A DNA stretch of 63,316 nucleotides, the filler included. It is 6 parts of 6 records of this genome, joined end to end, with 100 filler letters (N's around TTAATTAATTAA, not from the genome) between each part and the next. Parts side by side here need not be neighbours in the genome. Positions count along the whole stretch, not along the records: positions 1 to 16,790 come from DRR723986_6351; 5 more parts are not named here. One strand, 5' to 3'. How positions within the stretch are numbered: position 1 is the first letter of the stretch; each line of letters starts with the position of its first letter. Of the stretch, positions 1 to 63,316 are shown piece after piece. A model generated the notes under the pieces. The model ran no database searches and had not been told where the DNA came from. It saw only the letters and a program-made list of their open reading frames with translations. The translations under genes were made by a program, and so were the position numbers.

Positions 1-120
1 AAACGGCTCGGAGAGCCGAGCGACAATCGCAGTGCCCTTGCGAATCGGATTCAATTCCTCACCATACGGCTTGGTTGGTAGTAAGCTCCGACAAGGTTTG
101 CCAGCTTCGCTGGGCAAACG

Positions 121-156
121 AAAAAAGCCAAGCGTCCTGTTGGGCACTTGGCTTTT
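121..156 (-). terminator. Rho-independent terminator after the DUF4340 gene
   Basis: Inverted repeat AAAAGCCAAG...CTTGGCTTTT with a U-tract on the minus strand, about 20 nt past the stop at 178. Confidence 0.7.
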
Positions 157-177
157 GAGATTGAACACATCGGCGAA

Positions 178-2307
178 TCAATTTCGCGGTGGTGTTTGTG
201 GGAGTTGGAGACCTGGTGGAAGACCTCCGCCCAGTGGAGCGTCGGGCAAGCCGCCGAAGCCTGGGGCTGCGGGGGCATCACCTGCGCCAGCCGGCTTGAT
301 CAACTGCTCTCGCGTTACTTTGAGCTTGGTGTAGACCGAATCACTGACCACGTAGTACCAACTCGAGAACCGAGCATTTAACTCTTGCACTTTGCGACGC
401 GCTTCATCGATCTTTTCGTTCCGCTCGTCAATCTTGCGCTGATTCGATTTATTGATGCTTTCGCGTACAGCTTGCAGCTCTTCTTCTAGTTCCTCACGCG
501 TTGGCTGCGATGCATCCTCTTGCTCAGTATCCCCTTGCTTAGAATCTTGTGCCGAAGCCTCTTCAGCTTTCGCCGGTGCGGCGGATGTATTCTCGTCCGA
601 ATCATCTGCGCCTGCGTCATCTGCGCCCGCGTCACCTGCACTCGAGCCTTGCTCCTCCTGTGGCTGATCATCTTCCTGAGGACCACAATCGTTCAAGTCC
701 TCTTCCGTTGATCCGGTATCAGACTCACTACCCGAGCTGGTTTGATTCGACTGCTCTGACTGTCCACCGTCGCTTTCAGCCTCAGTCTTCCCAGGGTCTT
801 CTGCCTTTCCGGGCTTTTCTGAAGCATTGGGTTCTTCTGCTGCGCCAGGCTCTTCGCTGCTGCCATTTTCCTTCGATGGCTTGGCTGACGACTCTTCATT
901 GGCGGATTCTTCTGTAGGCTCTGACTTGCCTTTTTCGTCCTTCTTTTCTTCGGCGGGTGCCGCGTCGTCGGCGTCAGATTCTTCTGATGAGGACTTTTCT
1001 GCGGGCGTTTCGGCGTCTCCTTTTTCGGGCATATCGGCTTCGGTGGCAGCTTCCGCCTCTGCTCCTTCGCCCCGCATCTTGAGCATGTCCTCTACAGTTT
1101 CTGGCATCACGTCCAAGTCAGGCGCAGGGAATTTAGACTCATCGAGCTGTGCAGTTACAAGTAGGTAACGGCGTAAGCCCAGGCCCTCTTCCTCTTCTTC
1201 ATCGCTCGATCCGAGACTTGCGCTTGATTCACCAAATCGCAACAGATATTGAACGCCATCTTCGGTACCGACGATCGTTTCACCGCCCGTCGCAACCATC
1301 TCAACTCCGCGAGCCGTTTCCTGCAGAAAGAAGCCCTGTTGTTGGAGGCTCCTCATCGACTCTTGATTTTCAGCCAATGACTTGTCTGCTTTCAGGTCTG
1401 CTGCGAGGCCATCGGGCTTTCTCAGAACACCGACGATCTCAAGGTCTTGCACAGCATTACGAAGGTCGTTGAGTGCAGAATCTTGAAGTTCTTCACCAGG
1501 TTGCAATTCGGTGTCAACTCCGTTGGCCCCTTCAAAAACCACGAAGCTCTCGAGCGACCACTTGCTTGTGTCCGTGTCGTAGCTTACGTCTGCGTTGAAC
1601 TTACGGCTGATTCCGTAGCTGCCCGACTGCAGAGGCACGACTGCGTAATCACGCAAGCCCAGAGCGGTGATATCAAAGCTCCGCACGTCCAGAAGTTTGC
1701 TATTGATCCAATCGGCAAACTCGGTGGTAAAAGCTTCTGTGCTCAGTTCAACTTGGTAAACAGCGTCTTGCGACGGAATTCGTACGTACCGCTGTCCTTC
1801 GGCCTTAGCAACTTCTTTTCCCACAATTAGGGATGCAAGGACCTCATCGTTGTCTCCCTTAACCCGAAGGAGCATACCAACGCCCGACTCCTCGACGCTA
1901 AGATCTTCGTCATCCGGATTGACAACTCCGTACAACGAATGATCCCCGCGATCTGTACTGATCACATTGAGAACTTCCAGCCCGATGAGAGGTGTCGTGG
2001 CATCTCGAACTTGATCCGATGCATCCGCTGGATAATCGTTGTATGAGGGTAGACGCCAAAGCGCGGTATCCGGATCCTTGACGATTGAGAACGGCTCTAA
2101 TCTTGCCAGGTCCTCATCATATTTCACAATCTCGAAGCTGTTAGCTTGACTGGGATCTTCAAACTTTTTCTCAAAAAGACTCTTGCCGGTTACGCCTTCG
2201 GCCTCCTCCGCCATATCCGTGATTGCCCCGGGACGGGACCACAGCGCGAGGGCCAAAGAAACTGCAGCGACCACAGCGAATATTGCCGTCGTTCTACCTT
2301 CGTTCAC
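178..2307 (-). CDS. DUF4340-domain protein (Gld-type ABC accessory) with a long acidic low-complexity insertion
   Basis: 709-aa ORF with an N-terminal TM anchor, 'YPAD', 'IVGK...RYVR...VY', 'WINSKLL' and C-terminal 'RFSSWYYVVS'. Third gene of a GldA/GldFG operon. Confidence 0.75.
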   Translation of the reverse strand: MNEGRTTAIFAVVAAVSLALALWSRPGAITDMAEEAEGVTGKSLFEKKFEDPSQANSFEIVKYDEDLARLEPFSIVKDPDTALWRLPSYNDYPADASDQVRDATTPLIGLEVLNVISTDRGDHSLYGVVNPDDEDLSVEESGVGMLLRVKGDNDEVLASLIVGKEVAKAEGQRYVRIPSQDAVYQVELSTEAFTTEFADWINSKLLDVRSFDITALGLRDYAVVPLQSGSYGISRKFNADVSYDTDTSKWSLESFVVFEGANGVDTELQPGEELQDSALNDLRNAVQDLEIVGVLRKPDGLAADLKADKSLAENQESMRSLQQQGFFLQETARGVEMVATGGETIVGTEDGVQYLLRFGESSASLGSSDEEEEEGLGLRRYLLVTAQLDESKFPAPDLDVMPETVEDMLKMRGEGAEAEAATEADMPEKGDAETPAEKSSSEESDADDAAPAEEKKDEKGKSEPTEESANEESSAKPSKENGSSEEPGAAEEPNASEKPGKAEDPGKTEAESDGGQSEQSNQTSSGSESDTGSTEEDLNDCGPQEDDQPQEEQGSSAGDAGADDAGADDSDENTSAAPAKAEEASAQDSKQGDTEQEDASQPTREELEEELQAVRESINKSNQRKIDERNEKIDEARRKVQELNARFSSWYYVVSDSVYTKLKVTREQLIKPAGAGDAPAAPGFGGLPDAPLGGGLPPGLQLPQTPPRN

Positions 2308-2400
2308 CTAACCAACTCCTACAAAGCGTTGTACGTTCAATGTCTTGTTACGGGGCGAAACGCCGCCCAGGGACCGCGGGACGAAATCAACTCTCTCGTT

Positions 2401-5355
2401 CTACCGAAGCCTGCTCTTGGCAATTCCCTCACGTTCGCGAACGCGACGAGTGACGAATACTCCGGCACCGACCAACAGTGGCGGAATTGGTGGGATGCAA
2501 ACGGCCGCAATTTTGTAGCGGCTCTGCAGTTGCTTGATACTGTTTTCGGCCTCACGACGGCTGTCGCGAATCTTTGCATCGCGCTCTGCCGCCAACTTCT
2601 GACGTTTGATGGCCAGTTTTCTGCGCGACGCTTGCTGCTGCTCGGCCAATGTGCTCAACGCCCCCTGCAGAATCTCGAACTTGCTTGGGTCAATTGCCCC
2701 TTCGGACTGCAGCTTGTTGACTCGTTCTTGAAATTTGGCAAGCGACTTTTGATTCTCTTCCTCAGCCTCTTTCATTTGCAAATCAAACTTCTCCTGAAAT
2801 TCCTTTTGTCGCTGAACCTCTTCCAGTCGGAATCCAGCAGCTTGATCTTCAAAGAGTGCAAGCGTTACGTGCTTCGGCTCGCGCGAGCGAATCGTAGGGT
2901 AGCTCTCCTCACCAGCGAGAACATCAATGACGTTCAAGATGAAGCTAATATTCTGAAGCCGCAGATCAAGCTCTTCGAATTGTTCGGGGCGCTTTCTGTT
3001 CTCGCTAAAGAACCGGTGTGCGAAATCGAGGTCTGCGACGTAAGCGGCGCGAATTGGTTTGGCTTGCTGCGGTGAATTCTGAACAGCTTCATCTTCACCG
3101 GATTCTTCTCCAGCTCCTTTCGAAGCTGCCTCACCGTCTACTTTACCGCTACCAGAAGCGACACCTTCAACAAGGACGGCTAGAACCTGATCTTCTTCCA
3201 AAGCGGGGCCTTGTAGTACTTGGAGCTCCGCCGAGGATGCACCACCCTCCAGATTGCTCCGCACGTCGTCAAACTTGATTCGCCCCGAAACGCTGCCTCG
3301 AGTCTTGACGAGCTCAGTGATTCGCAGGTCCTCTCGGCCAGCTTCGGTCTTGATCGCCCCAGCGTACAGGAACATGAGTTCTCGTAGTCCAGCCGTCGCC
3401 AGACTCTCTTGGTTGAGATTTTGGTCTTCGATGGATTGATTGGTGACAAACAACCACTGGTCGGTTGCATTAACCAAGTACTGAAGTTTTGGGTGCGGAT
3501 TGTATTGTTGCCACACGATGTCTGGGTTGATTCCATTCATGCCGGGGGTCTGCGGAATCTCAAGACCAAGGGTCTTCCAAAGCGGCTGCATCTCCCCCTT
3601 TGGTTCCGGTGGCTGGCCGCCCATGCCCATCATGCCACCTTGCGGCTGCTTCGGCTGCCCAGTTCCCGGTACTGCTCCGAAAGCAAACGGAAATGGGTCC
3701 TCGAAAATAGCCGTTGGAACACCAGCCTGCACCGCAGCGACAACATTCGGCAATTGAGTAGGCGTTAACGAAGAAGGCTGTGCAACCAGGAGAACGTCGT
3801 AGGAACTGGTCGAGATCGGACTGCTTGGATCGACTTCCTCGACGTCGTACTGCTTTTCTAACTCGTCAACGATCGGCTCGCGTGGAATCTGCTGGAAGGA
3901 TCCGCCAGCCATTGAGAAACCGCCCATTAGATTGGCGTCTGTTTTGACGATACCGAGCTTACGCCGTTTCGGCTGGGACACGGTGTCGATCGAACGCACC
4001 AATTCGTACTCAACTGGAATACCGGGTTCAAAGAATGGAATGACGACTTTGGACAATCCACTTCGGATGGCCGCGCCAAGCACTATCTCTTGATCACGGA
4101 ACGCTCCCTGTTCTTGCACTCGGACGCTCTGAACTTCGATTCCGTACTGTTTCTCCGCACGGATGGCTTCTTCGCCGGTTGGCTCGATGCCGTCGTTGAT
4201 TTGCACTTGTAGCTTTACTTTCCGACTGGATGCAAGTGCTTGAAATTCCTTCAGAAGAGCGATTAAGTCATAGCGAGTCTGCGCGAATCGTTCAGGAATG
4301 TCCCTCGAAATGTAAGCGTCGATGACGATCGGACGTTCTGGCTCAAGTTGCCGGATGACCGTCCGAGTCATTGGGCTGAGCGAGCTGACTTTGTCAGCCG
4401 TCGCATCGTACCGGACGCGATCGTTGTTTCGGAAGAAGTAGCTTGCCGCGAAGACGACTACAGCGAGCAACAAGATGCGGAATAGATAGTGGAGGAACAT
4501 AACGTTCCCGTTGCGACCGCCACTCCAGTGACGACGACCAATCAGAACCATGCAAAAGTACAGGCCAAAGCAGAGCAGAAGAACAAAGAACGAAATAGGC
4601 GCAAGGCTGACGACGCCGCGCCCAAAGTTATCGAACTGCTCCTCGATGGAATAAGTCGACATCGCTTGAGCCACGGCACGCTTGCCAGCGATCACGTCCG
4701 CCGCGCCGGCGAATACCAGCGGAGCGTTGAAAAGCGCGCCTAGGATAAATCCGACGGTTAAGTTGCTGGTTAAGAAGGAAGCGATCATCCCAACGGCTAG
4801 CATGGCCAAGCCGATGAACCAGTAGCCTAGATAGTTGGCTAGGAAGAGCCCTGTATCGACTTCACCTTTCGATAGGAACAGCAGCACCAAGTAAGTCGAA
4901 ACCTGCGAGAAGAGCAGCGAAACGGTGTAAATCGATGCGGTTGATAGGTATTTACCAATAACAATGTCAAAGTCGTCTGCTGGTAAAGTCAAAAGCAGCT
5001 CGTCAGTTCCCTGCCGCTTTTCATCTGCCCAGATACTCATCGTAATGGCGGGAATGAAGAACAACATGATCCACGGGAACCAGAAATTCAACTGATCCAG
5101 GTTGGCCAGGTTGGAATTGAAAAAATCGTTCGGCCAGAAGGCCGCCATACTTGTCAGCAGCACGAACAGGCACAGAAAGACGTAGCCGGTTGGATTGGCG
5201 AAATAGCCTAGGAAGTTTCGCCTTAGAACGGCATAAGCGGCCCGCTTTCGCATCGCGAGAAAACCGATCAAGACCATCGCGACGAGAATAAAGATCAAGT
5301 CGACGACGACCAAAGCCGCTAGGTTTAACAGCAATTGAACGACTTCAGATGACAT
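2401..5355 (-). CDS. Fused ABC-2 permease (GldF-like) / GldG-family auxiliary protein
   Basis: 'YFANPTGYVFL', 'PAITMSIWADEKRQGTDELLLTLP', 'RYDATADKVSSLS' motifs, then a large periplasmic domain and a C-terminal TM helix. Confidence 0.85.
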   Translation of the reverse strand: MSSEVVQLLLNLAALVVVDLIFILVAMVLIGFLAMRKRAAYAVLRRNFLGYFANPTGYVFLCLFVLLTSMAAFWPNDFFNSNLANLDQLNFWFPWIMLFFIPAITMSIWADEKRQGTDELLLTLPADDFDIVIGKYLSTASIYTVSLLFSQVSTYLVLLFLSKGEVDTGLFLANYLGYWFIGLAMLAVGMIASFLTSNLTVGFILGALFNAPLVFAGAADVIAGKRAVAQAMSTYSIEEQFDNFGRGVVSLAPISFFVLLLCFGLYFCMVLIGRRHWSGGRNGNVMFLHYLFRILLLAVVVFAASYFFRNNDRVRYDATADKVSSLSPMTRTVIRQLEPERPIVIDAYISRDIPERFAQTRYDLIALLKEFQALASSRKVKLQVQINDGIEPTGEEAIRAEKQYGIEVQSVRVQEQGAFRDQEIVLGAAIRSGLSKVVIPFFEPGIPVEYELVRSIDTVSQPKRRKLGIVKTDANLMGGFSMAGGSFQQIPREPIVDELEKQYDVEEVDPSSPISTSSYDVLLVAQPSSLTPTQLPNVVAAVQAGVPTAIFEDPFPFAFGAVPGTGQPKQPQGGMMGMGGQPPEPKGEMQPLWKTLGLEIPQTPGMNGINPDIVWQQYNPHPKLQYLVNATDQWLFVTNQSIEDQNLNQESLATAGLRELMFLYAGAIKTEAGREDLRITELVKTRGSVSGRIKFDDVRSNLEGGASSAELQVLQGPALEEDQVLAVLVEGVASGSGKVDGEAASKGAGEESGEDEAVQNSPQQAKPIRAAYVADLDFAHRFFSENRKRPEQFEELDLRLQNISFILNVIDVLAGEESYPTIRSREPKHVTLALFEDQAAGFRLEEVQRQKEFQEKFDLQMKEAEEENQKSLAKFQERVNKLQSEGAIDPSKFEILQGALSTLAEQQQASRRKLAIKRQKLAAERDAKIRDSRREAENSIKQLQSRYKIAAVCIPPIPPLLVGAGVFVTRRVREREGIAKSRLR

Positions 5356-5478
5356 GGCAAATTAGTATTAGGTTAGCAGGATGTGTTCTTGGAAAGTGAT
5401 CGTCTGCGAGACAGGGTATCCGCGTGACGAAATCAATTGTCAGATTGGTCGCCGGTTCTTCCAGTTGGCCATCGCGAC

Positions 5479-6237
5479 TTAGTCAGCGCCGGTCAACTTG
5501 TGGAAGGCTTGGTCAAGATCGTCTTGAACTGCCTTCAGCTCGTCAACGTTTCCGTCGAAGACCTTCCGGCCTTCGTTGATCATGACAACGCGGTCTGCCA
5601 TCGCCTCAACTTCTTGCAGAATGTGCGTCGAAAGCAGAATCGTTTTCGTCTCACGAAGTTTCCGCATCGTCTTTCGAACGCCACGAATTTGGTTCGGATC
5701 CAGGCCGGCCGTCGGCTCGTCAAGAATCAAGACATCGGGCTCATGGAGCAGTGCTTGTGCCATTCCGACTCGCTGCTTGAATCCTTTGGAGAGCTTCGCG
5801 GTTGGCTTGTGAGCAACTGTGCTGAGATCGCAGAGGTCAATCACGGCTTCGATCCGCTCAGCCTTTCTCTTGGCCGACATCCCACGAGCTTCGGCAAAGA
5901 AATCAAGCATGCCGAGTGGAGTCATCTCAGGGTACAGCGGTCCGTTCTCTGGCAAGTAGCCTAGATGCCTGGATCCGGCGATTCGATCGGTGAACATGTC
6001 GTGCCCAGCAATCCTGGCGACACCTTCGCTAGGAGAGAGGTAACCGGTCAGCATTTTCATCGTGGTGCTTTTACCCGCACCGTTGGGTCCGAGAAACGCA
6101 ACTAGCTCTCCTTCGTTGACGGTGAAGGACACGTCGCGAGAGGCGGCGAAAGGGCCGTAGAACTTTGACAGACCCACCGCCTCAATCATCGGGCGAGTGC
6201 CAGTATTCTGGCTATCCGGACTGGAAGTCGTCGTCAT
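5479..6237 (-). CDS. ABC transporter ATP-binding protein (GldA-like)
   Basis: Walker A GPNGAGKST, signature LSKGFKQR, Walker B ILDEPT. Start at ATG 6237 chosen; alternatives exist. Confidence 0.9.
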   Translation of the reverse strand: MTTTSSPDSQNTGTRPMIEAVGLSKFYGPFAASRDVSFTVNEGELVAFLGPNGAGKSTTMKMLTGYLSPSEGVARIAGHDMFTDRIAGSRHLGYLPENGPLYPEMTPLGMLDFFAEARGMSAKRKAERIEAVIDLCDLSTVAHKPTAKLSKGFKQRVGMAQALLHEPDVLILDEPTAGLDPNQIRGVRKTMRKLRETKTILLSTHILQEVEAMADRVVMINEGRKVFDGNVDELKAVQDDLDQAFHKLTGAD

Positions 6238-6570
6238 GAATTCCCTCGAAATAACTGTTGCAAACATCCGTTGTACGCCGGGCCGTCAACCACCAGAGGT
6301 GACTCAACTTTGACGCTCCGCATTGACGGTCGGGCCACAAGAAAATCCTGTGACAATTCACGAACTCTCAACTCCGCTATACGACTGCTCGTATTCGAAA
6401 GTTCAAAACTGCGTCTGTACTTTAACGCTCCGTCTTTGCGTCGCGGCTGGAGTTAAACGGCGTGATTCCAATCGCTCGACTGAGCTGCCGAGGTGAGCCG
6501 ATATGCATCACTGGCGCTGAGAGCGTAAGTTGTATCGAAGGCGAAGCGGCTTGCAACTGCGGGTCTCCTC

Positions 6571-6621
6571 ATCCATGCGGGCTTGAAATCCAATCCGGCT
6601 CGAAATCCATGCGAGCTCGAA
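6571..6621. repeat. Three tandem imperfect 17-bp repeats
   Basis: ATCCATGCGGGCTTGAA / ATCCAATCCGGCTCGAA / ATCCATGCGAGCTCGAA back to back in the intergenic region. Confidence 0.7.
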
Positions 6622-6787
6622 CAGAGGCACGGTCTTACCGAGTTAAACCGCCGACCGACCGCTTGAGCAGAAACATATTCACTTTAAAGAAGCCTCTTAC
6701 GCGAGCGCAGATGCCGCCAGAAACTCGCCGCACGCTAATGCATGCATAGCACCGAGGGGTTGAAAAATAAAGGCAAGCAAAGAAGGC

Positions 6788-6816
6788 TTGTCGACATTCG
6801 CAGCTAAGGCTAGAAT
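6788..6816 (+). promoter_or_regulatory. Putative sigma70 promoter of rplM-rpsI
   Basis: TTGTCG-N17-TAGAAT about 90 nt upstream of rplM. Confidence 0.55.
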
Positions 6817-6907
6817 CTGCAGCTTGTTTCGCGGAGAAGCTCTGTTTCGACCGCGAGTTGATTGCCGCTAACCCTTATTTTTACCATGGATTGGTACGCT
6901 AGCCACG

Positions 6908-7360
6908 ATGACTTTGACAAGCAAGACAACGGTTGCAAAGCCGAACGAGATTCCGAAGAAATGGTTTCACGTCGACGCAGATCAGCAAGTGCTGGGGCGA
7001 ATGGCTAGTGATATCGCGGTAATCCTGATGGGCAAGCACCGCCCAACGTACACACCTCACGTTGATACTGGCGATTTCGTCGTCGTGACCAACGCAGAAA
7101 AGGTTGTGATGACTGGCACCAAGATGGAGCGTCGTCATTACGCTTGGTACACCGGCTACACCGGCCAGAAGCTGGAAAGCTACGCTGATCGCCAGAAGCG
7201 GAAGCCAGAAGATTTGGTCATTCACGCTGTGCGTCGGATGTTGCCGAAGAATAAGCTTGCGACACAGATGCTTTCCAAGCTGAAGGTTTACGCTGGCGAA
7301 GAGCACCCACATCACGCTCAACAATGCGAAACAATCGAAGTCGGCCAGAAGAAGAAATAG
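6908..7360 (+). CDS. rplM: 50S ribosomal protein L13
   Basis: 'VLGRMAS...LMGKHRPTYTPHVDTGDFVVVTNAEK', 'AVRRMLPKN', 'HPHHAQ'. Confidence 0.98.
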   Translation: MTLTSKTTVAKPNEIPKKWFHVDADQQVLGRMASDIAVILMGKHRPTYTPHVDTGDFVVVTNAEKVVMTGTKMERRHYAWYTGYTGQKLESYADRQKRKPEDLVIHAVRRMLPKNKLATQMLSKLKVYAGEEHPHHAQQCETIEVGQKKK

Positions 7361-7424
7361 CTGACGCTCGAATCCGAAATCTCCGAAACACAATTCATTC
7401 CAATCAAACTCGTCAGAATCGACC

Positions 7425-7838
7425 ATGGTAGCAGTCAAGAAAGACAAGATTAACGGTGACGCACTCGGCACAGGACGTCGAAAGAGTTCAGTCGCGCGAG
7501 TACGAGTTCGCCCCGGTTCCGGTAACATCACCGTCAACGGAAAGCCGCTTGAGGTTTTCTTCCCAACGGTTCAGCAGCAAAATGCGGTCAAAGAAACGCT
7601 TGCTCACGTTGAACAGTCGTCGAGCGTCGACGTAATCTGCCGTGTCAACGGTGGAGGAATCACCGGTCAAGCTGGAGCGATTCGCATGGCACTGGCTCGT
7701 GCGTTGTGCAGCCACAATGAAGAGCACTTCCAGCCGCTTCGTGACGATGGATTCCTGACGCGTGATTCGCGTATGAAGGAACGTAAGAAGCCTGGTCTTC
7801 ACGGTGCACGTCGCGGTACTCAGTTCAGTAAGCGTTAA
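7425..7838 (+). CDS. rpsI: 30S ribosomal protein S9
   Basis: 'GTGRRKSSVARV', 'GGGITGQAGAIR', 'LTRDSRMKERKKPGLHGARRGTQFSKR'. Confidence 0.98.
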   Translation: MVAVKKDKINGDALGTGRRKSSVARVRVRPGSGNITVNGKPLEVFFPTVQQQNAVKETLAHVEQSSSVDVICRVNGGGITGQAGAIRMALARALCSHNEEHFQPLRDDGFLTRDSRMKERKKPGLHGARRGTQFSKR

Positions 7839-7883
7839 TCGCGACTCTGCCGCGGCACCTTCCGCGAGCAAAGAAGAACATCG

Positions 7884-7913
7884 AAACAGCACTGCACATG
7901 CAGTGCTGTTTTT
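7884..7913 (+). terminator. Rho-independent terminator of rplM-rpsI
   Basis: AAACAGCACTGCA-CA-TGCAGTGCTGTTTTT. Confidence 0.85.
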
Positions 7914-8047
7914 CGTAGTAGAACGCCGGTGAATACATCGCCGGCCTCTACTGCATACCACCTTGAACGTCGCCGCTTGGGGCTAGCGCTTGAGTCAAGC
8001 GATCCCTCAACCGGTAATCGTCCCCACTGCGAGCAAAGAGACTCCCC

Positions 8048-8719
8048 TTGGCCGCTCTTCCACGCCCTAGCACGAGCCATCAAGTTGCCGCTCCGACCAA
8101 TCGCGACTGGTTGAGCAAATTGACCGGGCGTTCGATCATTCTTGCTGCTCGCGTCGTCAGCGGTTACACGGTCCGGTGGGTCGACTGCCAGCCCGACACC
8201 TGCCAGCGCATCTACTTTGCCAACCACACAAGTCACCTAGATGCAGTCGTTCTGTGGTCAGCCCTGCCGTCCGACATCCGCAGCCTAACACGGCCCGTGG
8301 CAGCCAAGGACTACTGGGACAAAACGGCATGGAAGCGGTTCTTGGCCAAGAGCTTCAACGCACTGTTGATTGATCGCAAGAAGATCAAGGTGCACCAGAG
8401 CCCTGTTGATTTGATGATCCGAGAGATTGGCGACATCTACTCGTTGATCGTCTTTCCCGAAGGCGGTCGCGCCGAAGATGGGAACATGGGTGAATTCAAA
8501 AGTGGAATTTATTACTTGGCCAAGAAACGACCGGACTTAGAGCTGGTGCCTGTCTACATGGAAAACCTGAATCGCATCTTACCGCGTGGCGAGGTGATGC
8601 CGGTTCCGCTGCTAAGCAGTATTTCCATCGGTCATCCAATCTGGCTTGAGTCTGGTGAGCCCAAGGCGGCCTTCCTCAAGCGGGCTCGCTCGGCCGTCCT
8701 GGCTCTAAAGGACGCTTGA
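8048..8719 (+). CDS. 1-acyl-sn-glycerol-3-phosphate (lysophospholipid) acyltransferase, PlsC family
   Basis: Catalytic 'ANHTSHLD', 'FPEGGR', 'FKSG' motifs. Start uncertain. Confidence 0.9.
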   Translation: MAALPRPSTSHQVAAPTNRDWLSKLTGRSIILAARVVSGYTVRWVDCQPDTCQRIYFANHTSHLDAVVLWSALPSDIRSLTRPVAAKDYWDKTAWKRFLAKSFNALLIDRKKIKVHQSPVDLMIREIGDIYSLIVFPEGGRAEDGNMGEFKSGIYYLAKKRPDLELVPVYMENLNRILPRGEVMPVPLLSSISIGHPIWLESGEPKAAFLKRARSAVLALKDA

Positions 8720-9054
8720 AGAGCAGGTGCCAGCACGGCGGCTCGCCTCGAAACGAAGTCGCCTTTACATCTGAGCCAGGATCTTTGCGAAACCTTGGTG
8801 GAGAGCTGTAACGTCCCATTCACCTCGGCGTACTGGTGGCAGTTCCAACTTCAGCGGCACCGTACCAGTCCACGAATGCAGGCAAAATAGGCTTCAAACC
8901 TCCCCTCAGGGCTTTACACGCAAACTGGGTAAACCAAAATCCACACCGTCGACAAGCTCGCGACCTTGTCGAACGCCCGCCCCGGCCTTAGCTCCAACGA
9001 TGGATGGCAAAGATGGCAATTAAACTCGATCTGGACAAATCGACCGAAACCAAC

Positions 9055-9522
9055 ATGCGTTTTCGCCAAATAGATGCGATCACGCTATTTGAACCTGGTA
9101 AGCGGATCGAGGCCCAAAAGCTCCTGACCGGTGATGAAGACTACCTGAAAGATCACTTTCCAAGATTTGCCGTCATGCCCGGCGTCTTGATGCTCGAATC
9201 GCTCTACCAAGCGGCGAATCTGCTGGTTCGATCCGCAGACGATTTCAAGGCAGGCTTGGTAACGATGAAGGGGGCAAAGAACGTCAAATTCGCCGATTTC
9301 GTCCAGCCTGGACAGGTCCTGGAGATCCAAGCTGAGATCTTTAAACGTGATGGCCAGACATTTACTGTCAAGGCAAGCGGTAAGAAGGGCGATGAGTTAA
9401 CAGTTTCAGGACGAATCGTCATCGAAGCCAAGGTGAGCGAAAATCCCACCATGGACGAGCAGTTCGCAGCCCGGTATATGAAGCAATTGACCCAGAGGCT
9501 GCAGGCGGCGTCTATTTCCTAG
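9055..9522 (+). CDS. FabZ/FabA-like 3-hydroxyacyl-ACP dehydratase (hotdog fold)
   Basis: 'DHFPRFAVMPGVLMLE' (His...Glu dyad) and 'VKFADFVQPG'. The ORF could start at 9004. Confidence 0.85.
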   Translation: MRFRQIDAITLFEPGKRIEAQKLLTGDEDYLKDHFPRFAVMPGVLMLESLYQAANLLVRSADDFKAGLVTMKGAKNVKFADFVQPGQVLEIQAEIFKRDGQTFTVKASGKKGDELTVSGRIVIEAKVSENPTMDEQFAARYMKQLTQRLQAASIS

Positions 9523-9604
9523 CCGAAAGATCGATATAATCTCCGCCTGCGTCCAGCATTTGACATGATAACACGCCGCTTCGGCGTCGTACTTTGACAA
9601 TAAG

Positions 9605-9637
9605 ATTGCCGCCATTGAGCGGCGGCAATAGTTCTTT
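9605..9637 (+). terminator. GC-rich hairpin just upstream of the ACP gene (terminator or mRNA-stabilising stem)
   Basis: ATTGCCGCC-ATTGAGC-GGCGGCAAT followed by AGTTCTTT. Confidence 0.4.
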
Positions 9638-9654
9638 AGTTTAGGAATTTAAAC

Positions 9655-10038
9655 ATGGCAAGCTCCGAAGAAGTCTTTGAGAAGGTCAAGGATGCGCTAG
9701 TTGACGCACTGGGCGTTGACGACGACGAAGTAACGCCTGAGGCGACAATGGTGGGCGACCTCGGCGCCGAATCAATCGACTTCTTGGATATTGTTTTCAA
9801 GCTGGAAAAAGGCTTCGATGTCAGCATTCCTCGGGAGGAGCTATTCCCCGACGATATCCTGACCAACGCAGAGTACGTTCAAGATGGCAAGGTCACCGAC
9901 GATGGTGTTGCTGCTCTGAAAGAGCGTCTGCCATGGGCTGACTTGTCGAAGTTTGAGACCAATCCAAGAGTTCAGGACTTTGGAAACTTGCTAACGGTAA
10001 ACGATTTGTGCCGCTACATCCAAAGCAAGCTTTCCTAG
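9655..10038 (+). CDS. Acyl carrier protein, long planctomycete type
   Basis: 'DLGAESIDFLDIVFKLEKGF' phosphopantetheine Ser motif, with an insertion of about 45 aa before 'TVNDL'. Confidence 0.88.
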   Translation: MASSEEVFEKVKDALVDALGVDDDEVTPEATMVGDLGAESIDFLDIVFKLEKGFDVSIPREELFPDDILTNAEYVQDGKVTDDGVAALKERLPWADLSKFETNPRVQDFGNLLTVNDLCRYIQSKLS

Positions 10039-10176
10039 CGAACTAGATTTCGAAGAGACGTTTTGCAACGCGCAAGTGCCTTGCAGCGTCTCTGACGCAA
10101 GTTGATCTAAATCGGTGCGACCAGCGTCGCACCGAACGGCTGTGATGCTCTGCTGGTTTTCGCTCTCGCTGCACTC

Positions 10177-10243
10177 GTAGGGTGGGTGTAACCCACCAAC
10201 AGATGTGCTCCATTGCTGATTTGGTGGGTTTCACCCACCCTAC
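10177..10243. repeat. GTAG-family REP doublet (REPIN-like)
   Basis: GTAGGGTGGGTGTAACCCACCAA at 10177-10199 and its inverted copy (1 mismatch) at 10221-10243, separated by a 21-nt spacer. Confidence 0.85.
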
Positions 10244-10405
10244 ATTGCCAGTCATTTGGTCGCCCGGTTTTTCTGCTCAGGATCCTCCGTAGGGTGGTTG
10301 CAATCCACCAACAGAACTCCAGCCGAACAATTTCACGACGTTTTACCAGCGAAGTCTCAACGCTCTTTTCGAGCACGCAATTCAACTACAACAGGAAACT
10401 CGACA

Positions 10406-10951
10406 GTGCGTTGGTTCTGGATTGATCGCTTTGAGAAGTTCGAGTCCGGCAAAGAGGCTGTCACAATCAAGAATGTGACACTGGCTGAAGAACCGCTGGA
10501 CGACTACTTACCTGGCTTTCCTCATTATCCGCACTCGTTGATCATCGAAGGGATGGCACAGACTGGCGGTCTGCTGTTTGCCCAGCTCGAAGACTTTCGA
10601 TCGCGAATCGTCCTTGCGAAAGTCTCTAAGGCCGAATTTCACGTGCTCGCGCGGCCCGGCGACGTTCTCCGGCTGACAGCAACACTTGTCAATATTCAGC
10701 CTGATGGAGCGATTTGCAACGGACGCGTTGAGGTTAATGGCGAGCTTCAAGCGGAATTGGAACTGACCTTTGCCAAGCTTGACGAATCGTTTGGCACCGA
10801 GCCCTTCTTCGTACCGGGCGATCTTTCACGAATCCTACGCAGCATGCAGCTCTTCGAAGTTGGTCGCACCGCCGAAGGTGAACCACTAAAAGAACCTCAA
10901 TATATGCTCGATGATGAACGCCGCCTGCTCGATCGTCAGCTTACCCAGTAA
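10406..10951 (+). CDS. Second FabZ-like hotdog protein, catalytic His apparently replaced
   Basis: GTG start after AGGA. 'RWFWIDR', 'KNVTLAE', 'DYLPGFPHYPHSLIIEGMAQTGG', 'ARPGD'. Confidence 0.8.
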   Translation: MRWFWIDRFEKFESGKEAVTIKNVTLAEEPLDDYLPGFPHYPHSLIIEGMAQTGGLLFAQLEDFRSRIVLAKVSKAEFHVLARPGDVLRLTATLVNIQPDGAICNGRVEVNGELQAELELTFAKLDESFGTEPFFVPGDLSRILRSMQLFEVGRTAEGEPLKEPQYMLDDERRLLDRQLTQ

Positions 10952-11205
10952 GACATTCTGCTAGAAAATTCACGTGTGCCGTAGCGTCGCGCACGCCTGT
11001 AGCGTGGACTGGGGCATTTGCACTCGCGGCATTACAGCCTGGCCTGAATTCGAGCTACTCAAAAACTCGATCCGCCCTGCCAAGCGGCCGTTTGGCAAAT
11101 TCTCTACGCCGCTGGCAATTGCTAGTCTTACTGCCAGAAAGTCAGTATTTGGAAGCACAAATGGTGCAACCGATTGAACCGCGGGCGATCGATATGCCAT
11201 AATGA

Positions 11206-13788
11206 GTGCATCGTCCTGATTGCCTCGACTCAAGACTGCACACCAACATGCACTCCCCCAACAACAAGCCCGGGCTCTCACTTCGCGAGTCGGTGCACGC
11301 ATCTGCTTTGACCTCTTTTGCGCGATGCGTTCGGTTGACAGCAATTATTGCGCTCTGTGGATTGGTCGGTTGCGGTGGCTGCCGCAAAGAAGAAAAGCTG
11401 ACGAAGGAAGAATTGGCCCGCCGAGCCAAAGAGAATGAGAAGAATATCGTTCTGAGCGGCTTCCAAGTCTTGCCGCAAGACAGCGAACAAAGCGGTGTGA
11501 TCAAGACCAAGGCTCAACATTGGTTCGAGACTAAGCAGACCGTTAAGTCGAATCGAGAAGACTTGCAGGTGTTGAGCGTCGGCTCGATCGTACGCGGGCG
11601 AGATCCAGTCACGTTACCTGGGACCGACATTCAAGCATCGTACGCCCGTCGAACCAGCCTGCCACGCGGCCAGCAAAAAACCGTCGACCTGCAGTTCTTC
11701 GTCCCCTCTGCACCACCGTCCAATGATCCGGACGGTCTCGCTCCGATTAAGAACGTCGGCTTCCAAACTGAGTTGCTCTCCTGGCCACTGCAAACTCCAC
11801 TTATTGCCACACCTCCACCGCGAACCACAAGACAACTCGCTGAACATGAGTTCCAGTTGGTGGCACTGGGGCCTAACGCCAACAGCTATACCTTCCTAGC
11901 AAAATCCGATGCGGTGCTATGGAAGGCGGACACTCTGATCATGTCCGATGAGAAGACACGCAGCTACTATTTGACGACGATCCGCCCCAACAACAATGTG
12001 TACCAATTCCCCAGGTCCATGATCACTTCGACGTCGGTTGCGGCTATCGTTTGGGACGACGTTGCACCGGAGACGCTCTCCGAAGACCAGCAGACGGCGA
12101 TCCTAGACTGGGTTCACTGGGGCGGGCAATTGATTATTAGCGGGCCCGCTAGCTGGTCACGCTTGCAAAATTCTTTCCTTAGTCCATATCTTCCGGCTTC
12201 CGCCGGCGCTGCGACCGAGCTGACAACAAGCAACTTCGACGCGATGTCGGCCAAATGGGTTGTGCCGGATCGCTCCTCAATTGGCAAGCCAGCTTTGGCA
12301 ATCGATGGGCCTCCAATTGCTGGCCTCGAGATGAAACTGTCCGAAACTGGTCAGTGGCTTCCCGATAGCGGTGAGATGGTCGCCGAAGCGGCGGTGGGAC
12401 GTGGCCGCATCGTGATGACTGCATTTCCGCTGCGCGAACCACGCATTTACAATTGGAAGTACTTTGCGAACTTTCTATCAACCGGGCTTCTTCGGCGAGC
12501 GCCGCGTGATGTCAAGCGTCGCCCGGACGACCGCCTGCTATGGCAAGTCTTCGCCGGTGCCAATGAGGGAAGTGAACGCGACGCCAAGCTGCACAGCAAC
12601 TTTCGTATTCTCTCCCGAGATCTGCCATCGAAGTATCGCAACGAGGCCACCGCCGGCGAGCTGAACCTAGTCGGCGACGCGCCGGCTGAAGAAGCAATCA
12701 GTTGGGCCGGCGGCGCTGCTTGGAATGACTATTCCGCACTTTCGATAAGAGCCGTTGAGACGTTGCGAGCTGCTGCCGGAATTGAGCTACCAAGCAGGAA
12801 GACGATCCTGATGCTTCTTGCCGGTTATCTGTTGGTCCTTGTGCCTCTGAATTGGCTAGTTTTCCGGATCATCGGCCGCCTAGAGTTGGCATGGGTCGTG
12901 GCACCGATCATGGCGATTACTGGCACGATCGTCGTAACGCGAGTTGCTCGACTCGATATTGGTTTCGCCCGTCGAACAACCGAAATTGGATTGCTTGAAC
13001 TGCATGAGGGATACAACAGAGCACACCTCACTCAGTTCATCGCTTTGTACACATCGCTATCGACAAATTACGCTGTCGAACTGCCCGAGAACGGGAGCGT
13101 CGCTTTGCCAATAGCGGACGCGTCGCGACAACAATCCCGTGCGGGCAGCGGCAGCCGTCAGATACGAACCAATTTTGGTCGCAGCGAAGGTGTGACGATC
13201 GAACCACTGACCGTCTATTCGAACTCAACCGAAATGCTTCACGCCGAACAGATGGTTGCACTCGACGGCGGCCTTCAGTTGGGCAAGCGTGAATCCGGTG
13301 ATTTCGCGATCAAGAACGGCACCGGAATCGACATTCAAAGTGCGTTGGTACTTTACCGGGACGAGTCTGGTGATGTCTATCATGCCTGGCTTGGCGATCT
13401 GGATTCCGGTACGACAATGACGTTGCAGTACAAGTTGCTTCGATACTCCGAAGCGTTCAAGCCTTGGTCAGAGGACCCTATTACTCAACAGGTCTTTCCC
13501 AAGGAAGATGAGCTCAGTGAAGAGAACGCCAATTTGTGGGTCGGCGGAATTCTTCACGAAGTTGCCCAAAAGACGCCTCTAGCAATCGGTCAAACCCGAC
13601 TAATTGGTTATTCAGACAAGCGTACCGGAGAATTGAACCTTGTGCCCGCGCAAGATCAATTCGACTCGAGAAGCGTCGTGGTAGCGCACCTCTCCCCTCA
13701 GGTGCTTGCCGCTGTTGAAAGTGATGCGGCCATCTTGAGCAAGGAAGTCATTGACCAAAGCCCCGCCGGACAAGACTCGTCGAACTAA
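11206..13788 (+). CDS. Large membrane/secreted protein of unknown function, ABC-associated
   Basis: 860-aa ORF with a lipobox-like 'LVGCGGC', a GATase-like 'AILDWVHWGGQLIISG', and a two-TM hairpin 'YLLVLVPLNWLVFR...AWVVAP'. Start uncertain. Confidence 0.7.
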   Translation: MHRPDCLDSRLHTNMHSPNNKPGLSLRESVHASALTSFARCVRLTAIIALCGLVGCGGCRKEEKLTKEELARRAKENEKNIVLSGFQVLPQDSEQSGVIKTKAQHWFETKQTVKSNREDLQVLSVGSIVRGRDPVTLPGTDIQASYARRTSLPRGQQKTVDLQFFVPSAPPSNDPDGLAPIKNVGFQTELLSWPLQTPLIATPPPRTTRQLAEHEFQLVALGPNANSYTFLAKSDAVLWKADTLIMSDEKTRSYYLTTIRPNNNVYQFPRSMITSTSVAAIVWDDVAPETLSEDQQTAILDWVHWGGQLIISGPASWSRLQNSFLSPYLPASAGAATELTTSNFDAMSAKWVVPDRSSIGKPALAIDGPPIAGLEMKLSETGQWLPDSGEMVAEAAVGRGRIVMTAFPLREPRIYNWKYFANFLSTGLLRRAPRDVKRRPDDRLLWQVFAGANEGSERDAKLHSNFRILSRDLPSKYRNEATAGELNLVGDAPAEEAISWAGGAAWNDYSALSIRAVETLRAAAGIELPSRKTILMLLAGYLLVLVPLNWLVFRIIGRLELAWVVAPIMAITGTIVVTRVARLDIGFARRTTEIGLLELHEGYNRAHLTQFIALYTSLSTNYAVELPENGSVALPIADASRQQSRAGSGSRQIRTNFGRSEGVTIEPLTVYSNSTEMLHAEQMVALDGGLQLGKRESGDFAIKNGTGIDIQSALVLYRDESGDVYHAWLGDLDSGTTMTLQYKLLRYSEAFKPWSEDPITQQVFPKEDELSEENANLWVGGILHEVAQKTPLAIGQTRLIGYSDKRTGELNLVPAQDQFDSRSVVVAHLSPQVLAAVESDAAILSKEVIDQSPAGQDSSN

Positions 13789-13861
13789 CTCCCTTAACAG
13801 GGCACCTGCCTACCGTCCCCCGAATCAATCGAAACAACACCTCTTCTGAAACCTGACACCT

Positions 13862-14788
13862 ATGATTGAGCTGTTTGATTTTGGCAAAGATTACGGCGAG
13901 TTCACCGCGGTAAAGTCTTTGAACTTGAAGATCGAAGCCGGAGAAATGTTTGGTTTCATCGGTCCCAACGGTGCGGGAAAGAGCACCACGATCCGCTTCC
14001 TAGCTACTCTCTTAAAGGCAAGTCGTGGTGATGGGACTGTAAACGGCTTCAGCGTCAATCGCGATCCGATGTCGGTTCGGCGAAGCATTGGATATATGCC
14101 GGACGATTTTGGGGTCTACGACGGGATGAAGGTCTGGGAGTTTCTAGATTTCTTCGCCGTCGCATATAAGATCGGACGCACCCAACGCAAACAGGTCATC
14201 CTGGATGTACTTGAGCTATTGGACCTAGGCCATAAGCGGGATGATTTTGTCAATGGATTGTCCCGAGGAATGAAGCAACGGTTGTGCCTTGCCAAGACAC
14301 TGGTTCATGATCCACCGGTGCTGATTCTTGATGAACCAACCAGTGGATTGGACCCACGAGCACGAATCGAAGTCAAGGCACTACTCAAAGAGTTGCGTCG
14401 AATGGGCAAGACGGTTCTCATCAGTAGCCACATTCTCTCGGAGCTTGCAGATTGCTGCTCGTCTATTGGTATCATTGAACGAGGTGAATTACTTGCCCAC
14501 GGTCCAATCGACAGCGTTTACAAGCAAATACGTCGCAATCGCCATGTCGATATCCGTTTCAATCATTCCATTGAAGCGGGCGTCTCCATTCTTCGCTCAT
14601 GCCCCGAACTTCGCGACATCGAGGTCGAAGACAATCGTGTTCTCGCGGAGTTTGAAGCCGACGATGAGCAACTTGCTGAAATCATGAAACGACTCATTGA
14701 CGGAGGCGTTGGCATGCGGAGCTTCAACGACAAGGATCCGACCCTAGAGGACGTCTTTATGATGGTCACCAAGGGCCTTGTGACCTAG
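13862..14788 (+). CDS. ABC transporter ATP-binding protein
   Basis: GPNGAGKST, LSRGMKQR, ILDEPTSGLDP, SSH. Confidence 0.92.
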   Translation: MIELFDFGKDYGEFTAVKSLNLKIEAGEMFGFIGPNGAGKSTTIRFLATLLKASRGDGTVNGFSVNRDPMSVRRSIGYMPDDFGVYDGMKVWEFLDFFAVAYKIGRTQRKQVILDVLELLDLGHKRDDFVNGLSRGMKQRLCLAKTLVHDPPVLILDEPTSGLDPRARIEVKALLKELRRMGKTVLISSHILSELADCCSSIGIIERGELLAHGPIDSVYKQIRRNRHVDIRFNHSIEAGVSILRSCPELRDIEVEDNRVLAEFEADDEQLAEIMKRLIDGGVGMRSFNDKDPTLEDVFMMVTKGLVT

Positions 14789-14873
14789 GCTCGGTTCACC
14801 CCGCGGCCAGCAGACTCACCCGGCTATCGGATTGGGACCACTGGTGAATCCTAAAACAGGAGGCTTAATCCCC

Positions 14874-15689
14874 TCAAATCATCAGCTCGGGTAGCAAAAC
14901 GGATAGAGCCCGGCGGGTGAGTCCAGCAATCAGCATGGCCCACGCAAAACTCAAGAACGTGCCGATGATCACATATTCCGTCGCAGCACGCTGATGCCAA
15001 TTCTTGATGTCACCGAAGCGAAGAATTGACTTTGTGGCGATAAGAAAGCCAATTCCCTGCGGATGTCCGCTCAGCACAAACAGCAGGACCAGCAGCCTTT
15101 CTAGCCATCCAATGTAGCGGCCACCGTCAGGCAGGCCTTTCAAGATATTCCCGATCTCCGCTTCGTCATTCTCCGTGATCGAGTCGTCTTCGACGTCATC
15201 GATCATCCCGCTGGTTATCTTGCCAATCAGTATTCCACCAGCGGGGCCGCACAGCGTTAGCCCAGAAACGAGCACCAGCGTTGCTAGATAACAATCGGTA
15301 CCGTCGAACACCTGTGCGACGGGGAGCCATGATTTCCACGAGCCATCGTGAAACAGCGTGGGCCACAGGGCTGCGATGCCGATGATTGTTGTCGTGTACA
15401 GAAGCTGTTCGATGATGAACGGCCATGGCCCGTCGACGTCTGTGACTACTCTTGGGAGAACAATCAACCTTAACAAGTGTACTGCGCAGTGCGCGGCAAT
15501 TAGTATCGCCAGCATGAGGAGCGAGACTGTCCCGAGTAGCGCAGTCGAAGCGATCAGCGGTATTGGCAAATATGCAAGCACGCCCCACCATTTGGTCGTC
15601 CTTAGCTCGCAGACTGCGGCTGGCTGCAGGATGAACTGACTGATCAGATGTGCCGCCAGCAGCGTTGTCGCTGTTTCTGCAAAATGCAT
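14874..15689 (-). CDS. DUF3307 (SatE-like) multi-pass membrane protein
   Basis: C-terminal family motifs 'GGRYIGWLERLL', 'IGFLIATKSILRF', 'TEYVIIGTFLS' and N-terminal 'AHLISQFILQP'. Lies downstream of satD. Confidence 0.8.
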   Translation of the reverse strand: MHFAETATTLLAAHLISQFILQPAAVCELRTTKWWGVLAYLPIPLIASTALLGTVSLLMLAILIAAHCAVHLLRLIVLPRVVTDVDGPWPFIIEQLLYTTTIIGIAALWPTLFHDGSWKSWLPVAQVFDGTDCYLATLVLVSGLTLCGPAGGILIGKITSGMIDDVEDDSITENDEAEIGNILKGLPDGGRYIGWLERLLVLLFVLSGHPQGIGFLIATKSILRFGDIKNWHQRAATEYVIIGTFLSFAWAMLIAGLTRRALSVLLPELMI

Positions 15690-15769
15690 TTCCGCGCCCT
15701 CAGTTCACCCGACACTTTCGTAACGTGCTGCCAACCCCGATTCCAGGCTAGAATCGGTACTTCTGCGAT

Positions 15770-15845
15770 ATCACCCAAAAACGGTTGATTTCTCAATATC
15801 ACCCAAAAACGGGTGATTACCAAAAATCACCCCAAAATGGGTGAT
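15770..15845. repeat. Array of three 20-bp palindromes ATCACCC-N6-GGGTGAT at an exact 28-bp period
   Basis: 15770 ATCACCCAAAAACGGTTGAT; 15798 ATCACCCAAAAACGGGTGAT; 15826 ATCACCCCAAAATGGGTGAT; 8-bp AT-rich spacers. Confidence 0.92.
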
Positions 15846-15861
15846 CCCCCAATTTCGCCCG

Positions 15862-16524
15862 CTACCAATCGATTGTTTCGAAAGCTTCGACTGCGGCGTT
15901 GAGGGCTTCTAATTGCGAGGCCTTCAGTGTCTTTGACACAACCTGATAGGATATGGCCAATTCGTCAGCTATATCGCGTTGCGTTAGCTGGCGAGGCGAA
16001 ATGGCAAGGCACATCATTTCGGCCTGGCGTTTTGACCAGCCAGAAATTAAAGCACCACTAAGTTTAGCGATTGCAGCAAGCAATTTTCCGGAGGAATCGT
16101 CCAGTTCATCCGGTAACGATATCGCCAGGTAGGAATCCGACTTGAGCTCATCAAGACCGTGACCCGAACGCACAAATGCATCACCGTCCGATCTCGATAT
16201 ACTCACACGTGAAATCCGATCTACTGAACCGATTCCAATCGAAACGCGGGAGTCACACCCGGTCGATATCAGAGCAGCACGCAAATAAACCGCCGCTCGA
16301 AATGCGTAGCTTGGCTGAGCGAGCAAAGCTTGCCACTGATCACCGCGAAAAATCTCCGGCTTTCCGCGCAGCACAGATTTCTTGGCATGCCAACCATTAA
16401 GCTCTTCTAGCGAACTGATGACAAGCTGCCTCGCGGCTTCCCGTTCGGGCGTACTCAACGCCGTTGAGTCGACCAGATCGCCGGTCAGCACGGCGAACAC
16501 CGGGGGTCTCTTTTCTTCACCCAT
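15862..16524 (-). CDS. SatD-family protein (nucleotide cyclase/palm-like domain + C-terminal HTH)
   Basis: 'AVLTGDLVDS', 'FRGDQWQ', 'RVSIGIG', 'DGDAFVRSG' and HTH 'LTQRDIADELAISYQVVSKTL'. Confidence 0.82.
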   Translation of the reverse strand: MGEEKRPPVFAVLTGDLVDSTALSTPEREAARQLVISSLEELNGWHAKKSVLRGKPEIFRGDQWQALLAQPSYAFRAAVYLRAALISTGCDSRVSIGIGSVDRISRVSISRSDGDAFVRSGHGLDELKSDSYLAISLPDELDDSSGKLLAAIAKLSGALISGWSKRQAEMMCLAISPRQLTQRDIADELAISYQVVSKTLKASQLEALNAAVEAFETIDW

Positions 16525-16648
16525 GCAACATTCTCAAGTAAGTCGATTACTCCGCGCCCGTGCAAACTCGACACAGGTTATCGCTTCTTTCTGCCCTGGC
16601 AGCAAGATTACTGAACGTCCAAGCTTAAGCAGCGGCGGTTCCACCCAA

Positions 16649-16790
16649 TCAGCCGCAACGCCATCGTGCGGTACCCGTATCAACCGCTTCGCGCCAGCGT
16701 GCGGTTCCACCCGATCTGCCGCTACGCGCCAGCGTGCGGTTCCCTGATACAACGGAACCCGACAACCGCAGGCTGGCGCCAGGCGGCTGA
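16649..16790. repeat. Cluster of planctomycete REP-like palindromic repeats at the contig end
   Basis: Three direct copies (16649, 16680, 16715) of approximately TCNGCCGCNNCGCGCCAGCGTGCGGTT and one inverted copy at 16764-16790. Confidence 0.75.
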
Positions 16791-16890
16791 NNNNNNNNNN
16801 NNNNNNNNNNNNNNNNNNNNNNNNNNNNNNNNNNTTAATTAATTAANNNNNNNNNNNNNNNNNNNNNNNNNNNNNNNNNNNNNNNNNNNN
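16791..16890. other. Artificial contig spacer
   Basis: 44 N + TTAATTAATTAA (stops in all six frames) + 44 N. Confidence 0.99.
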
Positions 16891-18387
16891 AACCTGCGCG
16901 CGATGGTGCAGAATTTCTGGGCGCAAACGGGGGGCGTCTTTGGTCAGCCGCTGCAAGTTGTGTCTGGTAACGTGTTGATATTCATCGTTTTCGGCGCGGT
17001 TCTGATGGGCAGCGGGGCAGGGGACTTGTTGATGAAGATCGCCAACCGGCTGACCGGCGGCTTCATCGGCGGCGCGGCGCATTCTGCGGTGGCCAGTTCG
17101 GCCCTGTTCGGCACGCTCTCGGGGGCTGCGATTTCCAACGTGGTGTCCACGGGCGTCATGACCATCCCGGTGATCAAGCGAGCAGGGTTCAAACCTGCCT
17201 TCGCCGGCGCGGTCGAAGCGGCGGCGTCCACGGGCGGGCAGGTGATGCCGCCGGTCATGGGCGTGGTGGCGTTCTTCGTTGCGGGCCAGATCGGGCTGGA
17301 ATACCGCTATATCGTTGTGGCCGCGATCCTTCCCGCGCTGTTCTACTATATCGGCACGTTTCTGAGCGTCTATTTCGAGGCCCGCAAGCAAGGCGTCGGA
17401 ACCCTGCCGCCCGAGGCAAGGCCAAGGCTGAACCGGCACGAGGCGGTGCAATCGCTGGTCTTCGTGATCCCGCTTGGCGTGCTGTCCACCTTCCTGTTCA
17501 TCCAGCCATCGGTGCCCAAAGCGGGGTTCTACGGCTTCCTCGCCGCCCTTGGATCTGCCCTGGTTCTGTTCCCCGAATTTCGCAGCCGCGAAAGGATCTG
17601 GCGGGCGTTCGTCGATGCAGGCCGGATGTCTGCCTCGATCGTGACCATCGTGGCAGCGATTGGCCTGATCGTGGGGTTGATCCAGCTTTCGGGGTTTGCG
17701 GGGCGGCTGTCACTTCTGCTGGCGCAGCTGGCCTCGGGGCCGCTCTTCATGGTGCTGATTGTTGTGGCGCTCGGGTCCATCGTGTTGGGTATGGGTCTGC
17801 CGCCGGGGGCGACCTATTTCATCATCGTGATCGCGCTCTCTTCGGGGATCGAGGCCGTGGGCATTCCCGATCTGTCGCTGCACCTGTTCGTTGTCTTCTT
17901 TGCGGTCATGTCCACCGTGACGCCACCCGTGGCGCTTGCGGCCTTTGCGGCGGCGCCGATAGCGGGCGCGGACCCGATCAGGACAGGGTTCGAGGCGGCG
18001 CGGATCGGCATGGCAGGCTTCCTCATCCCGTTTGTCTTCGTCTACCACCCGGCGATGCTGTACAAGCTGATGGTCGTCTTCGAATGGGCGGGCGGCGAGC
18101 CGGTGCAATCGCGCGCCATGCTGGCCGCGGCAGAGATCGGCTGGGGCAGCTTCGTCTGGATACTGGTCGCCTTCGCGCTGGCGCTTTGGTTGCTGACATC
18201 TGCGCTGGCCGGGCAGGAACGCCACCGGCTGAGCGCTGTGGAACGCAGCTTGCGCGCCGTGGCGGGGCTGGCGCTGCTGGTGCCGCAAATCATGGTCGCA
18301 GGTCCGGCCCTGGCGCTTGGCGCTGGCCTGATCGTCTATCATCGTTTCATCAACAAACCGGGGCCAGATCCGTCCCCGCAAAGCTGA
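16891..18387 (+). CDS. TRAP transporter fused 4TM/12TM permease (TAXI type), 5' truncated
   Basis: 'SGAAISNVVSTGVMTIP', 'EAAASTGGQVMPPVMG', 'TPPVALAAFAAA'. Confidence 0.92.
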   Translation, partial: NLRAMVQNFWAQTGGVFGQPLQVVSGNVLIFIVFGAVLMGSGAGDLLMKIANRLTGGFIGGAAHSAVASSALFGTLSGAAISNVVSTGVMTIPVIKRAGFKPAFAGAVEAAASTGGQVMPPVMGVVAFFVAGQIGLEYRYIVVAAILPALFYYIGTFLSVYFEARKQGVGTLPPEARPRLNRHEAVQSLVFVIPLGVLSTFLFIQPSVPKAGFYGFLAALGSALVLFPEFRSRERIWRAFVDAGRMSASIVTIVAAIGLIVGLIQLSGFAGRLSLLLAQLASGPLFMVLIVVALGSIVLGMGLPPGATYFIIVIALSSGIEAVGIPDLSLHLFVVFFAVMSTVTPPVALAAFAAAPIAGADPIRTGFEAARIGMAGFLIPFVFVYHPAMLYKLMVVFEWAGGEPVQSRAMLAAAEIGWGSFVWILVAFALALWLLTSALAGQERHRLSAVERSLRAVAGLALLVPQIMVAGPALALGAGLIVYHRFINKPGPDPSPQS

Positions 18388-18412
18388 AACCGGATCAACA
18401 GGAGGAGGAAAC

Positions 18413-19390
18413 ATGACCCATCTACTCAAGGGAGCGGCGCTTGCAGCGCTGCTGGCGGCATCCCCCGCCATTGCACAGGATCAGACCCTGCGCATGGCCA
18501 CCATCGCCCCAAGCCTGGGGCAGGCCATCACCATGGCCACATTCGCCAATATCGTGAATGACAATCTGGAGGGCGTGACCATCGAGGTCGCAGCAGGCGG
18601 CGCGGCCACCCTGCACCAGCTGGAGGTCGGGCGTGGCAATCTCGATTTCGCCATGACGTCCCCCACCATCTATGTGCTGATGGGTGGCGGCCGCGCGATG
18701 TACCAGAACGAGGCTGACGCGGTTGAGGCCACGGCTAATGTGAACCTGCTGATGTGGTTCCCTTATGGCCAGTATCACTATGCCGTGCGGGCTGACAGCG
18801 ACATTGAATTCCTCGACGATATCGAGGGCGCGACGGTCTTTATCGGGCCACAGGGTGGCGGTGCCTACAATGCCGCGCGGCGTTGGATCGAGGCCTCGAC
18901 CGGGCTGGTCGTGGGCGAAGACTACGAAGCGATTTCCGCCAACTGGCAGACCGGGTTTCAAGCCTTCCTCGATGGCAATATCGACATGTATGTGAACGGC
19001 TGTCTGGACCCCTGTCAGCAGTTCATTCAGGTGACCGAGACCGAGGCCATCCGCTTCATCGGGCCGGAAAGCACTGAAGGCGACGCAGTCACGGCGTTTC
19101 TTGGCAATTTCAGCTATCTGGAGGAGATCCCCGCAGGCGCCTATGCCAATCAGGCCAATGAGGCCGGCACATGGTCGCACAATACAGCAGTTGGAATCGC
19201 GGTCCGCGCCGATCTGGACGAAGAAACCGTCTATCAGATCACGCGTGCTTTCTGGGAAAACCTTGAACAGGTGACCTCGGACGCGCCATGGGCGGCTGCG
19301 ATCAGCATGGAATACGCGGTGCGTGATCTGGCGAATATGCCGCTGCATCCCGGCGCGCGGCGGTATTACGAGGAAGCGGGCGCGCTGTAA
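18413..19390 (+). CDS. TAXI-family TRAP solute-binding protein
   Basis: Signal peptide, C-terminal 'VYQITRAFWEN...PLHPGARRYYEE', adjacent to the fused permease. Confidence 0.9.
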   Translation: MTHLLKGAALAALLAASPAIAQDQTLRMATIAPSLGQAITMATFANIVNDNLEGVTIEVAAGGAATLHQLEVGRGNLDFAMTSPTIYVLMGGGRAMYQNEADAVEATANVNLLMWFPYGQYHYAVRADSDIEFLDDIEGATVFIGPQGGGAYNAARRWIEASTGLVVGEDYEAISANWQTGFQAFLDGNIDMYVNGCLDPCQQFIQVTETEAIRFIGPESTEGDAVTAFLGNFSYLEEIPAGAYANQANEAGTWSHNTAVGIAVRADLDEETVYQITRAFWENLEQVTSDAPWAAAISMEYAVRDLANMPLHPGARRYYEEAGAL

Positions 19391-19411
19391 CAGGCGTCTC
19401 TGCCAGGATCG

Positions 19412-19448
19412 GAAAGGCCAGCAGGCGGGTGCCGGGCTGGCCTTTTCT
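19412..19448. terminator. Bidirectional terminator-like hairpin
   Basis: GAAAGGCCAGC...GCTGGCCTTTTC between convergent genes. Confidence 0.6.
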
Positions 19449-20615
19449 TTAGCGGCCCCTGGTCAACGCCTCGGTGATGACCGGCACGATCGCCTCTACA
19501 GTCAGGGCGCGCGGGTTTGTGCCTGCGGCGCTGTCCTGAATGGCCTTGGCGGCTATGCGCGGCGCGCAATCTGCTGGAACGCCGATATCGGCAAGGGTCT
19601 TCGGAATGCCGATCTGGTCAAGCAGCCCGCAGATATGGGCATGGACCGCGTCAAAGTCGGTATCCTCCAACCCCATGGCCTGCGCCATGACCGGCACCTT
19701 TTCGGCGATGTCGGGTGCGTTGAAGCGGAGAACAGCGGGCAGCAGAACCGCGTTGGTCAGCCCGTGCTGCGTGTCATATTCTGCCCCCACCATATGCGAT
19801 ATGGCGTGAACCAGCCCCAGCCCCTTCATGAAGGCCACCCCGGCAAGACAGGAGCCTGCCAGCATCCCGCCGCGCGCCTCCAGATTGCCGGGCTCGTCCA
19901 CCGCGACGGGCAGCCAGCGGGCCACCAGCCGCAAGCCTTCCAGCGCCAGTCCGTCGCACAGCGGGTGAAAGCCCGGAACGCAATAGGCCTCGATCGCGTG
20001 AACCATGGCATCCGCGCCGGTCCAGGCGGTCAGATGCCGGGGCAGGCCAAGGGTGATCGCGGGGTCCAGCAAGGCCAGAGCGGGTTTCAGATCGGCATGC
20101 CAGACGCACCATTTCATGCCCTTGGCGGTGTCGGTGATCATCGCCGTGCTTTCCGTTTCCGCACCGGTTCCAGCCGTGGTGGGAATGGTGATCAGCGGCG
20201 GAAACGGGGCGTGTTGGGACATGTCGGGCGGCGACTGCTCGAACTCGAAGGCCCAGAGGTCGATGTCGTTCGTTGCCGTCAAGGCGATGGCCTTGCCGCC
20301 ATCCATGCCGCTGCCGCCGCCAATGGCGATGATGCCGTCATGATCCCCGCTGCGGAACATCGCCTTGCCGCCGGCGATTTCGTCGTCGCGCGGGTTGGGC
20401 GAGATCTCGGAATAGAGCGCTGCGTGCAAGCCGTCCGCTGACAGATACTCCATGAGATCGGTCAGAAACGGCAGCCCGGCGCTGCCCCTGTCCGTCACCA
20501 CCAAGGGCCGCACCATGCCCGCGTCGCGGCAGAACGCCCCGATCTCTGCCAACCGTCCGGGCCCGTAGGCGATCGGGATGGGGAAGCTCCAGTCCTGGGG
20601 GCCGAGAAGGGTCAT
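19449..20615 (-). CDS. Iron-containing alcohol dehydrogenase
   Basis: 'GGGSGMD', 'IPTTAGTG', 'DAMVHAIE', 'HAISH', 'HGLTNA'. Confidence 0.92.
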   Translation of the reverse strand: MTLLGPQDWSFPIPIAYGPGRLAEIGAFCRDAGMVRPLVVTDRGSAGLPFLTDLMEYLSADGLHAALYSEISPNPRDDEIAGGKAMFRSGDHDGIIAIGGGSGMDGGKAIALTATNDIDLWAFEFEQSPPDMSQHAPFPPLITIPTTAGTGAETESTAMITDTAKGMKWCVWHADLKPALALLDPAITLGLPRHLTAWTGADAMVHAIEAYCVPGFHPLCDGLALEGLRLVARWLPVAVDEPGNLEARGGMLAGSCLAGVAFMKGLGLVHAISHMVGAEYDTQHGLTNAVLLPAVLRFNAPDIAEKVPVMAQAMGLEDTDFDAVHAHICGLLDQIGIPKTLADIGVPADCAPRIAAKAIQDSAAGTNPRALTVEAIVPVITEALTRGR

Positions 20616-20700
20616 GATGGGGGCTCCGATCGGGGGCTGGGTGTCAGTCAGGCTTCACCATTGGCGCGGTGCGCGGCAGGGTCAAGCCCAACATCATGCG

Positions 20701-21318
20701 CTATTCATCCGGGTCGATCAGCCCGAGACCGCGCAGGTAGATGCCAATTCCGGCTTCCAGCAATTCCTCGGGCGGGAAGGGCGCGTTCCCACCGGGCTTG
20801 CCCCGCGCAAAAAGTTCCACCACCCCGTGACTCATCGCCCAGATATGGGCGGAAAACATGCTGGCTGGCGGACGTTTTTCGGGCGGGATGTGTTGAGACA
20901 GCGCTTCGGCGGCCTTTTCCAGGATCGCCCTGGACCGGGCGGCGGCTGTGGCCAGTCCCGGCGTTGCATTCATGGGGATGCCGCTTTCGAACATCGCCAT
21001 GTAGTGGCCGGGATATTTGCGCGCGAAGGCCAGATAGGCGCGACCCGTGGCCTCGAAGGCGGCGAGGGCCGATGGCCCGCCGCTTTCGAACGCATAATCC
21101 ATCACGTCGGCAAAAATCTCGTGCCCCTGACGCGCGCCTTCGGCAATCAGCGCCTCGCGTCCTTCGAAATGGCGATAGACGGCGGCGGGGGTCACACCCG
21201 CCGTTTTTGCCGCCTCGGACAGGGTAAAGCCGGTCGGACCCTTCTGTTCGATCAGTTCTAGTGCCGCATCGACAAGGGCCTGGCGCAGATTGCCGTGATG
21301 GTAGCCGCGTTTAGCCAT
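20701..21318 (-). CDS. TetR-family regulator (WHG-type C-terminus)
   Basis: '[11 protein letters not shown]', HTH '[12 protein letters not shown]', 'WAMSHG'. Confidence 0.92.
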
Positions 21319-22198
21319 TCGCAGTGCTGTCCGACCACATCTCGGGGCCGCCGCAAATGGCTGGATCGGGCTGGCCGACCAGATCATGGTTCTTGCGGTT
21401 ATAGTCGAGCCCGGACAGGATCTTGCGGATCACCGCCAGCCGCGCGCGGCGTTTGTCGTCGGACCGGATAACCGTCCACGGGGCCGAGGTGCTGTGCCCT
21501 CGATCCAGCGTTTCGCTGATGGCGGCGCTGTAGGCGTCCCACCTTTTCAGACCCTCGACGTCGATCCAGCTTAGCTTCCACTGTTTCAGCGGGTCGCTTT
21601 CCCGGTCGAGGAAACGGCGCAGCTGTTCGGCCCGCCCGACATTCAACCAGATTTTCACCAGATGGATGCCGTCGCGCACCATCATGTCCTCGAACTCTGG
21701 CAATTGACCAAAGAAGTTCTGACGCTGCGTGGGGGTGCAGAAGTTGAACACGTGTTCCACCACGCCGCGATTGTACCAGCTGCGGTCAAACAGCTTGATC
21801 TCACCACCTGCGGGCAGATGCTGGATATAGCGCTGGAAATACCATTGCGTCGCCTCTCGGTCCGTGGGTTTTGACAGCGCCACAACGGATGCCACGCGCG
21901 GGTTCAGGTTTTCACGCACCCGCTTGATTGCGCCGCCCTTGCCGGCGGCATCACGGCCTTCAAACACCACCGCGACCCGTTTGCCGCTTTCCTTGACCCA
22001 AGCCTGACATTTGACCAGTTCGATCTGAAGCGCCTCCAGCTGATCCTCGTAGTCGTCCTTGTCCATGCGGTCCTGATAGGGAAAGGACGGGTCCAGCACG
22101 CTGTCTTTCTTCGCGGTTCCGATAGCCTTGCGAATCTGGTCCGGGGCTGCGGATTGGAAGAACTGGCTTATGGCGCCATTGAAAGGCAGGTCTGTCAT
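21311..22198 (-). CDS. ppk2: Polyphosphate kinase 2
   Basis: '[11 protein letters not shown]', 'FDRSWYNR', 'WKLS'. Confidence 0.95.
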
Positions 22199-22251
22199 GG
22201 ATCGGCTCTTTTTTGCTGTCTGCTCAGCATCAATATGGGCCGTGGGCGGGG

Positions 22252-23199
22252 CTAGTGCAATCCGGCGCGGGCGGCAGCGCGGTCGATTGCGGCCACAACG
22301 TCATCGGGATGACTGTGATGCGGCATGTGGCTGGCGCTGTCTATGGCGGTCAGGGTGGCACCGGGAATGGCGCGTGCCAGCGGCTGTGCATGGATGTGGT
22401 AGCCGACGGATGTATCACCCGTGGCGTGCAGGATTTCCGTTGGCACTTCGATCTCGCCATAGCGCGGGGCTTGCGCGGTGATCCAGCGCAGAAGATGCCG
22501 CCGTTGCAAGGCGTTGGCGCGCATGGACGCGCGGCGCAGCGTCAGCCGAGGCCCGAAATGGGAGGTGTATCCGGGAGGCGGCGCACCCGGCGCAAAGATC
22601 GCGGCGATCTGGCTGTCAATGACGCTGTCGGGGGTATAGGCGGTTATTGCGGGGATCAGCAGCTGTCGACCGGCCCAACTGGACAACAGGCTGTAATACG
22701 CGCCAAGCCCCGTGGTCCACGGGTGCGACACGGCCGAGACCGGCACCAAGGCCGCAATCTGGTCGGGATGGTTCAGGGCCCAGGCCAGCGCAACCGCGCC
22801 GCCAAGGCTTTGGCCCATGACAATCGGCTTTCTGGCCCCCAGCATCCGCGCCGCAGCCGCCAGAACGGCGGCCTGTTGCGCAAGGGAGGCGCCCTGCGGG
22901 GTGATCGGATCGGAATAGCCAAGCCCGGGCCGGTCGAGCGTAATCACCCGGTAGCGCTCTGTCAGTCGGGGCGCCAGCTCAAGGGTGAAATCCCGAAGAT
23001 TGCCGGACGACCCGTGGATCAGGACCAGATCGGGGCCGCTGCCCGCCACATGCGCATGGACCTGCACGCCGTCCACGTCCAGCAACTGCCCGAGCGGCGG
23101 GTGACTGGCCTCGGCCCGCGCCTCTTGCACGCCGGCGCGCCAATGGGTCAGACCCGCCAGCGCCCCGGCGGCGGCCAATGCGGTCAGACCGGCGGCCAT
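22252..23199 (-). CDS. Alpha/beta hydrolase
   Basis: 'LIHGS', 'DRPGLGYS', nucleophile elbow 'GQSLGG', 'SHMPH'. Confidence 0.9.
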
Positions 23200-23202
23200 G
23201 GC

Positions 23203-24147
23203 TCAGCCTCTCAGATCGGTGCGATCCAACCCGATGCGCGCCAGATCGAAGGGCGTTGTCTCGTAGATCTCGGAGATCCAGTTGCCGTAGAGCAGATGCG
23301 CATGGCTGCGCCAGCGGTTCTGGGGCGGCTTGGACGGGTCGTCATTGGGGTAGTAATTCGTGGGCACGTTGATCGGTGTGCCCTCGGCCACGTCACGATC
23401 ATATTCCTGCTTGAGCGTGCCGGAATCATATTCGAAATGATTAAAGACATAGAGCGCCCGATGCGCCTGATCTTCTACAAGAGCGGGGCCAACCTCATCC
23501 GAATGCAGCAGGATGCGCAGGCCGGAAACCGCGTCAATTTCATCCTTCCGCATTTCCGTCCAGCGGCTGACGGGCATCACCAGATCATCGGAAAATCCCC
23601 TCAACAGAGGGGTTTCTGGGGCAAGGTTCATGTGACGAAAGCAGCCGAATGCCTTGTGGTCGAGGATGTGTTTCTTCACCCCGTGGAAATGGTTGATCAT
23701 CGCCATCCCGCCCCAGCACACGCCAAATGTGGAATGCACATTGGTCTGGGTCCAGTCGAAGATGCGGGTCAGTTCGTCCCAATAGGTGACGTCGCCAAAT
23801 TCCAGATGCTCAATCGGCGCACCGGTGATGATCAGCCCGTCAAACTTCTCGCCCGTGGCTTCCACTTCGGTGAAGGGGCGATAGAATTCCTCCATATGCT
23901 CGGCGGCGGTGTTACGGGCCTGATGCTCGCTCATGCGGATCAGGCTCAGCTCGATCTGCAAGGGCGTTGCGCCGATCAGCCGGGCGAACTGGTTCTCCGT
24001 CTGGATCTTCTTGGGCATCAGGTTGAGCAGACCGATCCGCAGGGGCCGGATGTCCTGCCGCGCCGCTGCATCCTCGTCCATGACCATGACGCCCTCGTGC
24101 GAGAGCACGTCATAGGCGGGCAGGGTCGAGGGCAGTTTGATGGGCAT
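23203..24147 (-). CDS. metA: Homoserine O-acyltransferase MetA family (probably acetyl-specific)
   Basis: '[17 protein letters not shown]', '[10 protein letters not shown]', 'CWG', 'HFEYD', '[12 protein letters not shown]'. Confidence 0.95.
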
Positions 24148-24182
24148 CGGAGGCTCCGGGGTTCTGGGTCAGAAGGGTCGAT

Positions 24183-25061
24183 TTAGGAAGTTTGTCGGCG
24201 GCTCTCAAGGGCGACGCCAACCAGATCGGTCACGTCCTTGGCATCGCGTACCGTGGCCACGTCGCTGGCCTGAACGGTGATGCCCCAGTTTTTCGCCATC
24301 CCGGCATAAAGCGGCACCCGGTGGCGGATCGCGCGGGCATAGGCGAAGCGGATGAAATCGTCGGGCACCACGTCGCCCGCATCCACGCCGCGTTCGCGTT
24401 TGAAGTCATCCCAGAGCTGCCGCATGATCCGTGGCTGGTAATACATCGGCTTCGGTGCTCGGTCGAACCGGCGGATCAGTTCGTCGGTGTGATCCTCGCT
24501 GCCCTCGATCCAGACCATCAGCGTGTTGGTGCTGAGCGTCTTCAGCACCTCGTCGCGCGGATCATCGGGGGTCACCACCTCGCAGATGGACCCGCCCGTG
24601 TCGCAGACGAAATTCGAGTATCCGTAAAGGTCATGGGCCCGGCGGATGAAATGCGGCGTATCGAGCAGCGCGTTCACTTCGGCCCGGCGGTGCAGATCCT
24701 GCCTGCGCATGTATTCGGTGAAGCTGAGCCCCCCCAGATCGGGATTGCCCGGCTTGCCCAGATAGGTCGACAGCGGTGCCAGATTGTCGAAGGTGATGTT
24801 GGACCCGATATAGATCGAGTCCGACCGCAGCAGCTCTGCCAGAAACGGCACCTGCATGGCCTGCTGTTTCAAGTTATCCGCGATATGTTCGCCCATATAA
24901 GCGGTGCCGATGCGGTAATCGACGGAATAGTGGAACCAGTGCCCCTCGGCGCGCAGAAGGTTGGCCAGATGCGTCTTGCCAAGCCCGGACATGCCAAAGA
25001 ACAGCACCCGTTTATCGGGGGCCGCGTCCCAGTCGCGGGCGGATTTGTAGATCAGGCTCAT
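24183..25061 (-). CDS. Conserved P-loop ATPase/kinase-like protein of unknown function
   Basis: 'FGMSGLGKT' Walker A, 'SVDYRIGT', 'CDTGGSICE'. Confidence 0.75.
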   Translation of the reverse strand: MSLIYKSARDWDAAPDKRVLFFGMSGLGKTHLANLLRAEGHWFHYSVDYRIGTAYMGEHIADNLKQQAMQVPFLAELLRSDSIYIGSNITFDNLAPLSTYLGKPGNPDLGGLSFTEYMRRQDLHRRAEVNALLDTPHFIRRAHDLYGYSNFVCDTGGSICEVVTPDDPRDEVLKTLSTNTLMVWIEGSEDHTDELIRRFDRAPKPMYYQPRIMRQLWDDFKRERGVDAGDVVPDDFIRFAYARAIRHRVPLYAGMAKNWGITVQASDVATVRDAKDVTDLVGVALESRRQTS

Positions 25062-25136
25062 GGCGCGTCGCTTTCCCATGGGTCGCAAAGGTCCGCATTC
25101 GATACCGCGCGGCGTGCCATGCGTCCATGCGGAATT

Positions 25137-26039
25137 TCAGCGCTTTAGCGCCCGCCACAACCGCCCGTCGAGGATCAGAAGCCCAAGCGCCAGCAAAGCA
25201 AAGCCAGCGAAAGCCGTGGGGGCAAGCCGTTCGCCAAGCACCAAAGCGCCAAGGCCGATGGCCACCGGCGGGATCATCAGCGTCACCAGCATGGCATTGG
25301 CGCTGCCTGCGGCCTGCACGATCCGGTAATAGAGCAGATAGGCCAGCGCCGTGCCGATCACCGCGAAATAGCCAATGGCGGCAAAGGTTTGCGGGTGAGC
25401 GGGCAGGGTGGGCACACCCTCCAGCCACAGGGCCAGCGGCAGCATGATCAGGCTCGATCCGGTCAGCATCCCGGCAGTGGCCACTTGCGGTTTTAGGTGA
25501 GACAACCTCGCTCGCGCCCATGCTGATGCGAAAGCATAAGAGAGCGTGCCCGTCAGAACGGCCAATTGCGCCAGCGACCGGATATCGAAGCTACGCAACG
25601 CATCAAGCCCGATCGCCACGGCAACCCCCGTGAAGGCCACCAGCACGCCCACCACCCGGCGCGGCGTCATCCGTTCATCGGCAAAACAGGCGGCGGCGAC
25701 GGGCACGGCGAACACGGCGGTGGCTGCGTTGAAGATCGAGGTCAGCCCGGTTTCGATATGCAACTGCCCCCAGGCCATCAGCGAAAAGGGGATGACGTTG
25801 TTCAGGATACCCATGACCAGAAACGCGCCCCAGACCCTTGGATCTCTCGGCACGGCCATGCGACGCAGCGCGACATAGGTCCACAGGATCAGCATCGCCC
25901 AGACCACCCGATGCGCGACAAGGGTGAACACACCGATCTCGTCCAGCGCCACGCGGATCGACAGGAAGGACGCGCCCCAGATGAGGCTGAGCAGGATCAG
26001 GTCGGCCCAGGCTCGGGCGGGGATGTTGGTGCTTGTCAT
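25137..26039 (-). CDS. DMT/EamA family transporter
   Basis: 10 hydrophobic segments, 'IWGASF', 'GTALAYLLYY', 'LGER'. Confidence 0.9.
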   Translation of the reverse strand: MTSTNIPARAWADLILLSLIWGASFLSIRVALDEIGVFTLVAHRVVWAMLILWTYVALRRMAVPRDPRVWGAFLVMGILNNVIPFSLMAWGQLHIETGLTSIFNAATAVFAVPVAAACFADERMTPRRVVGVLVAFTGVAVAIGLDALRSFDIRSLAQLAVLTGTLSYAFASAWARARLSHLKPQVATAGMLTGSSLIMLPLALWLEGVPTLPAHPQTFAAIGYFAVIGTALAYLLYYRIVQAAGSANAMLVTLMIPPVAIGLGALVLGERLAPTAFAGFALLALGLLILDGRLWRALKR

Positions 26040-26092
26040 ATCCGTTGCCTAAGCCGCATCGCCGGTCTGTGCGACCCGAAACCTGCGCAAAG

Positions 26093-26121
26093 AAAAACCC
26101 CGGACGCGGTGGCCCGGGGTT
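26093..26121 (-). terminator. Rho-independent terminator of the fadL-like gene
   Basis: AACCCCGG...CCGGGGTT with a U-tract on the minus strand. Confidence 0.75.
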
Positions 26122-26146
26122 GATCCTGTGACGTGTTGGAAAAGGC

Positions 26147-27274
26147 TCAGAAGTTGAAGCCAACCCGCAGACCGAAGGCCACAACGTCGTTGTCGTGGAA
26201 GTCGGAAGTGACAGGTCCGACCGGGTTCAGGACGGTATTCGCATCGCCAATCCTGACATAGCGGACACCGGCTGCGATCGACATGTTGCCTTGGGTGTAT
26301 TCCGCTCCGAGACCGAACGAGGTGAACCCGTCGGTCGGGCCGAGGTTGCCCGAGAACCCGTCCTGTTCAGCCTCATAGCCGACCGAAGCAGACACGGCCC
26401 AGTTTTCGTTGATTCGACGGGCAATGCCGAGAGTGTAGGTCCAGACATCCTCGTCATAGTCCACGAGGTTGCCCGACGGGGTCGGATAAGCGTTCGGAGT
26501 GATCGCGTAGCCATCCCAGTTGGTCCAACGGATCGAGCCGAAGAGCAGCGTGTTGGCCGCGATGCCCGACTGTGCCTCCAGCAAAACCGACTGGGGCAGG
26601 GTGTTGTTGAACGACGTGGCAGGGGCGGCAGCGAGAATGGCGGCTTCAGCGGTGCCCGGACCTGCGGGGGATTCCACACCGGACAGGCTCAGATCCACTT
26701 CGCTGAAATAGGTCAGGGCCACGCGCAAGGCGATATCGGGGCGCTCATAGGCGGCGCCGACCATATAGCCAAGTTCGTAATCGGTGTCGGCGCTCAGCGC
26801 ATAGGTGAACGCGCCAGCCACGCTAACGTAGACATCCCCTTCGACCTGCACGCCACGGATACCGCCGTACACGGAGAAGTTGTCGTTCAACTCATAGCGC
26901 AGGGCTGCGGTGATCTGGTGAGAGCTCAGCTCTGCGTAGGATCCCGCAAACGCGTAGCCGGTGCCGGTGGGGTAGGCAACACTGGCGCCAACCGGCTCAT
27001 CAAGGACGAGCGAGAAGGACAGGGCATCGGTGATGTCCTGATGGTAGCCAAGCGTCAACGTGTTGTAGGTCGGGCTGATGTCACCAGACGTTGCAGCAGG
27101 AAAGCCGGTCACGTTACCAGTGACGGATGGCGAAATCGAGCCGTAGCTCAGCTCCACATACGTGCCTTCTTCAAACAGAATACCGGTGGTGAAACCGGTG
27201 CGCTCGATGCCACCTGCGGATGCGATTGCCGTGCTAGCCAGCAGCGCCGCTCCTGCGAGAGTGATCTTTTTCAT
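26147..27274 (-). CDS. OmpP1/FadL/TodX-family outer membrane transporter
   Basis: Signal peptide + 'AGGIER', 'AYERPDIALRVALTY', 'LPQSVLLE', C-terminal Phe. Confidence 0.85.
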   Translation of the reverse strand: MKKITLAGAALLASTAIASAGGIERTGFTTGILFEEGTYVELSYGSISPSVTGNVTGFPAATSGDISPTYNTLTLGYHQDITDALSFSLVLDEPVGASVAYPTGTGYAFAGSYAELSSHQITAALRYELNDNFSVYGGIRGVQVEGDVYVSVAGAFTYALSADTDYELGYMVGAAYERPDIALRVALTYFSEVDLSLSGVESPAGPGTAEAAILAAAPATSFNNTLPQSVLLEAQSGIAANTLLFGSIRWTNWDGYAITPNAYPTPSGNLVDYDEDVWTYTLGIARRINENWAVSASVGYEAEQDGFSGNLGPTDGFTSFGLGAEYTQGNMSIAAGVRYVRIGDANTVLNPVGPVTSDFHDNDVVAFGLRVGFNF

Positions 27275-27437
27275 GTTGTCCCTCCAAAGACCGCGTACGG
27301 TCGTCCCTTATACTGCGAATACCACGCCAAAAGCGGTGAACTACGTCAATTCTTCCCTCACGTAAGGGACTGGTTTGGGGGGGTGTGGACAAAAATACAT
27401 CGCCGGTTGTGACGGATTTACTACAGATTACCCTACG

Positions 27438-28325
27438 TCACCTTTTCCGGGACTCGGTGACGACATTGACGTAATTCGCCCCGAAGATCAGCGCGGCCCC
27501 CAGGAATACCGACAGGGAGAGCGGCTCGTCATAGAGCACCATGCCAATGATCGCGATCACTGGCAGGCGTGCGAAATCGACGGGCAGCACCACCGTGGCG
27601 GGGGCCAGGGTCATGGCGGTTGTGATGCAGAAATGCGCTGTCAGCCCGCCAAGGCCAATGACGATGATCCAGGGCATCCCCTCAGCCGTGGGCAAGGCGA
27701 TATCGCCGTCATATCCGGCGCAGATCACGCCGAACACCAACTGCATGGCGGTCAGATAGAACAGGATGCAGGTAACCGATTGGCGTCGGGTCAGCTGCTT
27801 GGTGAAAATGCCGGTCAGGGCAAAGCAGATGGCCGCGGTGGCGGCCATGATCGTGCCCGATGAAATCGGCGTCGTGCCCGGTTGCGCCACGATCAGGATG
27901 CCGATGAATCCGCACAGCACGACACCGAGTTTCTTGAACGTGAAGCGTTCGCCAAGCAGGAAGGGTGCCAACAGGATGACCCAGAGCGGGCTGGTGAATT
28001 CCAGCGCAAAGACCTGCGCCAGCGGGATCAGCGTCAACGAGAAGAACCATAGGTTCTGGCCTGCGAAATGGGCAAGGTTGCGGGTTGCGTGGCGGGGCAG
28101 ATCGCGCGTGTTGATCTCGCCCAGTTTGCCGCGCAATGTGGCGATCGAGACAACGATAGCGAAGCCGATGATGGATCGGTAGGTCATCATCTCGAACGTA
28201 TCGAGATCCGAGGACAGCGCCCGCCCGGCCACCGCCATGGCCGAGAACGACACGATCGCCCCGATCATCCAGAGCGCGGCAAGCCCTGCCTGAGCAGGTT
28301 CGGTCTGTGTCGGAGTGGCGGTCAC
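27438..28325 (-). CDS. DMT/EamA family transporter
   Basis: 'FALEFTSPLW', 'LLGER', 'PVDFARLP'. Confidence 0.9.
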   Translation of the reverse strand: MTATPTQTEPAQAGLAALWMIGAIVSFSAMAVAGRALSSDLDTFEMMTYRSIIGFAIVVSIATLRGKLGEINTRDLPRHATRNLAHFAGQNLWFFSLTLIPLAQVFALEFTSPLWVILLAPFLLGERFTFKKLGVVLCGFIGILIVAQPGTTPISSGTIMAATAAICFALTGIFTKQLTRRQSVTCILFYLTAMQLVFGVICAGYDGDIALPTAEGMPWIIVIGLGGLTAHFCITTAMTLAPATVVLPVDFARLPVIAIIGMVLYDEPLSLSVFLGAALIFGANYVNVVTESRKR

Positions 28326-28412
28326 GGGAGGAATGATCCTGATAGCAAGCGCCGGCTAGGGCGCGTCGGGGCGACCAGACACCAGCCCCTGCGGCTTGGC
28401 AAGGGGGTGTGG

Positions 28413-28694
28413 TCAGTCGGACAGCCCGGTGACGGTATAGTCGCGCGGCACGCCTTCGCTGATCTTTGCCCAGTCAGAGCCCTGCGCGCGCGTCTGATGG
28501 GCGCGGAACGCATCGGAATCGGTGAATTCCTCGGCAACGTTGAAGCGGCCGGAAATGACGGGGTCTTCGGTCACGTCGAAGCTGATGCAGCCGGGTTCGG
28601 CGCGTGTCAGGCGAATGTGATCCACCAGCCCTGCGCGGATCTGGTCCAGCCGGTCCGCAGGCACGTCGATATGGCCCTTCAGGGTGACGGTCAT
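28413..28694 (-). CDS. Putative quinol monooxygenase (ABM domain)
   Basis: 93 aa, 'HIRLTRAEPGCISFDV', 'EEF...AFRAHQ'. Confidence 0.85.
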   Translation of the reverse strand: MTVTLKGHIDVPADRLDQIRAGLVDHIRLTRAEPGCISFDVTEDPVISGRFNVAEEFTDSDAFRAHQTRAQGSDWAKISEGVPRDYTVTGLSD

Positions 28695-28861
28695 CCTGCA
28701 TGCTCCTTCGGGTTTGTCGCGGCAGAAAACACCACAAGGCGTGGATGTGCCAGTGGAAATGTTGCAAGTCCCCCTCGCGGTCGTGATCATGACGGGTCTG
28801 GGCAAGCGGCTGCGCCGCCCCCATATTCTGCCCTGCATCACAGTCAAGAAGGGACCGCCCC

Positions 28862-29302
28862 ATGAGCTATGCCAAGACCGAAGACGCCCTTGCCCGCCTG
28901 ACCCCCGAACAATACCGCGTGACGCAGGAAAGCGGGACGGAGCGGCCGTTTTCAGGCGAGTATGACCAGCATTTCGAGCCGGGGCTTTACGTGGATGTGG
29001 TGTCGGGGGAGCCTTTGTTTGCCTCATCGCAGAAGTTCAATTCTGGCTGCGGTTGGCCGTCTTTTGCCAAACCCGTCGAGGCGGCGCATGTGACCGAACT
29101 GCGCGACACGACCCACGGCATGATCCGCACAGAGGTGCGGTCGGCCCATGGTGACAGTCATCTGGGGCATGTCTTCCCGGACGGCCCGCGCGAGATGGGG
29201 GGCTTGCGGTATTGCATCAACTCCGCCTCTTTGCGCTTTGTTCCGAAAGAGGAAATGGAGGCGGAGGGTTACGGCGCCTATCTGGATCAGGTCGAGGGCT
29301 GA
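28862..29302 (+). CDS. msrB: Peptide-methionine (R)-S-oxide reductase
   Basis: 'GTERPF', 'GCGWPSF', '[10 protein letters not shown]', 'RYCINSASL'. Confidence 0.97.
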
Positions 29303-29343
29303 GCACGTATCGGATTTCGCCGCGCCTTTGGCGCGTCGATCCG

Positions 29344-29443
29344 NNNNNNNNNNNNNNNNNNNNNNNNNNNNNNNNNNNNNNNNNNNNTTAATTAATTAAN
29401 NNNNNNNNNNNNNNNNNNNNNNNNNNNNNNNNNNNNNNNNNNN
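29344..29443. other. Artificial contig spacer
   Basis: 44 N + TTAATTAATTAA + 44 N. Confidence 0.99.
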
Positions 29444-29444
29444 T

Positions 29445-29924
29445 GTCTATGGTGCAGCCTATGAGGGCGACGAAGGCTTTGCAGCCATTCAGAAAAGCAT
29501 CGAAGAATTCGCCGAAACTGAGGGTCGCCGCCCCCGCCTGTTGGTGGTGAAGATGGGGCAGGACGGTCACGATCGGGGTGCCAAAGTCATCGCAACGGCC
29601 TTTGCTGATATCGGCTTTGACGTCGACGTTGGCCCCTTGTTCCAGACCCCAGCCGAAGCTGCACAAGACGCGGTTGATAATGATGTGCACGTGGTGGGCA
29701 TCAGCTCGCAAGCGGCGGGTCATAAAACACTGGCACCGCAACTGGTACAGGCGTTGAAAGAGGCCGGCGCCGAGGACGTTATTGTGATCTGCGGTGGGGT
29801 GATCCCACAGCAGGATTATCAGTTCCTCTACGACAATGGCGTTAAGGCGATCTTTGGACCGGGCACAAACATTCCCGAAGCAGCACAGGATATCCTGAAA
29901 CTGATCAGTGAAACGCGAACCTAA
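29445..29924 (+). CDS. scpA: Methylmalonyl-CoA mutase C-terminal B12-binding domain (5' truncated)
   Basis: '[22 protein letters not shown]', 'GGVIP', 'IFGPGT'. Confidence 0.93.
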
Positions 29925-30410
29925 ATGGGCAAGCGGGGACAGATCTTATTCGGCATGGCTGGTGGTGCGCTTTGGGGCATTCTTGTCTGCGTCACACCGA
30001 TGTGGCTGGATCTGCCTTATGTCCCTGCGGCCCTTGCTTTACCCGGCGCGTTTCTCGCGCCGGGTCTTTTCTTGGCCCTTGTGATTGGTCGGCTGGCCCA
30101 GCGTCGGTTCTTTGATGATGCGATCATCGACGGCGATCCGTTTCACACAGGGTCTGGGGCAGAGATAGATCAGCGGGTTCTGACGAACACTGTTGAACAA
30201 CTAATTTTGGCACTGGTGCTGTGGCCCTTTGTTGCGATGTCTCTTGGTGGCGCAGTTGCGATTGCCCTCGGGATGTCATTTGCGTTGATGCGGGTGTTGT
30301 TCTGGATTGGGTATCACCTGTCGCCGCCTTTGCGGGGGCTCGGATTTGCAGGCACGTTTTATCCCACACTTATCGCGACATTCTGGGCATTTGCGGCCTG
30401 GGCGGGATAA
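29925..30410 (+). CDS. MAPEG-family membrane protein
   Basis: 'RVLTNTVEQ', 'RVLFWIGY...LRGLGF', 4 TM helices. Confidence 0.75.
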   Translation: MGKRGQILFGMAGGALWGILVCVTPMWLDLPYVPAALALPGAFLAPGLFLALVIGRLAQRRFFDDAIIDGDPFHTGSGAEIDQRVLTNTVEQLILALVLWPFVAMSLGGAVAIALGMSFALMRVLFWIGYHLSPPLRGLGFAGTFYPTLIATFWAFAAWAG

Positions 30411-30511
30411 GGGTGCTTTTCAGCGACGTCGTGCCCTGACGGCTCTTGCGTCGTTTTGGCGTTGTGCTTGGGCGACTGCTTTGTAGTGTACACTGCAAAG
30501 GAGAGTTTGAC

Positions 30512-31120
30512 ATGCAATTGGATCATTTGGCCGTCGCGGGTGAGTCCTTGTCCGATGCGGTCGCGCATGTGGAGCAGGCGCTAGGGGTTGCCATGCAACC
30601 CGGCGGACGGCACCCGCGCTATGGAACGCATAATCGTTTGATCGGGTTGATGGATGGGCTGTATCTAGAGGCGATCGCGATTGAACCCGGCGTGGTGCCG
30701 GAAAATCAACCCAGATGGTTCGATCTGGACAATTTCAAAGGGCCTGCGCGCCTGACAAACTGGATTCTCCGGTCGAGGGACTTAGAGACCGAGACCGAGA
30801 AACTGCTGCCCCATGCACGTCAGTTGGTTGCCATGCAGCGGGGGGATTTGAGATGGCTGATGACCGTGCCGGTGGACGGGGTTCTGCCCTATGAAAATCT
30901 GTACCCGGCCGTGCTGGAGTGGCAGGGGCGATTACCGGCGGACAGTTTGACGCCGTCGGGGTGTCGGTTGCTGCATCTGTCGATTAGCCATCCGGACGGG
31001 GAAGCATTGCGTGCAGATCTGGCCCCCATCTTGGCCGACCCCAAAATTGCTATCGAGTCTGGCCCGCATGGGATGAGTGCCGAATTTGAAACCCCACACG
31101 GGCGTCGTGTGTTGGAATGA
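30512..31120 (+). CDS. VOC / glyoxalase-like domain protein
   Basis: 'LDHL', 'GGRHPRYGTHNRL', 'YLEAIA'; GGAG RBS before the ATG. Confidence 0.85.
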   Translation: MQLDHLAVAGESLSDAVAHVEQALGVAMQPGGRHPRYGTHNRLIGLMDGLYLEAIAIEPGVVPENQPRWFDLDNFKGPARLTNWILRSRDLETETEKLLPHARQLVAMQRGDLRWLMTVPVDGVLPYENLYPAVLEWQGRLPADSLTPSGCRLLHLSISHPDGEALRADLAPILADPKIAIESGPHGMSAEFETPHGRRVLE

Positions 31121-31641
31121 GGGTCCGTCCTGCTGCGCACCAAGATGCAGATGCGATCTGTGCGATCATGAACGCCACGATTAAAGACACTCTAAATACC
31201 TTCACGACCACACTGCGTGATCCTGCGTCTGTTGCCGATGAAATTGCGCAACGCGGTGCTGCGTTTCTGGTTGCTGAGGACCCGGAGCAAGTAGTTGGGT
31301 TCGCGACATACGGCCCCTTTCGCAGCGGGCCGGGCTATGTACACACACAGGAACACTCGATCCAGCTGACAGCTGAGGCACGTGGGCGCGGTGTCGGGCG
31401 GGCCTTGATGGTGCAGTTGGAACGCGCTGCGCTGCATGCGGGTATTCACGTTCTGGTCGCGGGGATCAGTTCGGCAAATCGAACTGCGATCGGATTTCAT
31501 AGCGCCCTCGGGTTTACCGAGGTCGGGCGCATGCCCGAAGTGGGGCACAAATGGGGGCAGTGGCTGGACCTGATTTTGATGCAGAAAAATCTTGCTCTGG
31601 TAGTAAAAGCCGCACCTGACACTTCTGAAAAGTGCGGTTAG
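31117..31641 (+). CDS. GNAT N-acetyltransferase (phosphinothricin/methionine sulfoximine acetyltransferase-like)
   Basis: 'GFATYGPFRSGPGY', 'RGRGVG', 'FHSALGF', 'VGHKWGQWLD'. Confidence 0.88.
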   Translation: MRVRPAAHQDADAICAIMNATIKDTLNTFTTTLRDPASVADEIAQRGAAFLVAEDPEQVVGFATYGPFRSGPGYVHTQEHSIQLTAEARGRGVGRALMVQLERAALHAGIHVLVAGISSANRTAIGFHSALGFTEVGRMPEVGHKWGQWLDLILMQKNLALVVKAAPDTSEKCG

Positions 31642-31650
31642 GATAGTTTT

Positions 31651-32331
31651 ATGTCACTCTGGACCCGTATAACCGACGCGCTTAGCGCGCTCTCCCAAGG
31701 CGAAAGCCTGACGCAGGTCTTTGATCGCCTGCGCACCCCGCCGGAGAAATCTGTGGCTTTTGCCATCGCGGTGATCGCGTTGGGGGCGAAAATGGCCAAG
31801 GCGGATGGGCAGGTAACCCGGGATGAGGTCACCGCCTTTCGCGAGGTGTTTCAGATCGCCCGTGATGACGAGGCGGGCGCGGCGCGGGTCTTTGATATGG
31901 CGCGGACCGATGTCGCGGGCTACGAAGACTATGCGCGCAGCATTCATCAGATGTTTGCAGATGATCCGACAACCCTGTGCGATTTGATGGAGGGGCTGTT
32001 TCATATTGCGATGGCCGATGGGTTCTATCACCCCGGCGAAAATGAATTCCTGTCCGAAGTCAGCCGGATTTTTGGACAGAATGAACAGCAATTCATGGCT
32101 CTTCGGGCTCGTTTTGTTCCGGACGCACCCAAAGACCCGTATACGGTTCTAGGCGTGCCGGCAGATCTGCCGATGCCAGAAATTCGTAAGATCTGGCGGC
32201 AACTGGTCCGGGAAACCCACCCAGATGCAATGATCGCGCGTGGGGTTCCTGAAGAGGCGATCAGGCTGGCTGAAAAGCGCATGATCGACATCAACCGGGC
32301 CTGGGATGAGATCAACGGCGCGCGGATCTGA
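31651..32331 (+). CDS. DjlA-like co-chaperone (TerB + J domain)
   Basis: 'KMAKADGQVT', 'DPYTVLG', 'HPD'. Confidence 0.88.
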   Translation: MSLWTRITDALSALSQGESLTQVFDRLRTPPEKSVAFAIAVIALGAKMAKADGQVTRDEVTAFREVFQIARDDEAGAARVFDMARTDVAGYEDYARSIHQMFADDPTTLCDLMEGLFHIAMADGFYHPGENEFLSEVSRIFGQNEQQFMALRARFVPDAPKDPYTVLGVPADLPMPEIRKIWRQLVRETHPDAMIARGVPEEAIRLAEKRMIDINRAWDEINGARI

Positions 32332-32334
32332 TCG

Positions 32335-33348
32335 ATGCGTTTGGCGACCTACAATGTGGAATGGTTTGCTAATCTTTTTGACAACGACGACCAGCTGATC
32401 AGTGATAGCAGCTGGTCCGGGCGTTATGATGTGACCAAGGCCGACCAGATCGAAGCGATCGCCACGGTTCTGACCGCGCTCGACGCAGATGCAATCCTGA
32501 TTGTTGAGGCCCCTAATACCGGACGCAAGCAAAACACTGTGCACGCATTGGAACGATTTGCTGCCGCTTTCAATTTGCGGACACGCAGCGCGCTGATCGG
32601 GTTTGCCAACGATACGGATCAAGAAATCGCACTGCTGTATGATCCGGATGTGTTGACCGCCACCCATGATCCAAAGGGTGAAGAGACCGGTAAACGCGGC
32701 AGCACCACGCCGCCGCGTTTTGATGGCGTGTTTCGGATTGATCTGGATATTGATGCGACCGAAGATTTGATCCGTTTTTCCAAGCCCCCTTTGGAACTGG
32801 CCGTGCAGACCGCCAACGGGACGCGGTTTCGCCTGATTGGAGCGCATTTGAAATCCAAAGCCCCACATGGCGCAAAGAACCGGGACGAGGTCATTCGCAT
32901 TTCGATTGCCAACCGGCGCAAGCAGTTGGCACAGGCGATTTGGCTGAGCGCACGTGTGCAGGACCATCAAGCCGCTGGAGAAGAGGTGATCTTGTTAGGC
33001 GATCTGAACGATGGTCCGGGGTTGGATGAGTTCGAACATCTTTTTGGGCGCTCATCGGTCGAAATCCTGCTGGATGCCAGGCTGTATGACCCACATGCGA
33101 ACAAAGCCACTCAGAAGCGCGCTCACGCCGTGCCCACCACGGCCCGCTTTAAAATACGCGGAGAAGGACGGTATCTGCAGGCTCTATTGGATTATATTAT
33201 GGTGACACCGAGGTTGCAGGCGCTTCACCCCGTCTGGCGGATCTGGCATCCTTTTGACGATGCAGAATGTTGGAAAGTTCCCGAATTGCGCGACGCGTTG
33301 CTCACGGCGTCGGACCATTTTCCCGTCTCAATGGAAATTGACATATGA
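32335..33348 (+). CDS. Endonuclease/exonuclease/phosphatase family protein
   Basis: 'ATYNVEW', 'HLKSK', 'LGDLND', 'LDYI', 'SDHFPV'. Confidence 0.9.
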   Translation: MRLATYNVEWFANLFDNDDQLISDSSWSGRYDVTKADQIEAIATVLTALDADAILIVEAPNTGRKQNTVHALERFAAAFNLRTRSALIGFANDTDQEIALLYDPDVLTATHDPKGEETGKRGSTTPPRFDGVFRIDLDIDATEDLIRFSKPPLELAVQTANGTRFRLIGAHLKSKAPHGAKNRDEVIRISIANRRKQLAQAIWLSARVQDHQAAGEEVILLGDLNDGPGLDEFEHLFGRSSVEILLDARLYDPHANKATQKRAHAVPTTARFKIRGEGRYLQALLDYIMVTPRLQALHPVWRIWHPFDDAECWKVPELRDALLTASDHFPVSMEIDI

Positions 33349-33376
33349 CCTTTGAACCAAGGGTTGATGCCCATAT

Positions 33377-33772
33377 ATGAGAGATATGAAACAGATAGCT
33401 TCTCTGGCCCTAGTGGTCACACTCGCCGCCGCCCCGGTTACCGCCCAAGATACAGGTGACACGGATAAATCTTTGATGGAGCAGGGTGCTGAACTGTTCT
33501 TTAAGGGGCTGCGCGAAGAAATGGAGCCAACGCTGGATAGCTTGCGCGGATTGGCAGAGGAATACGGCCCCTCTATGCGCAGTTTTTTTGAAGAAATGGG
33601 ACCGGCACTGGCGGATATGGCAAGCCAGGTTCAGGATTGGAGCGCCTATCACGCGCCTGAGATGTTGGAAAACGGAGATATTATTATCCGCAAAAAAGTT
33701 ACGCCCGAGGGGGAGGTGCCTGCCGACCCAGCCCCAGGGGATAATCCCCGTCAAGGGACCACAGATATCTAA
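33377..33772 (+). CDS. Conserved secreted hypothetical protein
   Basis: Signal peptide and 'YHAPEMLENGDIIIRKK'. Confidence 0.7.
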   Translation: MRDMKQIASLALVVTLAAAPVTAQDTGDTDKSLMEQGAELFFKGLREEMEPTLDSLRGLAEEYGPSMRSFFEEMGPALADMASQVQDWSAYHAPEMLENGDIIIRKKVTPEGEVPADPAPGDNPRQGTTDI

Positions 33773-35313
33773 CCTTTGATGATAACCTCATGCTCGGCGT
33801 CTAGCGCGTTGGCCAACGAGTCAAACCGCGCCTGAGCCACTTCGCTGTAAAGTGGAACGGTGCTTTTGGGCAGGATCATCTCAAGTCGGCGCTTTTTAGG
33901 ATACCAGTGCAGTTTGCCCATTTTGGTGTCTTTTTGCATCCATAGCATCGCGCCCAGACGCATGGCTTTACCCAGAACCTCGGCCTGCTTCTGCTCTTTG
34001 TCGGTGAGCAGTTCATACAGGGGTTCGAACCGGTTCCCAGCGCGTTTGTTGCGATATCGGTGTTGCAACGCGAGCCCCAGGAAAACACGTTCAGAGTGTT
34101 TTAATCCGCCCAGATTGGCGCGGGTTGCGTTGTCGAAACAGACCTCGGCCCGGTAATCCGGGTGGGCGCGCCAGCTGACGTCGTGCAGCAGACACGCGGC
34201 TTTTATCAGGCGCACCTGAGCCTTTGGCGCGGATTTGTACAAGGGCATCACAAAATCAAACAGTTGCTTGCCAAAGCCGGGTAGGCGGGCGTCTTTGTTT
34301 TCGGCCCAATAGCAGGATTCGATCAAAGGGTCGCGATCCCGCAGCTTTTGCGGCATTTGTTCGTACAGTAGCCCCTCGCGAATTCCGTAGCTGGAAATCG
34401 CGATATCTTTGGGTTTGAAGGTACGGACAAGGCGCGTCAAAACATCCATCGCATAGGGCACCAACGCCATCCGAGACGACGACACACCGGCCCGGCTGCG
34501 CAGTTTGTCCAGATCACTTTGTTCGATGAATTTGATCGTTTCACGCACATCCGTCACGGTCATGCGGTATTCGTGCAGAACCTTAAGGGGGTAGCCGCGT
34601 CGCACCATGTCGATACGGGCGATCGCGCGCCAGCTGCCCCCAACAAGGAACAAGCGATCCGGTTGTGGCCCCATCTGTTGATAGAGCCCCTCCATCACCT
34701 CTTTGATGTGGTTCTTGAGACCGCGTCGTCCGCCTTTGATGTCCCGCAATTTGAGCGGTCCAAGTGAGGAGGTTACCCGCTTTCCCACCGTACCGTCGTG
34801 GATTTCCGCCAACTCCATGGACGAGCCACCGATGTCGCAGATTAGTCCATAGGCGCCGGGCCAACCCAACAGAACACCCTGTGCAGACAGGCGCGCCTCT
34901 TCTTTGCCATCGATGACCTGAATGTGCAGACCGGTTTCACGCAACACCTCGGCACAGAAATCAGGGCCATCTTCGGCATCGCGAACCGCAGCTGTGGCCA
35001 CCACGTGTAGCGGGGGCATATCCAAACCCTGTGCCAGATGTTGGAACCGGTTCAAGGCGGCAAGCGCGCGTTCACGGCCCTGTGGGTTCAGACGGCCAGT
35101 TTCGGACAGTCCAGCCCCAAGCGCGCACATGATTTTCTCGTTATAGAAATAGGCCGGAGACCGGGCCGCGCCATCAAACACGACCATACGGACAGAGTTT
35201 GATCCGACATCGACCACTCCGACGCGGGACAAGGCCCGCGCACTGGGATCATCGAACAAAGGCCGTCCAAACGGACCCCAGTCAGGGGCAGTTATCGCAG
35301 GTGAATGGTCCAT
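33769..35313 (-). CDS. ppx: Ppx/GppA exopolyphosphatase
   Basis: 'DVGSNSVR', 'ATAAVRDA', 'EEARLS', 'DIGGSSMEL', 'GIREG', HD-like 'LLHDVSW'. Confidence 0.93.
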   Translation of the reverse strand: MDHSPAITAPDWGPFGRPLFDDPSARALSRVGVVDVGSNSVRMVVFDGAARSPAYFYNEKIMCALGAGLSETGRLNPQGRERALAALNRFQHLAQGLDMPPLHVVATAAVRDAEDGPDFCAEVLRETGLHIQVIDGKEEARLSAQGVLLGWPGAYGLICDIGGSSMELAEIHDGTVGKRVTSSLGPLKLRDIKGGRRGLKNHIKEVMEGLYQQMGPQPDRLFLVGGSWRAIARIDMVRRGYPLKVLHEYRMTVTDVRETIKFIEQSDLDKLRSRAGVSSSRMALVPYAMDVLTRLVRTFKPKDIAISSYGIREGLLYEQMPQKLRDRDPLIESCYWAENKDARLPGFGKQLFDFVMPLYKSAPKAQVRLIKAACLLHDVSWRAHPDYRAEVCFDNATRANLGGLKHSERVFLGLALQHRYRNKRAGNRFEPLYELLTDKEQKQAEVLGKAMRLGAMLWMQKDTKMGKLHWYPKKRRLEMILPKSTVPLYSEVAQARFDSLANALDAEHEVIIKG

Positions 35314-35379
35314 ATCATCCCCGGAATTTTTGGAGTTAAGATGCGCAATTGGTCCGCTTGGGTCAATTGCGCTGTCGTC

Positions 35380-36051
35380 TCATGCGACATCTTCGTTCAA
35401 TACCCTGATGGCCAGTGCGCGTGTTATCGGGCGACTTTCGGTCAACGCAATACGGTCCAGACGATCCACGACCTGAGCAGCCGTCTCAAAGCGCCGGTCC
35501 ATGTGTTTCACAAGGTACGAAATCACATCAGGTTTGGGGAACAGCTGGCGGTCTACAAACAGCTTGGCTAGCACCGCACAGAGCAGGGCATCGTCAGGCG
35601 GATCAAGTGCAACATGATGCGCACCTTGGATACGGCTTTGCAGGTCCGGCAACGGAAGTTCCCAAAACCGGGGGGCGAGGCGTCCGGTCATCAACAGCGT
35701 GTGCCCCTCGGCGAGGGTCAGGTTGTGCAGGTGGAACAGCGATTTCTGGATTTCCAGATCCGCAGCCACAAACGGTACGTCCTCAATGGCGATGGGCCCT
35801 TGTGCGAGCTCTGGTACGTCTTCGTATCGCAGATCGGCGGCATTCAGAATGCGCCCACCGGTTTCGCCAGCCCACACATGCGCCAGATGTGTTTTTCCAG
35901 CCCCTGCAGGACCCGTCAGAACCAATTTGTTCCCCGGCCAAGAAGAGGCCGAGATCATCGCAACCGCCAACGCATTAGACGGGGACACAAAAAAGTCCTC
36001 GCGGCCCAATGCGGTTTTGGCCGGCAAATCAAAGCTAAGCTGTTCGGCCAT
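35380..36051 (-). CDS. hdaA: DnaA-related protein HdaA
   Basis: Clamp-binding 'QLSFDL', 'GPAGAGKTHL', 'LFHLHN', 'LPDLQSR'. Confidence 0.88.
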   Translation of the reverse strand: MAEQLSFDLPAKTALGREDFFVSPSNALAVAMISASSWPGNKLVLTGPAGAGKTHLAHVWAGETGGRILNAADLRYEDVPELAQGPIAIEDVPFVAADLEIQKSLFHLHNLTLAEGHTLLMTGRLAPRFWELPLPDLQSRIQGAHHVALDPPDDALLCAVLAKLFVDRQLFPKPDVISYLVKHMDRRFETAAQVVDRLDRIALTESRPITRALAIRVLNEDVA

Positions 36052-36491
36052 TTATTCGGCGTCCTGTCCCGTGATTCCTTGGTACAACCGACTGCTCAGG
36101 TATTGTCCGGTTCCAAACCGTGCCAAAACACCCAAGGCGGCGGCCACGGGGACAGCGATCAGCATGCCAACAAAGCCAAACAATGCGCCAAAGACAGACA
36201 GGGCCAAGAGCAACCAGACAGGATGCAAACCGACGGAACTGCCAACCAGTTTCGGGGTGAGATAATTCCCTTCGATCACCTGCCCAAAGGCAAAGATCGC
36301 ACCGACAATCCCGATGGATGTCCAGTCGCCCCAGAACTGAAACAGGGCCAGACCAATTGCCAAGGCACCGCCGATCAGCGCACCGAGATAGGGGATAAAG
36401 GTGACCAAACCAGCGATAAACCCAACGATCAGGCCAAATTGCAGTCCGACCAGCATCAGCGCCACGGCATAATAGGTGCCCAAGATCAGGC
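36052..36491 (-). CDS. AI-2E family transporter (5' truncated)
   Basis: 'FIPYLG', 'EGNYLTPKLVGSSVGLHP', 'GMLIAVP'. Confidence 0.9.
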
Positions 36492-36591
36492 NNNNNNNNN
36501 NNNNNNNNNNNNNNNNNNNNNNNNNNNNNNNNNNNTTAATTAATTAANNNNNNNNNNNNNNNNNNNNNNNNNNNNNNNNNNNNNNNNNNNN
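36492..36591. other. Artificial contig spacer
   Basis: 44 N + TTAATTAATTAA + 44 N. Confidence 0.99.
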
Positions 36592-36592
36592 G

Positions 36593-36646
36593 GCGCCCGC
36601 GCAGGTGCGCGCGCAGGTGGCCCGCTGGAAAGAGGTGCTGGGATGA
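36593..36646 (+). CDS. argH: Argininosuccinate lyase, extreme C-terminus (truncated)
   Basis: Reads APAQVRAQVARWKEVLG*, resembling the ArgH tail, and is followed by a lipoprotein and DUF2834 as in the usual rhodobacter synteny. Confidence 0.7.
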   Translation, partial: APAQVRAQVARWKEVLG

Positions 36647-36819
36647 AACGGCCACAGCCCATGGCGCGAACGCTGGTGGTGCCGATGATCGCGGCGCTGA
36701 TGGCCTTGGCCGGATGCGGTATTGATGGCGCACCTGAGCCGCCGGAAAAAACCAAAGGCCGTATCGTTTTATCGCATATGGCCTCTCCGGCCGTGGCGGA
36801 AAAATTGGCAAAGGGGTAA
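36643..36819 (+). CDS. Small lipoprotein (YifL/LptM-like), not in the ORF track
   Basis: 58 aa MKRPQPMARTLVVPMIAALMALAGCGIDGAPEPP...; lipobox LAGC; ATGA overlap with the argH stop. Confidence 0.7.
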   Translation: MKRPQPMARTLVVPMIAALMALAGCGIDGAPEPPEKTKGRIVLSHMASPAVAEKLAKG

Positions 36820-36824
36820 GGGGT

Positions 36825-37145
36825 ATGACGGCACTGCGCTATGGGTATCTGGGCCTGGCCATTTGGGGGGCCATTCACCCGATGTATTATTTCCTGACCT
36901 ATATGCGCGAAACGGGCACTGGTTTGGGCGGGCTTATCGATGCGTGGTATGTGAATGCCTCGACCACGGGGCTGACATGGGATTTAACGATTGCCGCCCT
37001 GACGCTGACGCTATGGGTGCTGGCCGAAACCTTTGTGCGCCGAAACTGGCTGGCTTTGGTGGCGATCCCGGCCACATTTTGTATCGGTGTCAGCTGTGGC
37101 CTGCCGCTGTATCTGTTTTTGCGCAGCCGCCCCTTAGCCACCTGA
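36825..37145 (+). CDS. DUF2834 membrane protein
   Basis: 'WDLTIAA', 'IGVSCGLPLYLFLR'. Confidence 0.8.
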   Translation: MTALRYGYLGLAIWGAIHPMYYFLTYMRETGTGLGGLIDAWYVNASTTGLTWDLTIAALTLTLWVLAETFVRRNWLALVAIPATFCIGVSCGLPLYLFLRSRPLAT

Positions 37146-38066
37146 GGCCGATTGGCGCGCCTTGAGCGCGGCAATCAATGCGCGATCGCGCGCCTGTTCC
37201 AATTCGCCAATGCTGCGGCCGGCGGCGGCCTCTTCGATGCCTGCGATCAGCGCGGCTTGGGTTTCTGGGGTCAGGCTGGGGGTGCCAAGGCTGGCCCAGC
37301 GCCGCTCTTGGCTGGGGCCAAGATGAGCCAAATACCCCGCCATTCCGCCCGCACCGCCGCCCAGATGATAGGCCATATGCGCCCCCAACACCGACCAGCG
37401 CAGCCCCGGCCCGTGTTTCAGCGCCTCGTCCACCGCGCCCACATCGGCAATGCCCTCGGCCACGATATGCACCGCCTCGCGCCACAGGGCTGCGGCCAGG
37501 CGGTTGGCGATATGGCCGGTGGCGTCTTTCTTCATCACCACCGGCACCCGCCCGGCTTGCGCATAAACCGCGCAGGCCCGCGCCACCAAGCCGGCATCGG
37601 GCCCATAGATTTCCACCAAAGGCACCAGATGCGGCGGGTTATAGGGATGGGCGGTGATCAGGCGGTGTGGCTGGGCCATGCCCGGGGCCAGATCTGACCA
37701 TGTCAGCGCCGAGGTAGACGAGGCAAAAATGCTATGCGCAGGCGCCAGGGCCTCGATCTGGGCGAAAAGCGCGTGTTTCACGGGCACAGATTCGGGGGCA
37801 TTTTCCTGCACCAAATCCGCCGCCTCTAGCGCCTGCGCCAGATCGCTGCATATCTGCAGCTGGCCGGTTGTGGGCTGGCCGTTGAGATCGGCCAAATGCT
37901 GCAACGGGCGGTCTATGCGGGCCCGGGCTGTGGCGCGCGCCTCAGTATCGGGATCCCACAGGCGCACCTTTGCGCCGTGGTGCATAAACAGTGCCGCCCA
38001 GCTGCAGCCGATCAGGCCTGCGCCCAAAATGGCGATGGTGGTTTTGTCCAATCCTGTCTCATCCAT
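37134..38066 (-). CDS. 3-hydroxyacyl-CoA dehydrogenase family (carnitine dehydrogenase/lambda-crystallin-like)
   Basis: 'GAGLIG', 'QENAPE', 'ASSTS', 'HPYNPPHLVPLVE', 'GHIANRL', 'GPGLRW'. Confidence 0.88.
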   Translation of the reverse strand: MDETGLDKTTIAILGAGLIGCSWAALFMHHGAKVRLWDPDTEARATARARIDRPLQHLADLNGQPTTGQLQICSDLAQALEAADLVQENAPESVPVKHALFAQIEALAPAHSIFASSTSALTWSDLAPGMAQPHRLITAHPYNPPHLVPLVEIYGPDAGLVARACAVYAQAGRVPVVMKKDATGHIANRLAAALWREAVHIVAEGIADVGAVDEALKHGPGLRWSVLGAHMAYHLGGGAGGMAGYLAHLGPSQERRWASLGTPSLTPETQAALIAGIEEAAAGRSIGELEQARDRALIAALKARQSASGG

Positions 38067-38197
38067 GGCCTGTGCCCCCCCATTTTGCGCATAAGGTGCG
38101 ATGGCGTGGGCCAAAGGGCAAGGGGCGCATGCCCGCCCCCTTGACAAGCGCGCCCCGCCCATGCCCAACCAAACCACCCCGGCAAAAGGACTGGCAC

Positions 38198-39568
38198 ATG
38201 AGCACCCCCACCCCCACAGGCGCCCTGCTGGACGAGGCGCAGGCCTTTTTGGCGGCCCACCCGCAGGTGCAGGCCATCGATGTGGTTCTCAGCGATCTGC
38301 ATGGCATCGGGCGTGGCAAAATTATCCGCCGCCACGAGCTGGAGGGGCTTTACACCGCCGGGCGGGGCATGCCGGGCACGCTGTTTGCCCAAGGCATCGA
38401 TGGTGTTGATGTGGCCGATGCGCTGGCCCAGCACGCAGCCGATGGGGGCGACAGCCGGTGTTGGCCGGTGCCCGGCAGTTTGGGTTTTATGCCTGCCACC
38501 GGGCGCGGTGTGGTGCTGGTGCAGATGTTTGGGGCCGATGGCGCCAGCTATCATTCCGATCCGCGCGGCGCGATGATGGCGCAGGTGGCGCGGGCGCAGG
38601 CGCTGGGCTGGCAGCCCATGGGTGCGATGGAGCTGGAATTTTACCTTACCGATCGTGGCCACGATGGCCAAGGCGCGCCGCTGTCGCCGCGCGCCCCGCT
38701 AACCGGCCGGCGGTTGGCGGGCAACAATTGCATGTCCGTGGACGAGCTGGATGAAATGTCGCCGTTTTTCGATGATGTCTATGCCGGCGCGCGCGCCCTT
38801 GGCCTGCCGCTGGAAACGGTGATCTCGGAATATGCGCAGGGCCAATTCGAGCTGACGTTGCAATATCGCGCGCTAGACCGCGCGGCCGATGATATTGTTT
38901 TGGCCAAGCGGCTGTTGCGCGCCACCGCGCGCCGCCATGGGTTTGAGGCCTGCTTTATGGCCAAACCGTTTGGCGCGCGGTCCGGCTCGGGGATGCATTT
39001 GCACCTGTCTTTGGCCGATGCGGCGGGGCAAAACCTGTTTGCCGACCCGCCCGAGGGTGGCCTGGCGCCCATGTTGCTTGCCGCCATCGGCGGGGTGCGT
39101 GCCAGTATGGGCGATAGTATGCTGGCGCTGGCGCCGGGGCTGAATTCGTGGCGTCGCTTTGCCAATACCGTCTATTCGCCCGCCACCAACAGCTGGGCTG
39201 TCGAAGATCGCGGCGTGGCGTTGCGGGTGCCGGGCGGGCAGGGGGGCAGCCGCCATTTCGAGCACCGCGTGGCAGGCGTGGATGCAAACCCCTATCTATG
39301 CGCCGCCATCACCTTGGGCGCTGCGCTGGATGGCATCACAAAGGCGCTGCAGCCCGGCGCCCCTGGGCTGGGGGGGGCTGCAGATCTGCCGCCCTTGCCC
39401 GATCACTGGCAGGCCGCGATTGCGCAGTTTCAATCCGCGCCCAGCATGGCGCGGCTGTTGGGGCCCCAGCTACATGCAGGGTTTTCAGCCCTAAAAATTG
39501 CCGAGGCCGCGCAATTGGCGGCCACGGTCACAGATGCTGAATGGCAGCTTTACGGTTTCCGCGTCTAG
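38198..39568 (+). CDS. Glutamine synthetase-like gamma-glutamyl ligase (PuuA-like)
   Basis: 'RGK', 'ELEFYL', 'SEYAQGQFE', 'FMAKP...SGSGMHLHLS', 'EHRVAGVDANPYL'. Confidence 0.88.
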   Translation: MSTPTPTGALLDEAQAFLAAHPQVQAIDVVLSDLHGIGRGKIIRRHELEGLYTAGRGMPGTLFAQGIDGVDVADALAQHAADGGDSRCWPVPGSLGFMPATGRGVVLVQMFGADGASYHSDPRGAMMAQVARAQALGWQPMGAMELEFYLTDRGHDGQGAPLSPRAPLTGRRLAGNNCMSVDELDEMSPFFDDVYAGARALGLPLETVISEYAQGQFELTLQYRALDRAADDIVLAKRLLRATARRHGFEACFMAKPFGARSGSGMHLHLSLADAAGQNLFADPPEGGLAPMLLAAIGGVRASMGDSMLALAPGLNSWRRFANTVYSPATNSWAVEDRGVALRVPGGQGGSRHFEHRVAGVDANPYLCAAITLGAALDGITKALQPGAPGLGGAADLPPLPDHWQAAIAQFQSAPSMARLLGPQLHAGFSALKIAEAAQLAATVTDAEWQLYGFRV

Positions 39569-39575
39569 CGCGGGC

Positions 39576-40733
39576 CTATACATCCAGCGAGCGGGCGATC
39601 AGCTCTTTCATGATTTCGTTTGTGCCGCCATAGATCATCTGCACGCGGGCATCGGTGTAGAGGCGCGCGATAGGGTATTCCATCATAAAGCCGTAGCCGC
39701 CAAACAGCTGCAGGCATTCATGCATCACCTCGTTTTGGGTCTCGGAGCCCCAATATTTCGCCATCGAGGCGGTGGCGGCATCCAGCGTGCCGGCCTCGGC
39801 CCGGGCGATGCAATCGTTGACAAAGGCGCGCAGCACCTCGGCCTTGGTTTTCATCTCGGCCAGTTTGAAACGGGTGTTTTGAAAATCCATCACGCGTTTA
39901 CCAAAGGCGCGGCGCCCCTGCACATAGGCAATGGTTTCAGATAGGGCAAAATCAATCGCGCCCAGCGCTGCAATGGCGATCACCAGCCGCTCCCATGGCA
40001 GCTGTTTCATCAGCTGATAAAACCCTTGCCCCTCTTCCTGGCCCAACAGGTTGGTCAGGGGCACTTTGACATCATCGAAAAACAGCTCGGATGTGTCATT
40101 GGCTTTCATCCCCAGCTTTTCCAGGTTGCGCCCGCGGCGAAAGCCCGTTGCATCATCGGTTTCCACCAAAATCAGCGACACCCCGCGCGCCCCGGCGGAT
40201 GGGTCGGTTTTGGCGACAACCACGATCAAATCGGCGGTTTGCCCGTTGGTGATAAAGGTTTTGGCGCCATTGATGCGGTATTGATTGCCGTCTTTCGTGG
40301 CGGTGGTGGATACCGCCTGTAAATCTGATCCGCAGCCCGGCTCGGTCATGGCGATGGCCGCCACCCGGCGCCCGGCCACAAGATCGGGCAGCCAGCGCTG
40401 TTTTTGCTCGTCGCTGCCATAGGCCAGCAAATAATGGGTCACGATCGACTGGATGGAATAGCCCCAGCCACAATCGCCCACCGCTGCCTGTTCGTAAACG
40501 GTGATGGCATCAAAGCCCACACCGCCCCCCGCGCCGCCGTAGGCCTCGGGCACAGCGCCGCCCATCAGCCCCTGCGCGCCTGCAATTTCCCAAAAGCCAC
40601 GATCAACCTGGCCTTGTTTGACCCAGGTTGGAATATGCGGGGCCAGATCCTGGGCGTAGACGCGCGCGGCCATATCGGCAAACATGCGATGTTCGTCTGT
40701 CACCCATGCGGCACTGGGGGTAAAGAGGCTCAT
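39576..40733 (-). CDS. Acyl-CoA dehydrogenase (long-chain type)
   Basis: 'AMTEPGCGSDLQ', 'GAKTFITNG', 'QLFGGYGFMMEYPIAR', 'IYGGTNEIMK'. Confidence 0.95.
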   Translation of the reverse strand: MSLFTPSAAWVTDEHRMFADMAARVYAQDLAPHIPTWVKQGQVDRGFWEIAGAQGLMGGAVPEAYGGAGGGVGFDAITVYEQAAVGDCGWGYSIQSIVTHYLLAYGSDEQKQRWLPDLVAGRRVAAIAMTEPGCGSDLQAVSTTATKDGNQYRINGAKTFITNGQTADLIVVVAKTDPSAGARGVSLILVETDDATGFRRGRNLEKLGMKANDTSELFFDDVKVPLTNLLGQEEGQGFYQLMKQLPWERLVIAIAALGAIDFALSETIAYVQGRRAFGKRVMDFQNTRFKLAEMKTKAEVLRAFVNDCIARAEAGTLDAATASMAKYWGSETQNEVMHECLQLFGGYGFMMEYPIARLYTDARVQMIYGGTNEIMKELIARSLDV

Positions 40734-41037
40734 TTTGATCTCCGTTCGTTGCGATAGCCCGGGCTATGGACGACCGGCTTGTACAATGTTGTGCCCAAGA
40801 ATTATGCACAGTCCAGCGCTGCGTTGGGGTATCGCTGCGTCAGTTGCCGATTTTCTGCACTGCGGACTTAAGTTCCGCAACGTCATCACACCGCTTTGTG
40901 TTGACCCGCACCCAAAAATATGGACGAAATGCGCCATCACCTAGGAGGGGTGGCGCAACTTAAAGCCGACTGGCTGGCGGTTGCTAGAGGCCTGCGCACT
41001 GAATGATGTGGGCCATCGAAGAACAGGGAGGAATGGG

Positions 41038-41913
41038 GTGGAAGTTTTACAGCTTCTCATCAGCGGCATGGCTAATGGCTGTGTTTACGGGCTTGTCGCC
41101 CTAGGGTTTGTGTTGATCTACAAAGCAACCGAGGCCGTGAATTTTGCCCAGGGCGATTTCATGATGCTGGGTGCTTTTGTCACGCTGGGCCTTGTGAACC
41201 CCGAGTTCATGGGCATCCCGTTTTGGTTGGCGCTGCCGCTGGTCTTTGTGATCATGGGCGCCTTTGGCTACCTGCTGGATCTGGTGGTGCTGCGCGCGGT
41301 GTTTGGCCAAAATCAGGTGGCCGTGATTATCTTGACCATCGCGTTGGGGTTCATCTTGCGGTTTAGCGCGGGGCTGATCTGGGGGCACGAGCCGATGTCG
41401 CTGCATTCGCCCCTGGCCTTGGGCGATGTGCGGCTGGGCGATCTGGTTTTGGGCATGGCTGATGTGGCCATCATCATCACCACTTTCTTGCTGACATTGG
41501 CGCTGTGGCAGTTTTTCCAGCGCACCAAAATTGGCCTGGCCATGCAGGCCGCCAGCCAAAACCAAATGGCGGCCTATTACATGGGTATCCCGGTGAAGCG
41601 GGTGCACGGCATGGTTTGGGCCTTGGCGGGCATTGTGGCGGCTGTGGCGGGCATTCTTTATGCCTCGAAAGGTGCCATTGACCCCAACGCCGGCTTCATC
41701 GGCATCAAAGCCTTTGCCGCGGCGGTGATCGGCGGTTTTGGCTCGTTGCCCGGGGCGCTGCTGGGCGGCTTGATCGTTGGTATTATCGAGCCCTTCGCCG
41801 CCCGCTATCTGCCGGCTGGCTGGTCGCAAATTGCGCCCTATGCGCTGCTGATTGCGGTGCTGTTGTTCCGTCCGCACGGGCTGTTTGCCCAAGTGCGCGT
41901 GAAAAAGGTGTAA
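41038..41913 (+). CDS. LIV-type ABC permease (LivH-like)
   Basis: 'YGLVALGFVLIYKAT..VNFAQG', 'IGGFGSLPGA'; GTG start after GGAGG. Confidence 0.92.
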   Translation: MEVLQLLISGMANGCVYGLVALGFVLIYKATEAVNFAQGDFMMLGAFVTLGLVNPEFMGIPFWLALPLVFVIMGAFGYLLDLVVLRAVFGQNQVAVIILTIALGFILRFSAGLIWGHEPMSLHSPLALGDVRLGDLVLGMADVAIIITTFLLTLALWQFFQRTKIGLAMQAASQNQMAAYYMGIPVKRVHGMVWALAGIVAAVAGILYASKGAIDPNAGFIGIKAFAAAVIGGFGSLPGALLGGLIVGIIEPFAARYLPAGWSQIAPYALLIAVLLFRPHGLFAQVRVKKV

Positions 41914-41916
41914 GCC

Positions 41917-42999
41917 ATGCGCATTCATTTCAAAACAAGCTACGACGACGACATTCGCCTTTTTGAAGATGGCTGGAAGCTGTCGCTTTATGGCGCGCTG
42001 CTGGCGCTGATGGTGGCGCTGCCCTGGCTGATCGATGATTTCTATCTGGGCGAGGCCACGAACGTGTTGATCTGGGCCACCTGTGGGCTGGGGCTGATGC
42101 TGCTGACCGGGCAAACAGGCCAGGCCAGCCTTGGGCATTCGGCCTTTATGGCGCTGGGCTGTTACAGCACGGTGTTGCTGATCGAGGCAGGCGTGCCCTT
42201 TATCGTGGCCTTCCCGCTGGCAGGTATCATCACCGGGATTGTGGGCGGTTTGATCGCCATTCCCGCGCTGAAATTGCATGGCGTGTATCTGGCCATCGCC
42301 ACATTGGCATTGGCCATTCTGACCGACGACCTGATCGTGATGCTCGAGCCCTGGACAGGCGGTGTTGGCGGCAAATTTGCCCCCCCGATCACCGTGTTTG
42401 GGCTAGAGGTGAACCGCTGGTCAAGTCCGGCTGCCTGGTATTACATGGCCTTGATTGTGGTGCTGGTGGTGACGCTGTTTTACCGCAATCTGCTGCGTGC
42501 GCCGATGGGGCGTGCCTTTGCCGCGGTGCGCGATAGCGAGATTTCGGCGCAGGCCATGGGGGTGAACCTGGCGCGCACCAAAACCATCGCTTTTGGCATG
42601 TCGGCCGGCATCACTGGCCTGGGCGGTGCGCTGATGGGGCTGTTTGCCGAGGTGTTCAACAACGAAACCTTCACATTTATTCTGTCGATCCAGCTGTTGA
42701 TGATGATCGTGGTGGGCGGCTTGGGCTTTATCCATGGGGCGTTTCTGGGCGCCATCGTGATCTCGTTTCTGCCGCAGGCCTTGTCGATCATCACCGATGG
42801 TATCGGCAGTAACGTGGCCATCCCGGGGCTGGAAATTGGGGTGTTTGGGGTGATCATGATCTTGTTCATCCTGTTCGAACCCATGGGCCTTTATGGGCGC
42901 TGGCTGAAGATCCGCACGTTCTTTCAGCTGTTCCCCTTTGCCCGCAAAGACATGTTCCGCCGCCAAAAATCCTATCTGAAAACGGAGCGCCTGAGATGA
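41917..42999 (+). CDS. LIV-type ABC permease (LivM-like)
   Basis: 'GQASLGHSAF', 'YLAIATLA', 'GRAFAAVRDSE'. Confidence 0.92.
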   Translation: MRIHFKTSYDDDIRLFEDGWKLSLYGALLALMVALPWLIDDFYLGEATNVLIWATCGLGLMLLTGQTGQASLGHSAFMALGCYSTVLLIEAGVPFIVAFPLAGIITGIVGGLIAIPALKLHGVYLAIATLALAILTDDLIVMLEPWTGGVGGKFAPPITVFGLEVNRWSSPAAWYYMALIVVLVVTLFYRNLLRAPMGRAFAAVRDSEISAQAMGVNLARTKTIAFGMSAGITGLGGALMGLFAEVFNNETFTFILSIQLLMMIVVGGLGFIHGAFLGAIVISFLPQALSIITDGIGSNVAIPGLEIGVFGVIMILFILFEPMGLYGRWLKIRTFFQLFPFARKDMFRRQKSYLKTERLR

Positions 43000-43766
43000 G
43001 TTTGCTGACGCTCGAAAATGTAACGTTGAAATTCGGCGGCTTAACGGCTGTGAATAACCTCAGCATGCAGGTGGAAGAGGGGCAGGTGTTTGCGCTGGTG
43101 GGGCCGAATGGCGCTGGTAAATCCACGGTGTTTAACCTGATTTCACGCTTTTACACGCCCGTATCCGGCAAGATCAGCTTTGCAGGCACCGATCTGTTGG
43201 GCCTGGCCCCTGATGAGGTGCCCAGCCTGGGCATTGCGCGCACCTTTCAAAATATCGAGCTGTTCGATCAGGCGACGGTGCTGGAAAACCTGTTGGTGGG
43301 CCGCCATCGCCACCGCGGCACCAATTTGGTGCAGCAGATGTTTCACACGCCCGCCGTGCGCGCAGAAGAGCGCGCGCACCGCGAAGCGGTGGAAGAGGTG
43401 ATCGATTTTCTTGATCTGCAACCCTACCGCAATTCGCGTATCGCGGGCCTGCCTTATGGGGTGCGCAAGGTGGTCGAGGTGGCGCGCGCGCTGGCGTCGA
43501 AACCGCGGCTGTTGCTGCTGGACGAGCCGGCCTCGGGCCTGTCGGTGGAAGAGACGCAAAATATGCGCTGGTGGATCGATGATATCCGCCGCCAAATGGG
43601 GATTACGGTGTTGATGGTCGAGCATGACATGGGGCTGGTCAGCAAAGTATGCGACAAGGTTTTGGCCCTGGCCGATGGGGCAATGTTGGCCCAAGGCACC
43701 CCCGCCGAGGTGCAAAGCCACCCCGCGGTGATCGAGGCCTATCTGGGCACGGGGGATGCAGCATGA
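42996..43766 (+). CDS. LIV-type ABC ATPase (LivG-like)
   Basis: GPNGAGKST, 'ARTFQN', 'LLDEP', 'VIEAYLG'. Confidence 0.93.
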   Translation: MSLLTLENVTLKFGGLTAVNNLSMQVEEGQVFALVGPNGAGKSTVFNLISRFYTPVSGKISFAGTDLLGLAPDEVPSLGIARTFQNIELFDQATVLENLLVGRHRHRGTNLVQQMFHTPAVRAEERAHREAVEEVIDFLDLQPYRNSRIAGLPYGVRKVVEVARALASKPRLLLLDEPASGLSVEETQNMRWWIDDIRRQMGITVLMVEHDMGLVSKVCDKVLALADGAMLAQGTPAEVQSHPAVIEAYLGTGDAA

Positions 43767-44539
43767 CCAGCACCCCCCTGTTACAAGTGCGCAATCTGGA
43801 AACCTTTTATGGCCCGATCATGGCCATTCGCGGTGTTAGCCTCGAGGTGCACAAAGGCTCGGTTGTAACCGTTCTTGGCGCCAATGGGGCCGGCAAAACG
43901 ACGCTGTTGAAAACCATCTCGGGCATTATGGACCCGGAAAAGGGCGAAATCCTGTTCGAGGGTGAAAACATCGCCGGGCGCGAACCGCACCGCGTGGTGA
44001 AATCGGGCATCGTGCATGTGCCCGAGGGGCGCGAGGTGTTTCCGCTGCTGACGGTCGAGGAAAACCTGGCACTGGGCGCCTATACCCGCAGCGACCGCGC
44101 AGGCATCGCCCAAGACCGCGATATGGTGTTCGAATATTTCCCAATTCTGAAAGAGCGCCGCAACCAAGAGGCCGGCACGCTTTCGGGCGGGCAGCAGCAA
44201 ATGCTGGCCATCGGCCGTGGGCTGATGCTGCGGCCAAAGATCATGTTGCTGGATGAACCCAGCCTTGGGCTGTCGCCGCTATTGGTGCAGGAAATCTTTG
44301 CCATTCTGAAACGCCTCAACAGCGAAGAAGGCGTGACGATGATGCTGGTTGAACAAAACGCCAGCGTGGCACTGGGCCTGGCCGATCAGGGCTATGTTAT
44401 GGAGCTGGGCCGTATCGTGATGAACGGCAGCAGCGAACGCCTGCAGGCCAGCGAAGATATCAAAAGCTTTTATCTTGGCCATAGCGAAGACACCGGGCGC
44501 GGCGAAAAGCGCTGGAAACGCAAGAAAACCTGGAGATGA
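43763..44539 (+). CDS. LIV-type ABC ATPase (LivF-like)
   Basis: GANGAGKTT, 'VPEGR', LSGGQQQM, 'DEPSLGL'. Confidence 0.93.
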   Translation: MTSTPLLQVRNLETFYGPIMAIRGVSLEVHKGSVVTVLGANGAGKTTLLKTISGIMDPEKGEILFEGENIAGREPHRVVKSGIVHVPEGREVFPLLTVEENLALGAYTRSDRAGIAQDRDMVFEYFPILKERRNQEAGTLSGGQQQMLAIGRGLMLRPKIMLLDEPSLGLSPLLVQEIFAILKRLNSEEGVTMMLVEQNASVALGLADQGYVMELGRIVMNGSSERLQASEDIKSFYLGHSEDTGRGEKRWKRKKTWR

Positions 44540-44549
44540 GCGCGTGAAT

Positions 44550-46427
44550 ATGCAGTCCCGGTCCGCATCTGTTATTATCAATGGCGTCACCTTTAACGCC
44601 GATCCGGCGGCACGCCCTGTGCTGGTGGATGGCCAAGACACGATTGTGAAACTTTTTGCGCAACGCTGTGCCAGTTTGGGCGCGCGCACGGCGCATCGTG
44701 AAAAAGATTTCGGCATCTGGAAATCCTACAGCTGGTCCGATTACTGGACCCATGCTGCCTGGGTGGGTATGGGCCTGCGCGCGCTGGGGTTGCAGCGCGG
44801 GCAGGTGGTATCGATCTTGTCGGAAGACCGCAAGGAATGGGCCTATTTCGATTTGGGCATTCAGGCGGTTGGGGGCATTGCCTCGGGTGTGTATACAACC
44901 GATTCTGCGGCGCAGCTGGCCTATCTGCTAACCGATAGCCAATCGCGGTTTTTGATTGTCGAAAACGAAGAGCAGCTGGATAAATACCTGGAAATTGCCG
45001 ACAGCACGCCCGATGTGCAAAAGGTGATTGTGCTAGAAGACGAAGGCCTGCACGCCCTGTCTGACCCGCGGGTGATGTTCTTGGCCGATCTTTATGCCTT
45101 GGGCAAACAGGCGCATGAGGCAGCTCCTGAAACCTTTGGGGATGAAATCGCCAAATCCCAGCCCGGTGATACGGCGCTATTGATCTATACCTCGGGCACC
45201 ACAGGCATGCCCAAGGGCGCGATGCTATCCAACGAAAACATCATGGCCGCGATCACCGCGGGTGCGCATGGCCTGCCTGCGCAAGACAGCGACGAACAGC
45301 TGTGTTTCTTGCCGCTTTGCCACATTCTGGAACGCGATGTTTCCATCTATTTCCCGCTGGCGGCCAAATGCACGGTCAATTTTGCCGAAAGCCCGGAAAC
45401 GGTGTTCAGCAATCTTCAAGAGGTCAGCCCGATGACCTTTACCGCCGTGCCCCGCGTCTGGGAGAAAATCTATTCGCGCGTGCTGATCATGGCGCAAGAG
45501 GCCACATGGCTGGGGCGCGTGTCGTTTTCCCAGGCGGTAAAAGCGGGGCGAAAACGCGCTGATGCGCTGGCCACCACCGGGCGCGTGCCGGTGCTGACGG
45601 CGCTGAATTATGCGCTGTGGGATATGCTGGTGCTGCGCAATCTGCGCCGGATGTTGGGCTTTGATCGCATGCGTCGTGGCGGCACCGGGGCGGCACCGAT
45701 ATCGCCCGAGCTGTTGAAATGGTACTGGTCGATCGGTGTGCCCCTGGTCGAGGGCTACGGCATGACCGAAACCAGCGGCATCGCCACCATCAACACCCCC
45801 GATGACAACCGCACCGGCACAATCGGCCGGCCTGTGCCAGGGGTCAGCGTGCGCATTGCCGATGATGGCGAAATCCAGACCAAGGGCTTGAACAATTTTC
45901 AGGGCTATTGGCGCAATAATGAAAAATCAGCCGAAAGCTACACCGCTGATGGCTGGCTGCGCACCGGCGATGTGGGCCGGATTGACGAGGATGGCTATGT
46001 GACCATCACGGGCCGGCTGAAAGACATCATCATCACCGCGGGCGGCAAAAACATTACGCCTGCCGAAATTGAAAGCCGCCTGAAATTCAGCCACTATATC
46101 AGCGACGCGGTGATTATTGGCGACAGGCGCAAATACCTGACGGCCTTGGTGATGATTGACCAGGAGAATGTTGAAAAATACGCCCAGGATAACAAGGTGC
46201 CTTTCTCGGATTTTGCCTCGCTGTGCCGGGCGCAGGCGGTGCAAGATCTGATCCGCGCCGAAGTGGAACAGGTAAACCGCGAATTTGCACGCGTCGAACA
46301 GATCAAAGATTTCCGCCTGATCGACGTGCTGCTGACTGCCGAAGATGAAGAGTTGACGGCCACCATGAAACTGCGCCGCAGTTTTGTTGAAAAGCGCCAC
46401 AAAGCGCTGATTGATGATATGTACTGA
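44550..46427 (+). CDS. Long-chain fatty acid-CoA ligase (AMP-binding)
   Basis: 'YTSGTTGMPKG', 'EGYGMTE', 'TGDVG', 'GRLKDIIITAGGKN'. Confidence 0.93.
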   Translation: MQSRSASVIINGVTFNADPAARPVLVDGQDTIVKLFAQRCASLGARTAHREKDFGIWKSYSWSDYWTHAAWVGMGLRALGLQRGQVVSILSEDRKEWAYFDLGIQAVGGIASGVYTTDSAAQLAYLLTDSQSRFLIVENEEQLDKYLEIADSTPDVQKVIVLEDEGLHALSDPRVMFLADLYALGKQAHEAAPETFGDEIAKSQPGDTALLIYTSGTTGMPKGAMLSNENIMAAITAGAHGLPAQDSDEQLCFLPLCHILERDVSIYFPLAAKCTVNFAESPETVFSNLQEVSPMTFTAVPRVWEKIYSRVLIMAQEATWLGRVSFSQAVKAGRKRADALATTGRVPVLTALNYALWDMLVLRNLRRMLGFDRMRRGGTGAAPISPELLKWYWSIGVPLVEGYGMTETSGIATINTPDDNRTGTIGRPVPGVSVRIADDGEIQTKGLNNFQGYWRNNEKSAESYTADGWLRTGDVGRIDEDGYVTITGRLKDIIITAGGKNITPAEIESRLKFSHYISDAVIIGDRRKYLTALVMIDQENVEKYAQDNKVPFSDFASLCRAQAVQDLIRAEVEQVNREFARVEQIKDFRLIDVLLTAEDEELTATMKLRRSFVEKRHKALIDDMY

Positions 46428-46469
46428 ACAGCCCTTGGTGAAATGGGCAAAAACGGGAGGAAAGACAAA

Positions 46470-47630
46470 ATGAAACGCCTGATGAATACCCTTTTGGGCA
46501 GCGCCTTGGCGCTGGGCATGGCGCAGGCCGCCGTGGCCGAAACCCAAGGTGTCAGCGATACGGAAATCGTGATCGGCTCGGTGAATGACCTCAGCGGCAT
46601 TTTCGCGGCTGTGGGTGTGCCTGCCACCAATGGCGCAAACCTGTTTCTGGACAAAGTCAACGCCGCCGGTGGTGTGCATGGCCGCCAGATCCGCTTTGTT
46701 GTAGAAGACCACAGCTACCAGCTGCCCAAGGCCGCGCAGGCCTATAACAAACTGGTAAACCGCGACAAAGTATTCGCGATGATGCTGTCGTTGGGCACGC
46801 CGCACAACCTGGCTGGTTTCAAAATTCTTGATCCCAAAGGCATTCCAAACCTGAACCCGCTGTCAGCCGCACGCGAGATGCTGTCTGAGCCGATCGACAA
46901 TAAATACACAGGCTTTGCCAGCTATTACGATCAGGCCGTTGCAGGCATCAAATACCTGAAAGAAAACACCGGCGCCACGAAAGTATGCGCCATGTATCTG
47001 CCCACCGATTTCGGCATTGAAATCGCCACGGCCGCCAAGGAAAGCACCGCCGCGCTGGGCACCGAATTTATCGCAGAAACCACCCACAAACCCGACGAGC
47101 AAGATTTTGTAGGCGCGGTGCAAAAACTGCGCGCCGAGGGCTGTGAAACGGTTGTTATGGCACTGGGTGTGCGCGCGGGTATCACCGTTGTGGGCACGGC
47201 CAAGCAGCTGGGTTGGGCCGAGGCGAAATTCCTCAACACCTCGGCGGGCTTTCTGGAAGCTGTGGCCGCTGTGCCAAATGGCGTGACCGATGGCCTTTAT
47301 GCCGCCGCTGGCTGGGTAGATCTGCGCGCCCGCGCGGCCGATCCGGCACCTGCCGCCTTTATCGCGGAATATGAGGCGAAATTCGGCCATCCCGCCACTG
47401 GTTTCGCGATGCTGGGCTATAACGCCGCTGAAACGCTTGTGATGGCGCTCGAGGCCGCAGGCCCCGACCTGACGCAGGAAAGTTTCCAAAAAGGGATGGA
47501 ATCGATCAATTACTATTCCGAGCTGCTGGATGCGCCCATTGCCTATGGCCCGGGCGACCATCAGGGTGGCGACGAAGTGACGATCTCGGTTGTTGAAAAC
47601 GGCCTGTGGAAATTGCTGGCCCGCCAGTAA
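46470..47630 (+). CDS. ABC substrate-binding protein (LivJ/PBP1 type)
   Basis: Signal peptide, 'GVSDTEIVIG', 'NAAGGVHGRQI'. Confidence 0.9.
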   Translation: MKRLMNTLLGSALALGMAQAAVAETQGVSDTEIVIGSVNDLSGIFAAVGVPATNGANLFLDKVNAAGGVHGRQIRFVVEDHSYQLPKAAQAYNKLVNRDKVFAMMLSLGTPHNLAGFKILDPKGIPNLNPLSAAREMLSEPIDNKYTGFASYYDQAVAGIKYLKENTGATKVCAMYLPTDFGIEIATAAKESTAALGTEFIAETTHKPDEQDFVGAVQKLRAEGCETVVMALGVRAGITVVGTAKQLGWAEAKFLNTSAGFLEAVAAVPNGVTDGLYAAAGWVDLRARAADPAPAAFIAEYEAKFGHPATGFAMLGYNAAETLVMALEAAGPDLTQESFQKGMESINYYSELLDAPIAYGPGDHQGGDEVTISVVENGLWKLLARQ

Positions 47631-47652
47631 GCGAAATCGCTGATATCTAGGC

Positions 47653-47683
47653 AAACGGCCACCCCACGCGGGTGGCCGTTTTT
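47653..47683 (+). terminator. Rho-independent terminator
   Basis: AAACGGCCACCC-CACGC-GGGTGGCCGTTTTT. Confidence 0.85.
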
Positions 47684-47796
47684 CTGTTGGCAGGGCTTGG
47701 CGCGCAGGGTTTGAGCAGATAGTCTCGCCCGCATATGTTTTGGGTGGCCAAAGCCCTGCCGCCCGTGTGGTTTGATTGGTAATATAAAGGCACTGC

Positions 47797-49419
47797 ATGA
47801 CCCAAATTCCGCAGGATCAGTTTCCGCAAGTCAGCGGTATGCGCTATTTGCGTTTTTTCCGCTGGCTGCATCAGCACCGCCGCCCCAATTGGTATCTAGA
47901 GGTGGGCACGCATATGGGCCGCAGCCTGGATATTGCCACCTGCCGCTCGATCGCAGTTGACCCCAATTTTTTGGTCAATCGCGGGGTCATTGGCACCAAG
48001 CCCGAATTACATTGCCTGTCGCAAACCAGCGACGATTTTTTCGCCAGCGGTTTTGCCCAGCGTATCGGTGCTGTGGTGGATCTGGCGTTTTTGGACGGGA
48101 TGCATCTGTTTGAATTCACGCTGCGCGATTTTATGAATTGCGAAAAACTGATGAGCCCCGATGGCATGATCATTTTGCACGATGTCGTGCCCATCAGCTA
48201 TGATGCGGTGCAGCGTGTCTGGGATCGGGAAAAAACCCGCGAGTGGACAGGCGATATCTGGCGCTTGATCCCGATTTTGCGCCGCTACCGCCCCGATTTG
48301 ACGGTGACCGTGCTTGATGCCCGCCCCAGCGGTTTGGCGTTGATCACGGGGCTTGATCCCAACAACACTGTGTTGGATCAGGCCTATGATCAGATCGTGG
48401 CCGAAAACACCGACCAAGCCCTGACACCCGAGGTGCTGAAAGCCGCGGTCGATAGCCTGCAGATCGAATCTGTGGCCGATTATATCGCCCGCCACACTGC
48501 CCCGCAGGAGGTATTGAATTTCGCGCTGAAAATCCCCACGCCACGGCAAGAAACATCGCATAAATGGGGCGAATTTCACTATGCCACATCGCTGGCCGGG
48601 GCCTTGCAGCGCATGGGCCATGGCGCACGGGTGGATTGCCGCGAAGATTGGCAAACTGCGGCCCAACCCGGCGAGGTTGAATTGTTGGTGCGCGGTAAAT
48701 TTCCCTTTGAAGACAGCAGCGACAATCTGCGCCTGATGTGGGTGCAATCGCATGCCGAAAAGGTAAGCGCCGATGAAATGCGGGGCGTGGCGCATAGTTT
48801 CCTGGCCACGCAAAACCTGCCCAAACCGGCCAAGGGCGTATCGCGCTCGGCGCTGTTGCAATGCACCGATGCCACCCGCTTTCCCGGGCCAAAGGGGGTA
48901 AAGGCGCCCGAGCACCCGGTGCTGTTTGTGGGCAATTGCTACCCCAAACGCAAATCTTACGGCATGGTCGCTTGGGCGCAGGCCGCGGGGCTGGCCGAGG
49001 TGGCCGTTTATGGCACGGGCTGGGGCTGGGTGGCGCCCGAATGGCAAAGGGGCGGCGTTATTCCCAACGATCAATTGGGCGCCTATTACCGCGCCGCGGG
49101 CGTTGTGCTGAACGATCACCACCATTCGATGCGCGGCGCGGCGGCCTATGTGAATAACCGCGTCTATGATGTGCTGGCCTGTGGTGTGCCGCTTATTTGC
49201 GATCCGGTCGCGGGGCTGCCAGACGGGTTTGGCGAATTTATCTACATCTGCGATGGCCCCGAGGGGCTGGCCGATTGTGTGGCACAAGCCCTGGCCGAGG
49301 ACGAGGCGATGCGCACAAGGCGCCGTGAATTTGCCCAGCATGTGCGCGAGGCCCATAGTTTCGATGCGCGCGCGCGCGAAATTGTGGAAAAACTGCAGGG
49401 CTTGGGGCAGGGCGGCTAG
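47797..49419 (+). CDS. Fusion of a class I SAM methyltransferase (Methyltransf_24-like) and a CgeB/GT-B glycosyltransferase-like domain
   Basis: N-terminal 'YLEVG', 'DLAFLDGMHLFE', 'ILHD', 'WTGDIW'. C-terminal 'LFVGN', 'YGTGW', 'VVLNDH', 'NNRVYDVLACG', 'HSFDARA'. Confidence 0.8.
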   Translation: MTQIPQDQFPQVSGMRYLRFFRWLHQHRRPNWYLEVGTHMGRSLDIATCRSIAVDPNFLVNRGVIGTKPELHCLSQTSDDFFASGFAQRIGAVVDLAFLDGMHLFEFTLRDFMNCEKLMSPDGMIILHDVVPISYDAVQRVWDREKTREWTGDIWRLIPILRRYRPDLTVTVLDARPSGLALITGLDPNNTVLDQAYDQIVAENTDQALTPEVLKAAVDSLQIESVADYIARHTAPQEVLNFALKIPTPRQETSHKWGEFHYATSLAGALQRMGHGARVDCREDWQTAAQPGEVELLVRGKFPFEDSSDNLRLMWVQSHAEKVSADEMRGVAHSFLATQNLPKPAKGVSRSALLQCTDATRFPGPKGVKAPEHPVLFVGNCYPKRKSYGMVAWAQAAGLAEVAVYGTGWGWVAPEWQRGGVIPNDQLGAYYRAAGVVLNDHHHSMRGAAAYVNNRVYDVLACGVPLICDPVAGLPDGFGEFIYICDGPEGLADCVAQALAEDEAMRTRRREFAQHVREAHSFDARAREIVEKLQGLGQGG

Positions 49420-49528
49420 GGCCGTTTGGTAATTCGTGGGTTGGTTTTTGGCGCTGGGGCGTGTACCAGCGCCCCCGACCGCATGACACCAAGACCGCGC
49501 ATTCCGCGCGGCCCGAGGACCAATCCCG

Positions 49529-49630
49529 ATGTTTTCCCTTTCTGCCTACCGCGCCGAATGGTTGCGCAACCCCCGTGGCGATTTGTTGTCAGGCCTTGTG
49601 GTGGCGCTGGCGCTGATCCCCGAGGCGATT
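49529..49630 (+). CDS. SulP-family anion transporter, N-terminus (truncated), not in the ORF track
   Basis: [34 protein letters not shown]; '[13 protein letters not shown]' SulP signature; GAGG RBS. Confidence 0.8.
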
Positions 49631-49730
49631 NNNNNNNNNNNNNNNNNNNNNNNNNNNNNNNNNNNNNNNNNNNNTTAATTAATTAANNNNNNNNNNNNNN
49701 NNNNNNNNNNNNNNNNNNNNNNNNNNNNNN
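49631..49730. other. Artificial contig spacer
   Basis: 44 N + TTAATTAATTAA + 44 N. Confidence 0.99.
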
Positions 49731-49731
49731 C

Positions 49732-50646
49732 AACGTCAACGACTATTACGACGTCAATCTCAAGGAAGCACGCCTGGCCCGGCTGCTGAACAAGCCCGGT
49801 TTCACCGAAGTACGCCAGGACGTGGCCGACCGCGAGGCCATGGAAGCGGTTTTTCGTGAACACAAGCCCGAGCGGGTAGTGCACCTGGCAGCTCAGGCCG
49901 GAGTCCGGTATTCCCTGGAAAACCCTCATGCCTATGTGGATGCCAATCTGGTCGGCTTCATGAACATCCTTGAGGGTTGCCGTCATAACGAGGTCAAGCA
50001 CCTGGTGTATGCCTCCAGCAGCTCCGTGTACGGAGCCAATGAGACCATGCCATTCTCCGTGCACGATAACGTGGATCACCCGCTGAGCCTGTACGCGGCG
50101 TCCAAGAAAGCCAACGAGCTGATGGCCCATACATACAGCCATCTGTACAACCTGCCCACCACCGGGCTGCGGTTCTTTACTGTTTACGGCCCCTGGGGCC
50201 GGCCGGATATGGCGCTGTTTATCTTTACCAAAAAGATCCTGGCCGGCGAGGCCATCGACGTGTTTAACCACGGGCATCACAAGCGGGACTTCACCTACAT
50301 CGACGACATCGTCGAAGGCGTTATCCGCACTCTGGACAACGTAGCCCAGCCGAACCAGGACTGGAGCGGTGCCCAGCCGGATCCGGGCACCAGCAAGGGG
50401 CCTTACCGCATCTACAACATAGGCAGCAATAACCCGGTGGAGCTGTCCCGTTTTATCGAGATTATTGAGGAGCGGGTGGGCAAAAAAGCCGAGAAGAATC
50501 TGCTGCCGTTGCAACCGGGTGACGTGCCGGCCACCTACGCCAATGTCGATGACCTGATCAACGATGTGGGGTATAAGCCGTCTACCACGGTGGAAGAGGG
50601 CATTGCCAACTTCGTGGACTGGTATCGGGATTTTTACAACGCCTGA
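49732..50646 (+). CDS. NAD-dependent epimerase (UDP-glucuronate 4-epimerase-like), 5' truncated
   Basis: 'NDYYDVNLK', '[11 protein letters not shown]', 'YAASKK', '[15 protein letters not shown]'. Confidence 0.93.
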
Positions 50647-50667
50647 GCGTCCATCATCGCGTACGAG

Positions 50668-50700
50668 TAAGGCCAGCCGAGACGCTGGCCTTATTTGTTT
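50668..50700. terminator. Terminator hairpin between convergent genes
   Basis: TAAGGCCAGC-CGAGAC-GCTGGCCTTA followed by TTTGTTT. Confidence 0.75.
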
Positions 50701-50704
50701 ATGG

Positions 50705-51502
50705 TCACTGTTCCGGAAGCCTGAATACCTGTGCTTTCCGGGTAACAGGGCATCGGAAAGCCAATTCAACGGCGGTGAGTTGCAGGCCGGCCGCAGATGC
50801 CGTGCCATACAGCCGATCTCCCACAATCGGGTGCCCAATGCCGGCCAGGTGTCGACGGATCTGGTGTTTACGGCCGGTTTCGATTCGTACCTGCACGTCC
50901 GTTGTGTCTGATTCCTCATCCCGGCCCAGTGTCGTCACGCGGCTGATTGAGTCCTTGCCATCCAGTGGCGTGTCGAGGCGAAGATCATCCGCCATCAGGT
51001 TGCCGGCGACCCGCGCCCGGTAGATCTTGGTCATGGCGCGCCCGGCAAACAATTCTGAAAGGGCCGCCGCGGCCTTACCATCATGGGCAATCAGCATCAG
51101 GCCTGCAGCGTCGGCATCCAGGCGGTGTACCAGAAAGCAGGGTGCGTTCAGTTCAATTTCTGCCAGGCGCAGCACGCTGCAATGGTCGCCCCATTGAGAA
51201 CCCTGTGATAACAGCCCGTGGGGTTTGAACCAGACACTGTAACGACCTTTGTTCTCCAGCAGCTTCGGTGTTTCCGGCTTGCGCGCCAGCACCTGATCAT
51301 CGTAGAACAGCAGAATACGGGTACCGGGTTTCAGTTCCCGCTTGGCCTTGCGCAAACGCACCTGTTTTCCCTTCTGTGTCCACCAGCACGCGCCTTTGGC
51401 CATGGCATCCTTGATGCGTTGTTTGGGCAGGCCGGAGGCCTGTGCCAGTGCCTCCAGGGCGGTGGTTCCGGAATCAACGGTGATATCGAAGTGTACGTGC
51501 AT
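50705..51502 (-). CDS. RluA-family pseudouridine synthase
   Basis: 'KPHG', catalytic 'HRLD', 'TGRKHQIRRHL', 'PIVGDRLYG'. Confidence 0.92.
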   Translation of the reverse strand: MHVHFDITVDSGTTALEALAQASGLPKQRIKDAMAKGACWWTQKGKQVRLRKAKRELKPGTRILLFYDDQVLARKPETPKLLENKGRYSVWFKPHGLLSQGSQWGDHCSVLRLAEIELNAPCFLVHRLDADAAGLMLIAHDGKAAAALSELFAGRAMTKIYRARVAGNLMADDLRLDTPLDGKDSISRVTTLGRDEESDTTDVQVRIETGRKHQIRRHLAGIGHPIVGDRLYGTASAAGLQLTAVELAFRCPVTRKAQVFRLPEQ

Positions 51503-51586
51503 GGCAGGCCTACAGGTTCGGCAATAGGGCATGGGGATTGCTGGCAATCTTACGCAGCAGAGCAGAGGGGAACAAGCGCCAGCCGT

Positions 51587-51621
51587 AAAAAGCAGGCCGG
51601 GGTGGTTAGCCACCGGCCTGC
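51587..51621 (-). terminator. Rho-independent terminator of the TonB receptor gene
   Basis: GCAGGCCGG...CCGGCCTGC + TTTTT on the minus strand. Confidence 0.8.
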
Positions 51622-51636
51622 AAGGGAAGACGCTGA

Positions 51637-53910
51637 TCAGAAGCTCAGCGTTGCAGACAACCAGTAGTTGCGGGCCTTTGCCTTCACGTTGTAATCGTCG
51701 ATGTAGTTGGCGTCGTAGTTGGCGCCGCCGTCTTCGGTGGTGTACATCGTTTTGTAGCTGGTGAAGTCTTCATCCAGCAGATTATTTACTCGTGCAGTAA
51801 CGGTCAGGTACTCGCTAACTACGTACTGAGCGCCCAGATGCACGATGGTGTAGTCCTTGTAGAATTCCGGGTAATCAATGCTGTTATCCCAGCCCCTGGG
51901 GGTGCTGGTGTAGCGTTTGGAACGGAATTCCGTGCTCAGGTAGGTGCTGAACTGTGGGGTAACCTGCCAGTCCAGAGTGGCATTGGCCATGTGCTTGGCA
52001 GTGCCGTTCAGTGGCTGGCCTTTGTTTTCACCACTTTTGATCTCGGCATCAGTGTAGGTGTAGTTGGCACGGAGTGAGAGTGAATCGAAGATCCAATAGC
52101 GACCAGCAATCTCCACCCCGTTGATTTCTGCCTTGTCGACGTTGATGTCCTGGCCGAATTCGTAACCATCACCGAGCAACTCATTCCACTCGGGGGCCAG
52201 GTCGGCACAGTCTGCGGGGTCGGCACTGACATCGTCACAGTGCAGGATGGAGCCACCTGACTCGATCTTGTCTTTGAACTGGTTGGAGAATACGGTCAGG
52301 TTTGCGTTGTGCCCTTCCGGGTGCCGATAGTACACGGCCAGTTCGCTGTTAACACTGGTTTCGGGTTCCAGGCCCGGAGTACCTACGAACGGGCGGGTAC
52401 CCTGGCCGCCGAAGCCAGTAATACCTGGGTACAGGTCGCTGGCCTTGGGTGCCTTGTAACCGGTGCTGACGCCACCTTTGATCGTCCATTCGGGGCTCAG
52501 GTCCCAGTTGCCGTAAAGCCGGGGGCTGACGTGGCCATCAAAAATATTGTGGTGATCGTAGCGAACCCCGCCGGTCAGGGTGAAGTCGCTGGTGACTTCC
52601 CAGTTGTCCTCAACAAAAACCGCCCACTGCCGATGCGGCTGGGTTTTTCCGTCGCTGAAACCGGAACCGGTCATGCCGAAGGTGCCGTCCTCCATTTCTG
52701 CATCGATGTATTCACCGCCATAGACCAGAAGGTGATCACCCAACAGTGAGTCGAATTTCAGGCTCAGCGTGGTCTGGCGGGTTTCCAGCACCCGTTTCGG
52801 GCGTGGCAGGAAGGCCGCTTCGATTTCTGAATCGCTGGCGGTGTCCTTGATCTGCTCGTATTGCAGGCGCTCTATCGCTGTCAGGGGCAGGGTGCGGCCG
52901 TCGTTGCTGGTCTCGATGTAGTGCAGGTAAATGTCGCTGTTGGCAAAGCCCCATTCACCTTCGTGGCGAACAGACGCCTGCTGGCGGTTGAATTCCTGGT
53001 TCAGGGCGTAGCCGGCCCGGGGTAAGCGGTTGACACTGTCGGTGGTGCCCAGCGGGTTATCGCCATCCTGTGGTTTATTGTCGTAGGTCTGTTCAGACGT
53101 TTCGTAATCGAAGGTCAGGTCCTGTTTATCTGTGACCCGCCAGGCCAGGCGGGCGCCCAGATTGGTGTTTTCGTTGTCTACGGTGCGCCCACCGCTCCCA
53201 AAGCCCAGCTCTCGGGGCACCGGGTTGCCATTCGGGTCGATGCCGGGTTCGTACTGGGGCGTGGATGCGTCCCGGTTATACAGGCTGCCGCGTAGGGCCA
53301 GTCCAAGCCGGTTTTCAATCAGCGGCCCGGCAATCGTGAATTCCGTGGTGTCGTCGTTGCCAAAGTCGTCGTTGGATTCAAAGGTGCGGCTGTGAGAGAG
53401 GGAGCCTGTCCAGGTGTCACCCACCTTTTTGGTAATGATGTTTATCACACCGCCCAGGGCTTCGGCACCATAAAGGGTAGAGGCGGGGCCGCGGATAATC
53501 TCGATGCGTTCAATCATTTCCTTAGGGGGAATGTGGTTGAACTGGTTGCCGCCGAAGTTGTTCGGGTAGATGTCGCCGATGTTGTTCTGGCGTTTGCCGT
53601 CAATCAGGATCAACGTGTAATCGGCGCCCATACCCCGAATGCTGATGCCGCCCTGTCCGGTCTTGTCGGTGGTTTCACCCACATCCACACCTTCCACTTC
53701 GCGAACCGCATCCAGCAGGGTCAGGTAGGGCATTTTATCCAGCTGTTCCTTGCGGATGACAGTGATGGACGCTGGCGCATCCGTGACCTTCTGTTCCACG
53801 CCCGCGGCGCTGACTACCAGTTCTTCGAGTTCGTGCACGGGCTGGGCCTGAGTGGCCCCAGAAAAGCCCGCTATCACGAGGGGGAGGGTGGTCTTCGTAA
53901 ACTTTGTCAC
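51637..53910 (-). CDS. TonB-dependent receptor (IrgA/CirA-like, iron-regulated)
   Basis: TonB box 'EELVVSA', 'DAPASITVI', 'IERIEIIRGPASTLYG', C-terminal 'RNYWLSATLSF'. Confidence 0.93.
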   Translation of the reverse strand: MTKFTKTTLPLVIAGFSGATQAQPVHELEELVVSAAGVEQKVTDAPASITVIRKEQLDKMPYLTLLDAVREVEGVDVGETTDKTGQGGISIRGMGADYTLILIDGKRQNNIGDIYPNNFGGNQFNHIPPKEMIERIEIIRGPASTLYGAEALGGVINIITKKVGDTWTGSLSHSRTFESNDDFGNDDTTEFTIAGPLIENRLGLALRGSLYNRDASTPQYEPGIDPNGNPVPRELGFGSGGRTVDNENTNLGARLAWRVTDKQDLTFDYETSEQTYDNKPQDGDNPLGTTDSVNRLPRAGYALNQEFNRQQASVRHEGEWGFANSDIYLHYIETSNDGRTLPLTAIERLQYEQIKDTASDSEIEAAFLPRPKRVLETRQTTLSLKFDSLLGDHLLVYGGEYIDAEMEDGTFGMTGSGFSDGKTQPHRQWAVFVEDNWEVTSDFTLTGGVRYDHHNIFDGHVSPRLYGNWDLSPEWTIKGGVSTGYKAPKASDLYPGITGFGGQGTRPFVGTPGLEPETSVNSELAVYYRHPEGHNANLTVFSNQFKDKIESGGSILHCDDVSADPADCADLAPEWNELLGDGYEFGQDINVDKAEINGVEIAGRYWIFDSLSLRANYTYTDAEIKSGENKGQPLNGTAKHMANATLDWQVTPQFSTYLSTEFRSKRYTSTPRGWDNSIDYPEFYKDYTIVHLGAQYVVSEYLTVTARVNNLLDEDFTSYKTMYTTEDGGANYDANYIDDYNVKAKARNYWLSATLSF

Positions 53911-53996
53911 GGGGCGCTTCCTTCTGAAATGGGGTTCGTTGGGTTATTACCTTCAGGTTGAGGTTGGCAAGCCTAAATGCTTTTTTTGTAATATAC

Positions 53997-54015
53997 AACG
54001 ATAAAGATTCGCATT
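53997..54015. promoter_or_regulatory. Putative Fur box in the divergent promoter
   Basis: AACGATAAAGATTCGCATT (reverse complement AATGCGAATCTTTATCGTT) resembles the AATGATAATNATTATCATT Fur consensus. Confidence 0.65.
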
Positions 54016-54108
54016 TGCGGGCGTAAAATAAGTGTAAAGGGCATTGAAATGCATTTGATAATTACCTAGTCTTGCCGACCCGAACACCATGGAAACCCGG
54101 AAAACATC

Positions 54109-54765
54109 ATGGAAAGCGCCGCCCCGAGTCGTGCAGCGGAACCTGCTGAAGCGCCCTCATTTCACCGCGCGCAGTGGCTTAAAGTGCTGCTGCGCTGGCA
54201 CTGGATCAGTTCGGCGTTGGCCTTGCCGGCGCTATTGTTGTTTACCGCCACTGGCATCACGTTGAATCACGCTGCTGATATCCCAGCCAGCAACCAGGTT
54301 GTCGATAAACAGGCGGTGGTACCGGCCCCGATGCTGGATGATCTGCGAGCCCTGGTGCCCGAGGCACCCTCGGCCTTACCCCCGTCGTTTCGCCAATGGC
54401 TGGCCGATAAGGTGGGAGTTTCGGTGCGGGGCGGTCAGCTTGAATGGAGCGAAGCGGAGCTCTATGCCGGCTTTCCCCGTCCGGGTGGCGATACCTGGCT
54501 GAATGTCTATCTGGATTCCGGAGAGCTGATCTATGAGCAGGTCGACAGAGGCTGGATTGCCTGGGCTAACGACCTGCATAAAGGCCGCAATACCGGAGTC
54601 TGGTGGCAGGGGTTCATTGACGTGTTTGCGCTGGTGTGCCTGGTGTTTTGCCTAAGCGGGTTCGGGATTCTCTGGCTGCATGCCAAAGAACGGGCCGGCA
54701 TCTGGCCGGTTGCCGGACTTGGTTTGCTGGTGCCGGTATTACTGGCTGTTTTGACCATTCACTAA
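54109..54765 (+). CDS. PepSY-associated TM helix protein
   Basis: 'WHWISSA', 'TGITLNH', 'RPGGD', 'NDLHKGRNTG', 'FIDVFA'. Confidence 0.85.
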   Translation: MESAAPSRAAEPAEAPSFHRAQWLKVLLRWHWISSALALPALLLFTATGITLNHAADIPASNQVVDKQAVVPAPMLDDLRALVPEAPSALPPSFRQWLADKVGVSVRGGQLEWSEAELYAGFPRPGGDTWLNVYLDSGELIYEQVDRGWIAWANDLHKGRNTGVWWQGFIDVFALVCLVFCLSGFGILWLHAKERAGIWPVAGLGLLVPVLLAVLTIH

Positions 54766-54778
54766 GGATTAACAACAC

Positions 54779-55297
54779 GTGAAAGCAATAAAAATGATGG
54801 CTTGCGGGGTCGCTCTTGCCACCCCGTGCCTGCTGCAGGCTGCTGATCTGGCCGTTGACGTTGAAATTCCCAAGCTGAACGTGGCGGAGTATCACCGCCC
54901 TTATGTGGCGGTTTGGCTGGAGAATACTGCCGGACGGCTCCAGCTTGACCTAGCGGTCTGGTACGACCTCGACATGCGCAACCAGGAAGGCAACAAATGG
55001 CTGAAAGATCTGCGTTTATGGTGGCGCCGTAGCGGTCGGGGACTGGATATGCCGGTGGACGGCTTCAGCGGTGCAAGCCGGGCACCGGGTATTCATACCG
55101 TCAACCTGGACGCCTTCGAAGTGGCGCTGAACACGCTGCCGGCCGGGGACTATGTCCTGGCGGTTGAGGCTGCACGGGAGGTTGGGGGCCGCGAAGTGGT
55201 TCGAGTTCCCATGACCTGGCCCGCGCAAACACGAACCGAATACTCCGCCTCTGGCCGTACCGAGCTTGGCCAGATTACTGTCGTCACCACGCCCTGA
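54779..55297 (+). CDS. DUF2271 protein (putative flavinylated periplasmic protein)
   Basis: 'EYHRPYVAVW', 'KWLKDLRLWWR', 'DGFSGASR', 'EAAREVGGRE'. Confidence 0.85.
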   Translation: MKAIKMMACGVALATPCLLQAADLAVDVEIPKLNVAEYHRPYVAVWLENTAGRLQLDLAVWYDLDMRNQEGNKWLKDLRLWWRRSGRGLDMPVDGFSGASRAPGIHTVNLDAFEVALNTLPAGDYVLAVEAAREVGGREVVRVPMTWPAQTRTEYSASGRTELGQITVVTTP

Positions 55298-55318
55298 ACG
55301 AACAAGGAAAACGCAACC

Positions 55319-56128
55319 ATGAAACTGAAGACCCTCACCACAACGGCCGCCCTTGTTCTGGGGCTGACGACTGCCACGGTTACCCAGGCACACCGCGCCT
55401 GGATGCTGCCGTCGGCGACGGTACTCTCTGGTGAAAATGCCTGGGTGACGGTCGACGGGGCCGTATCCAACAGCCTGTTCTATTTTGAGCATCACCACTT
55501 GAATCTGGACCAGCTGGAAATCCGGGGACCACAGGGCAGCCAGGTAGAAGTCCAGAACAAAGCCAGCGGGAAGTACCGTTCGATGTTCGATGCGGAACTG
55601 GTCCTGGACGGTACCTACACCTTTGAAATCTATAACCAGGGCCTGTTTGGTTCCTACACCCTGGATGACAAGCGTTACCGCTGGCGGGGGACGACCGAGG
55701 AGGTGTCCGGCATCCCGGGTGACGCGGAGGACGTCAGGCTGAGCGAAGTCGATCGCCGTATGCAGTTTTTTGTCACCAAGGGGGCGCCCACCTCCGACAG
55801 CTTCCAAGCCAGCGGTCAGGGACTGGAACTCGTGCCTGTCACACACCCGAACGACCTGTTTGTTGGCGAAACGTCGGAATTCCGTTTTCATCTGGATGGC
55901 CAGCCGGTCGAGGGGCTGGAAGTGCTGTTGATCCGCGACGGCATCCGTTACCGTGACCAGGTTGAGGAACTGCTCCTGACGACGGACGCTGAAGGGCGGG
56001 TGGAGATTTCCTGGCAAAAACCGGGCATGTACTGGCTGGAAGTGGAAACAGAGCGCCCGAGCCAGCAGCTTGAAGGCGCTACTCGCCGGCTCGGCTACAG
56101 TGCCACCCTGGAAGTTTTACCCTTGTAA
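55319..56128 (+). CDS. DUF4198 periplasmic protein
   Basis: Signal peptide ending AH 'AHRAWMLPS', 'GLELVPVTHPNDL', 'TDAEG', 'GMYWL'. Confidence 0.85.
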   Translation: MKLKTLTTTAALVLGLTTATVTQAHRAWMLPSATVLSGENAWVTVDGAVSNSLFYFEHHHLNLDQLEIRGPQGSQVEVQNKASGKYRSMFDAELVLDGTYTFEIYNQGLFGSYTLDDKRYRWRGTTEEVSGIPGDAEDVRLSEVDRRMQFFVTKGAPTSDSFQASGQGLELVPVTHPNDLFVGETSEFRFHLDGQPVEGLEVLLIRDGIRYRDQVEELLLTTDAEGRVEISWQKPGMYWLEVETERPSQQLEGATRRLGYSATLEVLPL

Positions 56129-56398
56129 TGGTCTGGCTTAATCTGGTGCTGGCTGTTCTTGTGGCCGCCATTCTCGTGGTCCTGAATCTGGATGGCTACG
56201 ATACAACCCGCAAAACCGTTGCGGTTGTGGCGTTGGCAGGCTATGGCTGGGTTCTGCTCCGGTATCGCCGACGAACCCGAACCACGAGACCAGACGGCCC
56301 CAGTGACTATCTGATTGCCTTCGCAACTGAAACGGGCACCGCCCGGCAGCTGGCAAAGAGTACGGCGCGCAAGCTTGCAGGAAAAGGCACTACCCGTG
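56128..56398 (+). CDS. Membrane-anchored flavodoxin/sulfite-reductase-flavoprotein-like protein (3' truncated)
   Basis: Two TM helices, then the flavodoxin P-loop 'IAFATETGTARQLA'. Confidence 0.75.
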
Positions 56399-56498
56399 NN
56401 NNNNNNNNNNNNNNNNNNNNNNNNNNNNNNNNNNNNNNNNNNTTAATTAATTAANNNNNNNNNNNNNNNNNNNNNNNNNNNNNNNNNNNNNNNNNNNN
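56399..56498. other. Artificial contig spacer
   Basis: 44 N + TTAATTAATTAA + 44 N. Confidence 0.99.
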
Positions 56499-56816
56499 CA
56501 TCAGGATCGGCGCGGGCGGGTTGTCGATTTTCAGGGCACCGGGGTCGCCTTCGCCGCGCAGGGTCTCGATCAGTTCGTCATGGACGATCTTGATAACCTG
56601 CTGGCCCGGCGTGATCGACTTGGTGACAGCCGCGCCGGTGGCTTTCTTCTCTACCGATTTGATGAAGTTGCGCGCGACGGGCAGGGAAACATCCGCCTCC
56701 AGCAGCGCGACCCGCACCTCGCGCATGGCGGTCTTGACGTCATCTTCCGACAGGGCGCCCTGCTTGGTCAGACGGTCGAAGACACCAGACAGGCGTTCGG
56801 ACAGATTTTCGAACAT
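56499..56816 (-). CDS. ffh: Signal recognition particle protein, N-terminus (3' truncated)
   Basis: 'MFENLSERL', 'REVRVALLEADV', 'PGQQVIKIVHDEL'. Confidence 0.96.
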
Positions 56817-56879
56817 GGGCGCGGCCCCTTTTCATCTACTTCGGTTGCTGTCCCCCAGATAAGGGACCGCGAGGAATGC

Positions 56880-56922
56880 ACCAACACCCCCGTGGGCGAA
56901 ACCTCGCTGACGGGGGGCGATC
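56880..56922 (-). ncRNA. Alphaproteobacterial ffh leader RNA motif (putative)
   Basis: Minus strand GCCCCCCGTCAGCGAGGTTTCGCCCACGGGGGTG structured element about 65 nt upstream of ffh; resembles the known ffh 5' motif. Confidence 0.6.
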
Positions 56923-56978
56923 CTGAGAACAGACTCAGGACCGGAAAGCTGGCACTTCCCGGATATCAGGGGCAGGCT

Positions 56979-57515
56979 CTACTGCTGTGACGGGTCGGAG
57001 TCAACACATGTGGCGAGAAGCGATGTGATATCGCCCCCCAACATGTCGGAACTGTCGGGCGCATGCAGTTGGAAGGACCGGCGCAGGGTCAGGCTGTCCC
57101 ATTCCTCTTGCGTGATGGGCGGGCGGGCGTGGGGCCAGCTGCCCGGATCGCCATAGAGTGTGATCGCCATGGGCCCCCGAAAGTCCTGCCCGACGAAGCT
57201 CAGACCCTCCACATCCAAGGCATAGAGCCCGACCAGATCGGCGGCGATGGTGCGGCTGGTGGTGATCAGCGTCCAGAGCCTGCCGGTGATGTGCCCATCC
57301 AAACCCATGGTGCCGGTGGCCAGATGTGCCGTGGCTCCGCCCTCCTGACGAAAGCTGCGCAGGGTTTCGAACTGCGCCGTGCCGTGCAGTTCGACCCCCG
57401 GCGGGTAGGGGCCGATGCCATGGGTGATCTGAACATCGAAGGCGATGTCGCATACCATCGCCGTGGCCGAAGAGGACCACAGCAGCGCAGACAGGATGAT
57501 CCCGCATCTCAGCAT
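56979..57515 (-). CDS. Secreted hypothetical protein
   Basis: 178-aa ORF with a signal peptide and Cys near both ends of the mature chain. Confidence 0.6.
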   Translation of the reverse strand: MLRCGIILSALLWSSSATAMVCDIAFDVQITHGIGPYPPGVELHGTAQFETLRSFRQEGGATAHLATGTMGLDGHITGRLWTLITTSRTIAADLVGLYALDVEGLSFVGQDFRGPMAITLYGDPGSWPHARPPITQEEWDSLTLRRSFQLHAPDSSDMLGGDITSLLATCVDSDPSQQ

Positions 57516-57546
57516 GTCGGTCAGCGTAGCAGCCTTGCCGTAGGGG

Positions 57547-58128
57547 TCAACGCCCCGCTTGCACGTGGGTCAGAACCTTGCGGGCCATGTGTAGGATCCT
57601 GGTTGCGTGACGTTCTTCCAGGGGGCGGCCCACCAGCGGGATCGTTTCGCCAGTGGTCAGGCGCAGGATGGGGCGGGCTGTATGCCGCACCCTGCCTGTC
57701 ATGCGGCGGAGCATGGGGGCGCGGGCTTGCTCGATCTCGGTCCCGGAGATCTCGGCCACCGAAACATGGTGCTCCCGCCATCGGACCACCCCGATCGGAC
57801 GGATCAGAACATGGCCAGCCGCCGCGTCGATTACCACGCCGCGCAAGCTGACCTGCGTCAAGGCCAACAGCCACGGCAGACCGAGGACAAGCGTCATCAG
57901 GGCGAACGGCCACGAGGCCACGTATCGCCCCGACGTGCTGGTGGGATTCAGCATCCGTGTCATGCCTATCTCGCTCCATAGCGTGCCCGACTGGAAGAAC
58001 AGCCAGGCCAACCCGATGCTGAAGGCGCAGATCGCCAGCAGCATGGCGGGAACCCAAAGCGGCGTTCCGCATAGCTCAAGGCGGCTTTTGGATTGAAAAC
58101 GGATGGTGGGGCCGAACATGGCCGACAT
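57547..58128 (-). CDS. Two-TM membrane protein with a PH-like soluble domain
   Basis: 2 TM helices, then beta-rich 'VVIDAAAGHVLIR'; coding-like codon usage. Confidence 0.55.
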   Translation of the reverse strand: MSAMFGPTIRFQSKSRLELCGTPLWVPAMLLAICAFSIGLAWLFFQSGTLWSEIGMTRMLNPTSTSGRYVASWPFALMTLVLGLPWLLALTQVSLRGVVIDAAAGHVLIRPIGVVRWREHHVSVAEISGTEIEQARAPMLRRMTGRVRHTARPILRLTTGETIPLVGRPLEERHATRILHMARKVLTHVQAGR

Positions 58129-58171
58129 CTAGCACATCGTTCCGGGTCAAGACCATGCTCAAGGGCCGATC

Positions 58172-58639
58172 CTAGCCAAGCCATCCCCGGATCGCCCAGG
58201 CGGCAGTCTCAGCGGCGCGGGTGGTCCAGAATTCCCGCACCGTCAGGGTCTTTGCGCCGCAGTCTGGCTTGGGAACGAAGTCCAGCACACTGTATTCATG
58301 GCGCGAGACGATGACCGTCCGCACGGTGACATGATCCAGATCGCTGAGCTTCATGATCCTGTTCTGTCTGCGGGTGATTCCGTGCAGGCTGAACCGGATC
58401 ATGTCGTGATCGCGGTCCAGCACCAGCTTCAGGCGCATGAACAGCGCCCAAAGCCCACCCAGAACCATCACCGGCGCCAGTGCCGAGAATGCCCAGCCAA
58501 ACCACCTGGCCGATCCTTCGTCGACGATCATCAGGCCCAGCCACAGAACAAGCGGGGCGCCAAGGATGTTGGCCAGCCCTGCCAGGCGCCTGTTGGCGGA
58601 CAGGACCAGCCGCTGGTCGGTTTCCGTCGTGACCTTCAT
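58172..58639 (-). CDS. Two-TM membrane protein with a PH-like soluble domain
   Basis: 2 TM helices, then 'LVLDRDHDMIRF...LSDLDHVTV'. Confidence 0.6.
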   Translation of the reverse strand: MKVTTETDQRLVLSANRRLAGLANILGAPLVLWLGLMIVDEGSARWFGWAFSALAPVMVLGGLWALFMRLKLVLDRDHDMIRFSLHGITRRQNRIMKLSDLDHVTVRTVIVSRHEYSVLDFVPKPDCGAKTLTVREFWTTRAAETAAWAIRGWLG

Positions 58640-58715
58640 GCGATCCCCCGGCCTTTACTGACTTTGTGGCAGTATGGGCGCTGCCCTGCGACAGGTCCAG
58701 AACCGGAGGCGGGCG

Positions 58716-59303
58716 TCAGGCCGCGACGGGAAGGGCGTCGATCTGGCCATGGGCAGATTGCAGCGTGGCTTCCGGGTTCAGGGCCATTCGGTCGGCGGTG
58801 ACGAAATCCACCTGCGAGATCCCGATGAAGCCAAGCACGTGGCGGATGTAACCGGTGGCGAAGTCGATCTCTGACCCGGCCTCTGTCCCGCCAGAGGCCA
58901 CGGCAATGATCGCGCGCTTTCCCGTCAGAAGACCCTCGGGGCCGGCTTCCGAGTAGCGGAAGGTCACACCGGCGCGGGCCACCTGATCGACCCAGGCTTT
59001 CAACGTGGCGGGGACACCGAAATTGTAGATCGGCAGGCCAATGACCAGCGTGTCAGCGGCCTTAAGTTCGGAAATCAACGCATCCGACAGGGCCAGCGTG
59101 GCGCGTTGTTCGGGGCTGCGGTCGGCCTCGGGCGTGAAGTTCGCGCCGACCCAGGTTTCGTCAATCAGCGGCAGGCCGGGGGCCAGATCGCGGGTGGTGA
59201 CTGTCGCGTCTGGAAAGCGCGCGATGATCCGGTCGGCAAGGTCGCGACTGACAGAGCCTTCGCGGCGGGCAGAGGTGTCGATGCGGAGAATGGAAGTGGT
59301 CAT
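58716..59303 (-). CDS. azoR: FMN-dependent NADH-azoreductase
   Basis: 'SARREGSVSRDL', 'PIYNFGVPATLKAWVD', 'RAGVTFRY', 'ASGG'. Confidence 0.92.
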   Translation of the reverse strand: MTTSILRIDTSARREGSVSRDLADRIIARFPDATVTTRDLAPGLPLIDETWVGANFTPEADRSPEQRATLALSDALISELKAADTLVIGLPIYNFGVPATLKAWVDQVARAGVTFRYSEAGPEGLLTGKRAIIAVASGGTEAGSEIDFATGYIRHVLGFIGISQVDFVTADRMALNPEATLQSAHGQIDALPVAA

Positions 59304-59516
59304 GGGATACTGTCCTTGGTTGTCCTGGTTTGCGTCTGCGACAGAAGATAGACAGTGGCTCAGCGCACAAAATGCAAGTTTCAGAACATCTGGTGTGCGG
59401 AATTGCAAATAAACCGAGAGGCCTTTGCCAGGCCCCACCTTTTCCCTTGCTTCGATGAACAGAGTTGGCATCATGGGCGCCGAAGCGTGATGTGATGCAC
59501 AGACAGGGCAGGCCGA

Positions 59517-60407
59517 ATGTCATTCAGCGATTGGGACGAGATCCGCACCGCCTATCAGGTGGCGCGCATGGGAACGGTCAGCGGCGCGGCCGAGGTGCTT
59601 GGGGTGCATCATGCGACCGTGATCCGCCACATCGACTCGCTGGAGGGGCGGCTTGGGGCAAAGCTGTTCCAGCGCCACGCGCGCGGCTACACGCCGACCG
59701 AAGCCGGTCAGGACTTGCTGGCCGTCGGGGGGCGGGCGGATGACCAGTTTTCGCAATTGGCCAGCCGCATCAAGGGACGTGGAAACGAGGTGACGGGCGA
59801 ATTGCTGATTACCTCTCTCAATGTCATTGCCCCCCTCATCGTTCCGGCCTTGGGCGAATTTCAGGAAGAGCACCCTGAACTTCAAATCCAGTTCCTGACG
59901 GACATGCGTCTGTACCGGCTGGAATACGGCGAGGCGCATGTGGCGATCCGGGCGGGCAAACCTGGCGATAACCAGGACAATATCGTGCAGCCCTATTGCA
60001 CCCTGTCCACGGTGCTGTGCGCGACAGAAGAGTATCTCGACCGGTTCGGGCCGCTGACCGAGGAAAATATCAGCCAGCACCGGTTCATCGGCACAGCACA
60101 GGAAACCCCCCGTGCGCCGTTCTTGCGGTGGCTGGTGGATGTGGTGCCCGACGATTGCATCCGCTTTCGCTGCAATGACACCGACAGTATGCGGCAGGCG
60201 GTGATGTCGGGCATGGGGATCGGCTTTGTCTCGAGCCTTGATCTGCAGACCAACAGCGAACTGGTGGAAATGCTGCCACCGCTGGAGGAATGGTCGATCA
60301 AGCTGTGGCTGGTGACACATATGGACCTGCACCGGACCGCGAAGGTGCAAACAGTGCTGCGCTTCCTCAAGGAAAAGGTCGCGCACTGGCCGGTGGATCC
60401 GGCCTGA
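59517..60407 (+). CDS. LysR-family regulator, divergent from azoR
   Basis: HTH 'GTVSGAAEVLGVHHATVIRHIDSLE', 'LFQR...PTEAG'. Confidence 0.93.
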   Translation: MSFSDWDEIRTAYQVARMGTVSGAAEVLGVHHATVIRHIDSLEGRLGAKLFQRHARGYTPTEAGQDLLAVGGRADDQFSQLASRIKGRGNEVTGELLITSLNVIAPLIVPALGEFQEEHPELQIQFLTDMRLYRLEYGEAHVAIRAGKPGDNQDNIVQPYCTLSTVLCATEEYLDRFGPLTEENISQHRFIGTAQETPRAPFLRWLVDVVPDDCIRFRCNDTDSMRQAVMSGMGIGFVSSLDLQTNSELVEMLPPLEEWSIKLWLVTHMDLHRTAKVQTVLRFLKEKVAHWPVDPA

Positions 60408-60408
60408 C

Positions 60409-61290
60409 ATGACCGGCGGATATCGCGGACATCTGGCGATGCTGGCGTTTTCGGCGCTGGTGGCGGGGTCTTTTTCGCTCGGCTCGATGGCGGCCAATCA
60501 TATCGACCCCGCGGCATTCAACGCGGTCCGATTTCTGTGCGGGGCGCTGGTCGTGTCGCTGATCGTGCAGGCGCGTGGTGGTTTTCACCGTCAGCATTTC
60601 CGCGCCCCGTGGCGCTATCTGGTGCTTGGCGGGCTGTTTGGCACCTATTTCGTTTTGATGTTTGAGGGGCTGAAGACCGCGCCCCCGGTGTCGGCTGCGG
60701 CGGTGTTTACGCTGACCCCGATCATGACGGCGGGGTTTGGCTTCCTGCTGCTCAGCCAGATCATGACGGCGCGCATGGCGCTTGCGCTGGCCATCGGAGG
60801 CACGGGCGCGCTTTGGGTGATCTTCCGGGCGGACCTGTCGGCGCTTCTGGCCTTCGAGATCGGGCGCGGCGAGGTGATCTATTTCATCGGTTGCATCGCC
60901 CACGCGATCTATACGCCGATGGTGCGGATGCTGAACCGGGGCGAACCGGCGCCGGTGTCCACGTTCGGGACCATGCTTGGCGGGGCCTTCGTGCTGTTCA
61001 TCTGGGGCGGGGGTGAGGTGCTGGCGACCGATTGGGCGGCGCTGCCCGGCATCGTCTGGATCACGCTGGCCTATACGGCGGTTTTCGCCACGGCGGTCAC
61101 GGTGGTGCTGTTGCAATTCGCCTCGATGCAACTGCCGGCGTCCAAGGTCATGGCCTATACCTATCTGACACCCACATGGGTGATCGGATGGGAGTTCTTT
61201 CTAGGCAACGGCATGCCGAGCGTGTTTGTGCTTGGCGGCGTGGCGCTGACTTGTGTGGCTTTGCTGCTTTTGCTGAAGAATGAGGGGTAG
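60409..61290 (+). CDS. DMT/EamA family transporter
   Basis: 10 TM helices, 'AGSFSLG', 'AYTYLTP'. Confidence 0.88.
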   Translation: MTGGYRGHLAMLAFSALVAGSFSLGSMAANHIDPAAFNAVRFLCGALVVSLIVQARGGFHRQHFRAPWRYLVLGGLFGTYFVLMFEGLKTAPPVSAAAVFTLTPIMTAGFGFLLLSQIMTARMALALAIGGTGALWVIFRADLSALLAFEIGRGEVIYFIGCIAHAIYTPMVRMLNRGEPAPVSTFGTMLGGAFVLFIWGGGEVLATDWAALPGIVWITLAYTAVFATAVTVVLLQFASMQLPASKVMAYTYLTPTWVIGWEFFLGNGMPSVFVLGGVALTCVALLLLLKNEG

Positions 61291-61317
61291 GGCGGGCCCG
61301 CCCGCCCACCCCTTTTC

Positions 61318-61360
61318 GGGGCTCTGCCCCGGACCCCGGAGTATTTGGGCCAAGAAGAAG
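61318..61360. repeat. Rhodobacteraceae-type REP-like intergenic element
   Basis: GGGGCTCTGCCCCGGACCCCGGAGTATTTGGGCCAAGAAGAAG between convergent genes; single copy here, recognised from memory. Confidence 0.5.
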
Positions 61361-61362
61361 GG

Positions 61363-61695
61363 TTAGTCTGCGGCGCTTCCCAGTTCCTGTTCAAGGAAGG
61401 CCTCGAACGCATCCAGATTGACCGGCTCGAACTGGCCAAAGCCCTGCATCCAGACCGAGGCCGTTTTCAGCGCATCGGGTTCCAGCTTGCACCATTTCAC
61501 CCTGCCGCGCTTTTCCTGGCTGATCAGACCCGCGCCCGCAAGGATCGTCAGGTGTTTGGATATCGCGGCGAGTGACATCTCGAACGGCTCGGCCACATCC
61601 GTGACGGCCATGTCATCTTCCAGCAGCATTGACAGGATGCGGCGGCGGGTTGGGTCGGCGAGGGCCGAGAAGACGGTGTCGAGATTTGATGCCAT
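61363..61695 (-). CDS. ArsR/SmtB-family regulator
   Basis: 'FSALADPTRRRIL', 'SLAAISKHL', 'EKRGR'. Confidence 0.92.
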   Translation of the reverse strand: MASNLDTVFSALADPTRRRILSMLLEDDMAVTDVAEPFEMSLAAISKHLTILAGAGLISQEKRGRVKWCKLEPDALKTASVWMQGFGQFEPVNLDAFEAFLEQELGSAAD

Positions 61696-61727
61696 TCGTG
61701 GGGATATCCAGGGTCGGGCGGGTATCG

Positions 61728-61767
61728 TCAACCATTTGGTTGAATATACCGTCAACCGATCGGTTGA
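61728..61767. promoter_or_regulatory. Tandem palindromic operator TCAACC-N4-GGTTGA x2 (probable ArsR autoregulatory site)
   Basis: TCAACCATTTGGTTGA at 61728-61743 and TCAACCGATCGGTTGA at 61752-61767, just upstream of arsR. Confidence 0.75.
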
Positions 61768-61879
61768 ATAAGCGATTTCCGCAGTGACCCGGTCCGCGCT
61801 GGGTGCTGCCTTTGTCGCAGTTCGAGAACTATGCATAAAATCAATGCGTTATGGGGTTTCGAAATGTCGAAACTACGCG

Positions 61880-61908
61880 TTGACTCTGTGGGGTGGTCTG
61901 CCTAGTTT
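61880..61908 (+). promoter_or_regulatory. Putative sigma70 promoter of the atp F0 operon
   Basis: TTGACT-N17-TAGTTT, 30 nt before atpI. Confidence 0.6.
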
Positions 61909-61938
61909 CCGCCCGAACCTCTGAAGGGGGCGTTTGCC

Positions 61939-62271
61939 ATGTCCGACGGGCCCGATCCTGACCGCTTGCAAGACTTTGAACAGCGGCTGGAACGACTGAA
62001 AGCCGGACAGCAGGACGAACGGCCCCATACCGAGGAACACTATTCCATGGCGCAGCATGCCTGGCGGATGGTGATAGAGCTTGTGGCCGGTCTGGGGATC
62101 GGTTTTGGCATGGGCTACGGGTTGGATGCGCTGTTTGGCACCACGCCGTGGTTCATGGTGGTTTTGACATTGCTGGGGTTCGTGGCCGGGGTGAAGACGA
62201 TGATCCGCTCTGCCCACGAGATCCAGAAAGAAAACGAAGCGGCGCTTGCCGCGCGCGATGAAGGGGAATGA
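61939..62271 (+). CDS. atpI: ATP synthase protein I (AtpZ/AtpI family)
   Basis: 'AWRMVIELVAG', 'GYGLDALFGTTPW', 'LGFVAG'; upstream of atpB. Confidence 0.88.
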   Translation: MSDGPDPDRLQDFEQRLERLKAGQQDERPHTEEHYSMAQHAWRMVIELVAGLGIGFGMGYGLDALFGTTPWFMVVLTLLGFVAGVKTMIRSAHEIQKENEAALAARDEGE

Positions 62272-62274
62272 GAC

Positions 62275-63195
62275 GTGTCCGAAGACGCACAAGAACAGAC
62301 CCATGGTGATGAAGCGGTTGCCGGTCACGGCGCCGAGGCAGCCAGCGGCGCAGATGCCGCCGCCGGTCACGGTAGCGAAGCCGTAGCAGCCCACGGGGCC
62401 GATGCGGCCCATGGTGCCGAAGGTGGTCTTCAGATCCACCCGATGGACCAGTTCATCGTCGAGCCGCTGTTCCGTTCCATTGAACCAGGCACCTGCGTTC
62501 CGTCTGAGGGCATTACAGATGGTTGCATCGCTTGGTATGAAATTACAAACGTGACCCTTTGGTTGGCGCTGGCAATCGTTGGCGTGTTTGTCCTGATGGT
62601 TCTGGGGTCTCGTGGCCGGGCCATCGTGCCCTCGCGTGCGCAGTCGGTGGCGGAACTGACCTATGGCTTTATCCGCAAGATGGTCGAAGACGTGGCGGGC
62701 AAGGATGCGCTGGCCTTCTTCCCCTATATCATGACGCTGTTCCTGTTCATCGTGATGGCCAACTTCCTTGGCCTCATCCCGGGCAGCTTTACCACCACCT
62801 CGCATATCGCCGTAACCGCGATCCTTGCGATGTCGGTATTCCTGACCGTGACCGTCGTCGGTTTCGTCAAGAACGGTGCCGGGTTCCTGGGGCTGTTCTG
62901 GGTGTCTTCCGCGCCGATGGCGCTGCGGCCCATCCTGGCGATCATCGAGCTGATCTCGTATTTCGTGCGCCCTGTCAGCCACTCCATCCGTCTTGCCGGT
63001 AACGTCATGGCGGGCCACGCGGTGATCAAGGTGTTCGCGGGTTTTGCGGGTGTTCTGGGCCTTGGTGCCGTCGCCCCCATCGTGGCGATCACCGCGGTCT
63101 ACGGGCTGGAGGTTCTGGTGGCCTTCATCCAGGCATACGTGTTCACGATCCTGACCTGCGTCTACCTGCGCGATGCGCTGCATCCGTCGCACTAA
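62275..63195 (+). CDS. atpB: F0F1 ATP synthase subunit a
   Basis: 'HPMDQF', 'PSRAQS', '[12 protein letters not shown]', '[14 protein letters not shown]'. Confidence 0.96.
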
Positions 63196-63250
63196 CCGCA
63201 CGTCTCAAGAAACAAACATATCTAAACTTCCAATCGTAAGGAGAAATCAC

Positions 63251-63316
63251 ATGGAAGGCGATCTCGCACACATCGGCGCTGGCCTCGCAGCAATCGGTTC
63301 CGGCGCAGCCGCAATC
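63251..63316 (+). CDS. atpE: F0F1 ATP synthase subunit c (truncated by the window end)
   Basis: MEGDLAHIGAGLAAIGSGAAAI after an AAGGAG RBS. Confidence 0.9.
   Translation, partial: MEGDLAHIGAGLAAIGSGAAAI

Follow-up and report, generated by a model that had tools for sequence, protein, structure and literature searches.

SatD and SatE are known as proteins of the Streptococcus mutans sat operon, and SatE is presumably a DUF3307 protein. No experiment, biochemistry or function was found for any member of either family in the searchable literature, in agreement with the initial annotation of the locus described here, and many SatD family members are annotated merely as hypothetical. Among one-component regulators, CARF-HTH Csa3 and degenerate GGDEF receptors have a sensor domain that binds nucleotides and is enzyme-like or degenerate. 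The searchable literature describes no regulator in which a cyclase-type palm serves as the sensor.

Minimal palm domains occur in another setting, as the polymerases that Burroughs et al. reportedly named mCpol in 2015. According to a report on the Panoptes system, the partners of mCpol carry nucleotide sensors of the S-2TM-beta, CARF and SAVED types (PMC12657218). A Tn-seq meta-analysis of the S. pyogenes pangenome lists satD as the only accessory gene scored as essential; 178 of 249 genomes have the gene, and strains of emm1, emm28 and emm49 require it (PMC11323703).

The satD-DUF3307 locus

The window, that is, the whole stretch of DNA that was analysed, is 63,316 bases long and consists of six pieces joined by runs of N; the first piece stops at position 16790. 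It contains two co-oriented genes on the minus strand, satD and a DUF3307 gene, convergent on an ABC locus, with a phased array of palindromes between them. This layout had been noted in the initial annotation, and both open reading frames were recovered with products above the Pfam cut-offs. The spacer between the genes is 172 nt long and holds the palindromes in this lineage. The features are as follows.

13862-14788, plus strand: ABC ATPase gene, convergent with the satD/DUF3307 pair
14874-15689, minus strand: DUF3307 gene, open reading frame of 271 aa with a PF11750 match
15737-15757, minus strand: inverted repeat with 7-bp arms that follows the array and precedes the DUF3307 start codon, also seen as a hairpin when the RNA is folded
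15770-15860: putative operator array, three palindromes after the satD stop codon and ahead of the DUF3307 gene
15862-16524, minus strand: satD, open reading frame of 220 aa with a PF16264 match
15877-16038, minus strand: C-terminal helix-turn-helix domain of SatD, residues 163-216 or, more narrowly, 165-216
15919-15951, minus strand: recognition helix of SatD, residues ~192-202, including Q194 and K198
SatD residues 144-161: linker helix in the AF2 model
16105-16524, minus strand: palm (cyclase-homology-like) domain of SatD, residues 1-140 or, more narrowly, ~8-137
16339-16341, minus strand: D62 of SatD, candidate metal ligand
16477-16479, minus strand: D16 of SatD, candidate metal ligand
16630-16790: array of a 35-nt repeat upstream of satD, at the contig end

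The array at the contig end, described earlier as REP repeats, consists of 3.4 tandem copies and one inverted copy of the 35-nt unit, and a REP element is its candidate identity. The unit has no match in the other five pieces of the window and is missing upstream of satD in the related loci L001 and L002. Sequencing depth, summed in the last bin of run X1, is 296.6 over the repeat versus ~10 over satD. In four public runs, DNA contigs of relatives pile up at the repeat with many loose ends, and it is therefore a dispersed repeat in related organisms. It probably lies outside the satD/DUF3307 module.

Conservation of the gene pair

The pair in the window is a genuine example of a two-gene unit that is widespread yet unstudied. 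The family is large: from 1.84 billion representative sequences, a profile of 66 SatD relatives retrieves 2,861 clusters at 50% identity (E<=1e-10). Metagenome loci were fetched with the DUF3307 protein alone, and in all 62 that have at least 650 nt of upstream sequence (the other 18 of 80 being too short) a full-length SatD is encoded directly upstream on the same strand. Among 401 genomes of Planctomycetota, SatD is found in 20, DUF3307 in 21 and both in 17. DUF3307 is directly downstream in 16 of the 20 full-length SatD loci; of the remaining four, two are at contig ends and two have no DUF3307. All six annotated plasmid loci have the pair. A single-protein scan of genome contigs yielded only two loci. 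This near-obligate linkage supports the view that SatD and the DUF3307 protein form a fixed two-gene unit, as judged from gene order.

A third conserved gene in the unit was also considered and was dropped because no Pfam family recurs in more than two of 104 flanking open reading frames.

The SatD palm domain

SatD matches PF16264 with 35.8 bits (cut-off 29), residues 13-206 covering positions 4-198 of the 211-position model. This Pfam family describes the present branch loosely, 24 of the 66 relatives matching it at E<=0.1. The motifs quoted earlier are all present in the translation, TGDLVDS at residues 14-20, RGD at 60-62, RVSIGIG at 93-99, DGDAF at 113-117 and the helix-turn-helix stretch at 180-200. 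They had been aligned with the two metal-binding aspartates and following strands of cyclase/GGDEF/mCpol-type palms, and the structural and profile comparisons bear this alignment out.

The AF2 model of SatD (pLDDT 95.7) has strands (E) and helices (H) in the order E10-17, H25-44, E57-59, E63-68, H71-86, E92-99, E101-103, H115-126, E133-136, followed by helices. A structure search had been proposed as a check, and it found a palm fold: the top Foldseek matches in PDB are class III adenylyl cyclases (Ma1120, Rv1900c), the cUMP synthase of a Pycsar system, a GGDEF domain and Cas10, with E from 2e-4 to 1e-3. The Foldseek probability is 1.00 for 4wpa, 2bw7 and 1ybt, and the target TM values are 0.53-0.58 (4wpa, 1ybt), 0.40 (2bw7) and 0.55-0.58 (cyclase and GGDEF domains). 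The 66-relative profile, compared with PDB sequences, matches the adenylyl cyclase Ma1120 at E 1.8e-4, placing D16 and D62 on its two metal aspartates. SatD is thus predicted to consist of a minimal class III cyclase/GGDEF/Cas10-type palm and a C-terminal helix-turn-helix.

The candidate pocket, T14-G15-D16...S20, R60-G61-D62-x-W-Q65, R93 and G114..S120-G121, is near-invariant. Among 260 sequences, D16 is kept in 259 and D62 in all 260; R60, Q65, R93, G114, S120 and G121 are kept in 253-260, the counts for individual residues being G15 259, S20 257, R60 254, Q65 258, R93 258, G114 258 and G121 260. The corresponding pocket in cyclases holds Mg-triphosphate. Almost absolute conservation of a metal-triphosphate pocket implies that the palm does something specific.

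The other catalytic residues of class III cyclases are not retained in the same 260 sequences. The position of the base-specifying Lys, 58, has R in 94, F in 90 and I in 29 of them. The positions of the transition-state Asn and Arg were aligned by eye past the end of the HMMER alignment and are less certain: at 118, the Asn position, V, T and E prevail, and at 122, the Arg position, R occurs in 95, H in 66 and Q in 49 sequences. The GG(D/E)EF hairpin with its catalytic Glu in the fourth position is absent, the motif reading R-G-D-x-W with G, S or A in the fourth position and Q in the window. The Pfam models of cyclases, GGDEF domains and mCpol (PF18182) match none of the 66 family members at E<=0.1. 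No longer (fused) forms of the palm were found; this absence is weak evidence.

One possibility is that the palm makes a second messenger. SatD would then synthesize a cyclic or linear nucleotide acting on the DUF3307 protein as an effector that aborts phage infection, comparable to CBASS, Pycsar and Panoptes. We consider such a defence pair unlikely. The palm fold and the retention of both catalytic-type aspartates agree with it. The spacing of these aspartates (16 and 62) resembles that of the active mCpol OptS, given as Asp6 and Asp57 in the Panoptes report (PMC12657218), and the nearest named clusters of language-model features are mCpol/Cas10 palms, at a score of 0.80 and lead level only. 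On the other hand, the lack of cyclase, GGDEF and mCpol Pfam matches and the residues at the Lys (R/F/I) and Asn (V/T/E) positions argue against a synthase.

The helix-turn-helix domain and candidate operators

The fusion of the palm to a helix-turn-helix, claimed in the initial annotation, is seen in weak Pfam matches of the SatD C-terminus (MarR_2, HTH_Crp_2, HTH_10) and in the modelled helices 182-189 and 193-202. HTH_24, Sigma70_r4 and MarR_2 are each matched by 18-22 of the 66 relatives.

The palindromes of the array are at 15771-15788, 15799-15816 and 15827-15844, with a period of 28 nt. They have the form ATCACCC-N5/6-GGGTGAT or, more loosely, (A)TCA(C/A)CC-N6-GGGTGA(T), 18-20 bp. The exact pattern has two matches in the 63,316-base window and none in 100 shuffles; when up to two mismatches are allowed, the best three matches in the window are all inside the array. 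The palindromes do not occur elsewhere in this 63-kb window.

Related palindromes recur at equivalent places in many metagenome loci. Tandem copies with a phase of 28-29 nt are located between the genes in L001, L002, L005 and L035 (a Sphingomonas plasmid); in loci with overlapping genes they precede satD instead. The strict motif CAnnC-N6-GnnTG, found in 27 of 62 loci, occurs 1.97 times per kb in the regulatory stretches of these loci versus 0.049 per kb elsewhere, a 40-fold enrichment.

The half-sites co-vary with the recognition helix. In a tally made by eye, which covers 48 of 91 loci (37 have other, unclassified palindromes and six have none), the residue at the K198 position is K in 20 of 21 loci with CAACC half-sites, E or D in eight of eight with CAGG, R in five of five with CAGC, and Q in three of five with CAAG. 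In the window SatD, K198 is paired with a CACCC half-site. The correlation is confounded by shared ancestry of the loci. These comparisons of sequences support the palindromes behaving as SatD operators. A helix-turn-helix with its own operator array points to a transcriptional output, which is a further argument against the defence pair.

Alternatively, the palindromes might act as RNA, forming a terminator or attenuator after satD or an element of processing or stability. Indeed, the spacer folds much better than shuffled sequences (-64.2 kcal/mol, z -3.89), and in the unit nearest to satD a stem precedes a run of T on the coding strand, a terminator-like site being called at 15832-15811. 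However, the central run on the coding strand is A-rich in L005 and T-rich in the window, L001 and L002, while the half-sites are palindromic throughout; a two-fold symmetric protein site fits this swap better than a terminator does. Moreover, such arrays precede satD in operon-type loci, where no satD transcript would end, the half-site sequence tracks the recognition-helix residue, and Rfam gives no match at E<=1. An RNA role instead of SatD operators therefore seems very unlikely.

A search of 14700-16790 for a sigma-70-type promoter consensus gave no match, and a promoter in the spacer is thus assumed, not seen. Since the array is downstream of satD here, it leaves the control of satD itself unexplained. 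The array was also considered as a partition or iteron-like element, a reading dropped because nearly all copies are chromosomal.

The DUF3307 membrane protein

The second protein is of the multi-pass membrane type. It matches PF11750 with 25.5 bits (cut-off 23), the weakest among 50 relatives, 49 of which match. The DUF3307 domain is N-terminal (residues 8-109), and the conserved C-terminal domain is covered by no Pfam model; an alignment with 49 relatives has the invariant C-terminal motif GGRYIGWLER ... KSILRFG. The AF2 model is all-helical (pLDDT 90.6). A fold search against PDB gave nothing below E 0.46, and the ESM Atlas gave no usable named match. Pfam detects no SAVED, CARF, cNMP-binding or other nucleotide-sensing domain, and a partner with no such sensor again speaks against the defence pair.

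DUF3307 proteins linked to SatD have near-invariant polar residues within the membrane: H14, D18, Q22, H40, H67, D71 and D94-Q95. The copy in the window deviates at four of these positions (D18Q, H40Y, D71H, D94E) and also has H98Y, where all nine relatives aligning at this position have His; its seven closest relatives keep the conserved polar residues. With five near-invariant polar residues lost, the product in the window may work differently, or less well, than those of its relatives.

Genomic neighbourhood

The pair is flanked mostly by housekeeping genes, and the window does not share its flanks with its closest relatives. The survey of neighbours covers 19 of the 62 confirmed loci, taken in order from those that have 3.5 kb or more on each side and fit a size cap (the duplicate loci L116 and L134 were dropped); it used the three nearest greedily called open reading frames per side. 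Among the resulting 104 frames, the defence-type neighbours are mad3 (twice), MTase_II, PsyrA and MzaA. The survey is descriptive and has no matched control; it therefore shows neither enrichment nor its absence. No recurrent neighbour was seen. The distribution of SatD is patchy (20 of 401 genomes of Planctomycetota).

These data bear on the defence pair in both directions. The Sphingomonas plasmid copy, which has a TIR protein and an ImmA/HTH pair on one side and a Pycsar effector and a cyclase on the other, and the few defence-type neighbours agree with it. On the other hand, neither protein has a tblastn match in 50,697 phage records, and pattern scans of IMG/VR gave no confirmed match. 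PADLOC has no family for the DUF3307 protein and no meaningful match for SatD (best E 0.0024, on the helix-turn-helix). The compact defence module of the initial annotation is thus not borne out, and an anti-phage role of the satD/DUF3307 pair is not supported.

Another alternative is a toxin-antitoxin-like or addiction cassette, where overproduced DUF3307 protein would harm the membrane, SatD would mainly repress its gene, and a cell that loses SatD, or the DNA encoding SatD, would die or be arrested. This reading overlaps with the explanation preferred below and adds putative toxicity as the point of the system. The status of satD in S. pyogenes, accessory yet essential in the meta-analysis (PMC11323703), is a pattern typical of antitoxins and prophage repressors. 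The 10.3-kb plasmid pPFL of P. fragi has the pair among ParS-type antitoxin, MazE-like and RelE/ParE genes and integrases; in L002 a tRNA-Cys gene is found 190 nt upstream; and the patchy distribution and the varying flanks of the window copy point the same way. However, the S. pyogenes SatD and that of the window have just the Pfam family in common, and relatives occur on just 8 of 72,556 plasmid records. In addition, in one planctomycete clade the pair keeps an argD-like aminotransferase, ornithine carbamoyltransferase, RNase PH and Ham1 as neighbours across genomes, which suggests that it is inherited stably and is not an addiction element of mobile DNA. On balance, a cassette of this kind is doubtful.

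Proposed mechanism

We think it rather likely that SatD is a ligand-controlled repressor, the ligand probably being a nucleotide/metal, which binds the array and gates the DUF3307 gene. SatD would be a one-component transcription factor whose effector-binding module is the minimal cyclase/GGDEF/Cas10-type palm. A SatD dimer would read the 18-bp palindromes through the C-terminal helix-turn-helix, and occupation of the three phased sites would gate, most likely repress, transcription of the DUF3307 gene. A nucleotide or another phosphorylated ligand, bound or turned over in the palm pocket, may set the affinity for DNA. Of the earlier proposal that a nucleotide-sensing SatD controls a membrane effector through its helix-turn-helix and the array, the palm with its metal aspartates, the operator-like palindromes and the fixed pair stand; a synthase signalling to the effector does not, given the unconserved Lys and Asn positions and the lack of a sensor domain.

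A variant with a transcriptional guard is quite unlikely. Here, in a form of inverse nucleotide signalling, the palm would constantly bind or make a nucleotide that holds SatD on the array; once a phage sponge or nuclease, or a collapse of the energy supply, depletes this nucleotide, SatD would leave the array and a membrane-damaging DUF3307 protein would be made. Such a guard has the logic of Panoptes, wired via a repressor and not via a sensor domain on the effector. It would explain satD as an essential accessory gene in S. pyogenes.

If the ligand-controlled repressor is confirmed, a transcription factor with a cyclase-type palm as its signal-reading domain would represent a new type of one-component regulator. 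The correspondence of operators and helices provides a testable code of DNA recognition, with K, E/D, R or Q set against the two middle bases of the half-site. A toxic membrane partner would make the pair a new module of the toxin-antitoxin-like or guard kind, and would explain the odd essential accessory gene of a streptococcal pathogen. The window copy adds two variants, an array located between the genes and not upstream of satD, and a DUF3307 protein without the conserved His/Asp residues.

Comparison with known systems

SatD/SatE of the S. mutans sat operon and the pair in the window belong to the same families (PF16264 and PF11750) and are encoded by adjacent genes on the same strand, satD being the first. 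The window pair does not adjoin ffh/ylxM.

The palm fold, the strand order and the two metal aspartates are common to SatD and the class III cyclases Ma1120, Rv1900c and CyaC. However, the SatD palm is shorter (~135 aa), does not conserve the Lys and Asn, has R, H or Q at the Arg position, lacks a Guanylate_cyc Pfam match, and is fused to a helix-turn-helix and not to sensor or membrane modules.

Like SatD, the mCpol OptS of Panoptes is a minimal palm of similar size with two aspartates ~46-51 residues apart, in a two-gene unit with a membrane protein (PMC12657218). The Panoptes partner is toxic unless restrained (PMC12657218), a property that is putative for the DUF3307 counterpart. The differences are that no sensor is detected in the DUF3307 protein, that SatD has a helix-turn-helix and operators, and that PF18182 and PADLOC matches are lacking. 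The CBASS and Pycsar models likewise provide no PADLOC family for the DUF3307 protein and a weak match for SatD, on the helix-turn-helix only. Finally, the CARF-HTH regulators of the Csa3 type have a nucleotide-binding fold joined to a helix-turn-helix that acts on palindromic operators beside the controlled gene, and SatD would appear to be built in the same way.

The gene pair and the contig end

The satD-DUF3307 pair lies at the end of the first contig of the window (positions 1-16790). The features considered here are the following.

14874-15689, minus strand: DUF3307 gene, ORF of 271 aa (Pfam DUF3307, 25.5 bits, cut-off 23)
15737-15757: inverted repeat with 7-bp arms, between the candidate operator array and the DUF3307 start codon
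15862-16524, minus strand: satD, ORF of 220 aa (Pfam SatD, 35.8 bits, cut-off 29)
16630-16790: 35-nt repeat, 3.4 tandem copies and one inverted copy, upstream of satD at the contig end

The initial annotation described two genes with intervening palindromes, and this arrangement was recovered: both ORFs pass the Pfam cut-offs, and the array is in the spacer. NCBIfam and PHROGs searches added nothing useful on the pair. At the protein level, the best relatives show 61-65% identity and include proteins assigned by their source to the SatD family from Neorhodopirellula lusitana and a Fuerstiella genome bin, which indicates a planctomycete host.

The pair and an ABC ATPase gene are transcribed towards each other, and the flanks of the pair in the window are ABC transporter, acyltransferase and FabA-like genes. 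The flanks of L001, one of the two closest related loci, are quite unlike these, and thus only the pair itself moves or is kept. In the other closest locus, L002, a tRNA-Cys gene (4139-4212) is situated about 190 nt upstream of satD, hinting at an integration hot spot. As the window consists of six joined contigs (joints 16791-16890, 29344-29443, 36492-36591, 49631-49730 and 56399-56498, each consisting of two runs of 44 N separated by 12 bases), genes past position 16790 are not necessarily neighbours of the pair. Pfam searches at E<=0.001 left four sizeable ORFs unmatched: 178-2307 (minus strand, 709 aa), 6899-7537 (minus strand, 212 aa), 7488-7961 (minus strand, 157 aa) and 11206-13788 (plus strand, 860 aa), the last directly upstream of the ABC ATPase gene.

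The other five contigs of the window lack the 35-nt repeat. In four public runs, contigs stack up over it and have numerous loose ends and alternative joints there; the summed depth reaches 296.6 (run X1, last bin) versus about 10 over satD. This pile-up points to a repeat dispersed in related organisms. The repeat looks like a dispersed REP-like element and probably accounts for the assembly break at 16790.

Distribution of the pair

Full-length SatD was found in 20 of 401 Planctomycetota genomes (locus L029 included). It is followed by a DUF3307 gene on the same strand in 16 of the 20 loci; two of the remaining loci are at a contig edge and two have no DUF3307 gene. Searching these 401 genomes for DUF3307, by its alignment, gave 21, of which 17 are also in the SatD set. 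One further planctomycete genome has a divergent SatD adjoining a DUF3307 gene. An independent sample of 80 metagenome loci was fetched by conserved DUF3307 peptides alone. In all 62 loci with at least 650 nt of upstream sequence, the gene immediately upstream, in the same orientation, encodes full-length SatD; the other 18 have too little upstream sequence, and in six of these the C-terminus of SatD is visible at the contig edge. Relatives occur in 8 of 72,556 plasmid records, and the pair was present in all six annotated plasmid loci opened (Pseudomonas, Sphingomonas, two Salinivibrio, Vibrio, Segatella). The pairing is obligate. The SatD family comprises 4,839, 2,861 and 1,308 representatives at E<=1e-3, 1e-10 and 1e-30, respectively, in a profile search, and the best 150 are all 186-333 aa long.

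Candidate operators

The 172-nt spacer between satD and the DUF3307 gene contains three palindromes ATCACCC-N5/6-GGGTGAT with a period of 28 nt; one arm of the copy closest to the DUF3307 gene is ATCAACC. The exact pattern has two matches in the 63-kb window and none in 100 shuffles, and with up to two mismatches allowed the three best matches in the window all fall within this array. Similar arrays are found in related spacers: two TTCAACC-N6-GGTTGAA units 28-29 nt apart in each of L001 and L002, two GCAACC-type units in L005, and two TCAACC-N6-GGTTGA units 28 nt apart in the Sphingomonas plasmid. The longest array seen, in L083, has six tandem units in 28-nt phase, whose sequence changes along the row from GACAACC to GGCAACC. 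In loci with overlapping satD and DUF3307 genes, the arrays are upstream of satD instead; a clade of eight planctomycete genomes, for example, has TATAAGCC-N4-GGCTTATA.

In the 62 metagenome loci, the 20,288 nt of regulatory sequence contain 40 copies of CAnnC-N6-GnnTG, and the other 407,796 nt contain 20 (1.97 versus 0.049 per kb). This strict motif is present in 27 loci, nine of which have a pair phased at 27-30 nt. Of the 62 loci, 50 have a perfect palindrome of any sequence with 6-nt arms, and 22 have a phased pair; the density of such palindromes is 6.70 per kb in regulatory regions versus 2.16 elsewhere.

Half-sites were compared by eye with the SatD recognition helix at the position four places after the conserved Gln (K198 in the window) in 91 loci, of which 48 have clear classes, 37 have other palindromes and six have none. 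CAACC half-sites go with K in 20 of 21 loci, CAGG with E or D in 8 of 8, CAGC with R in 5 of 5 and CAAG with Q in 3 of 5; the window has CACCC and K. The half-site tracks the recognition helix, as expected of a factor and its cognate site, with the correlation inflated by relatedness and several rows being near-duplicates. The palindromes are predicted SatD operators.

A role of the array at the RNA level only, such as a terminator, seems very improbable. On the coding strand the central run of the palindromes is T-rich in the window, L001 and L002, and A-rich in L005, which fits a symmetric protein site better.

The palm domain of SatD

The AlphaFold model of SatD, based on an alignment of 66 relatives, has mean pLDDT 95.7. 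Residues 8-137 are modelled as a palm of the beta-alpha-beta-beta-alpha-beta type, followed by helices up to residue 216. The top Foldseek matches in PDB (E 2e-4 to 1e-3) are the class III adenylyl cyclases Ma1120, CyaC and Rv1900c, and include a Pycsar cyclic-UMP synthase, a GGDEF domain and Cas10. The profile of the 66 relatives also matches Ma1120 (E 1.8e-4), D16 and D62 being aligned to its two metal-binding Asp residues. The palm/cyclase fold suggested initially is thus borne out, with the metal-binding Asp residues kept. Language-model neighbours of SatD are mCpol/Cas10-palm clusters (score 0.80, rated as a lead only).

Conservation was assessed in 260 sequences: the 66 relatives, 143 profile-search cluster representatives and most other initial protein matches. 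D62 and G121 are retained in all 260, D16 and G15 in 259, Q65, R93 and G114 in 258, S20 in 257, R60 in 254 and S120 in 253. Judged by these counts, conservation of the palm is at the level of active or ligand-binding sites, not of a decayed domain, and by the alignment the metal-triphosphate half of the cyclase site is kept.

As a member of the class III cyclase or GGDEF enzyme families, SatD fails on the defining residues. In the same 260 sequences R, F or I stands where cyclases have the substrate-specifying Lys. The positions of the transition-state Asn (V, T or E in the family) and of the cyclase Arg (R, H or Q) were assigned by eye, past the point where the HMMER alignment stops. Where GGDEF proteins have their hairpin, SatD has R-G-D-x-W and lacks the Glu at the fourth position. 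At E<=0.1, the cyclase, GGDEF and mCpol models of Pfam have no match among the 66 relatives, and the SatD model itself matches only 24 of them.

The membrane partner

The model of the DUF3307 protein is all-helical (pLDDT 90.6), and a PDB fold search with it yielded no match below E 0.46. In a viral structure library only short phage DUF3307 proteins (119-131 aa) match, to the N-terminal domain only (probability up to 0.99, E above 1). BFVD entries A0A1L7N193 and A0A7G7WXF7 are such short proteins, of phages Ralstonia RP12 and Rhizobium P9VFCI. The long, SatD-linked form was not found in phage records. It has an additional C-terminal domain, covered by no Pfam model, with invariant G185, G190, I193-G194, L196-E197-R198 and R234. 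In L017, L019, L052, L058, L144, L145, L148 and L158 the gene after satD, of about 125-160 aa, matches only the C-terminal half of the long profile, and thus this domain can stand alone with SatD.

In relatives of the partner, certain intramembrane His, Asp and Gln residues are almost invariant. The window copy, alone in this among it and its seven closest relatives, carries D18Q, H40Y, D71H, D94E and H98Y. It also lacks their acidic loop insert of about 85 aa and low-complexity C-terminal tail; its C-terminal domain is about 85% identical to theirs. By these substitutions, the His/Asp motif of the window copy is decayed.

Possible role of the pair

The most likely reading, which we favour, is that SatD acts as a repressor under the control of a ligand, binding to the array and gating the gene of the membrane protein. 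SatD on the three-site array would control transcription of the DUF3307 gene.

The initial annotation suggested a role in defence. PADLOC has no model for either protein, and no relatives were found in phage records or IMG/VR scans. In one planctomycete clade the pair has constant housekeeping neighbours from genome to genome: aminotransferase, ornithine carbamoyltransferase, RNase PH, Ham1 and pseudouridine synthase. Among 104 flanking ORFs from 19 metagenome loci each Pfam family occurs at most twice, and the majority of the ORFs have metabolic or housekeeping functions. PADLOC matches among them are mad3 (twice), MTase_II, PsyrA, PDC-S05, PDC-S23 and MzaA, from which, as the survey had no control set, neither enrichment nor its absence can be read. 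One clear defence-island context was seen, on the Sphingomonas insulae plasmid NZ_CP048421.1 (locus L035, record positions 69191-76681), with a TIR-domain protein and an HTH/ImmA pair on one side, and a Pycsar effector, an E2-associated protein and a cyclase on the other. The P. fragi copy is among toxin-antitoxin genes on a 10.3-kb plasmid, and the Vibrio and Segatella copies adjoin transposases. These plasmid and transposase contexts and the tRNA-Cys gene of L002 point towards the proposed role; the PADLOC, phage and neighbour results are against it or neutral, and the role as proposed is not upheld. A toxin-antitoxin-like purpose is a live, if rather unlikely, addition to the repressor reading.

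A full-text literature search found no biochemical work on the SatD or DUF3307 families. According to PMC11323703, satD of S. pyogenes, compared by the satD gene alone, is the single accessory gene scoring essential and is present in 178 of 249 genomes. Other papers list SatE among S. mutans vesicle cargo (PMC13492114) and describe a small RNA of S. suis that targets the mRNA of satD, annotated there as a DNA-binding protein (PMC12005413).

That the pair is a synthase with its effector, acting in defence, is improbable, since the defining parts of such systems are missing. In the Panoptes anti-phage system, as described in PMC12657218, the minimal CRISPR-polymerase (mCpol) OptS uses Asp6 and Asp57, and its membrane partner is toxic in the absence of active OptS.
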